NCBI GenBank assembly: GCA_045648785.1 | Contig: JAZROP010000036.1 | Location: 2,457-66,456 of the forward strand | Source: Clostridia bacterium | GTDB lineage: Bacteria > Bacillota > Clostridia > RUG12999 | Reading direction: 5' to 3' | DNA: 64,000 nucleotides | Part shown: in pieces, positions 1 through 64,000 of the stretch | Layout of the letters: the number at the start of each line of letters is the position of its first letter | Position numbering within the stretch: the stretch's first letter is position 1 | Program-made: the position numbers and the translations under genes | The notes under the pieces: generated by a model | Told to the model about the DNA's origin: nothing | The model's input: the letters and a program-made list of their open reading frames with translations, nothing else | The model's database searches: none

Positions 1-1
1 C

Positions 2-940
2 AAATATCCAAAAAGAAATAAAAATGGATTTGTCAGAGATGAAAATGGAAATATTGTTTATGAAAACCATGCTCAAACCGCAGTTGACAATCTGAAAAAA
101 ACAGGCATTGATGCAATAGTAATTGTGGGCGGCGACGGTACACTTACATCAGGCAGGGATTACAGCCGTATGGGAGTTAGGGTTATCGGTGTTCCCAAGA
201 CAATTGATAACGACCTTAATTCAACCGATGTAACCTTTGGTTTTGATACAGCAATAAACAGATGCACAGATGCTCTTGAATGCCTGAGAACAACAGGTGA
301 GGCTCATCACAGAATTATGATTCTTGAGGTTATGGGCAGAAGTGCAGGTCATCTCGCGCTTCACAGTGGTATTGCCGGTGCGGCAGATGTTATCCTTATT
401 CCTGAAATCCCATATGATATTAATATAGTTGCTAAAAAAGTCAAAGAAGTCCTTAAATCTGAAAGACAGTATGCAATGGTTGTTGTTTCGGAAGGTGTTA
501 AAGCGCCGGACGGAAAAATGTCAGGTACTGCTACTGACCTTTCTCCTGACGGATTTAAATTCAAAGGCGTGGGAGACAGTATTGCAACAGCACTTCAGAC
601 AATTATCAACTCTGACAGAGATGAAAACGGCTATGCAATAAGCGAAACTCTTATTGATGTTGAAGCGCGTGCGGTTACGCTTTCTCATATTGCAAGAGGA
701 GGCTCTCCGTCGGCAACAGACAGAGTTCTCTGTACACGCTATGGTTCATATGCTATTGATGCACTCATGAGCGGTAAGGACAAGCATATGGTATCTTTAA
801 GAGAAGGTAAACTTACAACTGTTACTCTTGAAGAAGTTATTCCGGCAAACGACATGAACTCAAACTTCAGACCGGTAAAACCGGAGGATGAGCTTGTAAA
901 TATAGCAAGAACAATTGGAATAAGCTTTGGAGACAAATAA
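2..940 (+). CDS. pfkA: 6-phosphofructokinase, 5' end cut by window edge
   Basis: Frame is open from nt 2. Contains the PFK-A family motifs GGDGT, PKTIDNDL and MGR. Confidence 0.9.
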   Translation, partial: KYPKRNKNGFVRDENGNIVYENHAQTAVDNLKKTGIDAIVIVGGDGTLTSGRDYSRMGVRVIGVPKTIDNDLNSTDVTFGFDTAINRCTDALECLRTTGEAHHRIMILEVMGRSAGHLALHSGIAGAADVILIPEIPYDINIVAKKVKEVLKSERQYAMVVVSEGVKAPDGKMSGTATDLSPDGFKFKGVGDSIATALQTIINSDRDENGYAISETLIDVEARAVTLSHIARGGSPSATDRVLCTRYGSYAIDALMSGKDKHMVSLREGKLTTVTLEEVIPANDMNSNFRPVKPEDELVNIARTIGISFGDK

Positions 941-1878
941 TGCCCTATAATGTATATTCGGAATACCTGAAAGGTAAATATGGCGAAAAGGTTTACAAAT
1001 TGCCGGTAAATCTTTCGGTGACTTGTCCTAATCGGGATGGAAGAATATCCAGCGGTGGGTGTATTTTCTGCGGCGAAACGGGAGCGGGGTATGAAAGCCT
1101 GCCTTCTGAGATGTCAGTAGCTGAGCAGATAAATACAAACAGAGATTATATCGGGAAAAGGTATGGTGCGAAAAAGTTCATAGCTTATTTTCAGAATTTC
1201 TGTAACACATATATGCCTTATGAGGAATTTGAAAAATGTATAACCGAGGCGGCGGAGCAAAGGGTTGTTGGAATAGACATTTCCACAAGACCTGATTGTG
1301 TAACCGTAAAGCATCTTGAAATTCTTGAGGGTATTTCAAAAAAATATGGTATTGATATTTCCATGGAACTAGGACTTCAATCGGTAAACAGGAAAACGCT
1401 TGAAATAGTAAATCGTGGACATGGAGTCGCGGAGTTTTTAGACAGTGTGCTGATGATAAAAAAATATGGATTTGACATATGTGTGCATCTCATACCTGAT
1501 CTTCCATGGGACTCACGAGAGGATGTAATTGAAGCGGCGAAAATTCTATCGGCACTCAAAATAAGCTCGGTTAAGTTACATTCGCTTTTTGTGGTTAAAA
1601 ACACAAAGCTTGCTGAAATGTATGAAACTGGTGAAATAAATCTTTTTGGGGCGGAGGAATATGCACAAAGATGTGTACTGTTTTTAAAATATCTGTCTCC
1701 GGAAATTGTAATACAAAGAATTGTTGGCAGAGTTCCTGAAGAGGACAGTATTACAGCTAACGACGGAATGAGTTGGTGGCGAATTAAGGACAGAATAGTT
1801 GAAATCCTGAGCGATGAAAATGCTGTTCAGGGATGCATGTGCAACTATCTTGGAGGATGTGCGGAGTACCGGAAATAA
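940..1878 (+). CDS. TIGR01212-type radical SAM protein (YtqA-like)
   Basis: Contains CPNRDGRISSGGCIFCG, the cysteine cluster typical of this family. TAATG overlap with the pfkA stop. Confidence 0.8.
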   Translation: MPYNVYSEYLKGKYGEKVYKLPVNLSVTCPNRDGRISSGGCIFCGETGAGYESLPSEMSVAEQINTNRDYIGKRYGAKKFIAYFQNFCNTYMPYEEFEKCITEAAEQRVVGIDISTRPDCVTVKHLEILEGISKKYGIDISMELGLQSVNRKTLEIVNRGHGVAEFLDSVLMIKKYGFDICVHLIPDLPWDSREDVIEAAKILSALKISSVKLHSLFVVKNTKLAEMYETGEINLFGAEEYAQRCVLFLKYLSPEIVIQRIVGRVPEEDSITANDGMSWWRIKDRIVEILSDENAVQGCMCNYLGGCAEYRK

Positions 1879-2915
1879 AGCTGTCTTAAAATTAGAAACA
1901 GCTTTATTATGCAAAAGAGTGCTAAAAAAACAAACAATAAAATACGGATAAATGAAAGCGGCTTGAGCCGACCTGTTTTAAAACCGTATAAAAACATAGT
2001 AATAAGAGGCGAAATTATTGCAGACATGACTTTACCTTTAAAGTAAAGTCCGGGCGATAGTTTCGCTTTTTTTATTATGCCCAGCACCTGCATATGAACG
2101 CAAAGTCCTGACCATGAGAGAACGGAAGAAAGCAGCATATAACACGGTAGGGAGGAGGGGATGGCATCTACAATGGCCATGCAACCACCGCTACATTCTG
2201 TCAGTCCATAAATAAGAGATTTACATAGTTCATAATTTATACCGAGAGATGAGAGGGCACTTATTATACCAAATTGGTTGATAAAAGAAATAAGGAGTGC
2301 AAACATAATGATATATCCACAGATATTAAGAGTAAGCAGAGTGGAGGTGGAAATAGCGTCGCTGAAAATTTCCCCAAAACTGATATTTTTATTTTGTAAA
2401 GTAATTTTCCTATTTACCGGGCAGGCAGGGATGGAGCGAAAAACAAATGCTATGGTAAGGGAAGTTAATATGTGAGAAAGATAAAGCATAATTCCGGCTC
2501 CGGGTTCACCAAGCATACCTGTTCCAAGGGCACCAATTACAAACATTGGTCCGCAGTTATTACAGAAAGCAAGTAGCTTTTCCGCCTCTGCTTTGGTGCA
2601 TAATCCTTCTGTATAAAGATCGGTAGCGGTTTTTGCCCCAACAGGATATCCGCTTATATATCCCATAATAACTGCGAGTGAACATGAGCCACCAAGGCCG
2701 AAAAGTGGTTTCATTAAAGGATTTAGCAACTTAGCGAGAAAGTTTGCCGCGCCTGAATTTATAAGCACATTACTGCATACGAAAAATGGAAAAAGAGATG
2801 GAATGATAGACTGGGCGCACAGCTTAAGGGCCCATTTTGCTGTTTCAATTGAAGAAGTAGGAAAAAATACGAGAAGAAGAAAATATATTGCGGCGGGTAT
2901 TATAATTTTTTTCAT
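1845..2915 (-). CDS. ylbJ: sporulation integral membrane protein YlbJ (nucleoside-recognition-domain family)
   Basis: Polytopic membrane protein with an N-terminal region that resembles YlbJ. Convergent 34-nt overlap with the radical SAM gene. Confidence 0.7.
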   Translation of the reverse strand: MKKIIIPAAIYFLLLVFFPTSSIETAKWALKLCAQSIIPSLFPFFVCSNVLINSGAANFLAKLLNPLMKPLFGLGGSCSLAVIMGYISGYPVGAKTATDLYTEGLCTKAEAEKLLAFCNNCGPMFVIGALGTGMLGEPGAGIMLYLSHILTSLTIAFVFRSIPACPVNRKITLQNKNISFGEIFSDAISTSTLLTLNICGYIIMFALLISFINQFGIISALSSLGINYELCKSLIYGLTECSGGCMAIVDAIPSSLPCYMLLSSVLSWSGLCVHMQVLGIIKKAKLSPGLYFKGKVMSAIISPLITMFLYGFKTGRLKPLSFIRILLFVFLALFCIIKLFLILRQLYFRYSAHPPR

Positions 2916-3001
2916 GTCAAATCACCTTTAAAAGTATATGAGATTTAATCATTAAGAATGATAGGGCGGCATAAAATTAAATGAAAGGCGAGGGAGATAA
3001 A

Positions 3002-3295
3002 ATGAGAAAAAAAGGTCCTGAATTGCCGGAAAAATCGCCGGCGGAAAAGGTAATGGACGCATTCCAGCTGCCCAAAAACAAAAGTGGTATTATAACTGCC
3101 CTGCACATTACCGGTGTTCATGAAGCGATTGTGGAGGGACATCGCGGCATTATTGAATATACTAGTGAAGTTATAAGGCTTAATACGCCTCAGTTTATAA
3201 TGAAAATCAGTGGAGCGGAGCTTGAAATTACTGCTGTTGCAGAGGAGTATATAGAACTTAAAGGTTTAATCTGCGGCGTGGAATATCTTTTCTAA
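3002..3295 (+). CDS. yqfC: sporulation protein YqfC
   Basis: YqfC-like sequence followed by yqfD. GAGGGAG RBS lies 6 nt before the ATG at 3002; the ORF-track start at 2981 has no RBS. Confidence 0.8.
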   Translation: MRKKGPELPEKSPAEKVMDAFQLPKNKSGIITALHITGVHEAIVEGHRGIIEYTSEVIRLNTPQFIMKISGAELEITAVAEEYIELKGLICGVEYLF

Positions 3296-3307
3296 AGGAG
3301 GCTACAA

Positions 3308-4501
3308 GTGATTATTCTGAGTATAATAAATTTTTTCAAAGGATATGTGAAAATTAAAATTTCGGGCAGACATACAGAAAGGTTTATTAATATATGTGCA
3401 AAAAAAAATATTTATATATGGAATATAAAAAGAAAAAGCCAGAGTGAACTTGAGGCTTATGTAAGTAGTGAGGCATTTAAACTGTTGGGAGATGTTTCTG
3501 TAAGCGCAGATGTTGAAGTAACCGAACTGATGCGAGGTGGATTTTCGGTTATTGCGAAGAAAATGATGGGCAGAAGTGGAATTATTGTGGGCTTTATAAT
3601 TGTAGCACTTTTGTTTTTCTGGATGTCCTCGCGGGTATGGTATATTGAGATTGCACCATCAAATATTTCTGAGGAAGTATTGCGGGAGCAGCTTAAACAA
3701 TCTGGATTGGATATTGGTGTCAAAATTTCCGATTTAGATACAAGGAAGCTTCAGGCGCAAATGATGAATTTAAATCAGGATATTGAGTGGATATGGACGA
3801 AAAAAAATGGCACAAAAATTTTTGTTGATTTGCGTGAAAGAGTTAAAAGACCGGTCACAATTGATATAAACCAGCCTTGTAACCTTGTGGCAACACATGC
3901 CGGCAAGGTTACTTTTGCCATGATAACTGAGGGGAGAGCTATGGTCACCGTAGGACAGACTGTGTCAGAGGGACAGCTTCTTGCAGGAGGAATGCTTAAA
4001 AGTGCAGTGGTGGGTGCAAGAGGAGTACACAGTCAGGGCACAGTTATGGCAGATGTATTTATAACTAAAAGCGGTGAGTATGCACTATCAGCAGAAGAGA
4101 ACATTCCAACGGGAAAAGAGAACAAAAATTATATTTTAAAACTTGGTAAAAGGGAAATACAACTTCCATCGCTAAACAAGAATTTTGGACAGCAGGTGAT
4201 TATGACAGAAACATTTCCTCTTAAGATAGGAGATATTTATTTCCCTGTTTCATTAATAAAAAATACAGCTGTGGAAACCATAACAAGGACTGTTAACCTC
4301 AATCGTGATGATGTAATAAAAGATGCGGAAAAATATTTGGATGGACTCTTGCAAAAAGAAGTGGGTAGTGGTACAATTATAGAAAGATATTTTTTTGTTG
4401 AAGATATTGATGAAAACACACTCAGGGTGCGACTTGAGGCACTCTGTAATATAGAGATAGCAAAAAAACAGGCTATCGGGGAGGAAAAAAGTGGCGGATA
4501 A
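3308..4501 (+). CDS. yqfD: sporulation protein YqfD (stage IV-type)
   Basis: GTG start preceded by AAGGAGG. One transmembrane segment near residue 90. Conserved yqfC-yqfD-phoH synteny. Confidence 0.8.
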   Translation: MIILSIINFFKGYVKIKISGRHTERFINICAKKNIYIWNIKRKSQSELEAYVSSEAFKLLGDVSVSADVEVTELMRGGFSVIAKKMMGRSGIIVGFIIVALLFFWMSSRVWYIEIAPSNISEEVLREQLKQSGLDIGVKISDLDTRKLQAQMMNLNQDIEWIWTKKNGTKIFVDLRERVKRPVTIDINQPCNLVATHAGKVTFAMITEGRAMVTVGQTVSEGQLLAGGMLKSAVVGARGVHSQGTVMADVFITKSGEYALSAEENIPTGKENKNYILKLGKREIQLPSLNKNFGQQVIMTETFPLKIGDIYFPVSLIKNTAVETITRTVNLNRDDVIKDAEKYLDGLLQKEVGSGTIIERYFFVEDIDENTLRVRLEALCNIEIAKKQAIGEEKSGG

Positions 4502-5462
4502 AATTTTTGACATAGGCAATATAAGCACAATGATTTCTCTGTTTGGTAGCTATGATGCCAATATTAAAATTATTGAAGAAGAATTTGGTGTAAATATTTT
4601 AAACAGGGATACCGTTCTTAAAATTGAAGGTGATACTGAAAATGTTGAGCTGGCAGTGAAAACAATTGAGGCGTTACTAGCAGAAATTGAGCGCGGCGGG
4701 ATATTAACAGGGCAGAACATTGAATATACCATTGCAATGGTGAAAAGCGGAATGGAAAACCAGCTTGCCGAAATGAGTGACGATGTAATATGCATCAGCT
4801 CCACCGGCAGACCAATAAAAACCAAAACTCACGGTCAAAAAGCGTATGTTGATGCAATTGCTGATAATACCGTTGTTTTTGGCGTAGGACCGGCGGGTAC
4901 TGGTAAAACATACCTTGCTGTAGCTATGGCGGTCAAAGCTTTCAGAAACAAAGAAGTGAACAAAATTATTCTCACCCGTCCGGCAGTTGAAGCGGGCGAA
5001 AAGCTTGGTTTTCTTCCGGGTGATTTGCAGACGAAAATCGACCCATACTTAAGGCCACTTTATGATGCTCTTTATGATACGATGGGATATGAAAACTATC
5101 AGCGGAATTCCGAAAAAGGAGCCATTGAAATTGCTCCGCTTGCATATATGCGCGGCAGAACACTTGATAATGCTTTTATAATTCTGGATGAGGCACAGAA
5201 TACAACTCCTCAGCAGATGAAAATGTTTTTGACGCGAATTGGTTTTGATTCAAAAGCGGTTATCACAGGCGATGTGACGCAAATTGACTTGCCGGGAGGC
5301 GTTCAGTCGGGACTTAAGGATGCTATGAAAGTACTTAAAAATATAAAGGGGATTGAATTTTGTAAGTTCAGCGACCTTGATGTTGTGCGCCATCCGCTTG
5401 TAAGAAAAATCATCAGGGCATATGAAAATCATGAGATGAAAAAGAATCAGGTGAAAAAATGA
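4491..5462 (+). CDS. phoH: PhoH-family ATPase
   Basis: Walker A GPAGTGKT and the PhoH signature ILDEAQN. GTG start after GGGGAGG. Confidence 0.9.
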   Translation: MADKIFDIGNISTMISLFGSYDANIKIIEEEFGVNILNRDTVLKIEGDTENVELAVKTIEALLAEIERGGILTGQNIEYTIAMVKSGMENQLAEMSDDVICISSTGRPIKTKTHGQKAYVDAIADNTVVFGVGPAGTGKTYLAVAMAVKAFRNKEVNKIILTRPAVEAGEKLGFLPGDLQTKIDPYLRPLYDALYDTMGYENYQRNSEKGAIEIAPLAYMRGRTLDNAFIILDEAQNTTPQQMKMFLTRIGFDSKAVITGDVTQIDLPGGVQSGLKDAMKVLKNIKGIEFCKFSDLDVVRHPLVRKIIRAYENHEMKKNQVKK

Positions 5463-5932
5463 CGGAGTTTATTTTTGATTTTTCAGATGGAGAGTTGACA
5501 GAAAAACAGCAGCAGGTTATGGAAAATGCTGTGAAAACGGCACTGAAGTTCGAAGGGTTCGATAAAGACTGCGAGGTTTCGGTTGTTATAACTGATAATG
5601 AAGGAATAAGGGAAATTAACCGAGATCACAGGGGAATTGATGCACCAACAGATGTGCTTTCCTTTCCACAGTATGATTTTACAGAGCCGACCATCTTTGC
5701 AGAAATTCCCGAAGAGCCGGTTATGATTGGCGATATTGTGATCTCAAAAGAAAGACTCATAACACAGGCAGAGGAAATTGGTCATTCGTTTGAGGAGGAA
5801 CTGGGTTATCTGACCGTTCATTCGGTACTTCATCTTCTTGGATATGACCATATGAATGACGAGGATAAAAAACTCATGAGAGCACACGAGAAAAAGATTG
5901 TTAAGGAGATACAAAATGGCGAAATATTTTAA
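5459..5932 (+). CDS. ybeY: rRNA maturation endoribonuclease YbeY
   Basis: Zinc motif HSVLHLLGYDH. ATGA overlap with phoH. Confidence 0.9.
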   Translation: MTEFIFDFSDGELTEKQQQVMENAVKTALKFEGFDKDCEVSVVITDNEGIREINRDHRGIDAPTDVLSFPQYDFTEPTIFAEIPEEPVMIGDIVISKERLITQAEEIGHSFEEELGYLTVHSVLHLLGYDHMNDEDKKLMRAHEKKIVKEIQNGEIF

Positions 5933-7334
5933 AAAGGTAACTCCGGAGTCTTGTGGGGTCGACAGCAGAGATTTACTAAAATTTATTGAGGGTATGGAAA
6001 ATATGCCGGAGGAAAAGGAAACTCACGGTTTTATGCTTATAAGACACGGCAAGCTCCTGACAGAGGGATGGTTTGCACCCTATACAGAAGAAATGCCGCA
6101 TGTTTTATTTTCTGACACAAAAACATTTACGCAGCTTGCGATAGGTTTTATGGTAAAGGAAGGACTTATCACGATTGATGATAAAATAGCTGACTATTTT
6201 CCGGACAAGCTTACCGAAAATACATCCCAGCACAACCGAAATCTTACAATAAGGCATCTTCTTATGATGGCGACAGGTCATCCGGGTAACGCTGTGCATG
6301 CCCGCGGAAAATTTTCTGATTTTAAGTATGACATGCTGCAGGAATTTTTCCATTCGGACAACATTGATGAAGCGGGAACAAAGTTTCAATATGAAAATAT
6401 TGCAAGCTATGTCCTCTCAAATCTTGTATCAAGACTCACAGGAGAGAATATTGCACAATACTTAAAACCAAGATTTTTAGATCCATTAGGAATAACTGTT
6501 GATTATTATTCAACCGATGACGATGATGTTTGCATGGGATATTCAGGTTTTAGAATTACACTTGAAGCTTTGGCAAAGGTAGGTCAATTTTTCTTGAATG
6601 GCGGTGTTTGGGAGGGAGACAGGCTCCTTTCAAAAGAATGGTGCGAACAGGCAACTGCAAAACATACTGACTGCCAAGGTCCTTGTGGCACTGACTGGAA
6701 CCAGGGTTACTGTTGGCATATGTGGCGTGGACAACATAATACTGCCCGTCTTTGCGGTGCATATGGGCAGATGTGTGTTATTGCTCCCGACCTTGATTTG
6801 ATTTTTGCAACCAATTCGGGTGCTAACTATAACAGACTTCAGTACATACTGGACAATTTTTATGAAAATGTTATGCTTAAAATCAAGGACGAGCCTCTGG
6901 AAGAAAACCCGGTTGGAAATATTAAACTTGAAAATAAAATTGAAAAACTTAAACTGCAGAATGTTTTTGCACCTCTTTCACCAAGAGTAAACGAACTTGA
7001 TGGTAAGGAAATAAAATTTGAAAAAATCCTTCGCTATGACTCGATAAAGCTTGATTTTGAGAAAGAGGTGTGTAAAGTAACCCTTGCAGGAGATAAAACT
7101 ATTTCCTTTGATGCAGGGCTTACAGACCTTGCGGAAACATATATTGAAGACGGCGGCTTTGTAAGTATCGACCCGTTTGATCATGGAGTATATTCTGCCT
7201 CCGCCTACTTTGATATGGATGATAAGTTTATAATTACAGTCAGAATACTTGGTACGGTAACCATTATTAAAATTGAAGTAGACTTGAGTGAAAATGTGAA
7301 AATATATACGCTCAGAGGAAATTTAGGGGATTAA
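5916..7334 (+). CDS. serine hydrolase, class C beta-lactamase/PBP-like, with an extra C-terminal domain
   Basis: SDTK (S-x-x-K) nucleophile motif. AAGGAG RBS before the ATG at 5916. Overlaps the ybeY 3' end by 17 nt. Confidence 0.75.
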   Translation: MAKYFKKVTPESCGVDSRDLLKFIEGMENMPEEKETHGFMLIRHGKLLTEGWFAPYTEEMPHVLFSDTKTFTQLAIGFMVKEGLITIDDKIADYFPDKLTENTSQHNRNLTIRHLLMMATGHPGNAVHARGKFSDFKYDMLQEFFHSDNIDEAGTKFQYENIASYVLSNLVSRLTGENIAQYLKPRFLDPLGITVDYYSTDDDDVCMGYSGFRITLEALAKVGQFFLNGGVWEGDRLLSKEWCEQATAKHTDCQGPCGTDWNQGYCWHMWRGQHNTARLCGAYGQMCVIAPDLDLIFATNSGANYNRLQYILDNFYENVMLKIKDEPLEENPVGNIKLENKIEKLKLQNVFAPLSPRVNELDGKEIKFEKILRYDSIKLDFEKEVCKVTLAGDKTISFDAGLTDLAETYIEDGGFVSIDPFDHGVYSASAYFDMDDKFIITVRILGTVTIIKIEVDLSENVKIYTLRGNLGD

Positions 7335-7350
7335 GAAAATAATTAATAAA

Positions 7351-7379
7351 AAAGCAGGAACAAGTTTTGTTTCTGCTTT
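7351..7379. terminator. bidirectional rho-independent terminator (serine hydrolase / nagA)
   Basis: AAAGCAGGAAC-N7-GTTTCTGCTTT stem with one GU pair, flanked by A and T runs. Confidence 0.7.
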
Positions 7380-8483
7380 TTAATTTACTTTTTCACCATT
7401 TTTGTAGGTACTTAACACATTTAATTCTTTGTCGAGAATAACGAAATCTGCATTTTTACCGACTGAAATGCTACCATAATCTTTATCGATTCCGGTTGCT
7501 TTAGCCGGTGTAATTGATGCCATTTTAACAGCATTTTCAAAGGGTATTCCAAACTTTACTGCATTGCGCACACCTTGCATTACATTGCATGTGCTGCCGG
7601 CGAGATTGCCAGAGTCGGTTCTTGCAATGCCATCTGTAACTGTGACATTTACACTGCCACCGAGAACATAATTTCCGTCCTCAAGACCGGTTGCACCCAT
7701 ACTGTCAGACACCAGAATCATTCTGTCGGGACCGAGCACTTTATACATCAATCTGATGATTGCCGGATGCAAATGAATACCGTCGCAGATAGCTTCACAA
7801 GTTACATCATCACGTTCAAATGCTGCACATTGAAGCGATGGATTTCTGTGATGAATGGAATTCATAGTATTGAAAGTGTGAGTAACATTTCGCGCACCTG
7901 CTTCAAAGCCTTTAACTGCTGTGTCATAATCGGCTGTGGTATGCCCAAGAGCAACTGTCATAAGCTTTGACGCTTCTTTTATGAATTCCATATTACCTTC
8001 AATCTCGGGAGCGACGGTTGTGAGCTTAATTTTGCCACCGGATAGAAGGTAATATTCCTTAAGTTCATCAATATTACCGGGACGAATGGTAGATTCGTCG
8101 TGAACTCCTTTATTTTGACTGCTGATATATGGTCCCTCGAGGTTAATACCGACAATTCGGTAGTTTGCAGCAGCTTGTTTCATTGCGGCAACAATATTCT
8201 CGTGGGTTGCACTGATTGTTGTAGGAAAAAAGGTTGTTACGCCACAGGAGAAAAAGAATTTTTCAACCTTATCAAAGTCGTAATCCTTATCCATTGTATC
8301 AGTACCAAGTGCTGCGTGTGTGTGAATATCCACAAGACCTGGGATTAAATATTTTCCATCCATATCAACGGATTCGCCAACGAGATTTTCACCGATTGCA
8401 GTAATTTTACCGTCGGCAACTTCAATGTCCGTTTTGGTAAGCTTAAAGTCGTCGGTCAAGACGAAGGCGTTTTTAAAAATCAT
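7380..8483 (-). CDS. nagA: N-acetylglucosamine-6-phosphate deacetylase
   Basis: PGLVDIHTH metal-binding motif and overall NagA-like sequence. Confidence 0.9.
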   Translation of the reverse strand: MIFKNAFVLTDDFKLTKTDIEVADGKITAIGENLVGESVDMDGKYLIPGLVDIHTHAALGTDTMDKDYDFDKVEKFFFSCGVTTFFPTTISATHENIVAAMKQAAANYRIVGINLEGPYISSQNKGVHDESTIRPGNIDELKEYYLLSGGKIKLTTVAPEIEGNMEFIKEASKLMTVALGHTTADYDTAVKGFEAGARNVTHTFNTMNSIHHRNPSLQCAAFERDDVTCEAICDGIHLHPAIIRLMYKVLGPDRMILVSDSMGATGLEDGNYVLGGSVNVTVTDGIARTDSGNLAGSTCNVMQGVRNAVKFGIPFENAVKMASITPAKATGIDKDYGSISVGKNADFVILDKELNVLSTYKNGEKVN

Positions 8484-8503
8484 TAATATTCAGCGTCCTT
8501 AAA

Positions 8504-9133
8504 TCAGAATAATTTTTCAAATCCTTTGAGCCACTGGCGCTTGATAATCTCATGACCTGCCGCAAGAGGATGAACACCGTCTGCAAGTACTTTATCGGGG
8601 CCTGCAATAGCTGCAAGCTTTTCCATTTCTTCCTGAAGAGGAACAAATACAAGCCCATTTTCTTCTGCAACTCGTTTTACAGCTGCTGCTTTTTCTTTTA
8701 CAGCTGCAAAAAATTCATCAAATTTACCTTCGTTTGCATCTCCGGGGAGAACAAAAGGTTCAAAAATCATTATTTTTATGTTGGGTAATGCTGATTTCAC
8801 ATCTTCAATAAGAATGTTGTAAAGTCTTTCAAAACGGTCAGTTTCAACGCCGTTTTGATACATAAATTCATGCCACACATCGTTAACACCGATTAAAATA
8901 CTTAAAACATCAGGTTTTAAATTAATAAGGTCTGATTTGAGCCTGGCATATAGGTCTACAATTCTGTTGCCGCTGATGCCACGGTTTAAAAATTCATATT
9001 TACCGGGGTTTTCGTAAGCAAGCGTGGCTGCGACAAGGGTAGGATAGCCGCAACCCATATAGCCACCAATTTTTTCTGTATCACGCACTCTTTGTGCGTC
9101 TGTAATTGAATCGCCCTGAAATAAAATTCTCAT
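8504..9133 (-). CDS. SGNH/GDSL-family hydrolase (esterase)
   Basis: Block I FQGDSITD, block III GVND, and a C-terminal DGVHP (DxxH) motif. Confidence 0.85.
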   Translation of the reverse strand: MRILFQGDSITDAQRVRDTEKIGGYMGCGYPTLVAATLAYENPGKYEFLNRGISGNRIVDLYARLKSDLINLKPDVLSILIGVNDVWHEFMYQNGVETDRFERLYNILIEDVKSALPNIKIMIFEPFVLPGDANEGKFDEFFAAVKEKAAAVKRVAEENGLVFVPLQEEMEKLAAIAGPDKVLADGVHPLAAGHEIIKRQWLKGFEKLF

Positions 9134-9149
9134 AATAACTTCTCCTTAA

Positions 9150-10550
9150 TTAAAGTCCAAGAAGAGCAAGCAGCTCATCGGATGTTTTTTCAGCAAGTTC
9201 TTTATTTTCCATTTCACAGAAAACACGGATAAGAGGCTCTGTGCCAGAAAAACGCGCTATAATCCAACCACCATTTTCAAAGAATACTTTGAGTCCGTCC
9301 ATATAGCTGACTTTTGAAATTTTTTCACTGAACTCGGGTAAAACCTTGTCCTCGTAAATAAGCTTCTGGAGTTGGGATTTTTTCTCTTGTGAGAATTTAA
9401 AGTCGCGCTCGGACATATAACTATGTCCGTATTTTGAGTGAATTTCATCGAGCATTTCCGACAAGCCTTTGCCAGTTTTACAAATCATTTCAACAAGCAG
9501 GGAGGAGGCAAAAATGCCGTCTTTACCTTTAATGTGACCTTTGATGGTAAGACCACCGCTGGATTCACCGCCAATAATTGCGTCGCTTTCTTCCATTTTT
9601 GAACTAATATGTTTGAATCCGACGGGAACTTCGTGGCATTTAAAACCGAAATCCTCTGCAATTTTATCAAGCAGGTGGGTTGTGGCAAGGTTTCTTACAA
9701 CATCGCCTTTCCAACCCTTATATTTGAGCAGGTAATAATAAAGCAGAACAAGGATTTCGTTGGGATGAATAAAGTTACCGTCTTCATTGATAATGCCGAT
9801 TCTGTCAGCGTCACCATCGGTAGCAATACCAATGTCGTAACCTTCTTCAACAACCATATCTGAAAGCTTGGTAAGAGTTGCTGCTGAAGGAGAGGGGAGT
9901 CTGCCACCAAAAAGAGTATCGTGTCTGTCGTTTATAATATCAACATCGCAGCGTGCTGTTAAGAGAATTGTCTGAAGAGATGTCTTGGATACACCAAACA
10001 TAGGATCAAGCAGGATTTTAAGACCTTTACCCTTGATAGCTTCAATATCAAGCATATTCATGATACTGTCTATGTAGTTATTGAGAGGGTGAATAATCTT
10101 AATTATATCCTGTTTAACAGCATCATCAAAATTAATTGACTTGATGTCGGTAATGTTTTTACTGATTTCCTCAAGCTCAGAGGTTACAATTTCATTTGCA
10201 TCCCTGCCGCCTTCAGTAAACACTTTAACACCGTTATATACAGCGGGGTTGTGGCTGGCGGTAACGGCTATGCCATATTTACAGCCGTAGCTTTTTACAG
10301 TAAAAATAATAAGCGGGGTTGGAGCGTTGCTGGGGATATAGTAAACAGTTATGCCGTTTGCAGCAAAAACCTCAGCAAGCCATGTCGCACCAAGGTCGGA
10401 CATGAATCTGCGGTCAAAACCGATTACAATTTCTTTTGCACCGTCTTTGTTCATTTTCTCAGAGATAGACTGAGCTAAAAGCGTGATATTACTTTTGGTA
10501 AAACCGTCAGCAATAATATCTCGCCAACCACCCGTGCCAAATTTAAACAT
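9150..10550 (-). CDS. phosphohexomutase (PGM/PMM superfamily)
   Basis: FGTGGWR, active-site TASHNP, metal loop TDGDADR and sugar loop GGESSGG. Confidence 0.85.
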   Translation of the reverse strand: MFKFGTGGWRDIIADGFTKSNITLLAQSISEKMNKDGAKEIVIGFDRRFMSDLGATWLAEVFAANGITVYYIPSNAPTPLIIFTVKSYGCKYGIAVTASHNPAVYNGVKVFTEGGRDANEIVTSELEEISKNITDIKSINFDDAVKQDIIKIIHPLNNYIDSIMNMLDIEAIKGKGLKILLDPMFGVSKTSLQTILLTARCDVDIINDRHDTLFGGRLPSPSAATLTKLSDMVVEEGYDIGIATDGDADRIGIINEDGNFIHPNEILVLLYYYLLKYKGWKGDVVRNLATTHLLDKIAEDFGFKCHEVPVGFKHISSKMEESDAIIGGESSGGLTIKGHIKGKDGIFASSLLVEMICKTGKGLSEMLDEIHSKYGHSYMSERDFKFSQEKKSQLQKLIYEDKVLPEFSEKISKVSYMDGLKVFFENGGWIIARFSGTEPLIRVFCEMENKELAEKTSDELLALLGL

Positions 10551-11281
10551 TAGTTGTTGCCTCCAAGAATTTTTTCACAAAGCTCAAGGTCTTCTGGTGT
10601 GTTTACACCGAGAATTTCCATGGAATCTGTTGTGGAATAAGAAGCAATTTTCTTACCTTCGCCGATTAAAATTTTAGGAACATCGGTGAGGTAATATTCG
10701 CCCTGGGCATTGTTGTTTTTAAGCTTGTCAAGATTGTTGAACAGAGCGTCTGCCTTGAAAACATACACTCCTACATTAAGTTCTTTAATATCTTTTTGTT
10801 CAGGAGTGCAGTCTTTATCTTCAACAATGTCAACAACCTCGCCGTTTTCACGGATAATTCTGCCGTATGCGAGTTTGTCATCAGTTATAGCTGTGAGAAT
10901 TGTGCAATCGGCACCTGTATCTTGATGAGCTTTTATAAGGTTTTTGTATGTTTCCTTTTTAAACAGAGGCATATCTCCGTAAAGAATAATAACATCACCT
11001 GTGTAACCTTCAAAAGCGTCTTTTGCCATCATAACAGCATGGCCTGTACCTTTTTGCTCTGCCTGAACAGCATATGTATATTTGTCACCGAGGGTTTCAA
11101 ACACCATTTCGCGTTTGTAACCGGCAACAATTGTGATGTCTTTAGCATCAATAAAATCAACATTTGACAGAACATGACCGATAAGAGGTTTACCTGCGGC
11201 AAGTCTCAAAACCTTGGGCATATTCATGGTTTCACTTAAGAGTCGTTTGCCTTTTCCGGCGGCAAGAATAATCGCTTTCAT
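10550..11281 (-). CDS. stand-alone sugar-1-phosphate nucleotidyltransferase resembling the GlmU N-terminal domain
   Basis: LAAGKGKRL, QKGTGHAV, LYGDMPL and GEYYLTD motifs. Only 243 aa, so no LbH acetyltransferase domain. TAATG overlap with the mutase. Confidence 0.8.
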   Translation of the reverse strand: MKAIILAAGKGKRLLSETMNMPKVLRLAAGKPLIGHVLSNVDFIDAKDITIVAGYKREMVFETLGDKYTYAVQAEQKGTGHAVMMAKDAFEGYTGDVIILYGDMPLFKKETYKNLIKAHQDTGADCTILTAITDDKLAYGRIIRENGEVVDIVEDKDCTPEQKDIKELNVGVYVFKADALFNNLDKLKNNNAQGEYYLTDVPKILIGEGKKIASYSTTDSMEILGVNTPEDLELCEKILGGNN

Positions 11282-11384
11282 AATAAAACTCCTTTTACAT
11301 TATAATATTATAGTATAATTATAACTTAAAAAAGTTAAAAAGTAAATATAAAATTCTTTACAAAATTTATACTTTTATTATATA

Positions 11385-11895
11385 ATGGTGATGGAAGGGA
11401 ATACTATGCTTGAAAATTTGACATTTCTGACCTTTAAACCGTACGGAGAAATAGAGCCAAAAGTCTTTGCGGAGGCAACAAGAAAGCTAGGATATAAAAG
11501 TTTTAAGGTGGCAGAGCTGACGAGAAAAGTGCCGGACAAGCTTTTTGTCAGCGACTATGATACGGTTATGGACCTGATGCAAGGAACAGCGGTTTTGTAT
11601 GTCGGAAGTTCGCCCGATATGCTTGTACCTTTTATATTTGACAAAATGGTGATAATTAAAAAAAGGATATATTATTATGCAACTCCTTTTTAAAAGCAGT
11701 ATGGGAATGGCGCTTTCAAAATACATTTGCGATCAAAAACTTATCCGCGCAAAGGAATATATCAGGACAGGGCGATATTCTATCACACAGGTGTCTGAAA
11801 GACTTTCCTTTACAAATGTTCAGTATTTTTCAAAACTGTTTAAAAAATAATATGGAGTAACCCTGAGTGAATATCAGTGGTCAATAAGAAAATAG
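11385..11895 (+). pseudogene. decayed AraC-family regulator: a sensor-like ORF, a frameshift, and an HTH fragment with an in-frame TAA
   Basis: Nt 11677-11895 translates as ...ITQVSERLSFTNVQYFSKLFKK*YGVTLSEYQWSIRK*. The TAA at 11848 interrupts the AraC HTH signature. The upstream 102-aa ORF is in another frame. Confidence 0.6.
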
Positions 11896-11896
11896 C

Positions 11897-11926
11897 TTGA
11901 CATCCTACAGCGGACAGGTGTAAAAT
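11897..11926 (+). promoter_or_regulatory. sigma-A-type promoter for lgt
   Basis: TTGACA-18 nt-TAAAAT, located 25 nt upstream of the lgt GTG. Confidence 0.45.
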
Positions 11927-11951
11927 ATTTTATATTAAAGGAGGGTTTGCG

Positions 11952-12755
11952 GTGCAATACAATTACTTAACACAAATAGCATTTCCAGGACTGGGCATTA
12001 ACGAGTTCAGCATAAATCCGGTTGCATTTAATATTTTTGGTAAAGAAATTTTCTGGTATGGAATCATTATTGCGATAGCTCTTACGGTTGCTTTTTTATG
12101 GGCTGTATATGCAAGTAAAGACGAAGATCTACCAAAGGACACACTAACGGACCTTTTGATTGTCGGGCTTCCGGTAGCTATAATTTGTGCCCGTGCATAT
12201 TATGTTGTTTTTTCGTGGAATATGTATAAAAACAACTGGGTGGATGTTTTTAAAATATGGGAGGGCGGAATTGCAATTTACGGTGGCGTGATTGGCGCTT
12301 TTCTTGCGGGATTTATCTATGCGAAAGTGAAAAAAATATCATTTTATAAGCTTGCGGACATTGCGGCACCCAGCTTTATGATAGGACAGGCAATAGGAAG
12401 ATGGGGCAATTTTGTGAATGTTGAAGCTTATGGTAGTCAGACAACGCTTCCGTGGGGGATGCTTCTTGTTCAGGAGGGAGTAACCGTTCATCCAACATTT
12501 TTATATGAGTCACTCTGGAATGCTGCGGGTTTTGTAATTCTTGCTCTGCTAAGAAAGAGAAAGCCATTTGAGGGATTTATATTCTACGCTTATCTTTTAT
12601 GGTACGGGCTTGGCAGGGTATGGATTGAAGCCTTGAGGACAGACAGTCTTATGCTTGGGAATTTAAGAATTTCCCAATTTGTTGCAGGTGTATGCATAAT
12701 TGTGTCGGCTGTGACGATACTTTTAAAATGGAAAAATGACTGTGTGAAAATATAA
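11952..12755 (+). CDS. lgt: prolipoprotein diacylglyceryl transferase
   Basis: GGIAIYGGVIGAF and GRWGNFVN motifs. GTG start after AAGGAGGG. Confidence 0.9.
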   Translation: MQYNYLTQIAFPGLGINEFSINPVAFNIFGKEIFWYGIIIAIALTVAFLWAVYASKDEDLPKDTLTDLLIVGLPVAIICARAYYVVFSWNMYKNNWVDVFKIWEGGIAIYGGVIGAFLAGFIYAKVKKISFYKLADIAAPSFMIGQAIGRWGNFVNVEAYGSQTTLPWGMLLVQEGVTVHPTFLYESLWNAAGFVILALLRKRKPFEGFIFYAYLLWYGLGRVWIEALRTDSLMLGNLRISQFVAGVCIIVSAVTILLKWKNDCVKI

Positions 12756-12760
12756 AAATT

Positions 12761-12792
12761 AGACCGATTGGATAAGTCCAATCGGTCTTTTT
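12761..12792. terminator. bidirectional terminator (lgt / anti-sigma gene)
   Basis: Perfect 11-bp stem AGACCGATTGG-ataagt-CCAATCGGTCT followed by TTTT. Confidence 0.8.
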
Positions 12793-12793
12793 A

Positions 12794-13663
12794 CTATTTT
12801 GCTGCTGAAACAAGCAGGTTCTTTAAATCTTCTTCTGACATATCGGTAACAAATTTAAGTGCAGTATCACTGGAGTGAACAATGTGTGCTTCATATACCG
12901 AACCGTCGTATAGGATTACTGCCTTTTCGTCGCCAAAAATACTTTTTTCATACTGTTCGCTATTTATATAAGACATCGCATTTTCTGTCTTGGATGATGT
13001 TGTAAGCATCAGGAAATGTTCGCCACTGTAGAAAAATGTATTTTCATCTGAGATGATTTCTCCGTCAAGTTTTGTAACCGTTACTGAAGTGTCATTTGAA
13101 AAGCCGGGCGTAAAAGATTGCGGGATGACAAGTTTGTCAGGAGAAAAACCAAGCTGGTCAAAATACTGACCGGCAGTTATTTCCTCGGTGACCAGATGAG
13201 CCGACAAGTCGTTGTCGCCAACTCTCATGAAGTTTGCTGTCTGAGGCGTGGTTACAATGTTATTTATTGACATAACAACAGTCATTTCAGAGAGGGGGTT
13301 ATGCTGTTTGGACGGAGTCGTTTCTGTATGTGTATAGTCATATTCTGTAATGTGGCTTACTGAATCGGATGATTTCCCGGCGGCTGATTCTTCTGCGGTT
13401 TTTTTTGAGAGAACAAAATACATTTCATCGTTTTGTGCTTCGGGGAGTATGGTATTATCAAGAACCGTATCATTGTTTGGGGCAGACGGATTGAAAATAG
13501 CTGGAAGTGCAATGAAAAGTGCAATAACTGCCGCAAAAATAGCTGCCCGGTGACGATAAATAAAAGGCTTCGGTTTTTCGCTTGCCTTGTTTAATACCCG
13601 GGCGAGCAAATATGGGTCAGGTTTTATATCGTCGTTTGCTGCTTTGTAAACATCCTTAAACAT
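12794..13663 (-). CDS. putative membrane anti-sigma factor with a large extracytoplasmic domain
   Basis: Overlaps the 3' end of the ECF sigma gene. Short cytoplasmic N-terminus, one transmembrane segment (AAIFAAVIALFIALPAIF) and about 230 aa outside. AAAGGAG RBS 9 nt before the ATG at 13663. Confidence 0.55.
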   Translation of the reverse strand: MFKDVYKAANDDIKPDPYLLARVLNKASEKPKPFIYRHRAAIFAAVIALFIALPAIFNPSAPNNDTVLDNTILPEAQNDEMYFVLSKKTAEESAAGKSSDSVSHITEYDYTHTETTPSKQHNPLSEMTVVMSINNIVTTPQTANFMRVGDNDLSAHLVTEEITAGQYFDQLGFSPDKLVIPQSFTPGFSNDTSVTVTKLDGEIISDENTFFYSGEHFLMLTTSSKTENAMSYINSEQYEKSIFGDEKAVILYDGSVYEAHIVHSSDTALKFVTDMSEEDLKNLLVSAAK

Positions 13664-14144
13664 CCTCATACACTCCTTTGAGATTTTCTTTAAGTAATTC
13701 CCTGCCACGATGCAACTGGGATTTAACGGTGGTTTCCTTTATACCGAGAGTTTCGGAAATCTGCCGCACGGACATATCCTCATAATAAAAAAGGTGGATA
13801 ACTGTCCTGTATTTGGGAGGAAGCGAAAGAGCGGCATAATAAACTTCGCCCTTCTCGGGAGAGTCAAAAGTAATTTCCTCTGTAAGAGGAGTAGTTTTTT
13901 TATACCACGAGCTTAGAAATATACTTTTACTGCAATTTACCGTAACCTTAATAAGCCATGCTTTGACATGTTCTTCTGTTTCAAACTCCTTGTCAGATTT
14001 CAAAAATCTTAAAAAAGTTTCTTGAACAACATCTTCGGCATGGTGAATATCGCCGGTACGGGACAGGGCAATTTTATAAACCATATTAAAATATTTTTGT
14101 GTGAGTTCCTGCTTTGCGCAGGACAGATTGGAAGTAAGGCTCAT
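13656..14144 (-). CDS. ECF-type RNA polymerase sigma factor
   Basis: Sigma-70 region 2 (HAEDVVQETFLRF) and a region 4 HTH (SVRQISETLGIKETTVKSQLHRGR). Confidence 0.85.
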   Translation of the reverse strand: MSLTSNLSCAKQELTQKYFNMVYKIALSRTGDIHHAEDVVQETFLRFLKSDKEFETEEHVKAWLIKVTVNCSKSIFLSSWYKKTTPLTEEITFDSPEKGEVYYAALSLPPKYRTVIHLFYYEDMSVRQISETLGIKETTVKSQLHRGRELLKENLKGVYEDV

Positions 14145-14180
14145 AAAGTTATCCTCCGTATATAATACTTTTTAAAAATC

Positions 14181-14219
14181 AAAAAGGTTGCAGAGTAAAT
14201 AAATTTTTACTCTGCAACC
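14181..14219 (-). terminator. rho-independent terminator after the prsA-like gene
   Basis: Perfect 13-bp stem GGTTGCAGAGTAA / TTACTCTGCAACC followed by a T run on the minus strand. Confidence 0.8.
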
Positions 14220-14234
14220 TGAAATGTCTGAAAA

Positions 14235-15233
14235 TCAGTAAAGCTCAACCTTGTCGTAAACTTTATCGTTTCTTTCGATTGTAGCCTGGGATTTGAGTTC
14301 GGTTACAAGCTCGGAAACATACGCATCTTCGATTATAGCGGAAATTGAATTTTTATCATTAGACTCGAGATATTTATCGTATGGCAGCAGAGCTTCTCTT
14401 TTTAAAATGTGATATCCAAATGAAGTTGCAACAGGTTCGCTTATTTCGCCGATTTCAAGGGCAAAAGCGGCATCCTCAAAAGGAGCAACCATCGTGCCGT
14501 TGTTAGTGAATGTGTAACCATCCGGTGCACTTGCAAGACCGGGGTCCATGGAATATCCTTTCATTACATCATCAAAACTATATTCACCGGAATTAATCAT
14601 TTTAATGGCGTTTTTTGCCAGGTCAAGAGTCTGCGCAAGGTCATAAATTTCTTCGTTGGTGTTGGGGTCTGTTGTTGAGAAAAGAATGTGCTTTATTGTG
14701 CGGAAATTTTCCTGGTAAACTTTCTTTAAATTTTCTTCCGAACCGTCAAGCTTGCCTTCTTCGGCATCCTTTTGAAGCATTAAGGATTCAAGATAAAATT
14801 TTTCAAGAATTGTAGACATTACTTCTTTTGAAAGTCCATATTGCTGTATAAATTCACTTGCGTTGGATAAAGCCAGAGAAATTTGCTCTTTTGCTTCGGC
14901 AGTATCTGCAGAAATACCCATTTCTTTTGCTTTTTGAGCAATGAGGGTATATTTCACAGCTTCATCAAGTGCATTTTCTTTTGCGAGAGCAGCGGCATTT
15001 TTGCCATCAATATCTGTAGTTGTCCAGAATTCTTTACTGTCCCCGGTTGCATTTGCACCTGTGAGAATTGACTGTTTTGCAAAAACAAGATAGTAGTTGT
15101 ATTCTTCGAGAAGGATGTCTTCTCCATTAACAGTTGCAATTACTGATATGTTTTTAACCTGAACCGCAGAGCAGGAACAAAGCAGAATACATACAAGCAG
15201 TAAAGACAAGGTTGATAATATTATTTTTTTCAT
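14235..15233 (-). CDS. peptidyl-prolyl isomerase lipoprotein (PrsA/SurA-like, parvulin domain)
   Basis: Signal peptide with lipobox LLCSC. The motifs HILF...GYHILK indicate a parvulin domain. Confidence 0.75.
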   Translation of the reverse strand: MKKIILSTLSLLLVCILLCSCSAVQVKNISVIATVNGEDILLEEYNYYLVFAKQSILTGANATGDSKEFWTTTDIDGKNAAALAKENALDEAVKYTLIAQKAKEMGISADTAEAKEQISLALSNASEFIQQYGLSKEVMSTILEKFYLESLMLQKDAEEGKLDGSEENLKKVYQENFRTIKHILFSTTDPNTNEEIYDLAQTLDLAKNAIKMINSGEYSFDDVMKGYSMDPGLASAPDGYTFTNNGTMVAPFEDAAFALEIGEISEPVATSFGYHILKREALLPYDKYLESNDKNSISAIIEDAYVSELVTELKSQATIERNDKVYDKVELY

Positions 15234-15402
15234 GACATAGTCCTTTCCGGCTACATGATGCAACCGATTATTATAATGCTATTCAATTATAACATATTTA
15301 TTTTGGACAATCAATAATGCGGTGTGTTCTTTAATCAAAATGTAATATTATTACATAAACATTACGATTTGCGCATAAAACTAAGAAAAAAGGAGGATAT
15401 GA

Positions 15403-16461
15403 ATGAAAAGAGATTATTTGCTTGGCGGAAACACAACGGAGGGATTTTTTTCATATTACAAATATCTGGCAGATGCACAGGAGTTTAAGAAAATATATAT
15501 TATAAAAGGTGGTCCGGGAACGGGAAAATCAACTACAATGAAGGCAGTTGGGAAATGGGGGGAGGAGCGAGGATTTGATGTCGATTATGTGCATTGTTCG
15601 TCCGACCCATTTTCGCTTGATGGGGTTATTATAAAAAAGCTTGGTATAGCAATGGTTGACGGAACAGCGCCCCATGTTGTGGATGCAAAATATGCAGGTG
15701 CTCTGGAAACAATTTTAAATATGGGACAGTTCTGGGATGAAACTGCGTTAATGGAAAATAAAAAAGAAATTATGGAGTGCAGTAATGAAATCTCATTACA
15801 TTTTAAAGAGGCATATAATTTTCTTGAAGCAGCAGGCAGCATAAGCCGAAACTGTACTGCAACACTTGATGAGAAAAAAACAAGAGAAACGGTGGAGAAA
15901 ATTATGGAAAATATTCCGTCTGCCGGAAAAGGTGTAGGTAAGGTGAGAAAGCTCTTTTCTGAAGCTATAACTCCCGAAGGGGTTATCAGTTATTCGGATA
16001 GTATTAAATGTGAAAACAATGTTGTTTTAAAATCCGAGCTTTATGGAGGAGCAGGCAGAATAACTGAGATACTTGTAAGCAAGCTGAAAGATCGCGGATA
16101 TGATATGGAGCTTTTTTACTCACCCCTTAATCCTGGTGAAGAAATACGAAATATTGTCCTGCCCGAGCTGGGGCTTTCGGTTATCACAAGCGATTTTCTT
16201 TCTCTTGCAGATGAGAGCGGAGCGATGGTTATTGATACAGATGCTTTTGCCAAAACAAAAGCGGATGCAAATTTTTTAAGAAATAAACTGTTTGTCATGA
16301 CAATGCTTCAGCAGGCGGTAAGGGCTATTTCAGTGGCAAAAAAATTGCATGATAAGCTTGAAAACCTATATGTGCCAAATATTGATTTTGCCGCAATGGA
16401 AAAAATGAGAGAAAATATATTTGAAGAACTGGAGAAATTTGCACAACAGACGGTCAATTAA
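15403..16461 (+). CDS. P-loop NTPase of unknown function (resembles the PRK06851-type family of Firmicutes)
   Basis: Walker A GGPGTGKST. AAGGAGG RBS. Confidence 0.6.
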   Translation: MKRDYLLGGNTTEGFFSYYKYLADAQEFKKIYIIKGGPGTGKSTTMKAVGKWGEERGFDVDYVHCSSDPFSLDGVIIKKLGIAMVDGTAPHVVDAKYAGALETILNMGQFWDETALMENKKEIMECSNEISLHFKEAYNFLEAAGSISRNCTATLDEKKTRETVEKIMENIPSAGKGVGKVRKLFSEAITPEGVISYSDSIKCENNVVLKSELYGGAGRITEILVSKLKDRGYDMELFYSPLNPGEEIRNIVLPELGLSVITSDFLSLADESGAMVIDTDAFAKTKADANFLRNKLFVMTMLQQAVRAISVAKKLHDKLENLYVPNIDFAAMEKMRENIFEELEKFAQQTVN

Positions 16462-16509
16462 CATATAATTATAACAGATGTATTTTGAAATTGAAAGGAT
16501 GCTGTTAAA

Positions 16510-16770
16510 GTGAATAACCCCAATAAAATAACTCAGGAAGATATTAAGAAAATCACATCCATGAACAATTCTGAAATTGAAAAAAAGCTTAAAGAAATTC
16601 TGTCTGATTCCAAAAACGGGGCAGTGAAAAAGATGCTTAGCGGTGTAAATATTGAAAGTTTTAAGAAAAAGCTACAGTCAGCGGACAAAGATGATATAGA
16701 GGGTTTTATGGGTATCTTGAGTAAAATTGACCCAAATATTATAAAAAAGATTAAAGATTCGCTTAACTGA
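16510..16770 (+). CDS. hypothetical small Lys-rich helical protein
   Basis: 86-codon ORF with a GTG start. Tightly spaced with neighbouring genes on the same strand. No recognisable family. Confidence 0.4.
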   Translation: MNNPNKITQEDIKKITSMNNSEIEKKLKEILSDSKNGAVKKMLSGVNIESFKKKLQSADKDDIEGFMGILSKIDPNIIKKIKDSLN

Positions 16771-16786
16771 AAGGAGAGAGCATGAC

Positions 16787-17098
16787 ATGGGCAATGATAT
16801 GGAAAAAGCTTTGGAAATGCTTATGACAATGCTCGCAAGCAAAGGTGAGGAAAACCCAGCGGAAGAAGAGGAAGAACTAAATGAAATTTCAACGCAGGAG
16901 GATAAAATTCAGGTGGAAGATGTTGGATTGCAGAATATGCTCGGTGCGTTTTCCGGGGATGACAAAAGGGTAACTCTTTTGAGTTCAATCAAGCCCTACA
17001 TGAGTGAAAAAAGAAAGGATAAGATTGATACTGCAATCAATATGGTGCGAATTTTATCCGTTTCATCGGGGCTTGGAATAAATCTGTTTAACAGGTAG
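16787..17098 (+). CDS. hypothetical protein (acidic N-terminus, basic C-terminal helix)
   Basis: AAAGGAGAG RBS. 103-codon ORF starting 16 nt after the previous stop. Confidence 0.5.
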   Translation: MGNDMEKALEMLMTMLASKGEENPAEEEEELNEISTQEDKIQVEDVGLQNMLGAFSGDDKRVTLLSSIKPYMSEKRKDKIDTAINMVRILSVSSGLGINLFNR

Positions 17099-17105
17099 GT
17101 GGGGA

Positions 17106-17321
17106 ATGAAAAGAAATTATTATTCCCATTATCAGCTTGCTCCGGCAGATGATGCACCGCTTCCGGCAGAAAAAAATTCCCTTTCGGGAATTTTCGGAAA
17201 TATATTTTCAAAATTCGCAATAGATGACCTTATTTTGTTGGCGGTAATTATTATACTTGCCACTGACGAGCAGCCGGATTTACTTACAATTCTGGCGCTC
17301 CTTTACATATTTTTGGTATAA
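17106..17321 (+). CDS. hypothetical small membrane protein
   Basis: GGTGGGGA RBS. C-terminal hydrophobic segment [11 protein letters not shown]...[13 protein letters not shown]. Confidence 0.45.
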
Positions 17322-17352
17322 ATTATGCCATGCTGAGAAAAATAAATCTCAG

Positions 17353-17637
17353 GTGGTGATTAATATTAATATTACAGATGTTAAAGTGAGAAGACTTGCC
17401 GAGGAAGGAAAGATGAAGGCGGTGGTTTCCATCACCTTTGACAATATGTTCGTGGTGCACGACATCAAGGTGATTGAAGCAAAGGAGAAACTGTTTGTGG
17501 CAATGCCAAGCAGAAAAACTCCCGAAGGTGAATTTAAAGATATTGCACATCCCATAAATGCTGAAATGAGGGAAATTCTGCAGAAAAAAATTATTGAAAA
17601 ATATAACGAGTATAAAGAAACAGGCATATCACTCTGA
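17353..17637 (+). CDS. spoVG: septation/sporulation regulator SpoVG
   Basis: ITDVKVRR...[10 protein letters not shown]...[22 protein letters not shown] matches SpoVG. The true start is uncertain: GTG at 17353/17356, or more likely ATT at 17365 (see finding). Confidence 0.85.
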
Positions 17638-18168
17638 AGTGATATGCCTTATGTTTTTTGCAGCAAATTCACCGTAATTTATGCGATAGAATTCGCGATA
17701 CTCATCAAAGGTAAGAGAACAATCATATCCCAAAAGCTCCATATCGACACCAAAAAGCTTTGCATCTGTACCAAGCTCTTTCATGCCTGCGCGCAAGTAG
17801 AAATCTTTGCGCCTTATACGCTCTGCGGCATTTTCTGCATATGGGTATGTTTTTTCAATTTCAAGGAAAAAGCCTTTATCCGGATAGAGATTTCGCAGAC
17901 TTTTTAAAATATCGCTGCCATATCCTCTACCGCGTGATTTTTCAGATATTGCAAAATAGTCAAGTAAAATGAGATTTTTGCCGTTTATTGTCGTTCCCAT
18001 ACCGACAAATTTTCCATCCTTTTCAATGTACCAAACATCAGTTTTAGCTGATTTTTGCATTTTCATGATTATTGAAAAAGGTTTTCTTTCGCATTTTGGA
18101 AATGCGGACATATAAAGCCTGTAAATCTTAAGTTTATGAATAAGTTTATGTGCTTGAATAATTTTCAT
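17629..18168 (-). CDS. GNAT-family N-acetyltransferase
   Basis: Acetyl-CoA motif [11 protein letters not shown]. Convergent 9-nt overlap with spoVG. Confidence 0.75.
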
Positions 18169-18304
18169 TATAAGTAACATCTCCTGCATATATTTTATCA
18201 CAGGTATATATTTTAGTCAATTAAAAAGAAATTTTAGTAAAAGTCTTTTAAAATTGAATATTTTATGTTATACTAAAATCAATCTACATAATCGGAGGAA
18301 AATT

Positions 18305-19921
18305 ATGGCAGAAAAAACACTTGGACAATCGGTTGCCAAAGGGTCGGCAATTTTACTTATAGCTAATCTAACTGTTAAAATAATAGGTGCGCTTTTTAAA
18401 ATACCTCTCCAGCATCTTATCGGTGACGAGGGAATGGGATATTTCAATGCCGCTTACAATATTTATGCAGGGCTTTTTGTTGTGGCAACGGCAGGACTTC
18501 CGGTTGCTGTTTCAAAAATGGTTTCCGAAAGTATGGTAACAGGTAACTTAAAAGAAACAAAGCGTATTTTCCGTGTAGCATATGCAATATTTCTTGTCAT
18601 AGGAATTGTCGGCAGTGCGGCTCTCTTTTTGTTTGCTGATGAATGGGCGGCAACCACAAAATTTGCAAAATCAAATATTGCGGTAATGGCAATTGCTCCG
18701 TCAATTCTTTTTGTTTCGCTCATGTCTGTTTACAGAGGCTTTTTTCAGGGAATGTCCAATATGATTCCCACTGCAGTGAGTGAGGTTGTCGAAGCGGCAG
18801 GAAAGCTCATTGTAGGATATTTGCTTGCCTATATATTACTGGGAAGGGGGCTGCATATTGCGGCGACAGGCGCAGTTTTGGGTGTAACTACAGGGTCGCT
18901 TTTGTCCCTTTGTGTTTTAATCAGTATATATTCAGGAAAAAAGAAAGTTGTTTATTCGGAAATAGATTCCTCCAAACAACCGGCACCCACAGCCAAAATT
19001 CTAAAAAAACTGCTTGCTATTGCAATTCCCGTTACAATAAGCGCCTCGGTATTTACACTTACCAATATGATAGATACTGTCCTGATTGGGCGTAATCTTG
19101 AAAGCATACAACACATTCTCTCTGAGGACCGGGTGGTGCTTTACGGAAGATATACAGGCAAGGCAGTGGTGCTTTTCAATATGCCGCCCACGCTTGTTAT
19201 GTCGCTTTGCATGGCGCTTGTACCGGCTATTGCAAGAGCGTATGTCAGCGGAGATAAAAAAACTGTTCGCATTACCACTACTCAGTCACTCAAAAGCGCA
19301 TATATTTTTGCGCTTCCCTGTGCAATAGGGCTTGCAACTCTGGCAGAGCCTATTCTGAAAATACTTTATAAAACTGATGATGCGGTACTTTTGCTGCAGC
19401 TTATCGCTCCGGCAGTTGTGTTTGTGTCTATGGTGCTTGTTACAAACTCCATTCTTCAGGCGACGGGAAATGTACTTGTGCCGGTTATGAATATTTTTAT
19501 GGGTGGAGTTGCTAAGGTTGTAATAAACTCGATTCTGGTCAGCAATCCGGCGATTAATATTAACGGCGCGCCGATAGGAACTACGGTATGCTATTTCATA
19601 TACATGTTTTTAAATCTCATTTATATTCGTAAAATTACCAAAGCTGATATTGGGTTTGGCTTCTGGATAAGACCGCTTGGTGCGGGTGTTATTATGGCGG
19701 TTGTTGCATATTTCGGATATGCTCTTTTAATGGGATTAACCGGTGAAAATTTTCTGTTTGTTCTGATTAATTTTGTAATATGCGGCGGACTTTCTGTTGT
19801 GGCGTATCTGCTTACGCTTATATCCCTGGGCGGTATTACGGCTGATGATATGAGGATACTTCCAAAAGGTGAGAAAATTGCCCAAGTATTTATAAGAATG
19901 AAACTTATGAAGAAGGATTAA
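18305..19921 (+). CDS. MOP-superfamily flippase (SpoVB/YabM/MurJ-like polysaccharide biosynthesis protein)
   Basis: About 14 transmembrane segments. Followed by mazG and a yabO-like gene, as in the B. subtilis yabM-yabN-yabO block. GGAGG RBS before the ATG at 18305. Confidence 0.8.
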   Translation: MAEKTLGQSVAKGSAILLIANLTVKIIGALFKIPLQHLIGDEGMGYFNAAYNIYAGLFVVATAGLPVAVSKMVSESMVTGNLKETKRIFRVAYAIFLVIGIVGSAALFLFADEWAATTKFAKSNIAVMAIAPSILFVSLMSVYRGFFQGMSNMIPTAVSEVVEAAGKLIVGYLLAYILLGRGLHIAATGAVLGVTTGSLLSLCVLISIYSGKKKVVYSEIDSSKQPAPTAKILKKLLAIAIPVTISASVFTLTNMIDTVLIGRNLESIQHILSEDRVVLYGRYTGKAVVLFNMPPTLVMSLCMALVPAIARAYVSGDKKTVRITTTQSLKSAYIFALPCAIGLATLAEPILKILYKTDDAVLLLQLIAPAVVFVSMVLVTNSILQATGNVLVPVMNIFMGGVAKVVINSILVSNPAININGAPIGTTVCYFIYMFLNLIYIRKITKADIGFGFWIRPLGAGVIMAVVAYFGYALLMGLTGENFLFVLINFVICGGLSVVAYLLTLISLGGITADDMRILPKGEKIAQVFIRMKLMKKD

Positions 19922-19923
19922 AT

Positions 19924-20709
19924 ATGAAAAAGAAATATACATTTGATGAATTTAAGGAAATTATCGCCAGACTTCGCGGCGAGGGCGGTTGTCCATGGGA
20001 CAGAGAACAGACATATAAAAGCATGAAAAGTAATGTGCTTGAGGAAAGCTATGAGGTAATCGATGCTTGCGAAACGGGTGGAATGAAGCTTGCTGATGAA
20101 CTTGGTGATTTGCTTTTGCAAGTGGTAATGCTTTCCCAGATAGCCTCCGAAGCGGGCGAATTTACTATGGACGATGTAATAGACTGCATAGCCGAAAAAA
20201 TGATACACCGCCACCCTCATGTGTTTGGCGATGTAAAAGCTGAAACCTCCGAAGAAGTTCTCAAAAACTGGGATAAAATAAAACGCGAGGACAAAAAGGA
20301 CACTTCTGTCACAAAGTCTCTTACGGATATAACAAAAACCCTTCCCTCTGTTTTAAAAGCACACAAGGTTCAGTCCAGGGTGGCAAAGGTAGGGTTTGAC
20401 TGGGATAATACTGATGATGTTTTTGATAAGGTCTATGAGGAATTTGGTGAGCTGAAAAATGCTTATAAAAATAACGATGCAAAAAACGCTCATGAGGAGC
20501 TTGGCGACCTTATGTTCTCAGTGATTAATTTAAGCAGATTTTTAAAAATAAATCCGGAACTTGCATTAAATGACAGTACAGAAAAATTTGTTCGCAGATT
20601 TGAAAAAATTGAAAAAGCTGCGACTGTAGAGGGAAAAAAGATTGAAAACATGTCTTTTGAAGAAATGGATGCCCTCTGGGAAAAGGTTAAAACTATTGAA
20701 AAACAGTAA
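19924..20709 (+). CDS. mazG: nucleoside triphosphate pyrophosphohydrolase MazG (tandem MazG domains)
   Basis: GCPWDREQT and two EExxE/ELGD repeats. Confidence 0.9.
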   Translation: MKKKYTFDEFKEIIARLRGEGGCPWDREQTYKSMKSNVLEESYEVIDACETGGMKLADELGDLLLQVVMLSQIASEAGEFTMDDVIDCIAEKMIHRHPHVFGDVKAETSEEVLKNWDKIKREDKKDTSVTKSLTDITKTLPSVLKAHKVQSRVAKVGFDWDNTDDVFDKVYEEFGELKNAYKNNDAKNAHEELGDLMFSVINLSRFLKINPELALNDSTEKFVRRFEKIEKAATVEGKKIENMSFEEMDALWEKVKTIEKQ

Positions 20710-20872
20710 TTTTAAGCCGTTTTCTTGTGCATAATATATAAAGAATTTGAGGTTTTAAGGTAAAAATGACGATTTTTCAGAAAATCCCCAAAAAAAGAAG
20801 GATTTTCCAAGGTTTACAGAGAATAATATGATGTTAAATATTATTTAATAATAACAAAGGAGGATATTAACC

Positions 20873-21151
20873 ATGAATAAGGCAGATTTAGTTGCTAAAA
20901 TTGCTGAAAAAGCAAATATCACAAAGAAAGATGCAGACATCGCTCTCGGCGCTGTTATCGCATCTATCGAGGAAGCTCTCGTAGCTGGCGAAAAAATTTC
21001 TCTGGTTGGTTTCGGCACATTTGAAACAAAAACTCGTGCTGCAAGAACAGGTATCAACCCCAGAACAAAAGCTGCTATTAAAATCCCCGCTTCCAAAGTT
21101 CCTGCTTTCAAAATCAGCAAGGCTTTAAAAGACAAAGTAGCTGGCAAATAA
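20873..21151 (+). CDS. hup: DNA-binding protein HU
   Basis: MNKADLV...GFGTFE...RTGINPRT, the canonical HU sequence. Confidence 0.95.
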   Translation: MNKADLVAKIAEKANITKKDADIALGAVIASIEEALVAGEKISLVGFGTFETKTRAARTGINPRTKAAIKIPASKVPAFKISKALKDKVAGK

Positions 21152-21171
21152 TTAAAAATTATTTATAAGGT

Positions 21172-21199
21172 GCGGAGGCTGTTTGCCTCCGCATTTTAT
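21172..21199 (+). terminator. terminator after hup
   Basis: GCGGAGGC-tgttt-GCCTCCGC followed by a T-rich tail. Confidence 0.7.
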
Positions 21200-21217
21200 A
21201 TCATATGGGGAGATAGC

Positions 21218-21457
21218 ATGAGATTAGATAAATTTATGAAGGTATCAAGGATTATTAAGCGCCGTACGGTTGCAAATGAGGCTTGCAGCGGTGGAAGAGT
21301 GTCTGTTAACGGTAAAGTGGCAAAGGCAGGGGACAGGCTAAAAATCGGCGATGTAATAGAAATAGCCTTTGGAGATAAAACCCTTAAAGCCAGGGTGCTT
21401 AGTTTAAATGAACATGCCACCAAGGAAACCGCGGCGGATATGTACGAAATCCTTTGA
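21218..21457 (+). CDS. S4-domain RNA-binding protein (YabO-like)
   Basis: MRLDKFMKVSRIIKRRT... S4 motif. GGGGAG RBS. Confidence 0.8.
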   Translation: MRLDKFMKVSRIIKRRTVANEACSGGRVSVNGKVAKAGDRLKIGDVIEIAFGDKTLKARVLSLNEHATKETAADMYEIL

Positions 21458-21462
21458 GTTAT

Positions 21463-21493
21463 AAGACAACCATTAAAAGGTTGTCTTTTTTTT
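21463..21493 (+). terminator. terminator after the yabO-like gene
   Basis: AAGACAACC-attaaaa-GGTTGTCTT followed by a T run. Confidence 0.8.
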
Positions 21494-21605
21494 GTATAAT
21501 TTGAATTTATCTGACGATAATAAAATTAGGCTTGATACATATTTTGACAAAATTTTTATGCTGGTTTGTATTATAGTATATTTATAATACAAAGGAGAGA
21601 GAAAA

Positions 21606-21911
21606 ATGAATTATACAATTTTAAAAAGAAAGGACAGGCTTATTGTGAAAATAGATGGTGAGCTTGACCATCACAACTGTAAGACAGTTCGGGAAAATGT
21701 TGATATTGAAATAAAGAGCGGAGCAGTTAAAACGCTCGTGTTTGATTTTTCGGGACTTTCATTTATGGACAGTTCAGGAATTGGAATTATTATGGGAAGA
21801 TTTCAGCTAATGAGTCTGTACGGTGGAAGAGTCATTGTTGAAAATGCGCCCGAATATGTGAAAAAAATAATTTATATGTCTGGTCTTAAAGACCTTGTAG
21901 ATATTGCGTGA
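21606..21911 (+). CDS. spoIIAA: anti-sigma-F factor antagonist SpoIIAA (STAS domain)
   Basis: STAS motif FMDSSGIG containing the phosphorylatable Ser. First gene of the spoIIA operon. Confidence 0.9.
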   Translation: MNYTILKRKDRLIVKIDGELDHHNCKTVRENVDIEIKSGAVKTLVFDFSGLSFMDSSGIGIIMGRFQLMSLYGGRVIVENAPEYVKKIIYMSGLKDLVDIA

Positions 21912-21926
21912 AAGGGGGAACTAATT

Positions 21927-22370
21927 ATGAAAGATATAATGAAACTTCAGTTTCCGGCGAAAAGCTCCTGTGAATCGTTTGCAAGGGTTGCTGTTGCGGC
22001 CTTTATTGCAAGGATTGACCCAACGCTTGCTGAAATAAATGAAATTAAAACGGCGGTTTCCGAGGGGGTTACAAATAGTATTATTCACGGATATGAAAAT
22101 GAAGATGGTATTGTTTACATAGAGTGTGAATTGAAAGATAATCTTGTTAAAATAACCATTGCAGACAAAGGCAAAGGTATTGACAATGTTGAGCAGGCTA
22201 TGATGCCGCTTTTTACCACAAATCCTGACGGCGAACGGTCGGGAATGGGATTTACAGTGATGGAAACCTTTATGGATATGGTGGAGGTGAAATCCTTGCC
22301 GGGTGTGGGTACAAGAATTATAATGACAAAAACTCTTCAGGCGGCAGAGGAGGATGCTAAATGTGGATAG
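21927..22370 (+). CDS. spoIIAB: anti-sigma-F factor / serine kinase SpoIIAB
   Basis: N-box [11 protein letters not shown] and G-box DKGKGI...ERSGMGF. Confidence 0.9.
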
Positions 22371-23070
22371 AAATGCTCTTCTTATTGAAAAATACCGGTC
22401 GGGAGATAATGAGGCACTTTCTGCGCTGGTAAAGGAAAATGAAAGACTTGTGTGGAGCATTGTTGCCCGTATGCCAATCGCACCCGGGGAAAAAGAGGAT
22501 ATGTTTCAGACAGGGTGCGAGGGACTAATTAAAGCCGCAAATCGTTTTGATTTAACCAAAGGGGTAATGTTTTCAACTTATGCGGTTTATATGATTATGG
22601 GTGAAATAAAAAAGTTTTTGCGTGACGATGGAATGATAAAGGTGAGCAGAAGTTTAAAGGAGCTTGCCGTCAAAGTCAGACATGTGGCAGCTGAAATTTC
22701 GGCAGAAACAGGGAGTGAGGCATCGGCAAAAGAAATTGCAAAAAGACTTGGAAAAAAAGAGGAAGAAATAATTGAATGTCTGGAAGCAGACCAAAAGCCA
22801 ATTTCAATAAATAAAAGGGTTGGTGAAAGTGAAAGTACCCTTGAGGACATTATTGCTGACGACACAGAGTTTGATGATGGAATAATAAATACCTTAAGTC
22901 TCGCAAAAGCGGCAAAAAAACTTAGTAAAAAGGAAAAATACATTCTTCTTATGAGATATTATAAAAATAAAACACAGGCACAGATAGCAGAAAAGCTTGG
23001 TGTTTCGCAGGTCCATATTTCAAGGCTTGAAAAGAAAATTATTGAAAATTTAAGAAAAGAAATAGTATAA
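22354..23070 (+). CDS. sigF: sporulation sigma factor SigF
   Basis: Sigma-70 regions 2-4. Its position after spoIIAB supports the call. Region 4 reads [22 protein letters not shown]. Confidence 0.9.
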
Positions 23071-23073
23071 AAA

Positions 23074-23108
23074 ATCTCCCCTGATTAAGGGGAGATAAAT
23101 TTTTTTTG
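23074..23108 (+). terminator. terminator of the spoIIA operon
   Basis: ATCTCCCCT-gatta-AGGGGAGAT followed by T8. Confidence 0.85.
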
Positions 23109-23225
23109 TACGGAACACTTATATTTCGCCCGTAATTAATACTTATATCATTTGAAGTCATCAACAAAAGTATTGTGCTGTCAAACAACAGGATTATGAT
23201 ACCCTTAGAAGCAGAATATATAACA

Positions 23226-24284
23226 TTATTCTGCTTTTATTTTCTGCCAGATTTCATCATACATTCTATTTATGTCATCACTTGTGATAAACATTTCCAT
23301 ATTCTGTAAATCTTCGTCAGAGGGGAAAGCAGCTCTGTTTGCAGCAAATTCAGGATTTACTTTCTCAACCTCAGCATAAACCTCAGACTGAGGGGTGGAA
23401 TATGTTATCTCCAGGCAGTTGCGTGTAGCAACATCTGTTTCACACATAAAGTTAATAAACTGCGAGGCAAGGTCTTTAGACTGTGATTGCTCGGTAACAC
23501 ACATAACATCAATAAACCAGTTTGAGCCTTCTTTTGGAATGATGTAGTTAAAGTTACCATCAGAATTCATCATGGTTTCAATAGCGTTACCTGACCATGT
23601 AATAGCAATGTCAGCCTCTTCACCCAGCATTTTGTCGTTAACTTCATCAACAACATAAGCCAGAACATCGGGTTTTTGATTTATAAGAAGCTCCATAGCT
23701 TCGTTCAACTCTTTTTCGTCCGTTGAATTAAGGGAATAACCAAGGTATTTCAGTGCCGCACCGATTGTATCTCTGTGACTGTCAACCATGAGCGTTTTTT
23801 TGCTGTATTTGCCGCTGAAAAGTGCGTCCCAGCTTGTGGGAACTTCTTTTATATTATTGGTGTTGTAAAGAATTCCTAAAGTTCCCCACATATAAGGAAC
23901 AGTATATTCATTGTTCGGGTCATAATAGTGACCTTTAAATTTATCGTCAATTTTTTCAAAATTAGGAATGGTAGACATATCAAGCTTACTGATAAGTCCT
24001 TCGTCAATCATTCTTTTTGCCATATATTCAGATGGGAAAATAACATCGTATGAGCTGGGGTCTGCTTTAAGTTTTGCATACATTTCCTCGTTTGTTGCAA
24101 AAGTATCATAAATAACCCTTACTCCAAACTGATTTTCAAAATCTTTAAGAACGGTTTCGTCAATATATTCGCCCCAGTTGAAGACCTTTAAGGTGGGACG
24201 GTCATCACAGGCGGTTAAAAGTGTGAGGGAAAATGTCATTATTATAGCTAAAGCAAGAGATATGATTTTTTTCAAATTTACCAC
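23226..24284 (-). CDS. potD: spermidine/putrescine ABC transporter substrate-binding lipoprotein
   Basis: Lipobox LLTAC. PotD-like sequence located downstream of potABC. Confidence 0.85.
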   Translation of the reverse strand: MVNLKKIISLALAIIMTFSLTLLTACDDRPTLKVFNWGEYIDETVLKDFENQFGVRVIYDTFATNEEMYAKLKADPSSYDVIFPSEYMAKRMIDEGLISKLDMSTIPNFEKIDDKFKGHYYDPNNEYTVPYMWGTLGILYNTNNIKEVPTSWDALFSGKYSKKTLMVDSHRDTIGAALKYLGYSLNSTDEKELNEAMELLINQKPDVLAYVVDEVNDKMLGEEADIAITWSGNAIETMMNSDGNFNYIIPKEGSNWFIDVMCVTEQSQSKDLASQFINFMCETDVATRNCLEITYSTPQSEVYAEVEKVNPEFAANRAAFPSDEDLQNMEMFITSDDINRMYDEIWQKIKAE

Positions 24285-25069
24285 TCCTTTTTTTCTTTTT
24301 TATTGTCTTTAAGTCTGGTGTTTACAATAATGAGAAGGAAGAGCACAGAGAAGAACATAATTGTTGAAAGTGCGTTGATGGATGGATTGATACCTTTCCT
24401 TGTCATTGAGTAAATCATAATTGAAAGATTGGACACGCCCGGTCCGGTTGTGAAAAAGCTTATTACAAAATCGTCTATTGAAAGTGTAAATGCAAGCAAC
24501 ATGCCTGTTGCAATACCCGGTATAAGTTCAGGAAGAATTACCTTGTAAAAAGCTTTCCACGGGGTTGCACCAAGGTCAAGTGCCGCTTCGTAGGTGTTTT
24601 TGTTAAGTTGATTAAATTTTGGCAGAAGCGACTGCACAATATAAGGTACGCTGAAAGTAATATGTGCCAGAAGCAAGGTTAAAAATCCTCTTGGAATAGC
24701 TATAAACACAAACAGTATCATCATTGACACGCCTGTTACAATATCAGGATTGAGCATGGGAAGATATGTTGTATTCAGCATAAGAGATTTAACTTTACGG
24801 TTTTTCATGCGGTATAAAAGCCATGATGCTGCAAGTCCTATTATTGTTGAAACTATAGCTGATATTGCAGCAATTGCAAGTGTGTTCCAAAGCGCGCGGA
24901 TAATTTCACGGTTTTCAAACAGCTCTTTGTACCATTTAAGAGAAAAACCGCCCCATTTGTTACGGAATTTCGAGCCGTTGAAGGAATAGATAACCATTAT
25001 AATTATCGGTGCATAGAGGAAAAGGTACACCAGCGTGGAATATAAATTTTTAAATAATCTTTTTACCAT
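24278..25069 (-). CDS. potC: spermidine/putrescine ABC permease
   Basis: Six-TM permease with an EAA loop (AALDLGATPWKAF). Confidence 0.85.
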   Translation of the reverse strand: MVKRLFKNLYSTLVYLFLYAPIIIMVIYSFNGSKFRNKWGGFSLKWYKELFENREIIRALWNTLAIAAISAIVSTIIGLAASWLLYRMKNRKVKSLMLNTTYLPMLNPDIVTGVSMMILFVFIAIPRGFLTLLLAHITFSVPYIVQSLLPKFNQLNKNTYEAALDLGATPWKAFYKVILPELIPGIATGMLLAFTLSIDDFVISFFTTGPGVSNLSIMIYSMTRKGINPSINALSTIMFFSVLFLLIIVNTRLKDNKKEKKEW

Positions 25070-25893
25070 AGTCCGCCTCCTTCGGGTTCGTCCGATTTAC
25101 CCTTGGGAACTATTGCCATGCTGGCAAGGAGAATTATCATAACTACAACCGAGATTGCCGAAGCAAAGTTCCAGTCGTTCGCGTAGAGGAACTGCTGCTC
25201 GATAATGTCGCCAATAAGTGAAGTATGACCGCCACCCATAAGTCGGGAAATTACAAATGTTGTAACAGCCGGCATAAATACCATAGAAATTCCGGAGGCT
25301 ATGCCAGGCAGGCTTAATGGAAAAGTTACAGAGCGGAATACTCGGAATTTATTTGCACCCAAATCCTGTGCAGCTTCAATTATAGAACGGTCTGTTTTTG
25401 TAAGTGAGGAGTATATGGGGAACACCATAAAGGGCAAAAAGTTATATACCATACCCAAAACTACTGCCCCTTGATTGTATAAAAGCGCAAGCTTCTCAAA
25501 ACCCAGTTTTTCAAGCAGAGTATTTATAAGACCATTGTTTTCAAGTATTGTCAGCCATGCGTATGTTCTCATTAGGAAGTTCATCCACATGGGAAGAACA
25601 AAAAGGGTAACGCAAAAGCTTTGTATTTTAGGTTTGAGATTTGCCAGAATCATTGCCATAGGGTAACCTATAATAAGACAAATTACAGTTGAAATCAGTG
25701 CAAGGTAAATTGAACGCCATAGAGATTTAAGATAAACTCCGTCAGTAAAGAATTTCTTAAAGTTATCCATTGTAAAGCGTACCATATCACCGTCATTATA
25801 AGTAAAAGCATAAAATACTATCAGCGCAAGCGGCAGTACGATGAATATAAATATCCACGCTGCATAGGTGGCGGTGAGGAGTTTATTCTTCAT
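25063..25893 (-). CDS. potB: spermidine/putrescine ABC permease
   Basis: EAA loop [13 protein letters not shown]. Start taken at MKNKLL, which overlaps the potA stop. Confidence 0.85.
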
Positions 25894-26950
25894 ATTTTGC
25901 CACCTCGGTTTTATGCATGATATGTATGTCAAATGGAGCAATCATAAGATTAACCTTTGCACCGGGTTGTTCGCTTAAAGTTGATTGAAGCATAAAGTCC
26001 TGCCCTAAAGCATCAATAATCATTTCGTAGTGCATGCCTTTGAAAATAACCGATTTTACAGTACCTGTAAACATAGCCTTTTCCGGCTTGCAAATTTTAA
26101 GGTCTTCCGGACGGATTACAACATCAACAAGTTCATTTTTTGCAAATCCTTCATCAACGCAACTAAACTTTACTCCGCCAAATTCAACAAGTCGGTCTTC
26201 AATCATTATGCCGTCTAAAATATTACTTTCACCAATAAAATCTGCAACAAATGCGTTTGCAGGTTCATTGTAAATATCAACGGGAGTACCCTGCTGCTGG
26301 ATGATACCCTCATTCATTACAACCACATGGTCGGACATAGTAAGAGCTTCTTCCTGGTCGTGAGTTACATATACAAATGTAAGCCCGAGCTGCTGCTGAA
26401 TAGATTTAAGCTCAAGCTGCATTTCCTTCCTGAGTTTAAGGTCAAGTGCACCGAGAGGTTCGTCAAGCAAAAGAACCTCAGGCTGATTTACAAGTGCTCG
26501 TGCAATGGCAACACGCTGCTGTTGACCACCCGACAGGGAGGTAACAGTTCTCTTTTCGTAACCTGATAGGTTAACAAGCGACAGCATTTCAGAAGCTTTC
26601 TTTTTAATCTCTGTCTCAGGTGTTTTTTTTATGCGCAGACCAAAAGCAATGTTTTCATAAACATTCATATGAGGGAACAGTGCATAACGCTGAAAAACTG
26701 TATTAACAGGTCTTTTGTAGGGCGGTACGGCAGTCATATCCACACCATCGAAAAAAACCTTGCCATTTGTAGGCATTTCAAAACCGCCTATAATACGCAA
26801 AGTTGTGGTTTTTCCGCAGCCACTGGGACCGAGCAGAGTTATAAATTTATGTTTCTCTATATCAAGAGTAATATTGTCAAGAATTGTTTCGCCGTCAAAT
26901 TCCTTAGTGATGTTTTCAAGATGAATAAAAGATTTTGCCAACTGATACAC
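25883..26950 (-). CDS. potA: spermidine/putrescine ABC transporter ATPase
   Basis: Walker [10 protein letters not shown], signature LSGGQQQR and Walker B LLLDEP, plus a C-terminal TOBE-like domain. Confidence 0.9.
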
Positions 26951-26982
26951 CTCTTATTTTTAAAAATATTTTAACATATATC

Positions 26983-27011
26983 ATATTACATTTTTTATTA
27001 CCTGTTGTCAA
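26983..27011 (-). promoter_or_regulatory. sigma-A-type promoter for potABCD
   Basis: Minus strand reads TTGACA-17 nt-TAATAT. Confidence 0.45.
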
Positions 27012-27284
27012 TAGATTTTTGCAAAAAAATCACTTTTATTTTCAAATTCGGGATAATTAATGGTTTTTCATAATTTTAAAATGCTTCTCTGGAAAAATAA
27101 AGTTTGCTTAAAGCGTGTAAAATAAAGCGATAAACCCTGGTTTTAAAAATAACATTATTTTTTAATCTGAAGTTTAATATACTTTTATTTTGGATTGAAA
27201 GAGAACATAAAATTAAACTTTGAGTTTAAAAAAGGCAACTTTCATTTGTGAAAAAAATTTCATAAAAAAAGAGTCTGTCGGGAC

Positions 27285-27313
27285 TTGACAAACATTGCTT
27301 AAAGATATATAAT
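27285..27313 (+). promoter_or_regulatory. consensus sigma-A promoter for rpsU-yqeY
   Basis: TTGACA-17 nt-TATAAT, a perfect match to consensus. Confidence 0.6.
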
Positions 27314-27391
27314 ATTTTATGGTATAATTTTAAGCTATTTAGTTTTGACGTATTTTCTTATTATCGTTAAATTTCGGAGGGAGGGGAAATT

Positions 27392-27568
27392 ATGTCAGAA
27401 ATCAGAATAAAAGAAAATGAAAGCTTAGAAAGCGCTCTTCGCAGATTTAAGCGTTCATGTGCTAAATCAGGCGTGCTGTCTGAACTCAGAAAAAGAGAGC
27501 ACTATGAAAAACCCAGCGTAAAACGCAAAAAGAAATCAGAAGCAGCAAGAAAAAGGAAATTTAAATAA
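27392..27568 (+). CDS. rpsU: 30S ribosomal protein S21 (below the ORF-track size cutoff)
   Basis: Own translation: [72 protein letters not shown]. Confidence 0.9.
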
Positions 27569-28011
27569 TGGAACTTAAAAATGTCCTGCTGGATGAAATG
27601 AAATCCGCAATGAAGGACAAGGATACCGTTAAAAAGGATACTGTTCAGCTTGTCCGTGCAGCAATTCTTCAATTTGAAAAAGACAACAAGGTTGTTCTTG
27701 ATGATGACGGTGTTGTTGAAATTATAGCAAAAGAAGTAAAAAGATACAAAGATGTATTGCCCGACTACGAAAAAAGTGGCAGACAGGATCTCATTGACGA
27801 GGTTAACCGTAAGATTGAGATATTAATGCCTTATCTGCCCGAGCAGTTATCCGATGAGGAAATGCGTGAAATAGCCAAGCAAGTTATATCAGAGACAGGC
27901 GCTGCCTCCATGCGCGACATGGGTAAGGTAATGGGCGCAATTATGCCTAAGGTTAAAGGCAAATGTGACGGTAAAGCTTTAAATGCCGTTATAAAAGAAC
28001 TTTTAAGTTAA
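27568..28011 (+). CDS. yqeY: GatB/YqeY-domain protein
   Basis: YqeY-like sequence. TAATG coupling to rpsU, a conserved gene pair. Confidence 0.85.
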   Translation: MELKNVLLDEMKSAMKDKDTVKKDTVQLVRAAILQFEKDNKVVLDDDGVVEIIAKEVKRYKDVLPDYEKSGRQDLIDEVNRKIEILMPYLPEQLSDEEMREIAKQVISETGAASMRDMGKVMGAIMPKVKGKCDGKALNAVIKELLS

Positions 28012-28021
28012 AACATACAAA

Positions 28022-28048
28022 GTCCCAAGCAAAAGCTTGGGGCTTTTT
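28022..28048 (+). terminator. terminator after yqeY
   Basis: GTCCCAAGC-aaaa-GCTTGGGGC followed by T5. Confidence 0.8.
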
Positions 28049-28058
28049 CGTTTATCCT

Positions 28059-28087
28059 GAATAAGTCGAATTATTTTGGTAAAAATA
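28059..28087 (+). promoter_or_regulatory. possible forespore (sigma F/G-type) promoter
   Basis: GAATA-14 nt-GGTAAAAATA resembles the GHATR ... GGnnAnAnTA pattern. Match was made by eye only. Confidence 0.3.
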
Positions 28088-28116
28088 AGAAAAGACAATT
28101 TTGGGAGGTTATATTT

Positions 28117-28794
28117 ATGGAAAAAAAAAGGAAGTTTTCAAAAGCAAATTTGCTTTATGTGTTTTCAATGCTTCTGGGGCTGACGATTATAGTAGCCGGA
28201 TTTTCGGTTGCAAATAATGCACGAAAAGAAATGTCAGAACAAATGCAGATTTCCGAAAAAAAGGTGGAAATACCGCAGACGGAGACAGTGTCAAAACCGG
28301 CTGAAAAAATTGAAAAGAAATCTGAAAAGGTGGACACAGTTGTTCTGACGACGGCAGAACAAGAACCAAAAGAGGACGAATTTGCACCCAAACTTGAAAA
28401 CTATCTTATTACACCACCGACTAAAGGAGAAATTTCAAGAACTTATACAGGCAAATCTCTTGTTTATTCAGAGTATTTTGATGACTGGCGAGTGAAAAAA
28501 GGTGTTGATATTTCAGCAACTGAGCTTGCACAGGTAAGAGCGGCGGCAAATGGCAGGGTAAAATCAGTGTATAAAGATAATTCGCTGGGAACTATAATTG
28601 TGCTTGAACACGGTGATTTTAATACCGTTTACGGAAATCTGTCAACCGACGGGATTGTCTCGGTGGGCGATGAGGTGCGTGCGGGAGATGTTATAAGTGG
28701 TGTTGGAAAAGCTCCGGATGGAAAAACATATCTTCATTTTGAAATTGAATATGCTGGTGAGGACATAGACCCCGAACCGCTGATTGTAAGATGA
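28117..28794 (+). CDS. membrane-anchored M23/LytM-domain protein with a degenerate active site (SpoIIQ-like architecture)
   Basis: N-terminal transmembrane segment, a Glu/Lys-rich linker and a C-terminal LytM fold. HxxxD is KKGVD, the catalytic His is N (YGNLS), and HxH is YLH. Confidence 0.7.
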   Translation: MEKKRKFSKANLLYVFSMLLGLTIIVAGFSVANNARKEMSEQMQISEKKVEIPQTETVSKPAEKIEKKSEKVDTVVLTTAEQEPKEDEFAPKLENYLITPPTKGEISRTYTGKSLVYSEYFDDWRVKKGVDISATELAQVRAAANGRVKSVYKDNSLGTIIVLEHGDFNTVYGNLSTDGIVSVGDEVRAGDVISGVGKAPDGKTYLHFEIEYAGEDIDPEPLIVR

Positions 28795-28796
28795 AA

Positions 28797-28821
28797 AGAG
28801 ACCGCTTAGCGGTCTTTTTTT
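28797..28821 (+). terminator. terminator after the LytM-domain gene
   Basis: AGAGACCGC-tta-GCGGTCTTT stem followed by a T run. Confidence 0.75.
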
Positions 28822-28957
28822 ATAATAATACATTTTTCATGTATTCCCGCGGGCAGACTCCGAATTTCTGCAGAAAACGCCTTGAAAAGTAAAACTGGTC
28901 GGAAAATCCAAGTTTTTCGCTAATGTCGGATATGGAAAGCAAATTGTGGGTTTTGAT
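28820..28957 (-). pseudogene. relic of an AraC-family regulator (last 45 codons only)
   Basis: Minus-strand translation IKTHNLLSISDISEKLGFSDQFYFSRRFLQKFGVCPREYMKNVLL* is the second AraC HTH. An in-frame TAA lies immediately upstream and there is no N-terminal part. Confidence 0.65.
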
Positions 28958-29006
28958 TTATTATATCACAACATATGGAAAGAACAAAATTAAGGAGGAG
29001 TCAAAA

Positions 29007-29228
29007 ATGAAACTTTGAGGCAAATTCTGGCTCTGGGGACATCCGGAGGAAAGATACAATGATGAATGGGGAAACAACAGAGTGTCCCGAATGACCCCTA
29101 TGGAGGGCTGTATTTATCTTGGCGTTAAAAATACATATATGGTGCCGGTTGGCTGGGATGTTAATATGCGTCAGTACAATAAATCTTTCCGGACGCTGAA
29201 TGAGGTTGGCTTACGATGTTGCTGTTGA
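29007..29228 (+). pseudogene. truncated gene relic with an in-frame TGA at codon 4
   Basis: TAAGGAGGAG RBS then ATG AAA CTT TGA, followed in frame by GKFWLWGHPEERYNDEWGNNRVSRMTPMEGCIYLGVKNTYMVPVGWDVNMRQYNKSFRTLNEVG... ending after 69 codons. Family not identified. Confidence 0.5.
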
Positions 29229-29349
29229 GTGGATGAATAAACACGGCGATGAGAAAATTAAAAATAAAAAAATAAAAAATGGCACAAAATGTTGTTTTTT
29301 TATTTACAAACAAGTGAAAGTGTGGTAAAATTGCGATGAGGTGAGTTTT

Positions 29350-30372
29350 ATGATTTATAACGATATTTTATTCCACAATGTTGACCAACTTGTTCCTACT
29401 GCAAATGGAGTGAAAATTTGCCGCTTTAAAGAGGATATCAGACTTAAAATTAACGAGCGTGGCAGAAGGATTGCAAATTTTTGCTGTGGCAGCGAGCTTA
29501 GGTTTGTTACCGATGCAAAAAATATACATATTAAATTTCTGACAAGTCTGGGCGGGGGAGTTACCGGGTATGGAACTTCAACGGTTACAGTTTATTGTGG
29601 GGATTATTTCCATTCGGTTCATGAAATTCCAAACGGAATTTTAACAACCGTAAAACTTGAAAAACCGACGCAATTTTTGGCAATGCCCGAAGAGTTTTTT
29701 AATGACAATGTTTTTAACAAGAATGTCTGGAGAATTCATCTTGCAAACGGCAATTTTGAATTCTGCGGAATAGATACATATGGTAATGAAATCCGTCCGC
29801 CAAAGCCGGAAGAAATGCCAGAAAAGACAATTTTGTCTTACGGCTCGTCTATTTCCCATGGATGTACAACAGTTACAAACACCCAGTCTTATGTAAACAC
29901 ATTTGCACGACTTATGGAAGCAGATGTACTTACCAAAGGAATTGCAGGCTCATGCCATGCAGAAAAGGAACTTGCAGACGACTTTGCTACGAGAGGTGAC
30001 TGGGAAGTTGCCCTTATGGAAATAGGCATAAATATGGTGGGCAGTTTTGAACCGGAAATTTTCAAAGAGAGATTTGACTATTTTGCAGATAAATTGTATG
30101 AAACCGGCAAAAAAATTATATTTTTGACAGTTCCGCGTTATTATGCTTATTATGATAAAGATACAATAAGTGGCAAAAGACTCCCTGAATATAATCGCAT
30201 TATAAGAGAAAAATGCGAAATGTATGATAAGGAAAGAGTAATGCTTCTTGAGGGTGAAGAAATTGTAAAATGCAGCAATTATCTTACAACAGACAGACTC
30301 CACCCGTCAACTGCAGGACATATTAATATGGGATATAATCTTTATAATTTTGTGAAAGATTGGATAAAATAA
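29350..30372 (+). CDS. SGNH hydrolase with an N-terminal extra domain (carbohydrate-esterase-like)
   Basis: SYGSSISHG (block I Ser) and DRLHPS (DxxH). GAGGTGA RBS before the ATG at 29350. Confidence 0.65.
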   Translation: MIYNDILFHNVDQLVPTANGVKICRFKEDIRLKINERGRRIANFCCGSELRFVTDAKNIHIKFLTSLGGGVTGYGTSTVTVYCGDYFHSVHEIPNGILTTVKLEKPTQFLAMPEEFFNDNVFNKNVWRIHLANGNFEFCGIDTYGNEIRPPKPEEMPEKTILSYGSSISHGCTTVTNTQSYVNTFARLMEADVLTKGIAGSCHAEKELADDFATRGDWEVALMEIGINMVGSFEPEIFKERFDYFADKLYETGKKIIFLTVPRYYAYYDKDTISGKRLPEYNRIIREKCEMYDKERVMLLEGEEIVKCSNYLTTDRLHPSTAGHINMGYNLYNFVKDWIK

Positions 30373-30391
30373 GAAAAATTAAAAAAAAGAC

Positions 30392-30420
30392 TTTACATTT
30401 TGGAAAAAGTGTAGTATAAT
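30392..30420 (+). promoter_or_regulatory. sigma-A-type promoter for rpsO
   Basis: TTTACA-17 nt-TATAAT. Confidence 0.55.
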
Positions 30421-30507
30421 ACCAGATGTATGCTTACGACTATGATACCGGGTTCACCGCCGGATTCTTGGTTGTTTAGTGAATAAATTATACGGAGGTG
30501 AAAAGAA

Positions 30508-30774
30508 ATGCTGCGTAAAGAGGCAAAGGACCAGATTATCCAGACTTACAGAATTCATGAAACCGATACAGGTTCTCCTGAAGTTCAGATCGCTATTCTT
30601 ACAACAAGAATTAACGAACTCAACGAACATCTGAAAGAACATAAAAAGGATAATCATTCAAGACGCGGACTTCTTAAGATGGTAGGTCAGAGAAGAAATC
30701 TTCTTAATTATCTTGCAAAAATCGATATTGAAAGATACCGTGCCATCATCGCAAAACTTGAACTCAGAAAGTAA
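30508..30774 (+). CDS. rpsO: 30S ribosomal protein S15
   Basis: [12 protein letters not shown]...[16 protein letters not shown], the canonical S15 sequence. Confidence 0.95.
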
Positions 30775-30777
30775 GAA

Positions 30778-30807
30778 AAAGGGCGGCTTTATGCTGCCCT
30801 TTACTTT
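30778..30807 (+). terminator. rpsO terminator / pnp attenuator hairpin
   Basis: GGGCGGC-tttat-GCTGCCC with one GU pair, followed by TTTACTTT. Confidence 0.6.
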
Positions 30808-30932
30808 CAAAACCGATTAACAGGCTCACAGAAGGCGGTTAATTAGCAGTTATATATGTCACTGCAAAGGCGGTAATATATATAAGTGCTAATTCCGTCC
30901 CGAGTCAAAAAATAATATGGAGGAATTACACA

Positions 30933-33020
30933 ATGGAAAAGATTTTTAAAACTACCCTTGCCGGCAGACCAATAGTTGTTGAAACTGGAAAGCTTGCCGG
31001 ACTTGCAAACGGCAGTGCGCTTGTAAGATATGGTGATACTGTTGTTTTAACAACTGCTACCGCATCGGCTAAACCTCGTGACGGTATTGACTTTTTCCCG
31101 CTTAGCGTGGATTTTGAAGAAAAACTCTATGCCGTAGGTAAAATACCCGGCAGCTTTATGAAAAGAGAAGGTAAACCTTCCGAAAAAGCTATCCTTGCAT
31201 CCCGTGCAATCGACAGACCGCTTCGTCCTCTCTTCCCGAAGGATTTAAGAAACGATGTTTCCATCGTTTCAACAGTTATGTCTGTTGAACAGGACAACTC
31301 TCCTGAAATTGCAGCTATGCTGGGTGCAGCTATTGCAATTGAAATTTCCGACATTCCGTTTAACGGTCCTGTTGCAAGCGTTTATGTTGGTATAGTTGAT
31401 GGCAAAATCGTAATTAACCCCACTGAAGAAGAAAGAGAAAAATCTACTCTTAACCTTCTTGTTGCGGCAAGCATGGAAAAAATTGTTATGATTGAAGCGG
31501 GTGCCAAAGAAGTTCCCGAATATCAGATGCTTGAAGCTATCCTGACAGCTCATGAACACATTAAAGAGCTTTGCAAATTTGTTAAATCTATCGGACAGGA
31601 AATTGGCAAACCGAAATTCACATACGAAGCTTGTGATGTTGATGCAGAACTTTACAACGAAATTAAAGATTTTGCAATTGAAAAAATTCGTTATGCAATG
31701 GATACAGATGACAAGCTTGTTCGTGACGAAAGAATGCTTGTTATTGAAAATGAAGTTATCGAGCATCTTGGAGAAAAAATTGAAGGCAGAGAAGCGGAGC
31801 TTGCTGAAATTTTCTACAAACTCCAGAAATATGTTGTAAGAACATGGCTCCTTGAGGGCAAGCGTGTTGACGGCAGAGGTATTGACGAAATCAGACCTCT
31901 TGCGGCAGAAGTTTCACTTCTTCCCAGAACTCACGGTTCCGGTCTTTTCACAAGAGGTCAGACTCAGGTTCTTACAGTTGCAACACTTGCTCCTGCAGGT
32001 GAAGCACAGAAAATTGATGGCATAGACACAGATGAAACCAAAAGATATATGCACCACTACAATTTCCCGTCATACTCCGTTGGTGAAACAAGACCTTCAA
32101 GAGGTCCCGGTAGACGCGAAATTGGTCACGGTGCACTGGCGGAAAGAGCTCTTGAAACTGTTATTCCAACAGAAGAAGAATTCCCTTATGCAATCAGACT
32201 TGTGTCTGAAGTGTTAAGTTCCAATGGTTCGACATCTCAGGCTTCCATCTGCGGTTCCACACTAGCTCTTATGGATGCAGGTGTACCCATCAAAGAACCT
32301 GTTGCAGGAATTTCTGTTGGTCTTATCACAAAAGAAGATGGTAGCTTTATGACAATGCTTGACATTCAGGGTGTTGAAGACTTCTTCGGTGATATGGACT
32401 TTAAGGTTGGCGGTACTAAAAATGGTATCACAGCTATTCAGGTTGATATTAAAGTTGATGGTCTTACACCTGAAATCATTAAAGAAGCGTTTGAAAAAAC
32501 AAGAAAAGCAAGACTTTATATTCTGGATGAAATTATGCTTAAAGCAATTCCTCAGCCAAGAGAAGAACTTTCACCCTACGCTCCCAAGATGATTACATTT
32601 ACCATCAATCCTGATAAAATCAGAGAAGTTATCGGTACAGGCGGTAAAGTTATTCAAAAAATTATTGCTGATACCGGAGTTAAAATTGATATTGAGGATG
32701 ACGGTAGGGTATTCATCGCTGCAGTTGATTCTGCATCTGGTGAGAAAGCTAAGAAGATTATCGACGATATCGTAAGAGAACCTGAAATTGGCGAAATTTA
32801 CGAGGGCACAGTTGTTGGAACAACAACATTCGGTGCATTTGTTGAAATTCTGCCCGGTAAAGACGGTCTTGTTCATATTTCAAAGCTTGACAAGAAACGC
32901 GTTGAAAAGGTAGAAGATGTTGTTATAGTTGGTGATGTTCTTAAAGTTAAAATTGAGGATATTGACCCCAAAACAGGAAAAATAAAGCTCATCAGACTTT
33001 TTGATGACGAAGAAAACTAA
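30933..33020 (+). CDS. pnp: polyribonucleotide nucleotidyltransferase (PNPase)
   Basis: Two RNase PH domains plus KH and S1 domains. 695 aa. Confidence 0.95.
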   Translation: MEKIFKTTLAGRPIVVETGKLAGLANGSALVRYGDTVVLTTATASAKPRDGIDFFPLSVDFEEKLYAVGKIPGSFMKREGKPSEKAILASRAIDRPLRPLFPKDLRNDVSIVSTVMSVEQDNSPEIAAMLGAAIAIEISDIPFNGPVASVYVGIVDGKIVINPTEEEREKSTLNLLVAASMEKIVMIEAGAKEVPEYQMLEAILTAHEHIKELCKFVKSIGQEIGKPKFTYEACDVDAELYNEIKDFAIEKIRYAMDTDDKLVRDERMLVIENEVIEHLGEKIEGREAELAEIFYKLQKYVVRTWLLEGKRVDGRGIDEIRPLAAEVSLLPRTHGSGLFTRGQTQVLTVATLAPAGEAQKIDGIDTDETKRYMHHYNFPSYSVGETRPSRGPGRREIGHGALAERALETVIPTEEEFPYAIRLVSEVLSSNGSTSQASICGSTLALMDAGVPIKEPVAGISVGLITKEDGSFMTMLDIQGVEDFFGDMDFKVGGTKNGITAIQVDIKVDGLTPEIIKEAFEKTRKARLYILDEIMLKAIPQPREELSPYAPKMITFTINPDKIREVIGTGGKVIQKIIADTGVKIDIEDDGRVFIAAVDSASGEKAKKIIDDIVREPEIGEIYEGTVVGTTTFGAFVEILPGKDGLVHISKLDKKRVEKVEDVVIVGDVLKVKIEDIDPKTGKIKLIRLFDDEEN

Positions 33021-33113
33021 TATTAATAGCCTGCCCGCAGTGAACTGCACCAGTTTGTTCAGACGGTACAAAAAAGATCTTATGGTAGTTAAATATTAGA
33101 TTTTAAGCAAAAT

Positions 33114-33148
33114 ACTGACTTCTCGTTTTAAGGGGAGTCAGTTTCGTT
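33114..33148 (+). terminator. probable pnp terminator
   Basis: ACTGACTTCTC-N7-GGGGAGTCAGT (11 bp with 2 GU pairs) followed by a T-rich tail. Confidence 0.5.
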
Positions 33149-33150
33149 AT

Positions 33151-33183
33151 ACAAAAAGGGGTGAATGACATTGTCATTCACCC
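33151..33183 (-). terminator. terminator of the aro supraoperon
   Basis: GGGTGAATGAC/GTCATTCACCC inverted repeat overlapping the aroQ stop. CTTTTTGT follows on the minus strand. Confidence 0.7.
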
Positions 33184-33617
33184 TGTTTGTTTAAGTAATC
33201 TTCAAGATATTCAATAGCTTTTTTATATCCGTCAAAGCCATAGCCGGCAAATGTTGTCAGACAGTGCAGCCGAACATAAGAAATCTGTCTGAAATCCTCG
33301 CGTGCGGAAACATCCGACAGGTGCACCTCTACGGCAGGAAGATTGACTGCCTTTAGCGCATCAAGAATGGCTACACTCGTATGAGTGTAAGCCGCAGGGT
33401 TTATAACAATTCCGTCAAAATTCCCATAAGCTGCCTGAATTTCATCAACAATTACGCCTTCGTGGTTTGACTGAAAAACCTTTACTTCAATATTTTCCTC
33501 TTTGCAGGTTTCTTCAATAAATTTGACAAGAGCGTCATAGTTTTTATCACCGTAAATATCCGGCTCGCGAAGACCAAGCATATTTAGGTTTGGTCCGTTT
33601 ATTACAAGTAATTTCAT
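33174..33617 (-). CDS. aroQ: type II 3-dehydroquinate dehydratase
   Basis: INGPNLNMLGLREPDIYG and HLSDV motifs. ATGA overlap with the upstream gene. Confidence 0.9.
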   Translation of the reverse strand: MKLLVINGPNLNMLGLREPDIYGDKNYDALVKFIEETCKEENIEVKVFQSNHEGVIVDEIQAAYGNFDGIVINPAAYTHTSVAILDALKAVNLPAVEVHLSDVSAREDFRQISYVRLHCLTTFAGYGFDGYKKAIEYLEDYLNKQGE

Positions 33618-34831
33618 AGGATACACTCCTTAATTTTCATAACAGTTTCCTCAGGGGAAGAGTTGTTGTCAATTTCAAAATCACAGAAACGCTCATACAG
33701 CGGCTTTCTGATTTTATACATTTGAGAAAGATTTCCTGACTTTGAAAGTGGTCTGCCATCTGTAGGGAGAGTGTTTATATCCCGCTTCAGCCAAATAATA
33801 ACACTGTTCTGGTGAAGCAGGGAATAGTTTCTTTCCTGAGTGACGCATCCACCACCTGTTGAAATAATGTAGCCGCTTTCTTTGGAAATATCTTTTATAA
33901 CTTCAGTTTCAATATTTCGGAAGTATTCCTCACCATGCTCAGCAAAGATTTTTTCAATTTTTCCGGCACGCTCCACTATCATACTGTCACAATCTGCGAA
34001 AGGTCTTGAAAGATTACTGGATAAAAGCGCACCAATACGGCTTTTTCCGCATCCTGGCATTCCAATAAGAACAATATTTTTTAACTGAGTGTTTATTTTT
34101 TTAACAATCTCATCAATTTTTTCATCCTCTATTTTTTCGCCACTGAAAATTTCACAAGCAGCTTTTGCCTGAGCAACAAGCATAGGAAGTCCGTTAACAT
34201 TTGGAATATTAAGACGCTCAGCATCATATAGAAGCTTTGTGCAGGAGGGGTTGTAGATAAGGTCTGCAACACCACTGCAATTTTTGAAATTTTCAAGATT
34301 TATGGGAGATGCGGGCGTGTTGGGATACATTCCCACAGGCGTTGCATTAACTATAATGTCCGCATCATAGTGACGGGAAATGTTGTCATAGTTATTTTCA
34401 CCACTTCGTGATATAACAACTATTTCCGAAGCCCCCAAATCTTTTATTACGCATTGTACTGTAAGAGAGGCACCACCGGTTCCAAGAACTAAAACTTTTT
34501 TATTTTTAGGGGATATTTCTGCTTTTTTAAGCATATGTACAAAGCCAAAATAATCTGTGTTATGACCGTGCCATCCATCCTCTTTTAAAACAAGTGTGTT
34601 TACGCTGCCTGTTTTTTTAGCGGCTTCTGAGAGCTGTGAGCAGTAGGCAATAACAGCCTTTTTATATGGAATTGTAACATTCATACCGTCAAGTGAGGGA
34701 TTCTTTAAAAAATCCTCAAGCTCTGACGACGTTTTTTCATAAAGCTTATATTCATAGTTTGCGAGCATATTATGAATTGGGACGGAGAAACTGTGTCCCA
34801 GATGCTCACCAAGTAAACCGAATCGGGACAT
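33614..34831 (-). CDS. aroE-aroK: fused shikimate dehydrogenase / shikimate kinase
   Basis: N-terminal AroE region (GLLGEHLGHSFS, NTD, GTGGAS). C-terminal AroK region (GMPGCGKS Walker A, STGGG). Confidence 0.85.
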   Translation of the reverse strand: MSRFGLLGEHLGHSFSVPIHNMLANYEYKLYEKTSSELEDFLKNPSLDGMNVTIPYKKAVIAYCSQLSEAAKKTGSVNTLVLKEDGWHGHNTDYFGFVHMLKKAEISPKNKKVLVLGTGGASLTVQCVIKDLGASEIVVISRSGENNYDNISRHYDADIIVNATPVGMYPNTPASPINLENFKNCSGVADLIYNPSCTKLLYDAERLNIPNVNGLPMLVAQAKAACEIFSGEKIEDEKIDEIVKKINTQLKNIVLIGMPGCGKSRIGALLSSNLSRPFADCDSMIVERAGKIEKIFAEHGEEYFRNIETEVIKDISKESGYIISTGGGCVTQERNYSLLHQNSVIIWLKRDINTLPTDGRPLSKSGNLSQMYKIRKPLYERFCDFEIDNNSSPEETVMKIKECIL

Positions 34832-35973
34832 TATATAACCTCCGAATAGCTACCAAAATATTTGAAATCTTCGGAAATTTCGTCAAGCTCGCAGATAAGC
34901 TGAGCAAACTCCTCAGAATAAACTGATGTTTCAAGGTCGAAATAGAACATGAACTCGAAATCACGGTCGGGAATGGGACGGCTTTCAAGTTTTATAAGGT
35001 TTATGCCAAGAGCGTAAAGACGAGCAAGCGTTTTGTAAAGCGAACCCGGTTTGTGGGGAGCGATAAGCATAAGACTAGTTTTGTCCGCTCCGGGGTAGAT
35101 TTCAAGATTTTTAGATATACACACAAATCTTGTGTGGTTATTCTGATTGTCCTGAACAACGGTTTTGAGACATTCAAGATTATAAAGCTCAGCGCAAGTG
35201 TAGGAGGAGAGTGCCGCAATGTCACTTCGGTCGCTTTCTGACACCATTTTTGCTGCCACTGCAGTATTTTCACAACAAGTAATTTTAACATTCTTAAGAG
35301 AATTTAAGAATTCATTGCACTGACTTATTGCCTGTTCGTGAGAGAAAATTTCGCGAATCTGTGAAATGTCAGTACCTTTTTTCGCAAGCAAACTGTGGTT
35401 AACTTTTATCCGTGTACTTCTCACAATGTTAAAATTATGCTGAGTCATAAGGTCATAAACCTTTTTAACTGAGCCTGCTGTACTATTTTCGATGGGAAGC
35501 ACGCCATATTTGCATAAGCCGCTTTCAACTGCTGAAAAAACACCTTCAAAATTGCTCATATACATAATGCTTGGATTTTTAAACATTTTTTCGCACGCCA
35601 GCTGAGAATAGGCACCCTCAACGCCCTGACAAGCTACCTGAACATCGTTCGGGAAAAGTTTTGGAGTGTTTTCAACCGCGTCCATAATCTTACTGAACAT
35701 CTCAGTATTTTTATTAAGAAGTTTTCCCTGATAAGAACGGCTGAGCTCAAACATAAGCGAGTATAAAACTCGCATGTAGTTTTTAGTTTCAGGACGGGTT
35801 TTGCCTGCGATATCCGAAAGAATCTGGCGTTCGCGTGCGGAGTTTAATACAGGAAGATTATTTTCCTTTTTATATGCAGCAATTTTAGCCGCAATATCCA
35901 TACGGTTTTCAACCAGTTTTACTATTTCGTTGTCAATAGAGTCAATATCTTTTCTCAAGTTTTCAAGATTCAT
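34831..35973 (-). CDS. pheA: bifunctional chorismate mutase / prephenate dehydratase (P-protein)
   Basis: N-terminal CM type 2 helix (LRKDIDSIDNEIVKLVENR), a PDT domain, and a C-terminal ACT domain (ESRP). Confidence 0.85.
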   Translation of the reverse strand: MNLENLRKDIDSIDNEIVKLVENRMDIAAKIAAYKKENNLPVLNSARERQILSDIAGKTRPETKNYMRVLYSLMFELSRSYQGKLLNKNTEMFSKIMDAVENTPKLFPNDVQVACQGVEGAYSQLACEKMFKNPSIMYMSNFEGVFSAVESGLCKYGVLPIENSTAGSVKKVYDLMTQHNFNIVRSTRIKVNHSLLAKKGTDISQIREIFSHEQAISQCNEFLNSLKNVKITCCENTAVAAKMVSESDRSDIAALSSYTCAELYNLECLKTVVQDNQNNHTRFVCISKNLEIYPGADKTSLMLIAPHKPGSLYKTLARLYALGINLIKLESRPIPDRDFEFMFYFDLETSVYSEEFAQLICELDEISEDFKYFGSYSEVI

Positions 35974-35994
35974 AATATTTACAGCCTTTCAAAA

Positions 35995-36996
35995 TTATTT
36001 ATTAAAATCAAGATATGCGTCATATATGGCAATAGCGGTTGCCGCCTCTATACATACAACGGCACGGGGGACGATGCACGGGTCATGTCTACCGACAATG
36101 CTGAGAACCGTATTTTCCATACGGCTGAGAGAAACACTTTTCTGCTCTTTGCCGATTGAGGGAGTGGGTTTTACTGCTACACGGAAAATAATATCCTCAC
36201 CGGAGGTGAGTCCACCAAGTATGCCACCATGATTGTTAGTGCGAGTGCGTACTCTGCCTTCATCCATATAGTATTCGTCATTGTTTTCACTGCCAAAAAG
36301 CTTAGCACACTCAAAACCATTACCGAATTCAATTCCTTTAATTGCCGGAACGGCAAAAACAGCTTGAGAAATGCGATTTTCCATTCCGTCAAACATAGGG
36401 TCACCCAAGCCGACGGGGAGCCCGGAAACTCTACATTCTATCACTCCGCCAACCGAATCCTGATTTTCTCTTGCGCGGTCGATAATTTCATAAGCTTTAT
36501 CAAGGTTTGTTTCGCCGCCGATGCTTTTGATGTAAGCGGAAATGGTTATGCCCGTTTCCTCAAGAAGCTGTTTGCATATGCCGCCGGCAATGCATATGGG
36601 TGCAGTAATTCTGCCTGAAAAATGGCCGCCACCAGCAACATCGTTTGCTGCACTATGCCTTACATATGCGGGATAGTCCGCGTGAGCAGGACGAGGGATA
36701 TCCCGAATTTTTTCATAATCAACCGAACGGGTGTTTGTGTTTCTGATAATTGCACTTATGGGTGCGCCGCATGTAATGTCATTTATAAGACCTGATTGAA
36801 ATTCCACAAGGTCCGCCTCTTTTCGCGGAGTGGAATATTTGTCTTTTCCAGGAGCGCGTTTGTCCATAAATTGCTGAAGCTTTAGCGTATCGATTTTCTG
36901 ACCTGATTTAAGTCCGTCAATTGTAACGCCAATAGCTGGAGAATGGGACTGTCCCCAAACGGATATTTTTATGTTTTTACCAAAGGTACTTGACAT
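35995..36996 (-). CDS. aroC: chorismate synthase
   Basis: WGQSHSPAIG, RPAHADY and GRHDPC motifs. Confidence 0.9.
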   Translation of the reverse strand: MSSTFGKNIKISVWGQSHSPAIGVTIDGLKSGQKIDTLKLQQFMDKRAPGKDKYSTPRKEADLVEFQSGLINDITCGAPISAIIRNTNTRSVDYEKIRDIPRPAHADYPAYVRHSAANDVAGGGHFSGRITAPICIAGGICKQLLEETGITISAYIKSIGGETNLDKAYEIIDRARENQDSVGGVIECRVSGLPVGLGDPMFDGMENRISQAVFAVPAIKGIEFGNGFECAKLFGSENNDEYYMDEGRVRTRTNNHGGILGGLTSGEDIIFRVAVKPTPSIGKEQKSVSLSRMENTVLSIVGRHDPCIVPRAVVCIEAATAIAIYDAYLDFNK

Positions 36997-37016
36997 TTTT
37001 CTATGCCTGCCTTTCG

Positions 37017-38243
37017 TTAGTTTTCTATTGTAAAATTACAACCAAGAGCTTTAAAATCATCCCAAAAAGAGGGGTAAGATTTATTTACGGCTTCGGCTCC
37101 GGTGATTTCCACAGGACCATCTGAAATGAGAGAAGCTATTGCCGCGCTCATGGCGATGCGATGGTCATTAAAACTGTCAGTTTTTCCACCGCGAAGTCTG
37201 CCAACGCCTGTTATTATAAGACCATCATCTGTTTCCTCTGCTTTTCCGCCAAGACAATTAATCATATGAGCGGTGGTCTTGATGCGGTCGCTTTCCTTTA
37301 TGCGAAGTCGCTGAGCATTTTTGATAACGGTAACAGCGCCATCTGCGGCCGATGCTGTTACACAGATTATTGGCACAAGGTCAGGGATATTTGCAGCATC
37401 CACCACTATATACGAAAGTCCATTTTCTGTAAGTGACGTGGCAATTTCTACAATTTCTTTGTCACCCTGAGGAGAATTCTCATCAAGGTTTGTGCAGATT
37501 ATATCACCGTTGGTTAGCTTTCCGGCACAAATCCAGAAAGCACCATTTGACCAGTCCCCTTCGACATAATATTCGTTATCTGTGTGGTAACTGCCGGTTT
37601 TAACTGTGTATGTATTGTTTTTATAGTCAAGCTCTATACCAAAGCTTTTTATTGCGTTCACGGTCATTGTTATGTAATCAGCAGATTGAATATCGCCCGT
37701 CAGCGTAAGTGAGCTTTTTTCTTCAAGGAGCGGGAGAGCAAACAAAAGTCCGCTGACAAACTGAGAGGAAACGCTACCGTCAAGTGTGAAATTACCGCCT
37801 TTTAGTTTGCCGCTTAGTTTTAGAGTGTCGGGAGTGGGTCGTGAAATCTTTATCCCATGAGCTTCCAATTCCTCGGAAAGAGGGGACAGCGGTCTGTCGG
37901 CAAGCCGTCCGGACATTTTAAAGGTGGAGTTTGTCCCGAGTGCCGCCACAACACTTACCATAAATCTCAGGGTTGAACCGCTTTCACGGCAGTCTAGGAT
38001 GGTTTCGTGAGCGGCAATGGTTATTGGAATAACAGAAAATTTTCCCTTGGAATATTCAATCTTTGCGCCGAGAGCATTTAAACAATCGGCAGTTGCGAGG
38101 ATATCCTCGGATAAACTGTCGCAGTATATTGTGCAAGGTAAATCAGACAAAGCCGCACAAATAAGTTGACGGTGTGCCTGGGATTTTGACGCTCTTGCTG
38201 CAACGGAGCCTTTTAATTTTGAGGGGAAAATGGTTACTTTCAT
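37017..38243 (-). CDS. aroA: 3-phosphoshikimate 1-carboxyvinyltransferase (EPSP synthase)
   Basis: SKSQAHR, the LRIKESDR-type motif and NDHRIAM. Confidence 0.9.
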   Translation of the reverse strand: MKVTIFPSKLKGSVAARASKSQAHRQLICAALSDLPCTIYCDSLSEDILATADCLNALGAKIEYSKGKFSVIPITIAAHETILDCRESGSTLRFMVSVVAALGTNSTFKMSGRLADRPLSPLSEELEAHGIKISRPTPDTLKLSGKLKGGNFTLDGSVSSQFVSGLLFALPLLEEKSSLTLTGDIQSADYITMTVNAIKSFGIELDYKNNTYTVKTGSYHTDNEYYVEGDWSNGAFWICAGKLTNGDIICTNLDENSPQGDKEIVEIATSLTENGLSYIVVDAANIPDLVPIICVTASAADGAVTVIKNAQRLRIKESDRIKTTAHMINCLGGKAEETDDGLIITGVGRLRGGKTDSFNDHRIAMSAAIASLISDGPVEITGAEAVNKSYPSFWDDFKALGCNFTIEN

Positions 38244-38264
38244 AGTTTGCCTTTCTGCGGTAAT

Positions 38265-39314
38265 TTAAAGACCTGCCGCAATAAAATCTTCGGTTTCCTC
38301 TATTGGGATTTCTTTAAGTATGCAATTACCTGTTTTTTCAGGAAGAACAAGTGTTATTGTTCTGCCCTTGCGTTTTTTGTCATTTTCAATTATACCGGCA
38401 ATGTCACTGCCGGAAAATGTTGTTTCTGTTGGAAGATTAAAAGCTCTTATAAGATTTAATGTATCCTCTGTACAACTTTCGGGGCAAAATCCTTTTTCTG
38501 AGCAGGTTCTTGCCATAATCGCCATACCTGCAGCTACCGCACTGCCGTGTGTTACACCAAAATTGCTGAGAGTTTCAATTGCATGACCTACTGTGTGCCC
38601 GTAATTTAAAAGCTGGCGGATAGCACCGTCAAACTCGTCCTTGGATACTATATCGCTTTTAATCTGAATACAACGGGAAATTACATATTCACGGTCAAAA
38701 ATTTTACCTTTTTCACTAAGATGGCAGAATAGGTCATAGTCGCGGATGAGAGAATATTTTATAATTTCAGCACACCCATCAGCAAATATTTCATCAGACA
38801 GAGTTTTGGTGAGAGTGTAGTCACAGATTACAATATCCGGTTGATAAAACGCGCCACACAAATTTTTGCCTGCGTCAAGATCAATTGCAGTTTTACCGCC
38901 AACTGAGGAGTCCACCATGGCAAGAAGTGTAGTGGGAATTTGAAGATATTTTATGCCGCGCAGGTATGTTGCAGCTGCAAATCCGGCAAGGTCGCCCACA
39001 ACACCGCCTCCAAAAGCAATTATTGCATCTGAACGAGTCAGTTTGTTTTCTGCAAGGAAGTTGAGTAGTGAAGCATAAGTGGAAATGTTTTTTGATTTTT
39101 CGCCATGTTCCATTACATATTTTACTATCTCATACCTATCCTCAATGAGTGAAATAAGCTTATCGCCATAAAGCCTATTCACATTATCGTCTGTAACAAT
39201 ACAAACTTTGCCTTTTGGAAAAACCTCGCCCAAAAATTCGGGTGTTTTATCAATCAGGTTTTCGCCAATGTAAATATTATATTTTTTAGAGGTGTTTACA
39301 GTAACCGTTTTCAT
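38265..39314 (-). CDS. aroB: 3-dehydroquinate synthase
   Basis: GGGVVGDLAGFAA, a nucleotide-binding motif. YGHTVGHA, a metal-binding motif. Confidence 0.9.
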   Translation of the reverse strand: MKTVTVNTSKKYNIYIGENLIDKTPEFLGEVFPKGKVCIVTDDNVNRLYGDKLISLIEDRYEIVKYVMEHGEKSKNISTYASLLNFLAENKLTRSDAIIAFGGGVVGDLAGFAAATYLRGIKYLQIPTTLLAMVDSSVGGKTAIDLDAGKNLCGAFYQPDIVICDYTLTKTLSDEIFADGCAEIIKYSLIRDYDLFCHLSEKGKIFDREYVISRCIQIKSDIVSKDEFDGAIRQLLNYGHTVGHAIETLSNFGVTHGSAVAAGMAIMARTCSEKGFCPESCTEDTLNLIRAFNLPTETTFSGSDIAGIIENDKKRKGRTITLVLPEKTGNCILKEIPIEETEDFIAAGL

Positions 39315-40147
39315 TATCCGTCAACCTCCTTTTTTCTTTTTCTGCCCTCATCAAGTATTCTGATGAGAGTTTCCCTGTCACCGGTAAGAATAGCGGTTTT
39401 ATATTCTGTCAGTGAATTAATAAGAAAATCGATTTCTTTTGTAAGATGATGCGCATTGCCCAAAAACAGGTCTGCCCACATTTCAGGATTGAGCCACGCG
39501 ACTCTTGTAAGGTCCTTATAGCTTCCTGCTGATACGCCCTTGTGCTGCATTGCCGTAGGGCTTTTGATATATGCATTGGACACCACATGAGCAAGCTGAG
39601 ATGTGAAAGCGATTACACGGTCATGCTCGTCGGCTGTGGTTACTGAAATGTTGCCGAATTTTACAGGGGCAAGTAAAGACTTAATCTTGTCCAGAAATGC
39701 TATATCATCATATTTGGGTGGAACAATAACCATTGGAGCACCATCAAAAAGGTCCTCACGGGCATATTTTAAGCCACCATTATGACTTCCAGCCATGGGA
39801 TGACCGCCAATAAATGTAAAACCATGTTTTTCGGCAAGCTCAAAACCGATTTTACATATAGAATCCTTTATGCCGACACAGTCGATGACAACAGTTGTTT
39901 TTGAAAAATTAGCCGCATTGTCTTTTAGAAATTCCTGAGCACCTGCAGGGTAAATTGCGACTAGAATAAGGTCACAGCTTCCCATGTTTTCCGCTGTAAG
40001 TTTTTCGTCAATAGTTTCTGAAAGCAAGGCGAAGTCGGTGACGGTATTATTAATGTCATAGCCAAGAACGCGACAGTCTTCGTTGCGTTTGTATGCTTTG
40101 GCAAGAGAACCTCCTATAAGGCCAAGACCTGCTACACCGATAATCAT
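39314..40147 (-). CDS. tyrA: prephenate dehydrogenase
   Basis: Rossmann motif GLGLIGGS, and GGHPMAGS. Confidence 0.85.
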   Translation of the reverse strand: MIIGVAGLGLIGGSLAKAYKRNEDCRVLGYDINNTVTDFALLSETIDEKLTAENMGSCDLILVAIYPAGAQEFLKDNAANFSKTTVVIDCVGIKDSICKIGFELAEKHGFTFIGGHPMAGSHNGGLKYAREDLFDGAPMVIVPPKYDDIAFLDKIKSLLAPVKFGNISVTTADEHDRVIAFTSQLAHVVSNAYIKSPTAMQHKGVSAGSYKDLTRVAWLNPEMWADLFLGNAHHLTKEIDFLINSLTEYKTAILTGDRETLIRILDEGRKRKKEVDG

Positions 40148-41148
40148 TCCGTTACCACCTCACGAATTTTTGCCACTCGTTTTGCAACATCATCAAACTG
40201 CTCGGGAGTAAGCGACTGAGCACCATCGCAAAGGGCATGAATGGGGTCGTTGTGCACCTCTATCATAAGACCGTCTGCGCCTGCTGCCACTGCTGCCAGA
40301 GCCATGGGCTTTACAAGTTTTGCAACACCTGTTGCGTGGCTTGGGTCAATAACTATCGGCAGATGTGTAAGTTCTCTGAGCATAGGAACAGCAGAAAGGT
40401 CGAGAGTGTTTCTTGTATAGGTTTCGAAAGTTCTTATGCCGCGCTCACAAAGAATGACATTCTGGTTGCCCTCGGACATAATATATTCCGCACTCATCAG
40501 GAATTCTTTAAGTGTATTTGCAAGACCTCTTTTTAAAAGGATGGGTTTGTTTGTTTTTCCAAGTTCTTTTAAAAGGTCAAAGTTCTGCATGTTTCTTGCG
40601 CCAACCTGAATAATGTCAGCATGCTCAAAAAGCGGAAGATGATTGGCATTCATGATTTCAGTACAGAAGGGGAGACCGGTTTCCTTTTTAGCTTCATATA
40701 AAAGCTCAATGCCGTCTGCCTTGAGACCCTGGAAATCGTAAGGGGAGGTACGAGGTTTAAAAGCACCGCCTCTTAAAATGGTAGCACCCGATGCTTTAAC
40801 ACTATTTGCGACCGAGATCATCTGCTCGCGTGATTCTACCGAGCAGGGACCAGCAATAATTGCAAAGTGACCGCCACCTATTTTAACACCGTTCACATCA
40901 ACAACAGTGTCGTCCGGATGAAATTTTCTGTTACACTGTTTAAAGGGCTCTGAAACACGTTTTACTGAATCAACAATGTCAAGACTGCTGATAAGTTCCA
41001 TGTCAATTTTACTTGTGTCACCAACAAGACCAAGAACAGTGTACTGACTACCTTCGGATATATGAACTTCAATATTTTGTCCCTTAAGCCAGTTTATAAG
41101 GTTGTTTTTCTGTTCTGTTGTTGCATTTGATTTTACTACGGCTATCAT
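40144..41148 (-). CDS. aroF: 3-deoxy-7-phosphoheptulonate (DAHP) synthase, class I-beta, with an N-terminal ferredoxin-like regulatory domain
   Basis: GPCSVES and IDPSH motifs, plus an N-terminal extension of about 70 aa. AAAGGAGAG RBS. Confidence 0.9.
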
Positions 41149-41168
41149 ATTTTTCTCTCCTTTAAACT

Positions 41169-41198
41169 AAAAAAGCTACACAGTAATCTGTGTAGCTT
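41169..41198 (-). terminator. attenuator terminator immediately upstream of aroF
   Basis: Minus strand reads AAGCTACACAG-ATTA-CTGTGTAGCTT followed by TTTT. Perfect 11-bp stem ending 21 nt before the aroF ATG. Confidence 0.8.
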
Positions 41199-41239
41199 AA
41201 AAACATTCTGATTTGTTATTTTATAACTTTTGACTGTTT

Positions 41240-41332
41240 TTATTTTTCGCAACACAAATTACTACCGGCATTAATAAAAAAGCGGTAGAAAAAGTAATAA
41301 AAATAGTTGCTGAAAAATAAGTTTGCAGCCAT
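41240..41332 (-). CDS. 30-codon Phe/Tyr-rich leader peptide (putative attenuation leader)
   Basis: AAGGAGA RBS then ATG. Own translation: MAANLFFSNYFYYFFYRFFINAGSNLCCEK. It has 7 Phe and 4 Tyr in 14 consecutive codons and lies between the promoter and the terminator. Confidence 0.65.
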   Translation of the reverse strand: MAANLFFSNYFYYFFYRFFINAGSNLCCEK

Positions 41333-41364
41333 TTGATTGGTCTCCTTAAAAAATCATTAAAAGT

Positions 41365-41393
41365 ATTATACTACTTTTGCAAAGCTTTGTCAA
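41365..41393 (-). promoter_or_regulatory. consensus sigma-A promoter of the aro leader/supraoperon
   Basis: Minus strand reads TTGACA (41393-41388)-17 nt-TATAAT (41370-41365), a perfect match to consensus. Confidence 0.7.
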
Positions 41394-41401
41394 TAGTTTT
41401 T

Positions 41402-42376
41402 TTACCTTTCCTCGCGGAAATATGCAAGTCCAAGACTCTGTGGAGGCTGGTTTTCTTTTTTGCTCCGGATACTTGTGATTATAAGCACAATGATTGTTAC
41501 AATATAGGGAAGCATATTAAAAAGTGCAACGGAACTTCTGCTGATTCCGGAAATGTAGTTATAAGCGATATAAAGACCGCCAAAAATTATGGAACCTAAA
41601 ATGCTGAAACTGGGTTTCCAAAGCGCAAAAATTACAAGCGCAATAGCAAGCCAACCACGGTCACCAAAGCCACCGTTTGTCCATGAACCACCTGTGTAGT
41701 CCATAATAAAATAAAGACCACCAAGACCTGCAATCATGCCACCGATAACAGTAGCAAGATATTTATATTTTGTAACGCTTATACCTGCAGCATCAGCTGT
41801 AGCAGGATTTTCGCCGACGGCTCTTAAATGCAGACCAGTGCGGGTACGGTTTAAAAACCATGTAGCTACAATGGCAATGATTATGGCAAGGTAGACAAGA
41901 AAACCGTAGTTAAAGAAAATTTCACCAAACCAGCCTAAGTTTTTCGCAAATGGTAGAGTAACTTTAAAACAGTCAGCACTTGCCTTTACGGAAATGTTAC
42001 CGCCATTACCTACAATCTGGGTAAGCGAACCACCGAAAAAGTCTCCAAAACCCACACCAAATGTAGTGAGTGCCAAACCTGTTACATTTTGATTTGCGCG
42101 GAGTGTAATTGTTAAAAAACTGTAAATGAGCGCGAGAAGTCCTGAGCCTATAAGAGAACACAAAAGAGGAATAATAACGCATAGAGCGGGATTTGGCACC
42201 TGTACGGACCTCTCGTAGAGATATGCACCGATGATTCCGGCACTTCCGCCGACATACATTATTCCGGGAATACCAAGGTTCAAATTTCCTGATTTTTCAG
42301 TAATTATCTCACCGGTTGAACCAAAGAGGAGAGGGATGCCCTGAACTATTGCTTTGTTAATAATTGTTGCAAACAT
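41402..42376 (-). CDS. ABC transporter permease (BMP/nucleoside-type, NupQ-like)
   Basis: Polytopic permease. Last gene of the BMP-type ABC operon. Confidence 0.8.
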   Translation of the reverse strand: MFATIINKAIVQGIPLLFGSTGEIITEKSGNLNLGIPGIMYVGGSAGIIGAYLYERSVQVPNPALCVIIPLLCSLIGSGLLALIYSFLTITLRANQNVTGLALTTFGVGFGDFFGGSLTQIVGNGGNISVKASADCFKVTLPFAKNLGWFGEIFFNYGFLVYLAIIIAIVATWFLNRTRTGLHLRAVGENPATADAAGISVTKYKYLATVIGGMIAGLGGLYFIMDYTGGSWTNGGFGDRGWLAIALVIFALWKPSFSILGSIIFGGLYIAYNYISGISRSSVALFNMLPYIVTIIVLIITSIRSKKENQPPQSLGLAYFREER

Positions 42377-43494
42377 TATTTTACCTCCTCTTTATGTTTT
42401 CTTCTGAAACCTAGTTTATACTGTACAAAGAATTCGCTGCCAATTATAAAGAATAAAATTATGCCGGTGATAATGTCGGCAATACTTTCGTTAAGCTGAA
42501 AAGCAGTTGCAATCTCTCCGGCACCTCGGTCAAGAAATACAATCAGGAATGAGGTGAGCACCATAAAACCTGGATTGAACTTTGCAAGCCAAGAGACCAT
42601 AATGGCAGTAAAACCCATACCGCCTACAATTGCTGTGTTAATTGTATGGTCAGTACCCGAAACGAGAAGGAAACCAGCTACTCCGCAAAGGGCACCGGAA
42701 ATTGCCATGGTACGGATAATTACTCTTTTAACATTAATTCCTATGTATCTCGCTGTGTTCTGACTTTCACCAACAACAGAAATTTCATAACCCTGTTTGC
42801 TATACTTAAGATAAATATATACAACCACGGTAAGCAGTGCTACTACGATAATATTAAGTAAATACTTCTGGCCGAACATAACAGGTAACCAACCGCCATG
42901 TGTGTTCATATTGATGATGCCGACATTACTTGAGTTTTTGGGATTTTCCCAAAGGATAACAAAATAGGATACCAGCTGCATTGCAACATAGTTCATCATC
43001 AGAGTGAAAAGTGTTTCGTTGGTATCAAATTTTGATTTGAAATATGCCGGAATAACCCCCCATATAAGACCTGCTGCAATACTTGCAAGTGCCGTAATGG
43101 GAAGAATCAGATAAGCAGGTAACTTTTCTCCAAAATAAATCATACATGCCGCAGAAGCAAGACCGCCTATAAGAGTCTGACCCTCTGCGCCAATGTTCCA
43201 GAATTTCATTTTAAATGCAGGAGTAACTGCCAGGGAAATACAAAGCAGCATAGCAAGCTCCTGAAACATATTCCATATTTTTCTCGACGAGCCAAAGGAG
43301 CCTTTAAACATTTCAACATAAACCTGAATAGGGTTATAGCCTGTTAAAAAAACTATTATAAGGCCGCACAACAAAAGTGCGAGAAGTATGGCAACCAAAC
43401 GAACGCCCCAAGATTTATGCCAAGCCATATCACTTCTTTTTGAAAGCTGGACAAGAGGCTCGTGGTTATGAGCGAGTTTTTCAGTTTTATTCAT
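42376..43494 (-). CDS. ABC transporter permease (BMP/nucleoside-type, NupP-like)
   Basis: Polytopic permease that overlaps both neighbouring genes. Confidence 0.8.
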   Translation of the reverse strand: MNKTEKLAHNHEPLVQLSKRSDMAWHKSWGVRLVAILLALLLCGLIIVFLTGYNPIQVYVEMFKGSFGSSRKIWNMFQELAMLLCISLAVTPAFKMKFWNIGAEGQTLIGGLASAACMIYFGEKLPAYLILPITALASIAAGLIWGVIPAYFKSKFDTNETLFTLMMNYVAMQLVSYFVILWENPKNSSNVGIINMNTHGGWLPVMFGQKYLLNIIVVALLTVVVYIYLKYSKQGYEISVVGESQNTARYIGINVKRVIIRTMAISGALCGVAGFLLVSGTDHTINTAIVGGMGFTAIMVSWLAKFNPGFMVLTSFLIVFLDRGAGEIATAFQLNESIADIITGIILFFIIGSEFFVQYKLGFRRKHKEEVK

Positions 43495-45028
43495 TGTCAG
43501 AAGCCTCCTTTTGTGATTTTGTCATAAGAAGACCGATTTCTTCCTTAGTAGTCTGTCTTGCATCAACAATTCCGCTGATTGAGCCACCACTGAGTACCAA
43601 AATACGGTCACAAAGTTCGAGCAAAACATCAAGGTCTTCACCAACAAAAATTACTGCAACGCCTTTCCGTTTCTGGTCATTTAAAAGATTGTATATCGTA
43701 TATGATGCATTAATGTCGAGACCTCGTACGGGATAAGCTGCCATAAGCACAGTAGGAGCGGAAGAAATCTCGCGGCCTACAAGAACTTTTTGAACATTAC
43801 CTCCCGAAAGGCGTCTTACGGGAGTAGTTGCACCCGGAGTAACAATTCCCAGGCGTTCAATCAGCTCATCGGCAAGGTCTTTTGGTTCTTTTCTTTCAAG
43901 GAAAACCGAGTGACCATTGGTATAACTGCGTAGCATCATGTTATCAATGATATCCATATTTCCTACAAGTCCCATGCCCAGTCTGTCCTCGGGAACAAAT
44001 GCAAGACGAACGCCCATATCTCGAATTTCAACAGGTGTTTTGTCACGCAGATTTTCAATTTCTCCCGTTTTTGGATCAATATATTCAATCTCACCATTGC
44101 TAAGATGCTGAAGTCCGGCAATTGCTTCAAGAAGCTCACGCTGACCACTTCCTGCAATACCTGCAATACCCAAAATTTCACCTGAACGCGCAGTAAATGA
44201 GATGTCGTTTAAAACAGAGACTCCCTCTCTGTCAGCACAGTTAATATTTCTGACAGACAGGCGATCTGTAGGATTTTGTGGCTTGTCGCGTTCGATGTTT
44301 AAAGTGATTTTCTGACCAACCATCATTTCGGTAAGCTCGGTTTCGTTTGTTTCGGCTGTTATAACAGTCCCGATATATTCGCCCTTGCGAAGAACGGAAA
44401 CTCTGTCCGAAAGAGAAAGAACCTCGTGAAGCTTGTGAGTGATTATAATAATTGTTTTTCCGTCGTCACGCATACGGCGGAGAACATTAAAAAGTTTCTT
44501 TGTTTCCTGAGGGGTTAAAACAGCTGTAGGCTCATCAAGAATAAGAATGTCAGCTCCGCGGTAGAGTACACGAATGATTTCAACAGTTTGTTTCTCGGAA
44601 ACGGACATTTCATAAACTTTCTTCATGGGGTCTATTGCAAAACCGTAACGCTCCGCAATTTCGCTAACTCGTTTAGCTGCTGATTTTATGTTAAATTTTT
44701 CATCGTCTTCAAGACCGAGAATAATGTTTTCTGCTGCTGTGAAAACATCAACAAGTTTAAAATGCTGATGTATCATACCAATTTTATAGTCAAAAGCATC
44801 TTTGGGCGAGCGGATTACCACTTCTTTGCCACCAATGAAAATCTGACCTTCGTCGGGGAAATATATTCCCGAAATCATATTCATAAGAGTTGTTTTTCCA
44901 CTGCCATTTTCACCGAGAATTGAAAGAATTTCGCCTTCATTTGCAGTAAGACAAACATTTTTATTTGCATAGTTTTCGCCAAATTTTTTGGTTATATTTT
45001 TCAGCTCTATTGCAACATTATGGATCAC
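43487..45028 (-). CDS. ABC transporter ATPase with duplicated ATP-binding domains
   Basis: GENGSGKTT Walker A and LDEPT in the first half. LSGGNVQK in the second half. GTG start after AGGAGG. Confidence 0.85.
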   Translation of the reverse strand: MIHNVAIELKNITKKFGENYANKNVCLTANEGEILSILGENGSGKTTLMNMISGIYFPDEGQIFIGGKEVVIRSPKDAFDYKIGMIHQHFKLVDVFTAAENIILGLEDDEKFNIKSAAKRVSEIAERYGFAIDPMKKVYEMSVSEKQTVEIIRVLYRGADILILDEPTAVLTPQETKKLFNVLRRMRDDGKTIIIITHKLHEVLSLSDRVSVLRKGEYIGTVITAETNETELTEMMVGQKITLNIERDKPQNPTDRLSVRNINCADREGVSVLNDISFTARSGEILGIAGIAGSGQRELLEAIAGLQHLSNGEIEYIDPKTGEIENLRDKTPVEIRDMGVRLAFVPEDRLGMGLVGNMDIIDNMMLRSYTNGHSVFLERKEPKDLADELIERLGIVTPGATTPVRRLSGGNVQKVLVGREISSAPTVLMAAYPVRGLDINASYTIYNLLNDQKRKGVAVIFVGEDLDVLLELCDRILVLSGGSISGIVDARQTTKEEIGLLMTKSQKEASDNE

Positions 45029-45046
45029 TGATATTCCTCCTGTCTT

Positions 45047-45120
45047 TTACATTAACAAAAAACACAAAAATTATGTCCTTTGTTAATGTAAAGAACATGG
45101 GCGGGGCAAAAGACCCCGCC
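45047..45120 (-). promoter_or_regulatory. two intercistronic stem-loops between the binding-protein and ATPase genes
   Basis: GGCGGGG-N7-CCCCGCC (45100-45120) and a perfect 13-bp inverted repeat TTACATTAACAAA/TTTGTTAATGTAA (45047-45091). Confidence 0.5.
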
Positions 45121-45144
45121 AATATTCTTTATGTTTTATTTATA

Positions 45145-46332
45145 TTACTTTTCTGTAATGCCGTCGATTACGAGATCAAAGTAAGGAGCGCTTCTGAATT
45201 CGGATTCGTGGAAGTAACCGTCAGAAACAACTTCTGTATCGCCTGTGAATGCAGCGTCAGAATCAACATCTGCCAGGTAGCTTGTTAAAGCTTCACCTTT
45301 AACTGTGAATGTAGCTGTATCGAACACTTTGATTTCACCGGAGATAAGTTTAGCTTTAACTTCTTCAAGTTTAGCTTCTGTACCTTCAGCTGCAACTTTA
45401 TCGTTAAGACCGAGAGTCATAACAACGCCTTCTTCAAGACCGCCGCAGAAATCCTGTGTGATTTCTTTGCCCTCTGTTGTAGCTGTGATGATGTGTTCAA
45501 AGTAAGGCTGCCAGTTGATTTTGGAAGAAATGAGAGCAGAATTAGGACCCCATTCTCTTGTGTCGAGGTTGTATGCAACATTGGGAACGCCTGCTTCTTC
45601 ACAAGCTTTAGGAGCACCTTCGGAGTCAGCGTGCTGGCTGATAAGGATGCAACCGTCAGCGATGAGAGCGTTAGCCATTTCTTTTTCAGCAGCGATATCA
45701 AACCAGGAGTTTGTGTATTTAACATCCATTGTTACAGAAGGGCAAGCATAGCGTGCGCCGAGGAAGAAAGAGGTGAAACCTGATTTAACTTCAGCGTAGG
45801 GATGTGCACCAACATAACCAATTTTAGCCTGGTCAGCAGTAATTTTACCGCTTTCAATCATTTCATTGATTTTAAGACCTGCTGCAACACCTGCAAGGAA
45901 TCTGCCTTCATAGATGGAAGCAAATGCATTGTAGAAGTTGGGGAGCTTTTCTGTATGTGCTTTTGTACCTGTAGCGTGGCAGAACATTACATCAGGGAAC
46001 TCTTTAGCTGCCTGAATCATAAAGTCTTCATGACCAAAACTGTCAGCGAAAATGAGGTCACAACCAGCGTCAACAAGTTCAGCCGCTGTTTCGTAGCATT
46101 TCGCATCTTCAGGGATGTTAACTTTAATCATGATCTGAACATCGCTGAGGCCGAGAGCTTTCTGAGCCGCTAAAGCAGCATCATAGAAGTTTTTGTCGTA
46201 GGTGGAGTTCTGGTCATGCAGGAAAATAAATCCTACTTTGAAATCAGCATCTACGGCAGGTGTTGTGTTACCGCAAGCTGCAAAGGCAAGAACCATTACT
46301 GCAACAAGGGCAAGTGCAAGAAGTTTTTTCAT
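45145..46332 (-). CDS. BMP-family (PnrA/Med-like) ABC substrate-binding lipoprotein
   Basis: Lipobox AFAAC. BMP-like sequence upstream of the dual-ATPase and two-permease genes. Confidence 0.8.
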   Translation of the reverse strand: MKKLLALALVAVMVLAFAACGNTTPAVDADFKVGFIFLHDQNSTYDKNFYDAALAAQKALGLSDVQIMIKVNIPEDAKCYETAAELVDAGCDLIFADSFGHEDFMIQAAKEFPDVMFCHATGTKAHTEKLPNFYNAFASIYEGRFLAGVAAGLKINEMIESGKITADQAKIGYVGAHPYAEVKSGFTSFFLGARYACPSVTMDVKYTNSWFDIAAEKEMANALIADGCILISQHADSEGAPKACEEAGVPNVAYNLDTREWGPNSALISSKINWQPYFEHIITATTEGKEITQDFCGGLEEGVVMTLGLNDKVAAEGTEAKLEEVKAKLISGEIKVFDTATFTVKGEALTSYLADVDSDAAFTGDTEVVSDGYFHESEFRSAPYFDLVIDGITEK

Positions 46333-46477
46333 TTTGGGATACCTCCTAAAAATTTTATAAAATCAGGTTGAAACATCAACCTAAAATTCTTTATTTCATT
46401 TTACCAAATCTGACAAAAAAAGCCAATGGCAATATGTTACCAAATATTATAAAATAAATTAGTAATATTAGATAAAA

Positions 46478-47479
46478 TTACTTATCAAAAGGAATACCAA
46501 GATGGTCGTAGGCAGATTTTGTTGCCATTCTGCCGCGTGGAGTACGATTTAAAAATCCGAGTTGCATCAGGTAAGGCTCATATACATCCTCAATTGTATT
46601 GGCATCCTCGCCGATTGTTGCAGCCAAAGTATCAAGTCCTACGGGGCCGCCACCAAAATGGTTTATTATTGAAAGCAGCATACGGCGATCGACACCGTCA
46701 AGTCCGAGCTTGTCAATCTCAAGCATACTGAGAGCCATGTCGGCAATTTTGTCTGTTATAGTTCCATCGCCGCGAATTTGTGCAAAGTCGCGGACGCGTT
46801 TTATAAGGCGGTTTGCAATACGCGGGGTGCCTCTTGAGCGGGTTGCAATTTCAAGTGCACCTTTTTCTTCAATACCAACACCTAATATGTTTGCCGAACG
46901 CTTTACAATTTGCAGAAGTTCTTCAGTTGAATAAAGTTCCAGACGCATTATCATACCAAACCTGTCACGAAGGGGAGATGATAATGAGCCTGCGCGGGTT
47001 GTTGCACCTATAAGAGTAAAGGGTTGCAAATCAAGCCTGATTGAACGGGCGCTCGGACCTTTCCCGATAATAATATCAAGAGCATAGTCTTCCATTGCCG
47101 GGTATAATACTTCTTCAACGCTGCGGCTCATGCGATGGATTTCGTCAATGAAAAGCACATCGCCAGGCTGGAGATTGGTGAGGATTGCGGCAAGGTCACC
47201 AGGCTTTTCAATTGCCGGACCACTTGTTATACGGATGTTGACATTGAGCTCATTTGCAATGATTCCGGCAAGTGTGGTTTTACCAAGCCCAGGGGGACCA
47301 TAAAGAAGCACATGGTCAAGTGAATCTCCACGCTGTTTTGCGGCAGATATAAACACACTTAAATTGTCCTTAACCTTGTCCTGACCGACATATTCGCTTA
47401 AATTGCGCGGACGGAGAGAATATTCAATTTCAGAATCTTCATTCAAAAAACTTCCCGATACAGAGCGTATATCTTCCAT
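46478..47479 (-). CDS. ruvB: Holliday junction branch migration helicase RuvB
   Basis: [14 protein letters not shown] and the remaining RuvB-like sequence. Confidence 0.95.
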
Positions 47480-47490
47480 TTAATTACTCC

Positions 47491-48078
47491 TTACATTGCG
47501 CTTTTTAACGCGAGTTTTATAAGTTCTTCGACATTTGTTGCATTTTTTACACTGAGTACAGCATTTCGTGCAGTGGTTTCTGAATATCCGAGCGAAATGA
47601 GTGCACCGATTGCCTCATCGGAAATACTTCCGGGAATGGTGGACGGTGTGCTGGTCTCTGGCAGAGAGTCTGCAGAAAAGCCTTTAAGCTTGTCCGCAAG
47701 ATCCAGAACAATTCGCTGAGCTGTTTTAGCACCGATGCCAGATGCTTTTGTGATTGCTTTTGAATCTCCTGACGAAATAAAGGAAACAATATCGGCAGGA
47801 GGAAATGTATCAAGAATAGCTGTTGCGGCTTTGGGACCTACACCCGAAACGGAAAGAAGAAGCTCAAAAAGATGAAGGCTTTCCTCGTTTGAAAACCCGA
47901 AAAGTTCAAAAGCATCTTCGCGGATGTGGGTGTAAATATATATTTTCACTTGCGAGTTTAAGGGGAGAGAAGCGCTTTCTCTGAAAGGCATATTAATTTT
48001 ATATCCGATACCACTGTTTTCCACAATGGCAAAAGCAGAATTAACTGACTCAAGAGAGCCTTTAATATATGAAAACAT
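47491..48078 (-). CDS. ruvA: Holliday junction DNA-binding protein RuvA
   Basis: MFSYIKG..., HhH motifs SVSGVGPKAA and GIGAKTAQR. Confidence 0.9.
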   Translation of the reverse strand: MFSYIKGSLESVNSAFAIVENSGIGYKINMPFRESASLPLNSQVKIYIYTHIREDAFELFGFSNEESLHLFELLLSVSGVGPKAATAILDTFPPADIVSFISSGDSKAITKASGIGAKTAQRIVLDLADKLKGFSADSLPETSTPSTIPGSISDEAIGALISLGYSETTARNAVLSVKNATNVEELIKLALKSAM

Positions 48079-48140
48079 CTCTTTCACCCCACTAAATAAC
48101 ACATATAATATATTTTAACACAAATCTGTCGTAAAAGCAA

Positions 48141-48187
48141 GAAAAAAGTGAAATCAATTCATTGTTTTTTAATGAACTGATTTCACT
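48141..48187 (-). terminator. terminator after xerD
   Basis: 17-bp stem with one mismatch (AGTGAAATCAGTTCATT / AATGAATTGATTTCACT), followed by T6 on the minus strand. Confidence 0.8.
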
Positions 48188-49070
48188 TTCTGTTACGGGT
48201 TTTTTTGTATACGCTTCCAAGACGACCATTTACAACATCTGAATAGATTTTTGTGGAAAACTCTGCGGTATGTCCAAGTATTTCCTGAACTGCTGAAACT
48301 TCTGCGCCGCTTTCAATTAAATGAACTGCAAAGGAGTGGCGGAGTGTACCGGGAGTAATCTCTTTTTTGATTTTAGCCTTGTCCGCATAGAATTTGATTA
48401 TTTTCCAAAACCCCTGACGGGACATGCTTCCACCGCTGATGTTAACAAAAAGAAAATCATTTGAGTCGTCTATTAAAATATTACTGCTTCTTAGAGGCAG
48501 GTAGTGACGGAGAGCACTGAGTGCAAGACTTCCAAGAGGGATGGTTCTTGCCTTGTTGTCTTTACCGCAGGAAAGTTGTGCCTCATCAAGATTAACATCA
48601 GAAATTTTTAATGCAATAAGCTCGGTTACTTTAAGTCCGGTAGCGTATAAAAGCTCAAGCATAGCCTTGTCTCGGCACCCCTTAAAACCTATCGGCTGAG
48701 GCTGACTCAAGAGAAGATCTGTTTCTTTAGAAGTCAGAACAGATATATTTCTTTCTGGAAGTTTTGGCGGGCAAATACCATCAAATGGATTTGTTGACAG
48801 ATTACCATTTGCAACAAGATAGTGGTAATATGCTCTGAGGGAAGCAATGGAACGAAGAACGGAAGAAACAGCCTGTCCAGCTTCTTGCATATATGAAATG
48901 TATGAGTTGACAGTTTTTGTATTTACTGAAAGAATATTTAGCTTTTCCGCGGAAATATAGCTGTCAAACTTTTTAAGGTCACGCATATATGAAGCTATTG
49001 TGTTGTTAGAAGATTTTTTACTTTCTTTTAAATAACCTGCGAAATCCTCGGAATAGAGCAAAACTGTCAC
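48183..49070 (-). CDS. xerD: tyrosine recombinase XerD/XerC family
   Basis: Catalytic RHSFA, LGH and Y motifs (STKIYSDV). Adjacent to spoIIM as in B. subtilis. Confidence 0.85.
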   Translation of the reverse strand: MTVLLYSEDFAGYLKESKKSSNNTIASYMRDLKKFDSYISAEKLNILSVNTKTVNSYISYMQEAGQAVSSVLRSIASLRAYYHYLVANGNLSTNPFDGICPPKLPERNISVLTSKETDLLLSQPQPIGFKGCRDKAMLELLYATGLKVTELIALKISDVNLDEAQLSCGKDNKARTIPLGSLALSALRHYLPLRSSNILIDDSNDFLFVNISGGSMSRQGFWKIIKFYADKAKIKKEITPGTLRHSFAVHLIESGAEVSAVQEILGHTAEFSTKIYSDVVNGRLGSVYKKTRNRK

Positions 49071-49078
49071 CTCCTTTG

Positions 49079-49585
49079 TTAAAATGTAAGTTTAAGTAAA
49101 AATGAAGTCAGATATGTGTCCAAAAGAGCTGAGCCTGAACATATAAGAATAATCAGTACAAATAGGATAACATATCCGTAGTATTTTTTCTTTTGTGATG
49201 CAGCAGCTATGCAGACAAACAAAAGAAAAGGGAAAAATATAATATTTTGTGGCAAGGTAGCAGCAACTGCTGATACAATGCCGGAATTTTTTATAAACCA
49301 TGCAATCAGATATCCAAACACACAGCCACGGTAGGCAAGTACAACGGCCGAAAAGTAAACAGAAAATCTGGTAAATCCTGAAAGCCATGTTACAAAACAA
49401 GGCTTAAAAAAGGATTTGAAAGATTCTGCAAACACAGTAAGTTTCGGGGCGGAAGTAACCGTTGGGATATTTCCGTCTGCACAAAAAAGAGAAAATACCG
49501 AGCCAGCAGTAACACCCGAAATAAAGGTAAGCATGAATAAATAGGGCAAAAGCTTGCCCGGTTTTTCAGTATGTGATTTTTTCAT
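49079..49585 (-). CDS. spoIIM: stage II sporulation protein M-like membrane protein
   Basis: Polytopic 168-aa protein with an LPQNIIFFP motif. Synteny with xerD. Confidence 0.6.
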   Translation of the reverse strand: MKKSHTEKPGKLLPYLFMLTFISGVTAGSVFSLFCADGNIPTVTSAPKLTVFAESFKSFFKPCFVTWLSGFTRFSVYFSAVVLAYRGCVFGYLIAWFIKNSGIVSAVAATLPQNIIFFPFLLFVCIAAASQKKKYYGYVILFVLIILICSGSALLDTYLTSFLLKLTF

Positions 49586-49644
49586 AACTCCTCCGCAGAA
49601 AAATATTCTATAAAATAAAATATATTCTGTGGAGAAGATTAAAA

Positions 49645-50415
49645 TTACATGGACCTTGATTTATCGGCACACTTTTTAATTGCTTTTATGAATGCCCCAC
49701 GCAAATCGTTTTTTTCAAGCGAATATACAGCTTCAATGGTTGTTCCACCGGGTGAGCACACACGGTCTTTTAATACACCGGGATGTTCGCCGGTTTCAAG
49801 AACTGTTTTTGCAGAGCCAAGAACAGTTTGTGCAGCAAGTGTATATGCCACATCGCGGGGAAGTCCACAGAGCACCCCACCATCAGCCATTGCTTCGATT
49901 ACCATGTAAATATAAGCGGGACCTGAGCCTGAAACAGCCGTTACTGCATCAATGTATTTTTCGTTTAAAACTACGGTTTTGCCTATAGTTTCAAAAAGCT
50001 TGACTGCAATATCCGTGCCGATATCCGAATCACAAATAACAGTCATCCCTTCGCCTACAATAGCAGGAGTGTTGGGCATGACACGAATTACTTTTGCACT
50101 GTTACCAAGCCCGTTTTTAAGTTCTGCTACCGATACGCCGGCGGCTATTGATATAAAAAGCTTGTCCAGACCGGCAAAATCAGGAAGAATTTTGCGAAGT
50201 ATATCCGGTTTTACAGCAAAAATAACAACATCTGAAGACGATACCGCCACCATGTTGTCCGAAGTGATGCTAACGCCTTTTTCTTTGAAGCAGGAGAGCT
50301 TTTCCGGCATATAGTCAGATACAATTATGTCTGATGCGGAAATAAAACCGCTTTTAAGTATTCCGTTGAGTATGGCGGTTGCCATGTTGCCGCCACCAAT
50401 AAAACCAAGCTTCAT
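49645..50415 (-). CDS. proC: pyrroline-5-carboxylate reductase
   Basis: GFIGGGNMA Rossmann motif and SPGGTT motif. Confidence 0.9.
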   Translation of the reverse strand: MKLGFIGGGNMATAILNGILKSGFISASDIIVSDYMPEKLSCFKEKGVSITSDNMVAVSSSDVVIFAVKPDILRKILPDFAGLDKLFISIAAGVSVAELKNGLGNSAKVIRVMPNTPAIVGEGMTVICDSDIGTDIAVKLFETIGKTVVLNEKYIDAVTAVSGSGPAYIYMVIEAMADGGVLCGLPRDVAYTLAAQTVLGSAKTVLETGEHPGVLKDRVCSPGGTTIEAVYSLEKNDLRGAFIKAIKKCADKSRSM

Positions 50416-50505
50416 TTTTTCCTCCTTATGCCGTTGTTAGTAGATTAAACCGGAGCATAATGAATATTAGCCCCGGTCATAATTTTAAAATAGAAAGATA
50501 AACAC

Positions 50506-50521
50506 CCTGCCACCGGGCAGG
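50506..50521 (-). promoter_or_regulatory. short GC hairpin with a U-rich tail inside the proC 5' leader
   Basis: Minus strand reads CCTGCC-cggt-GGCAGG followed by GTGTTTATCTTTCTATTTT. It lies downstream of the predicted proC promoter. Confidence 0.35.
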
Positions 50522-50548
50522 ATGATTACCATTACGCGTGTATTTGAT

Positions 50549-50577
50549 ATTTTACTAAATTTTCCGACATTTGTCAA
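50549..50577 (-). promoter_or_regulatory. sigma-A-type promoter for proC
   Basis: Minus strand reads TTGACA-17 nt-TAAAAT. Confidence 0.5.
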
Positions 50578-50591
50578 TGCTTTTTTTAAAG

Positions 50592-51569
50592 TTACATAAT
50601 TTTTTTGCAGATTGCACAAATAAGGTCGGCAGTATTTTGTAAATCTTCTGAGTTTGCCATTTCGTTTGAGGTGTGACAATATCTTAATGGAATGGAAACG
50701 CCACCAGTTTTTATACCACCGCATGAATACTGAAGATATGACGCATCCGTTCTGCCGAATGTAAGTATTTCCTGCTGAACAGGAATACCGGCAGATTCTG
50801 CTGCCTGACTAATGATGTCGCGAACCTCATGGTTTGTAACTATGCCTTTATCCATTATTTTAATGCAGGGACCGTCTCCGAGATTTACCGCCATTTTTTC
50901 ACAGTCGGGAGTATCCCCCGTACCTGTTACATCCACAGCAAAAGCATAGTCAGGGCAGATATTATATGCCGCAGTTGCTGCTCCACGCAGGCCGATTTCC
51001 TCTTGAATGGTAAACACCATGTAAATATCGCAATCTGAATTTTTGAGTTGTTTTGCTGCCTTTATAAGTGCCCAACAACCTGCACGGTTATCAAGACTGC
51101 GTGAAATTACTGTATTTCCTGACAGTTCAAAGCTTGACTCAAATCTTCCACACATACCTAAGGGTACTTTTTTTTCGGCAGTTTCCGTATCCTTTGCACC
51201 TATGTCGATAAACATATCGGTGATTTTCAAATCCTTGATTTCCTTTTTCTCTCCAGCGGAAACAACACCACAAACACCATTTTCAAAACGGACTCTTGAA
51301 TTTAAAATGGTCACAGGGGAAATACCTCCTACCGCAGAAAAATATATAAATCCGTTATCGTTTATATAACGCGCCATTATTCCAATTTCGTCCATGTGTG
51401 CCGCAAAAAGAATTTTTTTGCCATTTCCGGGAATGTGGAGAGTGAGATTTCCCATTGGGGAAGTGGTAATTTCGCCCAACCCCTCAAGTTCGGATTTTAT
51501 AAGATTTGTAATTTCAGTCTCTGAGCCCGAAACACCGAATGTATTTGTTAAAGTTTTAAGAAGTTCCAT
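50592..51569 (-). CDS. M42-family metallopeptidase (paralog 3)
   Basis: HMDEIG and LDNRAG motifs typical of the M42/TET aminopeptidase family. Confidence 0.85.
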   Translation of the reverse strand: MELLKTLTNTFGVSGSETEITNLIKSELEGLGEITTSPMGNLTLHIPGNGKKILFAAHMDEIGIMARYINDNGFIYFSAVGGISPVTILNSRVRFENGVCGVVSAGEKKEIKDLKITDMFIDIGAKDTETAEKKVPLGMCGRFESSFELSGNTVISRSLDNRAGCWALIKAAKQLKNSDCDIYMVFTIQEEIGLRGAATAAYNICPDYAFAVDVTGTGDTPDCEKMAVNLGDGPCIKIMDKGIVTNHEVRDIISQAAESAGIPVQQEILTFGRTDASYLQYSCGGIKTGGVSIPLRYCHTSNEMANSEDLQNTADLICAICKKIM

Positions 51570-51570
51570 A

Positions 51571-52599
51571 TCAGAATACCTCCAGATGACTTAAATTTTC
51601 ACATATTTCTTTTGCTAAACGATACATACTTTCATAGTCTGCCTTGTCTATGACAGACACAGGGGAGTGCAGATACCGTGTGGGAACTGAGAGAGCGGCA
51701 GCAATAACGCCGTTACCCGTCATCTGTGCCGCGCGGACTTCATTTCCGCCTGATGCAAAGCTTTTTAGCTGACAGGGAATACCTTTTCTTTTGCCAAGCT
51801 TTAAGGCAGCTGTTACAAGTTTTCTGTCCGCCATGAAGCCGCCATCCATATATGACAGAGCAACGCCTTTTCCTAAAGTTGTTACATTAAGACCGTTTTC
51901 CATATCAGGAATATCTGAACATGTGGTGGTTTCAAGAGCAATGAACACATCGGGCAAAAGTTTTTTTGCGGCAACAGTACCGCCACGCAGACCTACTTCC
52001 TCCTGAACAGTGAACACGCACCATGTATCAAATTCAAAATCGGCGGTTTCAAGAAGTCTTAAAAGAGCCGAACAACCGATGCGGTCATCTAGTGCTTTTG
52101 CTTTTATATTATTTTCGCCAAACTCGATGCAATCGCTGTCAAATATTATATAATCGCCTTTTTCGGTAAGGCTTTCTGCTTCCTCTTTTGATGATGCACC
52201 GATATCTATATACATATCTTTGGATTTCACAGCGCTTTTCCGTTCTTCTGCGGTAGTAAGGTGAACGGCTTTTATTCCGATAACCCCCGGGATATGATTT
52301 TTGCCGACAAATACGCGGAGGCCGAGAAGAATTCGTGAGTCGATACCAATGGAGGAAAATTTTAAATATCCATCATCGGTAATTTCGTTCACTAAAAAGC
52401 CTACTTCGTCAGTATGAGCGGCAAGCATAAGTTTTTTTTCTGATTTTCGTCCCTTTTTAAAACAAATAAGGTTACCCATATTGTCTGAAGTTATGGAGTC
52501 ACAATAGGGTTCTGCCTTTGCCCGAATAAATTTTATAACATCATCTTCATAGCTTGACACGCCCGAAAGGGAGATGAGTTCTTTAAGCATGTTCTTCAC
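51571..52599 (-). CDS. M42-family metallopeptidase (paralog 2)
   Basis: HTDEVG and LDDRIG motifs. Confidence 0.85.
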   Translation of the reverse strand: MKNMLKELISLSGVSSYEDDVIKFIRAKAEPYCDSITSDNMGNLICFKKGRKSEKKLMLAAHTDEVGFLVNEITDDGYLKFSSIGIDSRILLGLRVFVGKNHIPGVIGIKAVHLTTAEERKSAVKSKDMYIDIGASSKEEAESLTEKGDYIIFDSDCIEFGENNIKAKALDDRIGCSALLRLLETADFEFDTWCVFTVQEEVGLRGGTVAAKKLLPDVFIALETTTCSDIPDMENGLNVTTLGKGVALSYMDGGFMADRKLVTAALKLGKRKGIPCQLKSFASGGNEVRAAQMTGNGVIAAALSVPTRYLHSPVSVIDKADYESMYRLAKEICENLSHLEVF

Positions 52600-53614
52600 C
52601 TCCGAAAAGGTTTTTTATAAAGGCGGCAATGCCTTTTGACGAGTTTTCAAGGTCAGAAAGTGAGAGAGTTTCAATGGTTGTGTGCATATAACGCAGCGGT
52701 ACAGACAGTAGCACACAGGGAATTCCGCAAGAGGAAATTTGAATATCCCAGGCATTTGTACCGGTATCGCCTGTTTCCACCTCTGTCTGGTATTCGATAT
52801 TTTCAGATTCGAGAGTTTTTCTTAAAATGGAAGTGTATTTTCTGTTTAAGTTAGGACCAAGGCAAATTGCTGGACCTTTTCCAAGAATGCAGGTTTTGCT
52901 TTTTTCTCCGTCGGGTGTGTCGCCGTGAGTAACATCAACAACAATCGCAAGATCGGGGGAGAGTCTGTCGGCAGAAATTTTTGCACCAAATCTGCCAATT
53001 TCTTCAGAGTGACTGGCAACTACGCAGATGTCTGCATTAAGATCAGAATTTTTAAGCTGTTCTATCACCGAAAGATGAACATAAATTCCTGCACGGTCGT
53101 CAAGTCCGCCACCGCTGAATTTATCCTTGCCGAGCAAGGTATGTTTTGATTTTACAGATATTGGTGTACCAACGCTCACGAGCTCTTTTAATTTCTCATC
53201 AGAAAGACCGGTGTCGATAACCAGGTCATCAAGCTTTATGCCTTTTTGCATATCTTCACGGGAAAGAATGTGAGGCGGTTTTGCACCTATTACACCGAAA
53301 ACATCTTTCTTGCCATGGATTATAACTTCCTGGCAGGGGAGAACTCTGGAGTCAAAGCCGCCAAGCGTTGCAAAAGACAAAAATCCGTTTCCTGCAAAAT
53401 CTTTTACAATAAGCCCGATTGTGTCAAGATGGGCATCAAGCATGATAAGCGGAGCGTCTTTTTTGCCGCAACGCAGATACCCTATTACATTGCCCGAGGG
53501 GTCAACAGAGCAATCTGTAAGATATCGCTCGAAAATGTTTTTTAATTTTTCTGTGCCGGTATGATGAAAACCGGAAAGGGCATTTATATTACATAATTCT
53601 TTAAGAAGTTCCAA
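52583..53614 (-). CDS. M42-family metallopeptidase (paralog 1)
   Basis: HLDTIG and LDDRAG motifs. Confidence 0.85.
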   Translation of the reverse strand: MELLKELCNINALSGFHHTGTEKLKNIFERYLTDCSVDPSGNVIGYLRCGKKDAPLIMLDAHLDTIGLIVKDFAGNGFLSFATLGGFDSRVLPCQEVIIHGKKDVFGVIGAKPPHILSREDMQKGIKLDDLVIDTGLSDEKLKELVSVGTPISVKSKHTLLGKDKFSGGGLDDRAGIYVHLSVIEQLKNSDLNADICVVASHSEEIGRFGAKISADRLSPDLAIVVDVTHGDTPDGEKSKTCILGKGPAICLGPNLNRKYTSILRKTLESENIEYQTEVETGDTGTNAWDIQISSCGIPCVLLSVPLRYMHTTIETLSLSDLENSSKGIAAFIKNLFGGEEHA

Positions 53615-53649
53615 AAAATCATCTCCTTAAACTGATGGACAGGCATAAA

Positions 53650-54399
53650 TTACCTGTCCTCCAGCTGATAAATTATATTTGATAAAACCGCAAGTGGCGC
53701 AGTTTCTGTACGCAGAATACGAGGGCCTAATGTAACAGAATTTGCGCCTGAGCTTTTAAGCAAGGCAATTTCTTCTTCTGCTATGCCGCCCTCCGGACCG
53801 ATAAATATATTAACAGTTTTTGCATCGTTGTTCTCAAACAGTAATTTCTTGAGAGAAACTTCCGTTTCAAGCTCGTAGCAGGCTATAGGTAGGTCGCAAT
53901 CTGCAAAAACTTTTACTGCATCTTTAAAATCCATGGGCGCACAAACCTTGGGAATAAGTCCCCTGCCTGACTGTTTTGCCGCAGACTCAGCAATTTTATT
54001 CCAACGGTCTGTTTTTGATGCGGATTTTGCCGCAGGAATTTTCACTATACATCTGGATGACTGAACAGGTATTATTTCAGCTATACCAAGCTCAACTGTT
54101 TTCTGAATAATATATTCAAATTTATCACCCTTGGGCATACATTGGAAAAGTCTTATTTTAACTGATGGTTCGGCTTCGCAGGGAATTCTTTCTGTAATTT
54201 CGCCCAAAACTTCTTCCCTCGAAAGGGAAGTGAGTTTGGTAATGCAGTCAATACCGTCATCGTTGCATACAATGATTTCTTCCCCAGGTTTAAGGCGAAG
54301 AACATCTGTTATATGATGAGCATCAGCACCGGAAATTATTACATTGTTGCCATGTGTTTCTGCAAAAAATCTTCTCATGATTTTATTTTGTGCAGACAA
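53650..54399 (-). CDS. rsmE: 16S rRNA (uracil1498-N3)-methyltransferase
   Basis: RsmE-like sequence (GPEGG, LRTETA motifs). Lies downstream of prmA. Confidence 0.85.
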   Translation of the reverse strand: MSAQNKIMRRFFAETHGNNVIISGADAHHITDVLRLKPGEEIIVCNDDGIDCITKLTSLSREEVLGEITERIPCEAEPSVKIRLFQCMPKGDKFEYIIQKTVELGIAEIIPVQSSRCIVKIPAAKSASKTDRWNKIAESAAKQSGRGLIPKVCAPMDFKDAVKVFADCDLPIACYELETEVSLKKLLFENNDAKTVNIFIGPEGGIAEEEIALLKSSGANSVTLGPRILRTETAPLAVLSNIIYQLEDR

Positions 54400-55318
54400 T
54401 AGCTGCCCATTCTCCTTCTCTTATCACACGCTCAATTTTAAAACCGTATTTTGTAAGTGCGTTTTTGACATCGTCTATACGATGTTCAATGATTCCGGAT
54501 GTTATGTATATGCCGTCCTCTGCCATAAAATTACCGGCTGACTCTGAAAGCATAATTACTGCGTCAGCAATTATATTTGCAATTACAATTGAATATTTAC
54601 CGGTAATTCCTGTTGTAAGGTCACAACAGCGGATGTCAATTTTATCAGCAACTCCGTTAAGCTCTGCATTTTCCTTTGCAACCTTTACAGCAACGCTGTC
54701 AATGTCGGAGGCAACAATTTTGCCGCAACCGAGTTTTGCCGCACCGACAGATAATATTCCACTTCCTGTGCCTATATCCAGCAGAGTGGACTCAGGGGTT
54801 ACAAATTCTTCTAAAAGAGCAAGACACATTCTGGTAGTTTCGTGAGTACCTGTGCCGAAAGCCATGCCGGGATCAAGCTCTATAACAACATCACGACTGT
54901 CATCAACTATTTCTTCCCATTGGGGTTTTATTATAATCCGTTTACCAACAGGAACGGGTTTATAATATTTCTTCCATTCGTTTTCCCAGTCCTGTTCATG
55001 AACCTCTTTATATGAAATCTCTAGACCGGAAATGTCAGTCAGACCGTCAAGGGATTTGATACCTTCTTCAATGATTTTAAGAGTTTCGGGAATGTCTGTT
55101 TCAGGTGGATAGTAAGCCTTTAAGGTAGCATATTCCACCTCATACTGCTGGCGGACATGGTCATCTAAAACATCCCATGCAGAGGTGAGCCTTTGGGACT
55201 CGTCAAGCAGGGAAGAGTCTGTTATAGATACGCCACCGACACCCGTTGCATATAAAACTCCGCTTGCCATTTCAACTGCCTCGGGAGAAATTTTAACTGT
55301 TATTTCAGTCCAGTTCAT
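54383..55318 (-). CDS. prmA: ribosomal protein L11 methyltransferase
   Basis: DPGMAFGTGTHETT and DIGTGSGIL motifs. Confidence 0.9.
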   Translation of the reverse strand: MNWTEITVKISPEAVEMASGVLYATGVGGVSITDSSLLDESQRLTSAWDVLDDHVRQQYEVEYATLKAYYPPETDIPETLKIIEEGIKSLDGLTDISGLEISYKEVHEQDWENEWKKYYKPVPVGKRIIIKPQWEEIVDDSRDVVIELDPGMAFGTGTHETTRMCLALLEEFVTPESTLLDIGTGSGILSVGAAKLGCGKIVASDIDSVAVKVAKENAELNGVADKIDIRCCDLTTGITGKYSIVIANIIADAVIMLSESAGNFMAEDGIYITSGIIEHRIDDVKNALTKYGFKIERVIREGEWAAIVCTK

Positions 55319-55330
55319 AATATTACCTCA

Positions 55331-56458
55331 TTAGTCAAAGAAATCTTTCAGTTTTTCACTGAATTTTTTCTTTTTATTATAGTTTTTATCGCTAAGCTGC
55401 TCAGCAAATTTTTCAAGAGTGTCCTTTTGTTCGGAGGTTAAATTTTTTGGAACCTCTACAATTATTGTAACATACTGGTCACCAGGATTTTTTGTGCGGA
55501 GACTGGGAATACCTTTGCCCCTGAGTCTGAATTCTGTTCCCGGCTGAGTTCCTTCGGGAATGGTCATTTTAACCTTGCCGTGGATTGTGGGAACATCAAT
55601 TTCAGCGCCAAGTGCCGCTTGAACGAATGTTATAGGAATACTGCAAAGAACGCTTGTGCCCTGTCTTTCAAAGATGGTGTGCGGACGGATGTGAATGGTA
55701 ACATAAAGGTCACCTGCAGGACCTCCTCTTGATCCTGCATCACCTTTTCCAGCAACGGAAATGGTCTGTCCGTCATCAATGCCGGCAGGAATATTCACAG
55801 TTTCAGTAACCTTGCGGCGAACCTTGCCTTTACCGTCACAGGTTGAACATTTTTCCTTTATTATTTTACCGCTACCGCCACAGACTGAACATGGAGAAGT
55901 TGTCTGGAACTGACCAAAGGGTGTTCTCTGAACACTTCTTACCTGACCTGAACCGCCACAGTTTGAACAAGTTTCAGGGGAAGTTCCTTTTTTAGCACCG
56001 CTGCCACCACAATCGGGACAATTTTCCACATGGGAATAATTAATATCACGGGTTACGCCAAAAGCGGCTTCTTCAAAGGATATAACCTCAGTAACTTCAA
56101 TGTCACGACCGCGGACAGGTCCGTTTCTGCGCGATGCACTTCTGCCACCGCCAAAAAAGCTGCCGAATATGTCGCCAATATCATCAAAACCGCCAAAACC
56201 ACCGAAACCTCCTGCTCCGCCACCAAATCCTTGCGGACCGTCGTGACCGAACTGGTCGTAGTTTGCTTTTTTCTGTGGGTCGCTTAAAACTTCGTAGGCT
56301 TCGCTGAGCTCTTTAAATTTTTCCTCAGCTTCTTTATCTCCGGGGTGCAGATCGGGATGATACTGTTTTGCAAGCTTGCGGTATGCTTTTTTCATCTCGT
56401 CGGCTGACGCACTCTTGTCAACACCGAGCACCTCATAATAATCTCTTTTATTTGCCAT
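55331..56458 (-). CDS. dnaJ: molecular chaperone DnaJ
   Basis: J domain ([11 protein letters not shown]), a G/F region and four CxxCxGxG zinc motifs. Start taken at MANKRDYY after GGAGG. Confidence 0.95.
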
Positions 56459-56479
56459 TTTTTCCTCCAAAACCCTTAT

Positions 56480-56508
56480 ACGCCCACACAGTTTTTCTGT
56501 GTGGGCGT
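56480..56508 (-). promoter_or_regulatory. dnaK-dnaJ intercistronic hairpin
   Basis: Perfect 12-bp stem ACGCCCACACAG / CTGTGTGGGCGT. Confidence 0.6.
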
Positions 56509-56525
56509 GGGTAGTAAACACTTAA

Positions 56526-58364
<1,839 letters not shown>

Positions 58365-58374
58365 CTAATATATG

Positions 58375-58881
58375 TTAGTTTGCCACTTTTACCATGCTGT
58401 GGCGAATAATTTTTTCTTTATATTTATAACCGGGCATAAGTTCTTCGACAATCATATTGTCCCCGACGGAGTCGTCATCAATATGCATAACTGCATTGTG
58501 AAGATTAGGGTCAAATTCTGTGCCGACAGCCGGAATTTTTTCTATGCCAATATTGGCAAATGCTTCGTCAAACTGACGAGCGATAAGCATAAAGCCTTGC
58601 TTTGCGGGATTGTCATCTTCTCCGTCGAGAGCAGCAATCGCACGGGCAAGGTTATCCATTGCGGGAAGCAGATGCATCACAGCATCACCAACACTCTGTG
58701 CAGCTATCATATCACGCTCTTTAATTGTACGCTTTCTGAAATTATCATATTCTGCTGCAAGCCGCATAAGTTTATCTTCATATTCGGCTTTTATGGATTC
58801 GCAGGTAACCTGCGGTGTTTCTTCAGCCACTTCTTCAGAAACTTCTTCTATAATTTCTTCTTTTTCATTCTTCTCTTTCAT
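58375..58881 (-). CDS. grpE: nucleotide exchange factor GrpE
   Basis: RLAAEYDNFRKR motif. Positioned between hrcA and dnaK. Confidence 0.9.
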   Translation of the reverse strand: MKEKNEKEEIIEEVSEEVAEETPQVTCESIKAEYEDKLMRLAAEYDNFRKRTIKERDMIAAQSVGDAVMHLLPAMDNLARAIAALDGEDDNPAKQGFMLIARQFDEAFANIGIEKIPAVGTEFDPNLHNAVMHIDDDSVGDNMIVEELMPGYKYKEKIIRHSMVKVAN

Positions 58882-59914
58882 TTGTCAAGCTCCTTTCATT
58901 TCCGCCAAGGCTATTGCTCAGTTCATCTTTGAGATATTCGAGCATGGATACAGCCTTTGAATAATCCATTCTTTTTGGACCGACAAGAGCGATTCGGCCT
59001 GCCTTGCCGCTGATGTTATAGCTTAAAACTGCCATACTGCAATCGCCAAGTTCTTCAAATGGGTTTTCGTGGCCGATTAATACACTGATGCCGTTTTCCT
59101 CAAGAGGGATTGTGGCAAGAGAACGGATATTATTTTTATTGTGCATAAAGTTTAAAACTTTTTTAGCTTTTTCAACATCTGAGTATTCGGGGAAATTTAA
59201 AAGGTTTGCACTGCCGTCAACGGCAAATCTGTGACCATCATCGCAAGTAACCTCGCTTATAAATTCCATTATTCCATCAATAAGCTGCTTGTTGTCTGTA
59301 GAAAGAAGTTTTATTGACATTATAAGGTCAAGCGTTATATCTGAAACGGAAAGTCCTGAAAGCTTTGAGGTTAAAATGCCTGTAAGTGCCGCAACCTGAT
59401 TTTCTGTAATTCCCGCGGTCTGTATAAGTTTGGTTTTTATTGAACCGTCCTGCAAAACAAGAAGCACAACCACGCGACTGCTGTTTATATATAGAACCTG
59501 AACAGAATCAATAATTACTTTTCCGGACGATGAGCTTACCGAAAGGGCAGCATATGATGAAATATGTGCAAGCACCGAGGAAAGCTCGGACAAAGTATCG
59601 TTTGCTTCCTTCATTTTTTTTACGAGAGTTTCGTGCATTGAAAGCATTTCGGATATTGTCAGTTTGTATTTGCTGAGCATACTGTCAACATACACTCTGT
59701 ATCCTAGGTCGGACGGAATTCGGCCTGCCGAAGAATGGGGCTGATAAAGGTAACCCAATTCTTCAAGGTCTGCCATTTCGTTTCTGATAGTGGCGGAGCT
59801 GAGACTCGGTATATGATTTTTTGAAATTGTCCTCGAACCAACCGGTTCGGCGGTTTTGATATAATCTTTGATTATTGCCTGCAAGATTTTTCTTTTGCGG
59901 TCACCAAGCTGCAT
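58865..59914 (-). CDS. hrcA: heat-inducible transcription repressor HrcA
   Basis: N-terminal winged helix RKRKILQAIIKDYIKTAEPVGSRTI. Start taken at the ATG at 59914, downstream of CIRCE. Confidence 0.9.
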   Translation of the reverse strand: MQLGDRKRKILQAIIKDYIKTAEPVGSRTISKNHIPSLSSATIRNEMADLEELGYLYQPHSSAGRIPSDLGYRVYVDSMLSKYKLTISEMLSMHETLVKKMKEANDTLSELSSVLAHISSYAALSVSSSSGKVIIDSVQVLYINSSRVVVLLVLQDGSIKTKLIQTAGITENQVAALTGILTSKLSGLSVSDITLDLIMSIKLLSTDNKQLIDGIMEFISEVTCDDGHRFAVDGSANLLNFPEYSDVEKAKKVLNFMHNKNNIRSLATIPLEENGISVLIGHENPFEELGDCSMAVLSYNISGKAGRIALVGPKRMDYSKAVSMLEYLKDELSNSLGGNERSLTNEREE

Positions 59915-59937
59915 AAAATCACCACCGTTTTTGGATA

Positions 59938-59964
59938 TTAGCACTCGTTGGTGGTGAGTGCTAA
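59938..59964 (-). promoter_or_regulatory. CIRCE operator (HrcA binding site)
   Basis: TTAGCACTC-N9-GAGTGCTAA, a perfect match to consensus. Confidence 0.95.
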
Positions 59965-59968
59965 TAAT

Positions 59969-59997
59969 ACTATAATACTTTTTTTTGGTAATGTCAA
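59969..59997 (-). promoter_or_regulatory. sigma-A promoter of the hrcA-grpE-dnaK-dnaJ operon
   Basis: Minus strand reads TTGACA-17 nt-TATAGT, directly abutting CIRCE. Confidence 0.65.
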
Positions 59998-60015
59998 TAG
60001 AAATTTGCTAATATT

Positions 60016-61239
60016 TTAAAATTCATCCATGAAAGTTTCAAGGCTATATTCCATAGCATCAAGGCTGTCTATATTTATGCTGCCATTGTCAAGCCGTTTA
60101 TCCGAGCCGGATGCATTATCCCATACAGCAGAGGAAAGAGCTTCAATAACATGCTTGCAATTTTTTAAAATATAAAAACGACTGTGAGACATAGCTGAGC
60201 AAACAAAGCGAATTCTGTCATTAACGGCGCGTTTTCTTGCATTGCGAACATCTATGCCCAGCAGGTTATCTAATGCAGCTGTTTCAAGTCCGTTTATAAG
60301 TGTGGTTTCTGCATTATCACAATAAACATCATAAATGTTGTATCTGGCTTTGCAACGCGATACAAATTCAACAAAATAGTCCTCCAGTCGTTTAGGTGAA
60401 ATTTCCTCTCTTATATAGAATTCATCAAGAACAATAATTTTATCCATATTATGGGTAAAACCACTGCACACAAAGGCATGTGCTGATTTGTTACCGCCAA
60501 AGTCTATGCCGATACATGCAAAGGATATTTCGTCGGGAGATATGCCAGGCAGGATAAATTCGTCAGGTCTGTCTGCAAAACTGCGGTATATAATTCCCTC
60601 TGCTGCTTTCCATTTGCCGAGAATAAATCTGTCATAGTAAACGCCAGTATATTCCTTTTTCAGGCTTTTTACATATGACCGGTCAAGAAAAGTATTGTCG
60701 CTCAAAAGAAAATTTTCCACCAGCATATCAAGCTCGTTTTTTCGGTCAATATATTTCTTTTTAAGCCAATGATACGGACTGTCCGGGTTGGTTGTTGCAA
60801 AAAGTTTTGCTCCTTTTTCACTAAGTCGGGACAAAAGCATTACAAAAAAGCTTTCGTTAAATAGTGTAAGCTCGTCGCAGTAAGCACCCATAAGTGTCAT
60901 GCCTCGTATTTTACTTTCTGAGCGACAGTCATTAGCCCCCTCAAAATAAATTTTTCTACCAAAAAGCCTGCCCTCCTTTTTAGCGATAGAGTAGAAGAAA
61001 TTGTCAGGGCCAACCAACTGTTCAAGTAGAGTTAGTACATTTCTATCAAGAGAGACGAGCGTTTTTGAAGCCATAAGATAGGAAGAGGTTTTCGGACTTG
61101 ATGCCACCCAAAATGCCCAGAGAACAAGGCTAATCCATGTTTTTCCGCTTCTGACACTGCCTGTTAAAATGTTTAATCTCCTGAGTTTTCCGCTTTTCCA
61201 TTTTTTCATAAGCTTAAGTTGTTTTTTGCTGTAAATCAT
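60016..61239 (-). CDS. phage-type terminase large subunit (PBSX/Terminase_3-like), solitary
   Basis: Walker A GSVRSGKT and Walker B AYCDELT. Nuclease acidic residues in GIDFGG, VYCDNAE and SLDAMEY. ATG at 61239 follows the GGAAG RBS; the ORF-track TTG at 61257 is less likely. Confidence 0.8.
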   Translation of the reverse strand: MIYSKKQLKLMKKWKSGKLRRLNILTGSVRSGKTWISLVLWAFWVASSPKTSSYLMASKTLVSLDRNVLTLLEQLVGPDNFFYSIAKKEGRLFGRKIYFEGANDCRSESKIRGMTLMGAYCDELTLFNESFFVMLLSRLSEKGAKLFATTNPDSPYHWLKKKYIDRKNELDMLVENFLLSDNTFLDRSYVKSLKKEYTGVYYDRFILGKWKAAEGIIYRSFADRPDEFILPGISPDEISFACIGIDFGGNKSAHAFVCSGFTHNMDKIIVLDEFYIREEISPKRLEDYFVEFVSRCKARYNIYDVYCDNAETTLINGLETAALDNLLGIDVRNARKRAVNDRIRFVCSAMSHSRFYILKNCKHVIEALSSAVWDNASGSDKRLDNGSINIDSLDAMEYSLETFMDEF

Positions 61240-61245
61240 AAAAGC

Positions 61246-61285
61246 ACTTCCTTTCAATCTTTAAAAATAACCTTTGAAAGGAAGT
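61246..61285 (-). promoter_or_regulatory. RBS-sequestering hairpin at the terminase 5' end
   Basis: Perfect 12-bp inverted repeat ACTTCCTTTCAA (61246-61257) / TTGAAAGGAAGT (61274-61285) with a 16-nt loop. In the mRNA the 3' arm contains the Shine-Dalgarno sequence. Confidence 0.55.
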
Positions 61286-61531
61286 TATAACTATCAACTT
61301 AAAAAATATTGCATTGGGGGAGCGTTTGTGTTATAATTAATGAACAAAGAAGCTTATTATATAAAAGCACTTAAGAGATATCGCTCTTTCAAGCACTGTG
61401 ACAATTAACAGAGTCACAAAAATGATCTTAAAAGCAAGTGTTTTTACTTATGTTAAAATGATTTCTTGCATATAAAATGTACACGGATTGTAAAATCGAT
61501 TATATCTAAACCAGAGAAAGGAAGATGAATT

Positions 61532-62065
61532 ATGTCGAATATATGGCACGATATTTCACCGAAAAGAATAAATGCGGATGATTTTATCTGCGTTGTAGAA
61601 ATTTCAAAAGGCAGCAAGAAAAAATATGAACTGGACAAGGAAACAGGATATCTTCTGCTTGACAGGATTTTGTACACATCAACGCATTATCCTGCAAACT
61701 ATGGATTTATTCCGCGTACATACGGCGATGATAACGACCCGCTTGATGTTCTTTTGCTTTGCACAGAACAGATTGAACCGATGACACTTGTCCGAGCATA
61801 TCCTATAGGGGTTATTTCTATGGTTGATAATGGCAGAAATGACGAGAAAATTATAGCAATTCCGTTTAACGACCCCTATTATAACATATATAAAGACATC
61901 AATGATTTGCCCAATCATGTGTTTGATGAAATGCGTCATTTCTTCGCGGTTTATAAAAATCTTGAAAACAAAACAACTGCAGTAAATGAGGTTAGCGGTT
62001 GCGAGCAGGCAAAGAAAATTATTAAAGCATCAATTGAAAATTATGTGGAAAAATTCTGCAAATAA
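61532..62065 (+). CDS. ppa: inorganic pyrophosphatase, family I
   Basis: Family I motifs in the sequence stretch EISKGSKKKYELDKETG...DGDPLDVL. Confidence 0.9.
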   Translation: MSNIWHDISPKRINADDFICVVEISKGSKKKYELDKETGYLLLDRILYTSTHYPANYGFIPRTYGDDNDPLDVLLLCTEQIEPMTLVRAYPIGVISMVDNGRNDEKIIAIPFNDPYYNIYKDINDLPNHVFDEMRHFFAVYKNLENKTTAVNEVSGCEQAKKIIKASIENYVEKFCK

Positions 62066-62111
62066 TTCTGTGTATCCTGAGTGAAATTAAAAAATTGATA
62101 AGAGATGAATA

Positions 62112-62146
62112 AAAAAGGACAGTTTTAAAACTGTCCTTTATATTTT
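62112..62146. terminator. bidirectional terminator (ppa / apgM-like gene)
   Basis: Palindrome AAAGGACAGTTTTAAAACTGTCCTTT flanked by A and T runs. Confidence 0.8.
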
Positions 62147-63345
62147 TAACCTATAAGTATATCAATAAGCTTATGTCCTTCTTCTATGAAAAGTCCTGTG
62201 GACGCAGCATATTTTTCTGTATAAACTGCATCAGGATTGTTTTTCTCATCATTGCTTCTGTAAATGAGGAATGGAACGGGTTCTCTTGAATGAGTTTTTG
62301 TTGCAATTGGTGTAGGATGGTCGGGCAAAATCATAATGGAGTAGTCAATTTTTGCCTCATCAAATCTTCCAAGCAGATATTTTAACACTCTTTCATCAAG
62401 ATAACCGATAGATTTAATTTTATCATCTGCATCGCCATGATGACCACATTCATCCGGTGCTTCAAAGTGAAGATAAACAAAATCCGAGTCGCCGAGAAGA
62501 GCGTCTGCCGCCGCTTTTGCTTTGCCCTCAAAATTTGTGTTTATATTGCCTGTGACATTTTCAACCTCAATAACATTCATGCCTGCGCAAAAGCCTATGC
62601 CTTTTACAAGGTCAACTGCAGAAACTACACTGCCTTTGAGACCTGTTTTCTTCTCAAAGTTTTCTACCATAGGTTTTGTACCTTCGCCCCATAGCCATAT
62701 TGAGTTTGCGGGGTTAAGACCGCGCTCAATTCTCTTGAGGTTGACGGGATGGTCTTTCAATATCTCGTAGCTCTTTTTCATCATTTCGCAAAAGAGTGGT
62801 TCGCTCGGCATATATTCAGTGATTTTTCTGTCTGAAATATCGTGTGGTGGTGTGAGTGTAAATTTTTTGTCACATCCGTGCCATACCAGAAGGTGACGGT
62901 AGGAAATACCTGCGTGGAATTCCTGAATTTCTGTACCAAGATGCTCGGAAACAGATTTTATAAGCTCAGCGGCTTCTTCGGTTGTAATTTCACCGGAAGA
63001 ATAGTCCACCATTGTTTTGTTTTCATAAATCTCATCGTCTGATAGAGTTACAAGATTGCAGCGGAAAGTCATATCATCATCTGCAAGCTCAACGCCAATG
63101 CTTGCCGCTTCAAGAGGGGAACGGCCTGTATAACATTCCAGAGTGTTGTAACCCATAACAGAAAGGTTTGCAACATCGCTGCCCGGTTTTAAACTGTCCG
63201 GAACAGTTTTAACCATACCAAGAGTACCTTTTTTTGCTAGAGTATCCATCAGCGGCTTTTCTGCAAGCTCGAGAGGGGTTTTATTGTCATATCCGGGAAG
63301 CGGAAGGTCAGCCATACCGTCGCCCAGAAGAATTAAATATTTCAT
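62146..63345 (-). CDS. cofactor-independent phosphoglycerate mutase homolog (ApgM-type; the family proposed as a non-orthologous homoserine kinase)
   Basis: Alkaline-phosphatase-superfamily motifs LLGDGMAD and PDECGH. Divergent from hom. Start taken at MKYLILLGDG after AAAGGAGG. Confidence 0.7.
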   Translation of the reverse strand: MKYLILLGDGMADLPLPGYDNKTPLELAEKPLMDTLAKKGTLGMVKTVPDSLKPGSDVANLSVMGYNTLECYTGRSPLEAASIGVELADDDMTFRCNLVTLSDDEIYENKTMVDYSSGEITTEEAAELIKSVSEHLGTEIQEFHAGISYRHLLVWHGCDKKFTLTPPHDISDRKITEYMPSEPLFCEMMKKSYEILKDHPVNLKRIERGLNPANSIWLWGEGTKPMVENFEKKTGLKGSVVSAVDLVKGIGFCAGMNVIEVENVTGNINTNFEGKAKAAADALLGDSDFVYLHFEAPDECGHHGDADDKIKSIGYLDERVLKYLLGRFDEAKIDYSIMILPDHPTPIATKTHSREPVPFLIYRSNDEKNNPDAVYTEKYAASTGLFIEEGHKLIDILIG

Positions 63346-63371
63346 ATGTATTCCTCCTTTGTTATTAAAAC

Positions 63372-63400
63372 AGTATATCACTTATTGCGTAAATTGGCAA
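63372..63400 (-). promoter_or_regulatory. sigma-A-type promoter for the apgM-like gene
   Basis: Minus strand reads TTGCCA-17 nt-TATACT. Confidence 0.45.
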
Positions 63401-63438
63401 GAGAAATTTTATATGATGTAAAAAAATATAAAAACATC

Positions 63439-63467
63439 TTGATTTTACATATAAAAAATGGTAAAAT
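63439..63467 (+). promoter_or_regulatory. sigma-A-type promoter for hom (extended -10)
   Basis: TTGATT-17 nt-(TGg)TAAAAT. Confidence 0.5.
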
Positions 63468-63510
63468 ATATATTAATTGTTTTCAAAATGGGATAAGAGG
63501 AGGAAAAATC

Positions 63511-64000
63511 ATGTCTAAAGTTGCAATTCTCGGATACGGAGTTGTCGGCTCGGGTGTTTATGAAATTCTTAAAAACACTGCAGAGCAGGTTGCAAAAAAT
63601 GCAGGCAAGGCCGTTGAAGTAAAATATATTCTTGATATCAGGGATTTTGAAAATCATCCCGAAAAACATTTGTTTGTAAAGGATTTTGCAACCATTTTGG
63701 CTGATGCCGAGGTTGATATTGTTGCTGAGGTAATAGGCGGCGCAACAGTTGCATACGAATTTACAAAGGCGGCTCTTGAAGCAGGTAAAAATGTTGTTAC
63801 CTCAAATAAAGAGCTTGTGGCTACACATGGTACAGAACTTTTGAAAATTGCTCAGGACAAAGGCGTAAGCTATCTTTTTGAAGCGAGCGTTGGCGGAGGT
63901 ATTCCGCTCATTCATCCGATGCACAGATGCCTCACAGGTAACAATATAAGCAAAATAATGGGTATTTTAAATGGTACTACAAACTATATACTCACAAGTA
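63511..64000 (+). CDS. hom: homoserine dehydrogenase, 3' end cut by window edge
   Basis: Own translation: MSKVAILGYGVVGSGVYEIL...VTSNKELVA...EASVGGGIP. GAGGAGG RBS. Frame is open to nt 64000. Confidence 0.85.
   Translation, partial: MSKVAILGYGVVGSGVYEILKNTAEQVAKNAGKAVEVKYILDIRDFENHPEKHLFVKDFATILADAEVDIVAEVIGGATVAYEFTKAALEAGKNVVTSNKELVATHGTELLKIAQDKGVSYLFEASVGGGIPLIHPMHRCLTGNNISKIMGILNGTTNYILTS

Follow-up and report, generated by a model that had tools for sequence, protein, structure and literature searches.

A Phe/Tyr-codon leader peptide with a predicted antiterminator/terminator switch upstream of the aromatic supraoperon in Oscillospirales-type Clostridia

The operon for aromatic amino acid biosynthesis found in the window (the whole 64,000-nucleotide stretch of clostridial DNA that was analysed) is preceded by a short open reading frame rich in Phe and Tyr codons and by an intrinsic terminator whose 5' half has an alternative pairing partner in the leader RNA. 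We propose, with a probability of roughly 85%, that this region is a classical ribosome-mediated transcription attenuator sensing charged Phe-tRNA and Tyr-tRNA. A Phe/Tyr leader peptide choosing between antiterminator and terminator had been suggested in an earlier reading of the sequence alone, and the suggestion is now supported by comparative evidence and by the lack of any T-box or Rfam match. The analysis was performed in silico throughout: the elements and their conservation, the covariation of the P1 hairpin and the terminator, the three-way complementarity, the link to aromatic genes and the outcomes of the folds were all computed.

Results and discussion

The leader gene

The elements of the leader are collected in Table 1. 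The promoter, the Shine-Dalgarno sequence, the ATG and the 30-codon open reading frame (ORF) each lie on the minus strand where the sequence-only reading had placed them, and a recount agreed with its tally of 7 Phe and 4 Tyr codons within 14 codons and of no Trp codon anywhere in the leader ORF. The TTGACA box begins at the 9th nucleotide past the TAA stop (41404-41402) of the preceding permease gene, and in a promoter scan of the interval from 33 to 46.5 kb this promoter was the sole match to all 12 sigma-A consensus positions. The adjoining upstream ABC transporter was considered as a possible companion of the leader, but it belongs to the Bmp/PnrA type rather than being TrpX-like and ends before the promoter, and is therefore regarded as unrelated.

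A six-frame scan of the window for stop-free stretches with at least 9 Phe or Tyr (F/Y) codons in 12 returned two, one of which is the leader. The other, an F-rich frame at 58830 on the plus strand, was rejected as a leader, being antisense to a gene at 58375-58881 on the minus strand. The leader peptide is strongly hydrophobic and aromatic. No family of Pfam or NCBIfam matched the leader ORF, which gene callers left uncalled in the close relatives examined.

Table 1. Coordinates of the leader elements and of the downstream operon in the window.
Feature	Position	Strand	Details
Sigma-A type promoter	41365..41393	-	TTGACA 41393-41388, 17-nt spacer, TATAAT 41370-41365; 12/12 consensus
Shine-Dalgarno sequence AAGGAGA	41341..41347	-	8 nt 5' of leader ATG (41332)
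Leader ORF	41240..41332	-	30 codons + stop (41242-41240); peptide MAANLFFSNYFYYFFYRFFINAGSNLCCEK
Covariance model R1 match	41165..41329	-	72.8 bits, E=1.8e-14, window sequence in seed; sole match in the 64-kb window
Region 1, 5' strand of anti-antiterminator	41306..41319	-	UAUUUUUC.GCAAC, codons 5-9; partner 41253-41241; from minimum-energy fold of untranslated leader
Regulatory codon run	41276..41317	-	codons 6-19; 7 Phe (5 TTT, 2 TTC) + 4 Tyr (2 TAT, 2 TAC)
P1 hairpin (predicted folds)	41262..41288	-	CTACCG 41288-41283 with CGGTAG 41267-41262
Region 2, antiterminator arm to stop codon	41241..41261	-	GUAAUUUGUGUUGC 41261-41248; core TTTGTGYTGC; partners: region 1 or region 3
Intrinsic terminator	41173..41198	-	11 bp; region 3 AAGCTACACAG 41198-41188, loop ATTA, region 4 CTGTGTAGCTT 41183-41173
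Terminator U tract	41167..41174	-	TTTTTTAG; T run reaching 41169
Aromatic operon	33174..41148	-	aroF (DAHP synthase), tyrA, aroB, aroA, aroC, pheA, aroE-aroK fusion, aroQ; NCBIfam matches, ORF list
Terminator after aro operon	33183-33159	-	terminator scan

Conservation among related aroF loci

For comparison, the upstream regions of a related aroF were taken from 80 species-level genomes. The expectation that such regions would keep a short F/Y-rich ORF together with compensatory base changes was borne out. At least 7 F/Y codons in 12 in-frame codons were found in 61 of the 80 regions, as against 1.4 of 80 in dinucleotide-shuffled sequences and 2 of 80 on the reverse strand; the run is kept in 61-70 of the 80 relatives and is beyond chance. 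At some loci (L047, L055, L056, L065 and L068) the F/Y identity of the codons is held although the RNA sequence differs. The related leaders contain 6-11 F/Y codons each, with Phe and Tyr in about equal shares, and a Trp codon occurs in none of 62. Their best upstream promoter match averages 10.1 of 12 positions (8.0 in shuffled sequence) and reaches at least 11 of 12 in 30 of 61; a Shine-Dalgarno match of at least 4 nt is present in 93% of the 61, and all but one of them start with ATG.

Relatives also keep the arm TTTGTGYTGC, near-invariant across 32 aligned relatives, a hairpin of the CTACCG/CGGTAG type and the terminator, which in most of them lies 20-45 nt 5' of aroF. In the canonical family the arm begins 13-24 nt past the last F/Y codon (at least 14 nt in the window). 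The leader of most relatives ends at TAATAG immediately 5' of the arm, and an ORF that runs through the arm, with an ending of the type ...LCC.., is peculiar to the clade of the window. From footprint geometry, a ribosome terminating on a TAATAG-type leader would leave all but the 5' part of the arm exposed.

These data bear on the alternative that the hairpin merely ends the upstream ABC transporter operon, or terminates constitutively and in part, and that the ORF is a by-product of T-rich sequence. The region is indeed A+T-rich (27% G+C over the model match), T-rich sequence gives TTT and TAT codons, and the hairpin stands about 200 nt past the permease stop codon. However, a perfect promoter lies between that stop codon and the hairpin, F/Y runs are far more frequent than in the shuffled or reverse-strand controls, and the element is retained with aroF under different upstream genes (ABC permease, hexapeptide-repeat protein, DUF2238) and recurs before another operon. 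The alternative seems hardly credible, and the comparative data already contradict it.

A covariance model (R1) was built from the window and 31 relatives. With it, 58 of the 80 genomes showed exactly one copy of the element, lying immediately 5' of aroF, and no match elsewhere in those sequences (518 kb).

Terminator, antiterminator arm and competing pairings

The claim of a perfect 11-bp terminator followed by a U tract was confirmed, with a hairpin energy of -15.5 kcal/mol; with its U tract the terminator ends 21 nt 5' of the aroF ATG. Region 3 and the loop (41198-41184) have region 2 as an alternative partner. The core of this antiterminator duplex, ATTTGTGTTGC (41259-41249) with GCTACACAGAT (41196-41186), comprises 9 Watson-Crick pairs, 1 G-U pair and 1 U-U mismatch, which agrees with the earlier count of 9 and 1 over 11 positions, and its energy in the window is -10.9 kcal/mol. 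The terminator is thus the stronger of the two, the antiterminator of the window carrying one mismatch. Because the antiterminator duplex is the weaker, read-through would hinge on kinetics.

The nascent RNA was folded with its 3' end at 41184, where the minimum-energy structure is the antiterminator. With a ribosome footprint masked over F/Y codons 6-18 the antiterminator is retained, and it is lost when the footprint is masked at codon 23 or beyond, or at the stop codon. The prediction that a ribosome at the stop codon hides the arm and one stalled on the F/Y run frees it agrees with these constrained folds, which switch as had been claimed. In the full-length leader free of ribosomes, the region 1:2 pairing and the terminator form together (z=-2.4).

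A competing 1:2 structure of the untranslated leader had been proposed from two pairings, GCAAC (41310-41306) with GTTGC (41253-41249) and CTACCG with CGGTAG, and both do occur within the minimum-energy fold. The second part of that proposal did not hold: in the modelled structures P1 and the antiterminator can coexist, and the competitor would be the outer pairing, between early ORF codons and the arm. A conserved hairpin, CTATTACTT/AAGTAATAG, with a 5' arm made up of Tyr codons takes the form CTACCG/CGGTAG in the window.

Covariation was evaluated on a MAFFT alignment not fitted to structure and on a second alignment not fitted to the antiterminator helix. P1 and the terminator covary strongly. 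On the second alignment, changes on both sides occur in 9 of 9 pairs of P1, with 92.7% of cells paired, and on the MAFFT alignment in 6 of 9; for the terminator they are seen in 11 of 11 pairs, and in 9 of 11 on the MAFFT alignment. When the two helices were taken together on the MAFFT alignment, 89.7% of cells were paired and 15 of 20 pairs had both-side changes, and none of 500 shuffles was as good. A compensatory form of P1, TTACCG/CGGTAA, is present at locus L202, and compensatory changes are also seen among close relatives.

Support for the antiterminator and the anti-antiterminator is more modest. The antiterminator helix is 85-90% paired, compared with 28-62% in slid registers, and its covariation score on the second alignment was equalled or beaten by 2 of 500 shuffles; true covariation is sparse, at 3-5 pairs and 6-11 cells with both-side changes. 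An alignment-free test of this helix against shuffles was weakly positive (median z -0.84; p<=0.05 at 25% of loci). Pairing of the arm with early ORF codons in relatives has a median energy of -9.5 kcal/mol, against -5.0 kcal/mol in shuffled sequences. The anti-antiterminator reaches p<=0.05 at 53% of 58 loci, and compensatory variants of it are present.

Tests for T-boxes, TRAP and other trans-acting factors

In Firmicutes, aromatic genes are commonly controlled by TRAP. T-boxes are another common control (PMC1262725, PMC9382623), and it is conceivable that a trans-acting factor, for example a TRAP- or PyrR-type RNA-binding protein, an uncharged tRNA or a small ligand, works a conserved RNA switch to which the ORF is incidental. 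Conservation is very strong in the core AAGTAATAG-NNN-TTTGTGYTGC and could mark a binding site. Overlapping constraints, from Tyr codons, tandem stops and a three-way pairing, account for this conservation.

At gathering score, no Rfam family, T-box included, matched anywhere in the 64-kb window, nor did any match in 14 relatives without the leader. In a search at E<=10 over 40900-41700, T-box, Phe_leader and leu/phe leader were absent among the 16 matches listed; the matches to lactis-plasmid, tsr26 and ncS54 were discarded as terminator-driven chance hits, far below their gathering scores. No T-box sequence (GGGTGGNACC-like) was found in the leader, and the longest chain of TRAP-type (G/U)AG triplets spaced 2-3 nt in it has a length of 1. 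In addition, conservation of the Shine-Dalgarno sequence, the ATG and the in-frame F/Y run extends to loci with a different RNA sequence, and the F:Y ratios of the leaders track operon content (see below). Control by a trans-acting factor is therefore judged highly improbable.

Downstream genes, a putative second target and leader codon content

The NCBIfam matches confirm that the operon holds both pheA (chorismate mutase/prephenate dehydratase) and tyrA, as had been read from the sequence, and this fits the codon content of the leader. The F:Y ratio of the leaders appears to follow operon content: in contrasts resting on 4 and 2 loci, respectively, the Tyr share is 0.74 before operons with aroF and tyrA only (p=0.0008) and 0.32 before operons without an adjacent tyrA (p=0.008), compared with 0.49 before standard operons.

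The same element precedes the gene of a TrpX-family binding protein of an ABC importer on 32 metagenome contigs. With a model trained on the aroF copies alone, these copies reach 63-93 bits, and their leaders contain F/Y codons and lack a Trp codon. A further 54 of 120 metagenome pattern matches, mostly from marine and other habitats, had neither leader nor aroF and were excluded as chance; R1 agrees on the excluded matches, except for two weak ones (L082 and L126).

It might be argued that the leader is translated but indifferent to amino acid supply, acting as an arrest peptide, as a reinitiation booster for aroF or through a functional hydrophobic peptide. The marked hydrophobicity and aromaticity of the product would suit such a role, and leader ORFs have been proposed to lift downstream translation through reinitiation (PMC4833913). 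Against this, the peptides vary freely in length (16-35 residues) and in sequence outside the F/Y run, the stop codon lies at least 90 nt 5' of aroF with the terminator in between, and the element is also found before an aromatic-type importer gene, with codons matching the controlled branch. A supply-independent role consequently seems very unlikely.

Proposed mechanism

In the attenuation model that we favour, the consensus promoter would start the transcript and a ribosome would load onto the 30-codon leader. If Phe or Tyr were scarce, the ribosome would stall at the 11 F/Y codons (41317-41276), hiding region 1 together with the 5' strand of P1 and leaving the arm GUAAUUUGUGUUGC (41261-41248) free to capture the terminator's 5' half (41198-41184) while the 3' half is still to be transcribed. 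With the antiterminator formed, RNA polymerase would continue into aroF-tyrA-aroB-aroA-aroC-pheA-aroE/K-aroQ. If both amino acids were plentiful, the ribosome would reach the stop codon (41242-41240) and hide the arm, so that the 11-bp terminator would form. An untranslated leader would terminate too, through pairing of region 1 with the arm. P1 may serve as a pause hairpin. The stalling itself, its timing relative to RNA polymerase and the response to amino acid supply are what we infer from this arrangement.

In Bacillus subtilis, RNA polymerase is reported to run ahead of the translating ribosomes, as may also hold for many other bacteria (Johnson et al. 2020, summarised in PMC7858274), and this would count against attenuation that depends on coupling.

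Comparison with known systems

The leader shows the traits by which attenuators of this class are recognized: a promoter, ribosome-binding site and ORF of its own, a conserved cluster of codons for the amino acids of the operon, an intrinsic terminator that follows the leader ORF and precedes the first structural gene and, in the folds, a mutually exclusive antiterminator and anti-antiterminator set by ribosome position, with modest covariation of the antiterminator. The same logic is known from Escherichia coli pheL, in which an ORF with end-product codons is followed by alternative hairpins chosen by ribosome position (PMC11802643). Both pheL-pheA and pheM-pheST (Rfam Phe_leader) combine a codon-rich ORF with an antiterminator and a terminator, but both occur in proteobacteria and respond to Phe only, pheL governs pheA alone, and they have no sequence or model similarity to the element of the window (no Rfam match at E<=10).

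Another parallel is aroR of Corynebacterium glutamicum, a Phe/Tyr-codon leader peptide directly upstream of a DAHP synthase gene, compared here by description. This actinobacterial leader has an F-Y-F motif only, stands before aroF and is reported to respond to Phe, not to Tyr, and stalling on it raises transcription (Neshat et al. 2014, summarised in PMC11802643).

A predicted motif, uORFC-13-1 (Brewer et al. 2021), has 24 representatives in Acholeplasma and unassigned environmental sequences and consists of a promoter, a ribosome-binding site, a Phe-codon uORF, an extra paired element and an intrinsic terminator, upstream of aroF only (PMC8632094). Compared by description only, the leader of the window likewise has a Phe uORF beside an intrinsic terminator upstream of aroF. 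The description of uORFC-13-1 speaks of a run of U encoding one Phe or more and makes no mention of Tyr, whereas the leader of the window has both Phe and Tyr codons. No family of Rfam release 15 matched the leader region of the window.

In Firmicutes, leader-peptide attenuators are rare but established. Those for His occur in the Bacillus cereus group and Peptostreptococcaceae (PMC2965389, PMC9413887) and those for Leu in Streptococcus and Staphylococcus aureus (PMC5314783, PMC5794164). Together with the Lactococcus leu/phe leader they share the mechanism and the phylum with the present element, but differ from it in the amino acid sensed and the operon controlled, and their sequences are unrelated. 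T-box control of trpXYZ and aromatic genes has the same targets (aromatic biosynthesis and a TrpX-type importer) and a tRNA-charging logic (PMC9382623), but in a T-box the RNA itself binds the uncharged tRNA and no ORF is involved, whereas the leader of the window has one. As to the background given with the sequence-only reading, T-box control is indeed usual for aromatic genes in Firmicutes (PMC1262725, PMC9382623), but its statement that only a few Lactococcus peptide-leader cases are reported in the phylum is dated, in view of the His and Leu leaders and the Acholeplasma prediction.

Significance

The mechanism is classical, not new, and the finding extends rather than overturns known biology. 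A literature search, with most subscription journals outside its scope, found no description of an F/Y leader element in Oscillospirales, and the models of Rfam, Pfam and NCBIfam all miss the element; a family widespread in Oscillospirales-type Clostridia thus appears to be uncatalogued. A broader proposal, to which we give about even odds, is that of an uncatalogued RNA-plus-peptide family, carried by 58 of the 80 sampled species-level genomes from Oscillospirales-type Clostridia and frequent in metagenomes of the human gut. Its Phe/Tyr regulon would comprise the aro supraoperon and a TrpX-like importer carrying Phe/Tyr, with a Tyr-codon arm that pairs with the tandem stops UAAUAG and a Phe:Tyr ratio tuned to the branch controlled.

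The source organism of the window is uncultured. Two cultured species carry the element, Hominicoprocola fusiformis CLA-AA-H269 (L008, 91.6 bits) and Angelakisella massiliensis (L051, 32 bits), and experiments are therefore possible. If the attenuation reading is true, it would imply tight timing between ribosome and polymerase at these leaders, in a phylum thought to be largely uncoupled. The importer target predicts that the substrate of an uncharacterised TrpX paralogue is Phe/Tyr rather than Trp. The family would add a large, well-conserved case to the few peptide-leader attenuators reported for Firmicutes, and it provides a testable regulatory annotation of the aromatic pathway in many, mostly uncultured, gut Clostridia.

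Leader and operon

The aroF operon is preceded by a leader that is, with a probability of roughly 0.85, a Phe/Tyr-sensing ribosome-mediated attenuator. This interpretation, already proposed in the sequence-only reading, is supported by conservation of the leader, by covariation and folding of its RNA and by the aromatic cargo of the operon. In the window sequence, the promoter, Shine-Dalgarno sequence, ORF, Phe/Tyr run, terminator and complementary arm were all found on the minus strand where that reading had placed them (see table). The promoter starts at the ninth nucleotide beyond the stop codon of the upstream permease gene, and no other 12/12 match was present in the 13.5 kb scanned. Codons 6-19 of the leader include seven Phe and four Tyr codons, and the ORF has no Trp codon. 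The upstream ABC transporter was discarded as a related gene: it is a Bmp/PnrA-type transporter that ends ahead of the promoter.

Features of the window and of two related loci
Feature	Position	Strand	Remarks
Stop codon of upstream permease gene	41404-41402		
Sigma-A type promoter, TTGACA / 17-nt spacer / TATAAT	41393-41388, 41370-41365	minus	12/12 consensus
Shine-Dalgarno AAGGAGA	41347-41341	minus	ahead of leader ATG
Leader ORF, 30 codons	ATG 41332, end 41240	minus	product MAANLFFSNYFYYFFYRFFINAGSNLCCEK
Arm ATTTGTGTTGC and its target GCTACACAGAT	41259-41249 and 41196-41186	minus	complementary; one G-U pair, one mismatch
Terminator hairpin AAGCTACACAG-ATTA-CTGTGTAGCTT	41198-41173	minus	11 perfect pairs, -15.5 kcal/mol, then T run
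Match to covariance model R1	41329-41165		72.8 bits
Operon aroF, tyrA, aroB, aroA, aroC, pheA, aroE-aroK fusion, aroQ	41148 to 33174	minus	followed by terminator
Phe-rich frame FFRNFFYNFFFF	58815-58870	plus	antisense to minus-strand gene 58375-58881
L203, aroF-tyrA-only locus	leader about 952-1109; aroF 1201-2232; tyrA 2229-3062		Tyr-dominated leader MTVTNLYNNTYSYRYYRYSFCVGSNLCCGK
L204, 41-residue ORF	1034-1159	minus	called across leader region

Other classes of regulator were also looked for. A search of the whole 64-kb window on both strands against Rfam at gathering score returned no match, and thus no tRNA, rRNA, riboswitch or T-box. At E<=10, T-box, Phe_leader and leu/phe leader were all absent from the leader region, where the matches obtained were terminator-driven and were attributed to chance. 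The absence of a T-box claimed from sequence alone is borne out by these scans and by the lack of any T-box sequence in the leader. There was likewise no TRAP-like triplet array in the leader, and the leader peptides matched no Pfam or NCBIfam family.

Conservation of the leader ORF

Because A+T-rich DNA readily gives TTT and TAT codons, chance controls were run. Only two stop-free stretches with at least nine Phe or Tyr codons in 12 were found in any frame of the 64-kb window, namely the leader and one Phe-rich frame antisense to a coding gene, which was rejected as a by-product of the gene sequence and not a leader. The comparison set comprised 80 species-representative genome loci whose AroF is 63-80% identical to that of the window. 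A run of at least seven Phe or Tyr codons in 12 in-frame codons, at most 300 nt 5' of aroF, was present in 61 of the 80 loci, so that the predicted conservation of a short Phe/Tyr-rich ORF in orthologous leaders was indeed found; dinucleotide-preserving shuffles gave an expectation of 1.4 per 80, and the opposite strand gave two. The start codon of the related ORFs (16-35 codons; 18.5% Phe, 18.2% Tyr, never Trp) is ATG in 60 of 61; a Shine-Dalgarno sequence is present in 93%, and promoter matches ahead of them average 10.1/12 versus 8.0 in shuffles. A strong terminator lies 20-45 nt ahead of the aroF start in most loci.

A conserved RNA family

A recognisable core, common to 32 sequences including the window, consists in order of the Tyr-codon hairpin P1, three variable bases, the arm TTTGTGYTGC, a variable linker, the terminator and a U run. 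In P1, the Tyr/Phe codons CTATTACTT pair with AAGTAATAG, and the CTACCG/CGGTAG pairing of the sequence-only reading is exactly its window form; the conserved terminator is GCCGCACAG...CTGTGCGGC, then a run of Us. In the MAFFT alignment, P1 and terminator are 89.7% paired (31-50% in slid registers), with both-sided changes in 15 of 20 pairs, and 0/500 column shuffles were as good. For 58 of the 80 genomes, the covariance model made from the 32-sequence core alignment (R1) gave exactly one match, directly 5' of aroF; its sole other match in 518 kb was weak, on the reverse strand and to a terminator. In a 60-row alignment both-sided changes occur in all 20 pairs, a figure that leans toward the structure because this alignment was fitted to it.

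Loci L047, L055, L056, L065 and L068 have a Phe/Tyr-rich leader, a terminator and a well-placed complementary arm (-15.7 kcal/mol in L047) 5' of aroF; their RNA bears no relation to the conserved core, and R1 does not match it. They show the same logic in a different sequence, through either divergence or independent origin. AroF proteins with 65-71% identity to the Clostridia type also occur in bins labelled as other phyla, i.e. L027 (Alloprevotella sp.), L018, L026 and L040 (Bacteroidaceae), L075 (Lentisphaerae) and L076 (Spirochaetales), which could be mis-binned contigs or horizontal transfers; L027 carries the Clostridia-type attenuator (75.8 bits), and the Bacteroidaceae-labelled loci have no leader. 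The top protein match to the window AroF (P0001, NCBI, from a 6437-nt contig) has 573 aa, the usual length being 334; a neighbouring gene may have been fused to aroF, or joined to it by a gene-calling error.

In most relatives the ORF stops at TAATAG within the P1 3' arm, about 8 nt ahead of the antiterminator arm. In the window's clade these nucleotides are read in another frame (...S-N-S-D-L-C-C-K or ...G-S-N-L-C-C-E-K), and the ORF stops just past the arm. As this frame reads through conserved RNA nucleotides, the conservation of LCC reflects a constraint on the RNA instead of a peptide motif. The read-through leader is retained in four close relatives, whose AroF is 86-91% identical; P1 of L202 and the terminator of L201 have compensatory changes. 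The upstream genes of these relatives differ, and the element therefore travels with aroF. In the close relative L204 the gene caller missed the leader ORF and put an ORF on the opposite strand, which looks like a spurious call due to the unannotated element.

The proposed antiterminator switch

The antiterminator (arm plus terminator 5' half) was left out of the model, and the alignment was therefore not fitted to it. Its positions are 85-90% paired, versus 28-62% in slid registers, with both-sided changes in 3-5 pairs (6-11 cells), e.g. a C-G pair replaced by U-A in the clade of the window; in the larger alignment its covariation score was equalled or beaten by 2/500 shuffles. An alignment-free test against shuffles was weaker (p<=0.05 in 25% of loci). 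Limited variation is expected, because this segment must pair with two partners. Sequence comparison gives better support to the putative anti-antiterminator, i.e. the pairing of the arm with early ORF codons (median -9.5 kcal/mol versus -5.0 in shuffles; significant in 53% of 58 loci). The early-codon partner is often GCNGCACAG, coding Ala-Ala-Gln, and L060, L058, L032 and L023 have lineage-specific arm variants with compensating partner changes.

Folding of the window's nascent RNA to 41184 gave the antiterminator, stacked on an A/U-rich inner hairpin, as minimum-energy structure. It was kept when a ribosome footprint was masked on Phe/Tyr codons 6-18 and lost with the footprint at codon 23 or beyond or at the stop codon, in agreement with the proposal that a ribosome at the stop blocks the arm and one stalled on the Phe/Tyr run leaves it free. 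The untranslated full-length leader folded into the arm:early-codon (1:2) structure plus terminator, the competing structure that had been anticipated. In the canonical family the arm starts 13-24 nt past the last Phe/Tyr codon, which, from known footprint sizes, would place it just outside a ribosome stalled there.

A probable second target, and codon content

A gene-blind scan of metagenome contigs with the exact core pattern GTAATAGNNNTTTGTGYTGC gave 120 loci, 66 of them with a Phe/Tyr-rich ORF just 5' of the match; the other 54 have no leader and were set aside as chance matches. Of the 66 loci with such an ORF, 30 have aroF as the next gene. On 32 contigs (among them L087, L089, L107, L147, L156, L184 and L197) the next gene, about 100 nt 3' of the element, encodes a lipoprotein of the Pfam family ABC_sub_bind, and R1, although trained on aroF copies only, gives these copies 63-93 bits. 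Among NCBIfam models, the lipoprotein best matches the tryptophan ABC-transporter binding protein TrpX, with 224.7 bits; as the cut-off is 390, it is a paralogue and not TrpX itself. TrpX of Streptococcus suis belongs to a T-box-controlled system for tryptophan uptake, and its annotation is that of a tryptophan/tyrosine transport binding protein (PMC9382623). Attenuation sensing amino acids predicts one sensor ahead of both aromatic synthesis and uptake genes, as seen, and the lack of Trp codons in the transporter leaders predicts an importer of Phe/Tyr, not of Trp.

The codon content of the leaders also follows operon cargo. The mean Y/(F+Y) is 0.74 (0.60-0.86) in aroF-tyrA-only operons (L002, L029, L033, L203) versus 0.49 in standard operons (n=54; Mann-Whitney p=0.0008), and 0.32 (p=0.008) in the Phe-rich leaders of aroF-pheA (L004) and aroF-aroB-aroA-aroC (L051/L054). 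Because the groups are small (n=4 and 2), the correlation is suggestive only.

Relation to known systems

The proposed mechanism is that of the classical E. coli attenuators trpL, pheL and pheM. The premise that peptide leaders are nearly unknown in Firmicutes is dated, as His and Leu leaders have been reported there (PMC2965389, PMC9413887, PMC5314783, PMC5794164). As outlined in PMC11802643, the aroF operon of Corynebacterium glutamicum lies behind a leader peptide, AroR, which has an F-Y-F motif and reacts when Phe is limiting (Neshat et al. 2014). The predicted uORF motif uORFC-13-1, known from Acholeplasma and unassigned environmental sequences, lies exclusively 5' of aroF and has a promoter, ribosome-binding site, Phe codons and adjacent terminator (Brewer et al., PMC8632094); compared by description only, it may belong to the same family as the Oscillospirales element, or form a sister or convergent family. 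No description of the Oscillospirales element was found in the literature searched, which included few subscription journals.

The mechanism is a textbook one, and closely analogous cases precede the same gene, aroF, in other phyla. The family itself, widespread in gut Clostridia and with a two-operon regulon, appears to be uncatalogued.

Follow-up and report, generated by a model that had tools for sequence, protein, structure and literature searches.

A PBSX-family large terminase beside hrcA as the likely motor of a dispersed, GTA-like particle system in gut Monoglobales

The window analysed here, a stretch of 64,000 nt from the 1.46-Mb genome G000, belongs to an uncultured genus of gut Monoglobales (Clostridia) and carries a solitary gene for a phage large terminase (TerL). 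Judging from sequence comparisons, TerL most likely serves a phage-derived particle system as its ATP-driven motor for DNA packaging and as its headful nuclease; the genus owns this system and inherits it vertically. The partners of TerL are encoded at a second chromosomal site, and we consider it fairly probable that the system is GTA-like. An earlier note on the window had described TerL as an intact orphan embedded between hrcA and ppa. As detailed below, most of that description was correct, but "orphan" turned out to be true of the window only.

The terminase gene and its housekeeping neighbourhood

The features discussed in this study are as follows.

58865..59914, minus strand: hrcA, the first gene of hrcA-grpE-dnaK-dnaJ (start ATG 59914; a GTG at 59944 would overlap CIRCE)
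59938..59964, no strand assigned: CIRCE operator, TTAGCACTC-N9-GAGTGCTAA, perfect, read directly from the sequence
59969..59997, minus strand: hrcA promoter, TTGACA-17-TATAGT, beginning 18 nt after the TerL stop
60016..61239, minus strand: TerL CDS, 407 aa, large terminase of the PBSX family (packaging ATPase in the N-terminal part, RNase-H-like nuclease in the C-terminal part)
61240..61257, minus strand: in-frame extension up to a TTG (413-aa reading), overlapping the 3' arm of the leader hairpin
61246..61285, minus strand: leader hairpin, 5' arm ACTTCCTTTCAA (anti-SD), 3' arm TTGAAAGGAAGT (contains the SD)
61287..61297, minus strand: conserved motif TTGATAGTTAT (genus consensus RTTGATAGTWRT), abutting the 5' arm of the hairpin
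61532..62065, plus strand: ppa (inorganic pyrophosphatase), divergent from TerL
62146..63381, minus strand: apgM (cofactor-independent phosphoglycerate mutase family; Pfam Metalloenzyme/PhosphMutase), the ancestral co-directional upstream neighbour of TerL

The open reading frame at 60016..61257 (minus strand) encodes 413 aa when read from the TTG. An alignment with 12 relatives and the SD position place the start at ATG 61239, giving 407 aa (MIYSKKQ...): conservation among the orthologs starts at MIYSKKQ, and 7-8 nt separate the upstream SD (GGAAG) from this ATG. The extension up to the TTG shares sequence with the 3' arm of the leader hairpin and for this reason is probably untranslated. A PBSX-type TerL of 407-413 aa, as the earlier note had it, is thus confirmed with the shorter form preferred. 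The PBSX-family model TIGR01547 matched residues 29-409 with 153.6 bits (cutoff 105.05), and Pfam Terminase_3, Terminase_6N and Terminase_3C as well as PHROG_2 matched the protein too. TerL could also be aligned end to end with the solved large terminase 5OE8/5OEA (residues 6-408, E = 8e-43). The Walker A motif GSVRSGKT, the Walker B motif (C/V)DE (within YCDELT) and the coupling motif TTNPD were invariant in 13 of 13 aligned sequences, while the Asp residues of the nuclease motifs G(I/V)DFGG, CD(N/S)AE and DSLDAxEY were conserved in the bacterial orthologs and two phage relatives, in agreement with the claim that the motifs of both domains are all preserved. The model, the ATPase and the nuclease all place TerL in the PBSX family (TIGR01547; Terminase_3/Terminase_6N plus Terminase_3C), of which it is the sole TerL in G000.

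TerL is flanked by hrcA-grpE-dnaK-dnaJ on one side and by ppa and apgM on the other, and its tight embedding in a housekeeping context was therefore rightly noted. Its stop codon (60016-60018) is followed, exactly 18 nt on, by the hrcA -35 element (TTGACA, 59997-59992), which together with the -10 element (TATAGT) matches the consensus at 11 of 12 positions. No terminator-like site was found between the TerL stop and the hrcA promoter in G000 or in any other lineage, so this part of the earlier description also stands. The promoter is kept 8-50 nt past the TerL stop in all members of the genus, and CIRCE is present at all orthologous loci. The suggested check of whether relatives share the locus gave a positive result on one side only. 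The TerL-hrcA adjacency is kept in G000-G004 and three further metagenome contigs, whereas ppa is a G000-specific insertion between apgM and TerL, missing there in G001, G002, G005 and three metagenome contigs; no other ORF was found between apgM and TerL.

The window was reported to lack small terminase, portal, capsid and integrase genes and att-like repeats, and we reached the same result. Apart from TerL, it contained no homolog of proteins from two related phages, three related prophage-like elements, the head-tail module described below or a satellite-like island, and no att-like direct repeats bracketing TerL were found.

A head-tail-lysis module at a second fixed locus

We found an intact portal-to-tail module of ~11-13 kb beside the rnf operon (rnfC-D-(G)-E-A-B) on contig C31 of G000, which is syntenic in G002, G003 and G004. 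Its genes encode, in order, the portal, an 84-aa protein, scaffold, major capsid, adaptor, tail completion, tail-tube-like protein and Gp15 chaperone, followed by a 224-aa protein in the tape-measure position, Dit, Tal, receptor-binding-like proteins, holin and amidase. PHROG matches on C31 included the portal (1e-106) and the major head protein (1e-64) as well as scaffold, adaptor, tail completion, Dit and minor tail, and Gp15 was matched by Pfam at 3e-40. The G000 module leaves its contig at the repeated receptor-binding/lysis region, and its distal end is not assembled; in G002, G004 and genus g4, the last genes of the module are holin and Amidase_2, both of which also have copies in G000. 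With this qualification for the distal end in G000, the module consists of head, tail and lysis genes only. The receptor-binding-like proteins diverge fast and occur in several variant copies with the lysis genes. Dit, Tal and the Gp15 chaperone are of the non-contractile, long-tailed type, and no sheath-sized gene was found between tail completion and Dit. The 224-aa protein was considered as a short tape measure, but the assignment is by position only, and a profile that included a 386-aa relative had no significant match to phage tape measures.

TerL is not an orphan, because its partners at this second fixed locus co-occur with it across genomes and have a cis-motif in common with it. Other genera have portal, head and tail genes directly after the TerL ortholog, and the homologs of these genes lie on C31 in G000; in genera g1 and g2, TerL and portal are unlinked. 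The contig positions in G003 place TerL and the portal at least ~82 kb apart, a distance that would exceed what any plausible small head could take up. The system is spread over at least two chromosomal loci and probably over a third, where a 169-aa multi-HTH protein (HTH169) is encoded beside folD. Among 25 species of the family, genes for TerL, portal and HTH169 occur in the same five genera, the exceptions being isolated absences from incomplete genomes and, in G021, one prophage TerL that has a TerS, and these five genera form a 100/98 clade on the DnaK tree. The suspicion that the flanks beyond the window hold the rest of a prophage was thus half right: the rest exists, but it sits at a distant locus as a host-fixed module and not as a prophage.

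The search for partners in the genome recovered portal and capsid on C31, whereas a small terminase (TerS) was found only in a G000-specific island on contig C4. No conserved TerS was identified among the conserved genes of the system, and the TerS-position ORFs of the two related phages had no homolog in G000. The 84-aa protein encoded after the portal is a TerS candidate. In G010, a homolog of it is encoded by the ORF immediately before TerL. The 84-aa protein matched no Pfam or PHROG family, has eight close relatives only, and gave a poor AlphaFold model (pLDDT 56). The Terminase_2 TerS homolog at ~23.1 kb of C4 was rejected, as it belongs to the integrated island and not to the conserved system.

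Within the genus, TerL is inherited vertically under purifying selection. It is present in six of six species, the positions of both loci are unchanged across five to eight lineages, and the gene is intact in eleven or more lineages with saturated synonymous sites, no internal stop being found in the orthologs. The dN values were 0.10-0.22, and omega, computed with saturated dS, was 0.05-0.12. The divergence of TerL matches that of HrcA, RnfC/D, portal and capsid, all of which rank the species alike, and its codon usage and GC3 are host-like. The earlier proposal that TerL is retained rather than decaying is thus supported, and the dN/dS check suggested there revealed purifying selection. Absence of TerL from close relatives, named as a sign of a remnant, was not seen, since every one of them has TerL at this site. 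At greater depth than the genus, the data are consistent with a single origin and vertical descent. Nevertheless, we limit the claim to the genus, as the TerL tree of 126 sequences placed the g1, g2 and g4/g6/g8 clades and TerLs of other Clostridia in an unresolved polytomy; genera g4, g6 and g8 also have a different capsid type.

Shared motif and leader hairpin

The 10-nt motif TGATAGTAGT is conserved before TerL, portal and scaffold, with the portal and scaffold copies on C31. Of 20 genome-wide matches about six were intergenic, three of them being those before TerL, portal and scaffold; the intergenic matches at C43 84693 and C3 34258 lie in ordinary host context. At the level of sequence, this shared motif ties the TerL and module loci together, and it is probably a dedicated promoter or activator site. 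The spacing from the motif to a -10-like hexamer was 16-17 nt at TerL and two portal promoters and 21-22 nt at the others, and the -10 candidate of the G000 TerL is weak. We therefore rejected the motif as a canonical -35, given that the spacing varies from 16 to 22 nt, and regard it as a -35 element or an activator site. Separately, GTAAATATTTAC was noted as a putative target sequence for candidate repressors.

The hairpin between the motif and the start codon appears to sequester the TerL ribosome-binding site, its 5' arm carrying the anti-SD. It was found in seven lineages with differing arm sequences and predicted stabilities of -13 to -25 kcal/mol. Pairing was kept in 89.7% of cells, as opposed to 37-57% in slid controls, and compensatory double changes occurred at 4 of 12 pairs. 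In sister lineages, the hairpin looks terminator-like, because it is followed by a U-tract and lies directly after the co-directional apgM. An RNA thermometer was considered for a hairpin beside a heat-shock operon and rejected, as the stems are perfect and, with the free energies given above, too stable to melt at 42 C.

The layout is reminiscent of the T4 late genes e, 49 and soc, in which a hairpin hides the SD in read-through transcripts, and a promoter inside the hairpin frees it. Here, as far as the sequence tells, the motif stands right next to the 5' arm, and 16-17 nt further downstream the loop contains a conserved xATGCT hexamer; the promoter type, on the other hand, is not that of T4.

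Proposed working, alternatives and related systems

The system combines two features of a GTA or viriform: its phage-derived packaging, head and tail genes are fixed in the chromosome, with integrase, replication and lysogeny modules missing from the loci, and these genes are inherited vertically under purifying selection. No integrase, att repeats, replication or lysogeny control genes were found next to TerL or the module, as would be expected of an active prophage beside its structural genes. The best reading of the system is a domesticated, dispersed, GTA-like one derived from a long-tailed phage, whose origin is putatively independent and whose gene arrangement differs from that of FpGTA of Faecalibacterium prausnitzii (see below). 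Of the functions suggested in the earlier note, the module at the second locus, the co-occurrence and the shared cis-motif point in essence to one, namely service to a GTA-like element located elsewhere, while nothing was found in favour of a domesticated free translocase/nuclease or of sporulation DNA handling.

We propose that the promoter or activator site TTGATAGTAGT would switch on TerL, portal and scaffold/capsid together. The TerL promoter would fire inside the hairpin, which would otherwise terminate and translationally silence read-through from the upstream housekeeping gene, and TerL would therefore be made only upon induction of the system. TerL would then dock on portal-containing procapsids and fill them by headful, and holin and amidase would release the particles. 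The cargo is probably host DNA, because a conserved sequence-specific small terminase is missing from the system. Co-expression, particle formation and random packaging are what we infer from the genes; the output would be either DNA transfer, as in GTAs, or PBSX-like killing. The sequence itself was found in four gut-metagenome DNA runs only, with no RNA or virome runs among them.

If the latter output is the case, the same genes would yield PBSX-like killer particles or a defective phage, in which host DNA is packaged but not delivered and which serves competition between strains. PBSX of Bacillus subtilis is contiguous, spans ~28 kb and has a contractile tail, a TerS (XtmA) beside its TerL (XtmB), and xre/xpf control. 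Like the present system, it is fixed in a Gram-positive chromosome, and the two share a terminase family (TIGR01547). The fast-diverging, multi-variant receptor-binding-like proteins that end the module with the lysis genes are also what one would expect for targeting. Nevertheless, the Monoglobales system has no sheath or other contractile-tail genes and no adjacent TerS, its tail genes are of the non-contractile type, and its loci are dispersed, so it lacks the marks of a PBSX-like defective prophage. To our knowledge, there is little precedent for killing by a non-contractile particle with a DNA-filled head, which also speaks against this output. We thus consider killer particles unlikely. 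PBSX itself is a non-infectious particle that packages host DNA, as is generally known and discussed in PMC12946183, and the same question is left open for FpGTA (PMC12946183).

A more elaborate form of the preferred reading combines an independently domesticated Monoglobales GTA of the long-tailed type with an unlinked TerL gated by the hairpin in the manner of T4 late genes, read-through into hrcA, and parasitism by the C4 island. TerL would stay silent in read-through transcripts, in which its ribosome-binding site is hidden, and would be translated only from the system promoter inside the hairpin. As no lineage has a terminator between TerL and the CIRCE/hrcA promoter, transcription induced for the particles would continue into hrcA-grpE-dnaK-dnaJ and thereby link capsid assembly with the supply of chaperones or with heat-shock status, and the resident TerL and capsid set may also be parasitised by the TerS-carrying island. 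Taken with all its parts, we regard this scenario as rather a long shot.

The island also raises the possibility that TerL and the capsid module mainly serve satellites. It spans ~10 kb and encodes an integrase, an S24 repressor, a primase-like ATPase (AAA_25), a sigma factor (region 4) and a Terminase_2 TerS (PF03592 at 5e-33), but no capsid and no TerL of its own, as if it hijacked the resident TerL for its own packaging. Its TerS is 39-41% identical to the TerS adjoining the G021 prophage TerL (a protein 53% identical to the TerL studied here) and is thus of the type that partners this TerL lineage. However, the island cannot explain why TerL and the module are retained, because the other five species of the genus lack it, although TerL and the module are conserved in all of them. 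This explanation is very unlikely.

It is highly improbable that TerL is an exapted translocase/nuclease working alone outside capsids in repair, sporulation or defence, its co-occurrence with the module being coincidental. Such an enzyme would fit with strong purifying selection and with a gene unlinked from all structural genes, lying between housekeeping operons throughout the genus. On the contrary, (i) TerL matches portal and capsid in phyletic pattern and in divergence ranking, (ii) one 10-nt motif precedes TerL, portal and scaffold alike, (iii) sister genera keep TerL directly joined to the portal operon, and (iv) TerL keeps all residue classes for capsid packaging and aligns over its full length with a bona fide phage terminase. 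Finally, a neutral prophage remnant in which decay has not yet begun would have the usual look of a single phage gene amid housekeeping genes, but we found no internal stops, no relaxed selection (omega as above, over eleven or more lineages) and no patchy presence, the catalytic motifs and the regulatory structure are conserved, the composition is fully host-like, and the congruent divergence ranking argues against recent horizontal copies, which makes this explanation barely credible.

The GTA-like system that we prefer can be compared with those known. RcGTA of Rhodobacter capsulatus derives from the head-tail cluster of a long-tailed phage and is vertically inherited, with purifying selection acting on it. 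Some of its genes are accessory ones at other loci, its tail is short, an activator of its own controls it, and its particles are released when the host lyses. The Monoglobales system resembles it in long-tailed phage origin, in vertical inheritance under purifying selection and in accessory genes at other loci, and also in a short tail, a dedicated activator and lysis for release, these functions being predicted here. It differs as an independent domestication in Firmicutes in which TerL stands apart, whereas the TerL of RcGTA lies inside the main cluster, and the two have no detectable relation in regulation. RcGTA and other alphaproteobacterial GTAs are reviewed in PMC11841831. Free relatives are two temperate phages of gut Clostridia, bajarodcaudo virus 3 (PQ006094) and the uncultured phage MT835475, which share the TerL lineage (49-57% identity) and have portals 29-36% identical. 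Both have contiguous genomes of at least 30 kb, a TerS-position gene and a tape measure of 971-1037 aa, and bajarodcaudo virus 3 also carries an endolysin, an integrase and a replicative helicase.

Experimental proof of GTA-type packaging, and of GTA-like operons that are split, exists from gut Clostridia: FpGTA is backed by particle, proteomic and packaged-DNA evidence (Nat Commun 2026, PMC12946183). Its genes lie in CP030777 at 2536737-2546346 and 2672270-2677176. Both systems are phage-derived particle systems of a gut Clostridia lineage, are near-ubiquitous in their genus, and consist of separated chromosomal operons that include lysis genes but neither replication and lysogeny genes nor an obvious DNA-binding small terminase. 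The comparison is by description, as particles were studied for FpGTA, while the Monoglobales system is known here from its genes. FpGTA keeps TerS, TerL and portal together with scaffold and capsid in operon I, has a podovirus-like particle and belongs to Oscillospirales. In contrast, the present system has TerL alone and unlinked, its tail genes (Gp15 chaperone, Dit, Tal) are those of long, non-contractile tails, and it belongs to Monoglobales; in gene arrangement and tail genes it is thus not of the FpGTA type. Our literature search found no paper linking Monoglobales with GTAs.

GTAs were long considered rare. In 2026, GTA-type packaging was found to be common in gut Clostridia, and one gene set, FpGTA, was tied to it (PMC12946183). 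The genes described here are a candidate GTA gene set in another order, Monoglobales, with a different ancestry (a long-tailed phage type and a PBSX-family terminase) and a more extreme architecture, in which the motor stands alone at a separate locus. The shared promoter motif, the conserved translational gate on the motor and the fixed junction with the heat-shock operon are features that can be tested. The system also carries a warning for annotation. In MAGs, a terminase that looks like an "orphan" and a head-tail cluster that looks "terminase-less" can together make up one host-owned system, whose two parts prophage finders will judge wrongly.

The terminase gene and its hrcA junction

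The minus-strand open reading frame at 60016-61257, described in the earlier note as an intact PBSX-type terminase large subunit (TerL), was read in the sequence as real, and the observation as a whole is upheld. Its product scored 153.6 bits against TIGR01547 (PBSX-family terminase large subunit; curated cutoff 105.05) and matched Terminase_3, Terminase_6N and Terminase_3C in Pfam as well as PHROG_2, while the solved large terminase 5OE8/5OEA aligned with residues 6-408 (E 8e-43). Key motifs, among them the catalytic ones listed in the note, were kept in an alignment of TerL with eleven bacterial orthologues or relatives and two phage TerLs: in the ATPase, Walker A (GSVRSGKT), Walker B ((C/V)DE) and the TTNPD coupling motif, and in the nuclease, the acidic motifs DFGG, CD(N/S)AE and DSLDAxEY. 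As conservation in this alignment begins at MIYSKKQ and ATG 61239 has an SD sequence upstream, the protein is of 407 aa, and the 413-aa reading also entertained in the note is disfavoured. GC3 and codon usage of the gene are typical of the genome.

Downstream of TerL lie the following elements:

hrcA promoter, TTGACA-17-TATAGT, 18 nt after the TerL stop codon
perfect CIRCE, beyond the TerL stop codon with the hrcA promoter

Both the 18-nt spacing and the absence of any terminator-like site between the stop codon and the promoter are as previously reported. The junction is conserved and terminator-free; functional coupling of TerL to the heat-shock operon would be speculation. The longest hrcA reading frame begins at GTG 59944 and overlaps the CIRCE operator (window 59914-59944); the start conserved in all relatives is ATG 59914 (MQLGDRK...), downstream of the SD sequence GGTGGTGA. 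Again in agreement with the note, proteins of related phages, prophages and the phage-like loci of the same genome found no homologue in the window except TerL, and no direct repeats bracketing the gene were found.

Distribution and descent

Among the 60 relatives searched, each of the other five species of the genus has an intact TerL orthologue (71-82% identity), and further intact ones (57-67%) came from four genera elsewhere in the 25-species family. Wherever an assembly of the genus reaches that far, the gene directly precedes hrcA-grpE-dnaK; this applies to G000-G004 and to three metagenome contigs of independent origin in other samples. Ancestrally, the gene upstream of TerL is apgM, oriented in the same direction; ppa, which lies between the two, is an insertion specific to G000, the genome of the window. 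Purifying selection, which the note had proposed to examine, is borne out by a TerL dN of 0.10-0.22, equal to those of HrcA, RnfC/D and the portal protein; with dS saturated at about 1-3, omega is roughly 0.05-0.12. Divergence of these same proteins ranks the species in identical order.

A tree of 126 sequences places the genus-type TerLs, together with 13 metagenomic members, in a clade of their own (99% support). TerL, the portal gene and a gene for a 169-aa multi-HTH protein all occur in five genera of the family, which form a 100/98 clade in the DnaK tree. A single ancient acquisition across these genera is plausible; the deep branches of the TerL tree, however, do not resolve, and the capsid in genera g4, g6 and g8 is of a different type. 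In G021, also of this family, a TerL of 53% identity is accompanied by a genuine Terminase_2 small terminase (TerS) and an unrelated portal, and this element is probably a true prophage. Second, distant TerLs (34-36% identity) in two relatives (G003:C29:6008-7153 and G010:C49:15782-16969) presumably belong to ordinary prophages unrelated to the conserved system. The contiguous form of the element in genus g4 (L023 and L024; G013 and G008) adjoins groEL and begins with a ParB-like gene (ParB_N + HTH_ParB), whose stop overlaps the TerL start (ATGA) and whose product may stand in for a small terminase.

The portal-to-tail module and other phage-like loci

TerL is the sole PBSX-family copy in the G000 genome (1.46 Mb, 46 contigs, 96.7% complete), of which the window is C36:2457-66456. 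Contrary to the note, it is no orphan at the genome level. In four other genera, the orthologue is immediately followed by a ~430-aa gene and a run of further genes, the homologues of which in G000 are located on contig C31. These include the portal and capsid genes that the note had suggested seeking.

Genes of the C31 module in order, identified by PHROG and Pfam scans
1, portal (1e-106)
2, 84-aa protein
3, scaffold
4, major head protein (1e-64)
5, head-tail adaptor
6, 132-aa protein
7, tail completion protein
8, 162-aa protein
9, Gp15-type tail chaperone (Pfam, 3e-40)
10, 224-aa protein, directly after the Gp15 chaperone
11, Dit
12, Tal-like minor tail protein
13, receptor-binding-like and LRR proteins

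The portal gene is divergent from rnfC-D-(G)-E-A-B in G000, and the same junction is found in G002, G003 and G004; in G003, at least ~82 kb separate TerL from portal. In G002, G004 and genus g4, the last genes of the module are those for a holin and an Amidase_2 endolysin, and the G000 copies lie on three other contigs:

C10, 3084-6183
C11, 6-1050
C42, 2-565

Together these hold three amidase endolysin copies, two holin copies and variant receptor-binding-like genes. C31 begins with sequence 96% identical to C10 4172-4573, which places the assembly break in a repeated distal region; either the module end is duplicated or variable, or the assembly mixes strains.

The 169-aa protein, encoded outside the window (C4 1215-1724, minus strand), has three HTH-like repeats. 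It matched phrog_323 (7e-14), gave weak sigma region 4 matches and fell one bit below the cutoff for PF10668 (small terminase). Homologues adjoin TerL in G012 and lie between TerL and portal in G010, and the protein is a candidate for the system's activator or its DNA-recognition partner.

The same contig carries, also outside the window, an integrated ~10-kb island (about 16000-25900; L084 1-9850) adjoining secE-nusG-rplK-rplA. It encodes an integrase-like protein, an HTH+S24 repressor, an excisionase-like protein, an AAA_25 primase/helicase-like ATPase, a sigma factor, a Terminase_2 small terminase (5e-33) and an ImmA-like metalloprotease, with no capsid, portal or TerL. The island looks like a PICI-type phage satellite, and none of the other five species in the genus has it.

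Leader elements and the nature of the system

The TerL leader folds into a hairpin with the SD sequence inside its 3' arm, and the hairpin occurs in seven lineages with differing arm sequences. In a five-sequence alignment, pairing was kept in 89.7% of cells versus 37-57% with slid partners, and 4 of the 12 pairs showed compensatory double changes; such covariation among five sequences is supportive, not proof. In the ancestral apgM-TerL lineages, the hairpin is placed 5-15 nt after the apgM stop and is followed by a U-tract, and hence looks like the terminator of apgM.

Directly 5' of the hairpin is a conserved motif, RTTGATAGTWRT. In all five species examined, TGATAGTAGT is also found before portal and scaffold, 60-70 nt and about 135 nt ahead of their respective starts; of 20 matches genome-wide, about six are intergenic, three of them being the TerL, portal and scaffold sites. 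The hairpin loop holds a conserved xATGCT hexamer, 16-17 nt after TTGATA. RNA begun there would lose the 5' arm (-2 to -6 kcal/mol, versus -13 to -25 for read-through RNA). The hairpin may insulate TerL from housekeeping read-through, and the motif may mark a system-specific promoter or activator site, use of which would free the TerL SD sequence, a logic known from T4 late genes.

A perfect palindrome in the portal leader, GTAAATATTTAC (C31 10663-10674), lies between a -10-like element and the portal RBS; it has 2 genomic copies versus 0.34 expected, is conserved in five species and is likely the operator of some regulator. The ~120-nt scaffold leader is highly conserved (C31 about 8935-9060; orthologous in L034, L035, L039 and L040), opens with the palindrome TCAGTTAACTGA and holds conserved hairpin-like segments (GGGCAGGACATATAAA.TGCC and TCCCTTGCGGAA.GGGA). 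This leader may function as a structured regulatory RNA or in anti-termination.

The nearest phage records by TerL, bajarodcaudo virus 3 and a contig of an uncultured faecal phage (49% and 57%, respectively), have TerS-position genes beside TerL and tape measures of 971-1037 aa, the former additionally with an endolysin, an integrase and a helicase. In contrast, no integrase, replication or lysogeny genes were found at the bacterial TerL and module loci, nor any reading frame between apgM and TerL. Directly after the Gp15 chaperone, where a tape measure would be placed, is a gene for 224 aa only; the assignment is positional, as a profile of the product did not match the phage tape measures.

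TerL and the C31 module fit a domesticated particle system of the gene transfer agent (GTA) kind, given an intact motor kept by selection, a complete set of head, tail and lysis genes that shares its history and cis-motif, fixed host positions of both loci, the absence of phage lifestyle genes and the dispersal of the loci. Alternatively, the particles may act like PBSX instead of transferring DNA; the sequence is compatible with either. Recent experiments showed that GTA-type systems, two-operon architectures among them, are frequent in gut Clostridia (PMC12946183). We found no paper linking Monoglobales to GTAs, and NCBI labels the TerL orthologues merely 'PBSX family phage terminase large subunit [Monoglobales bacterium]'. 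Under the GTA-kind reading, this would be an independent system of long-tailed-phage type, in which the terminase alone is unlinked and has its own proposed translational gate.
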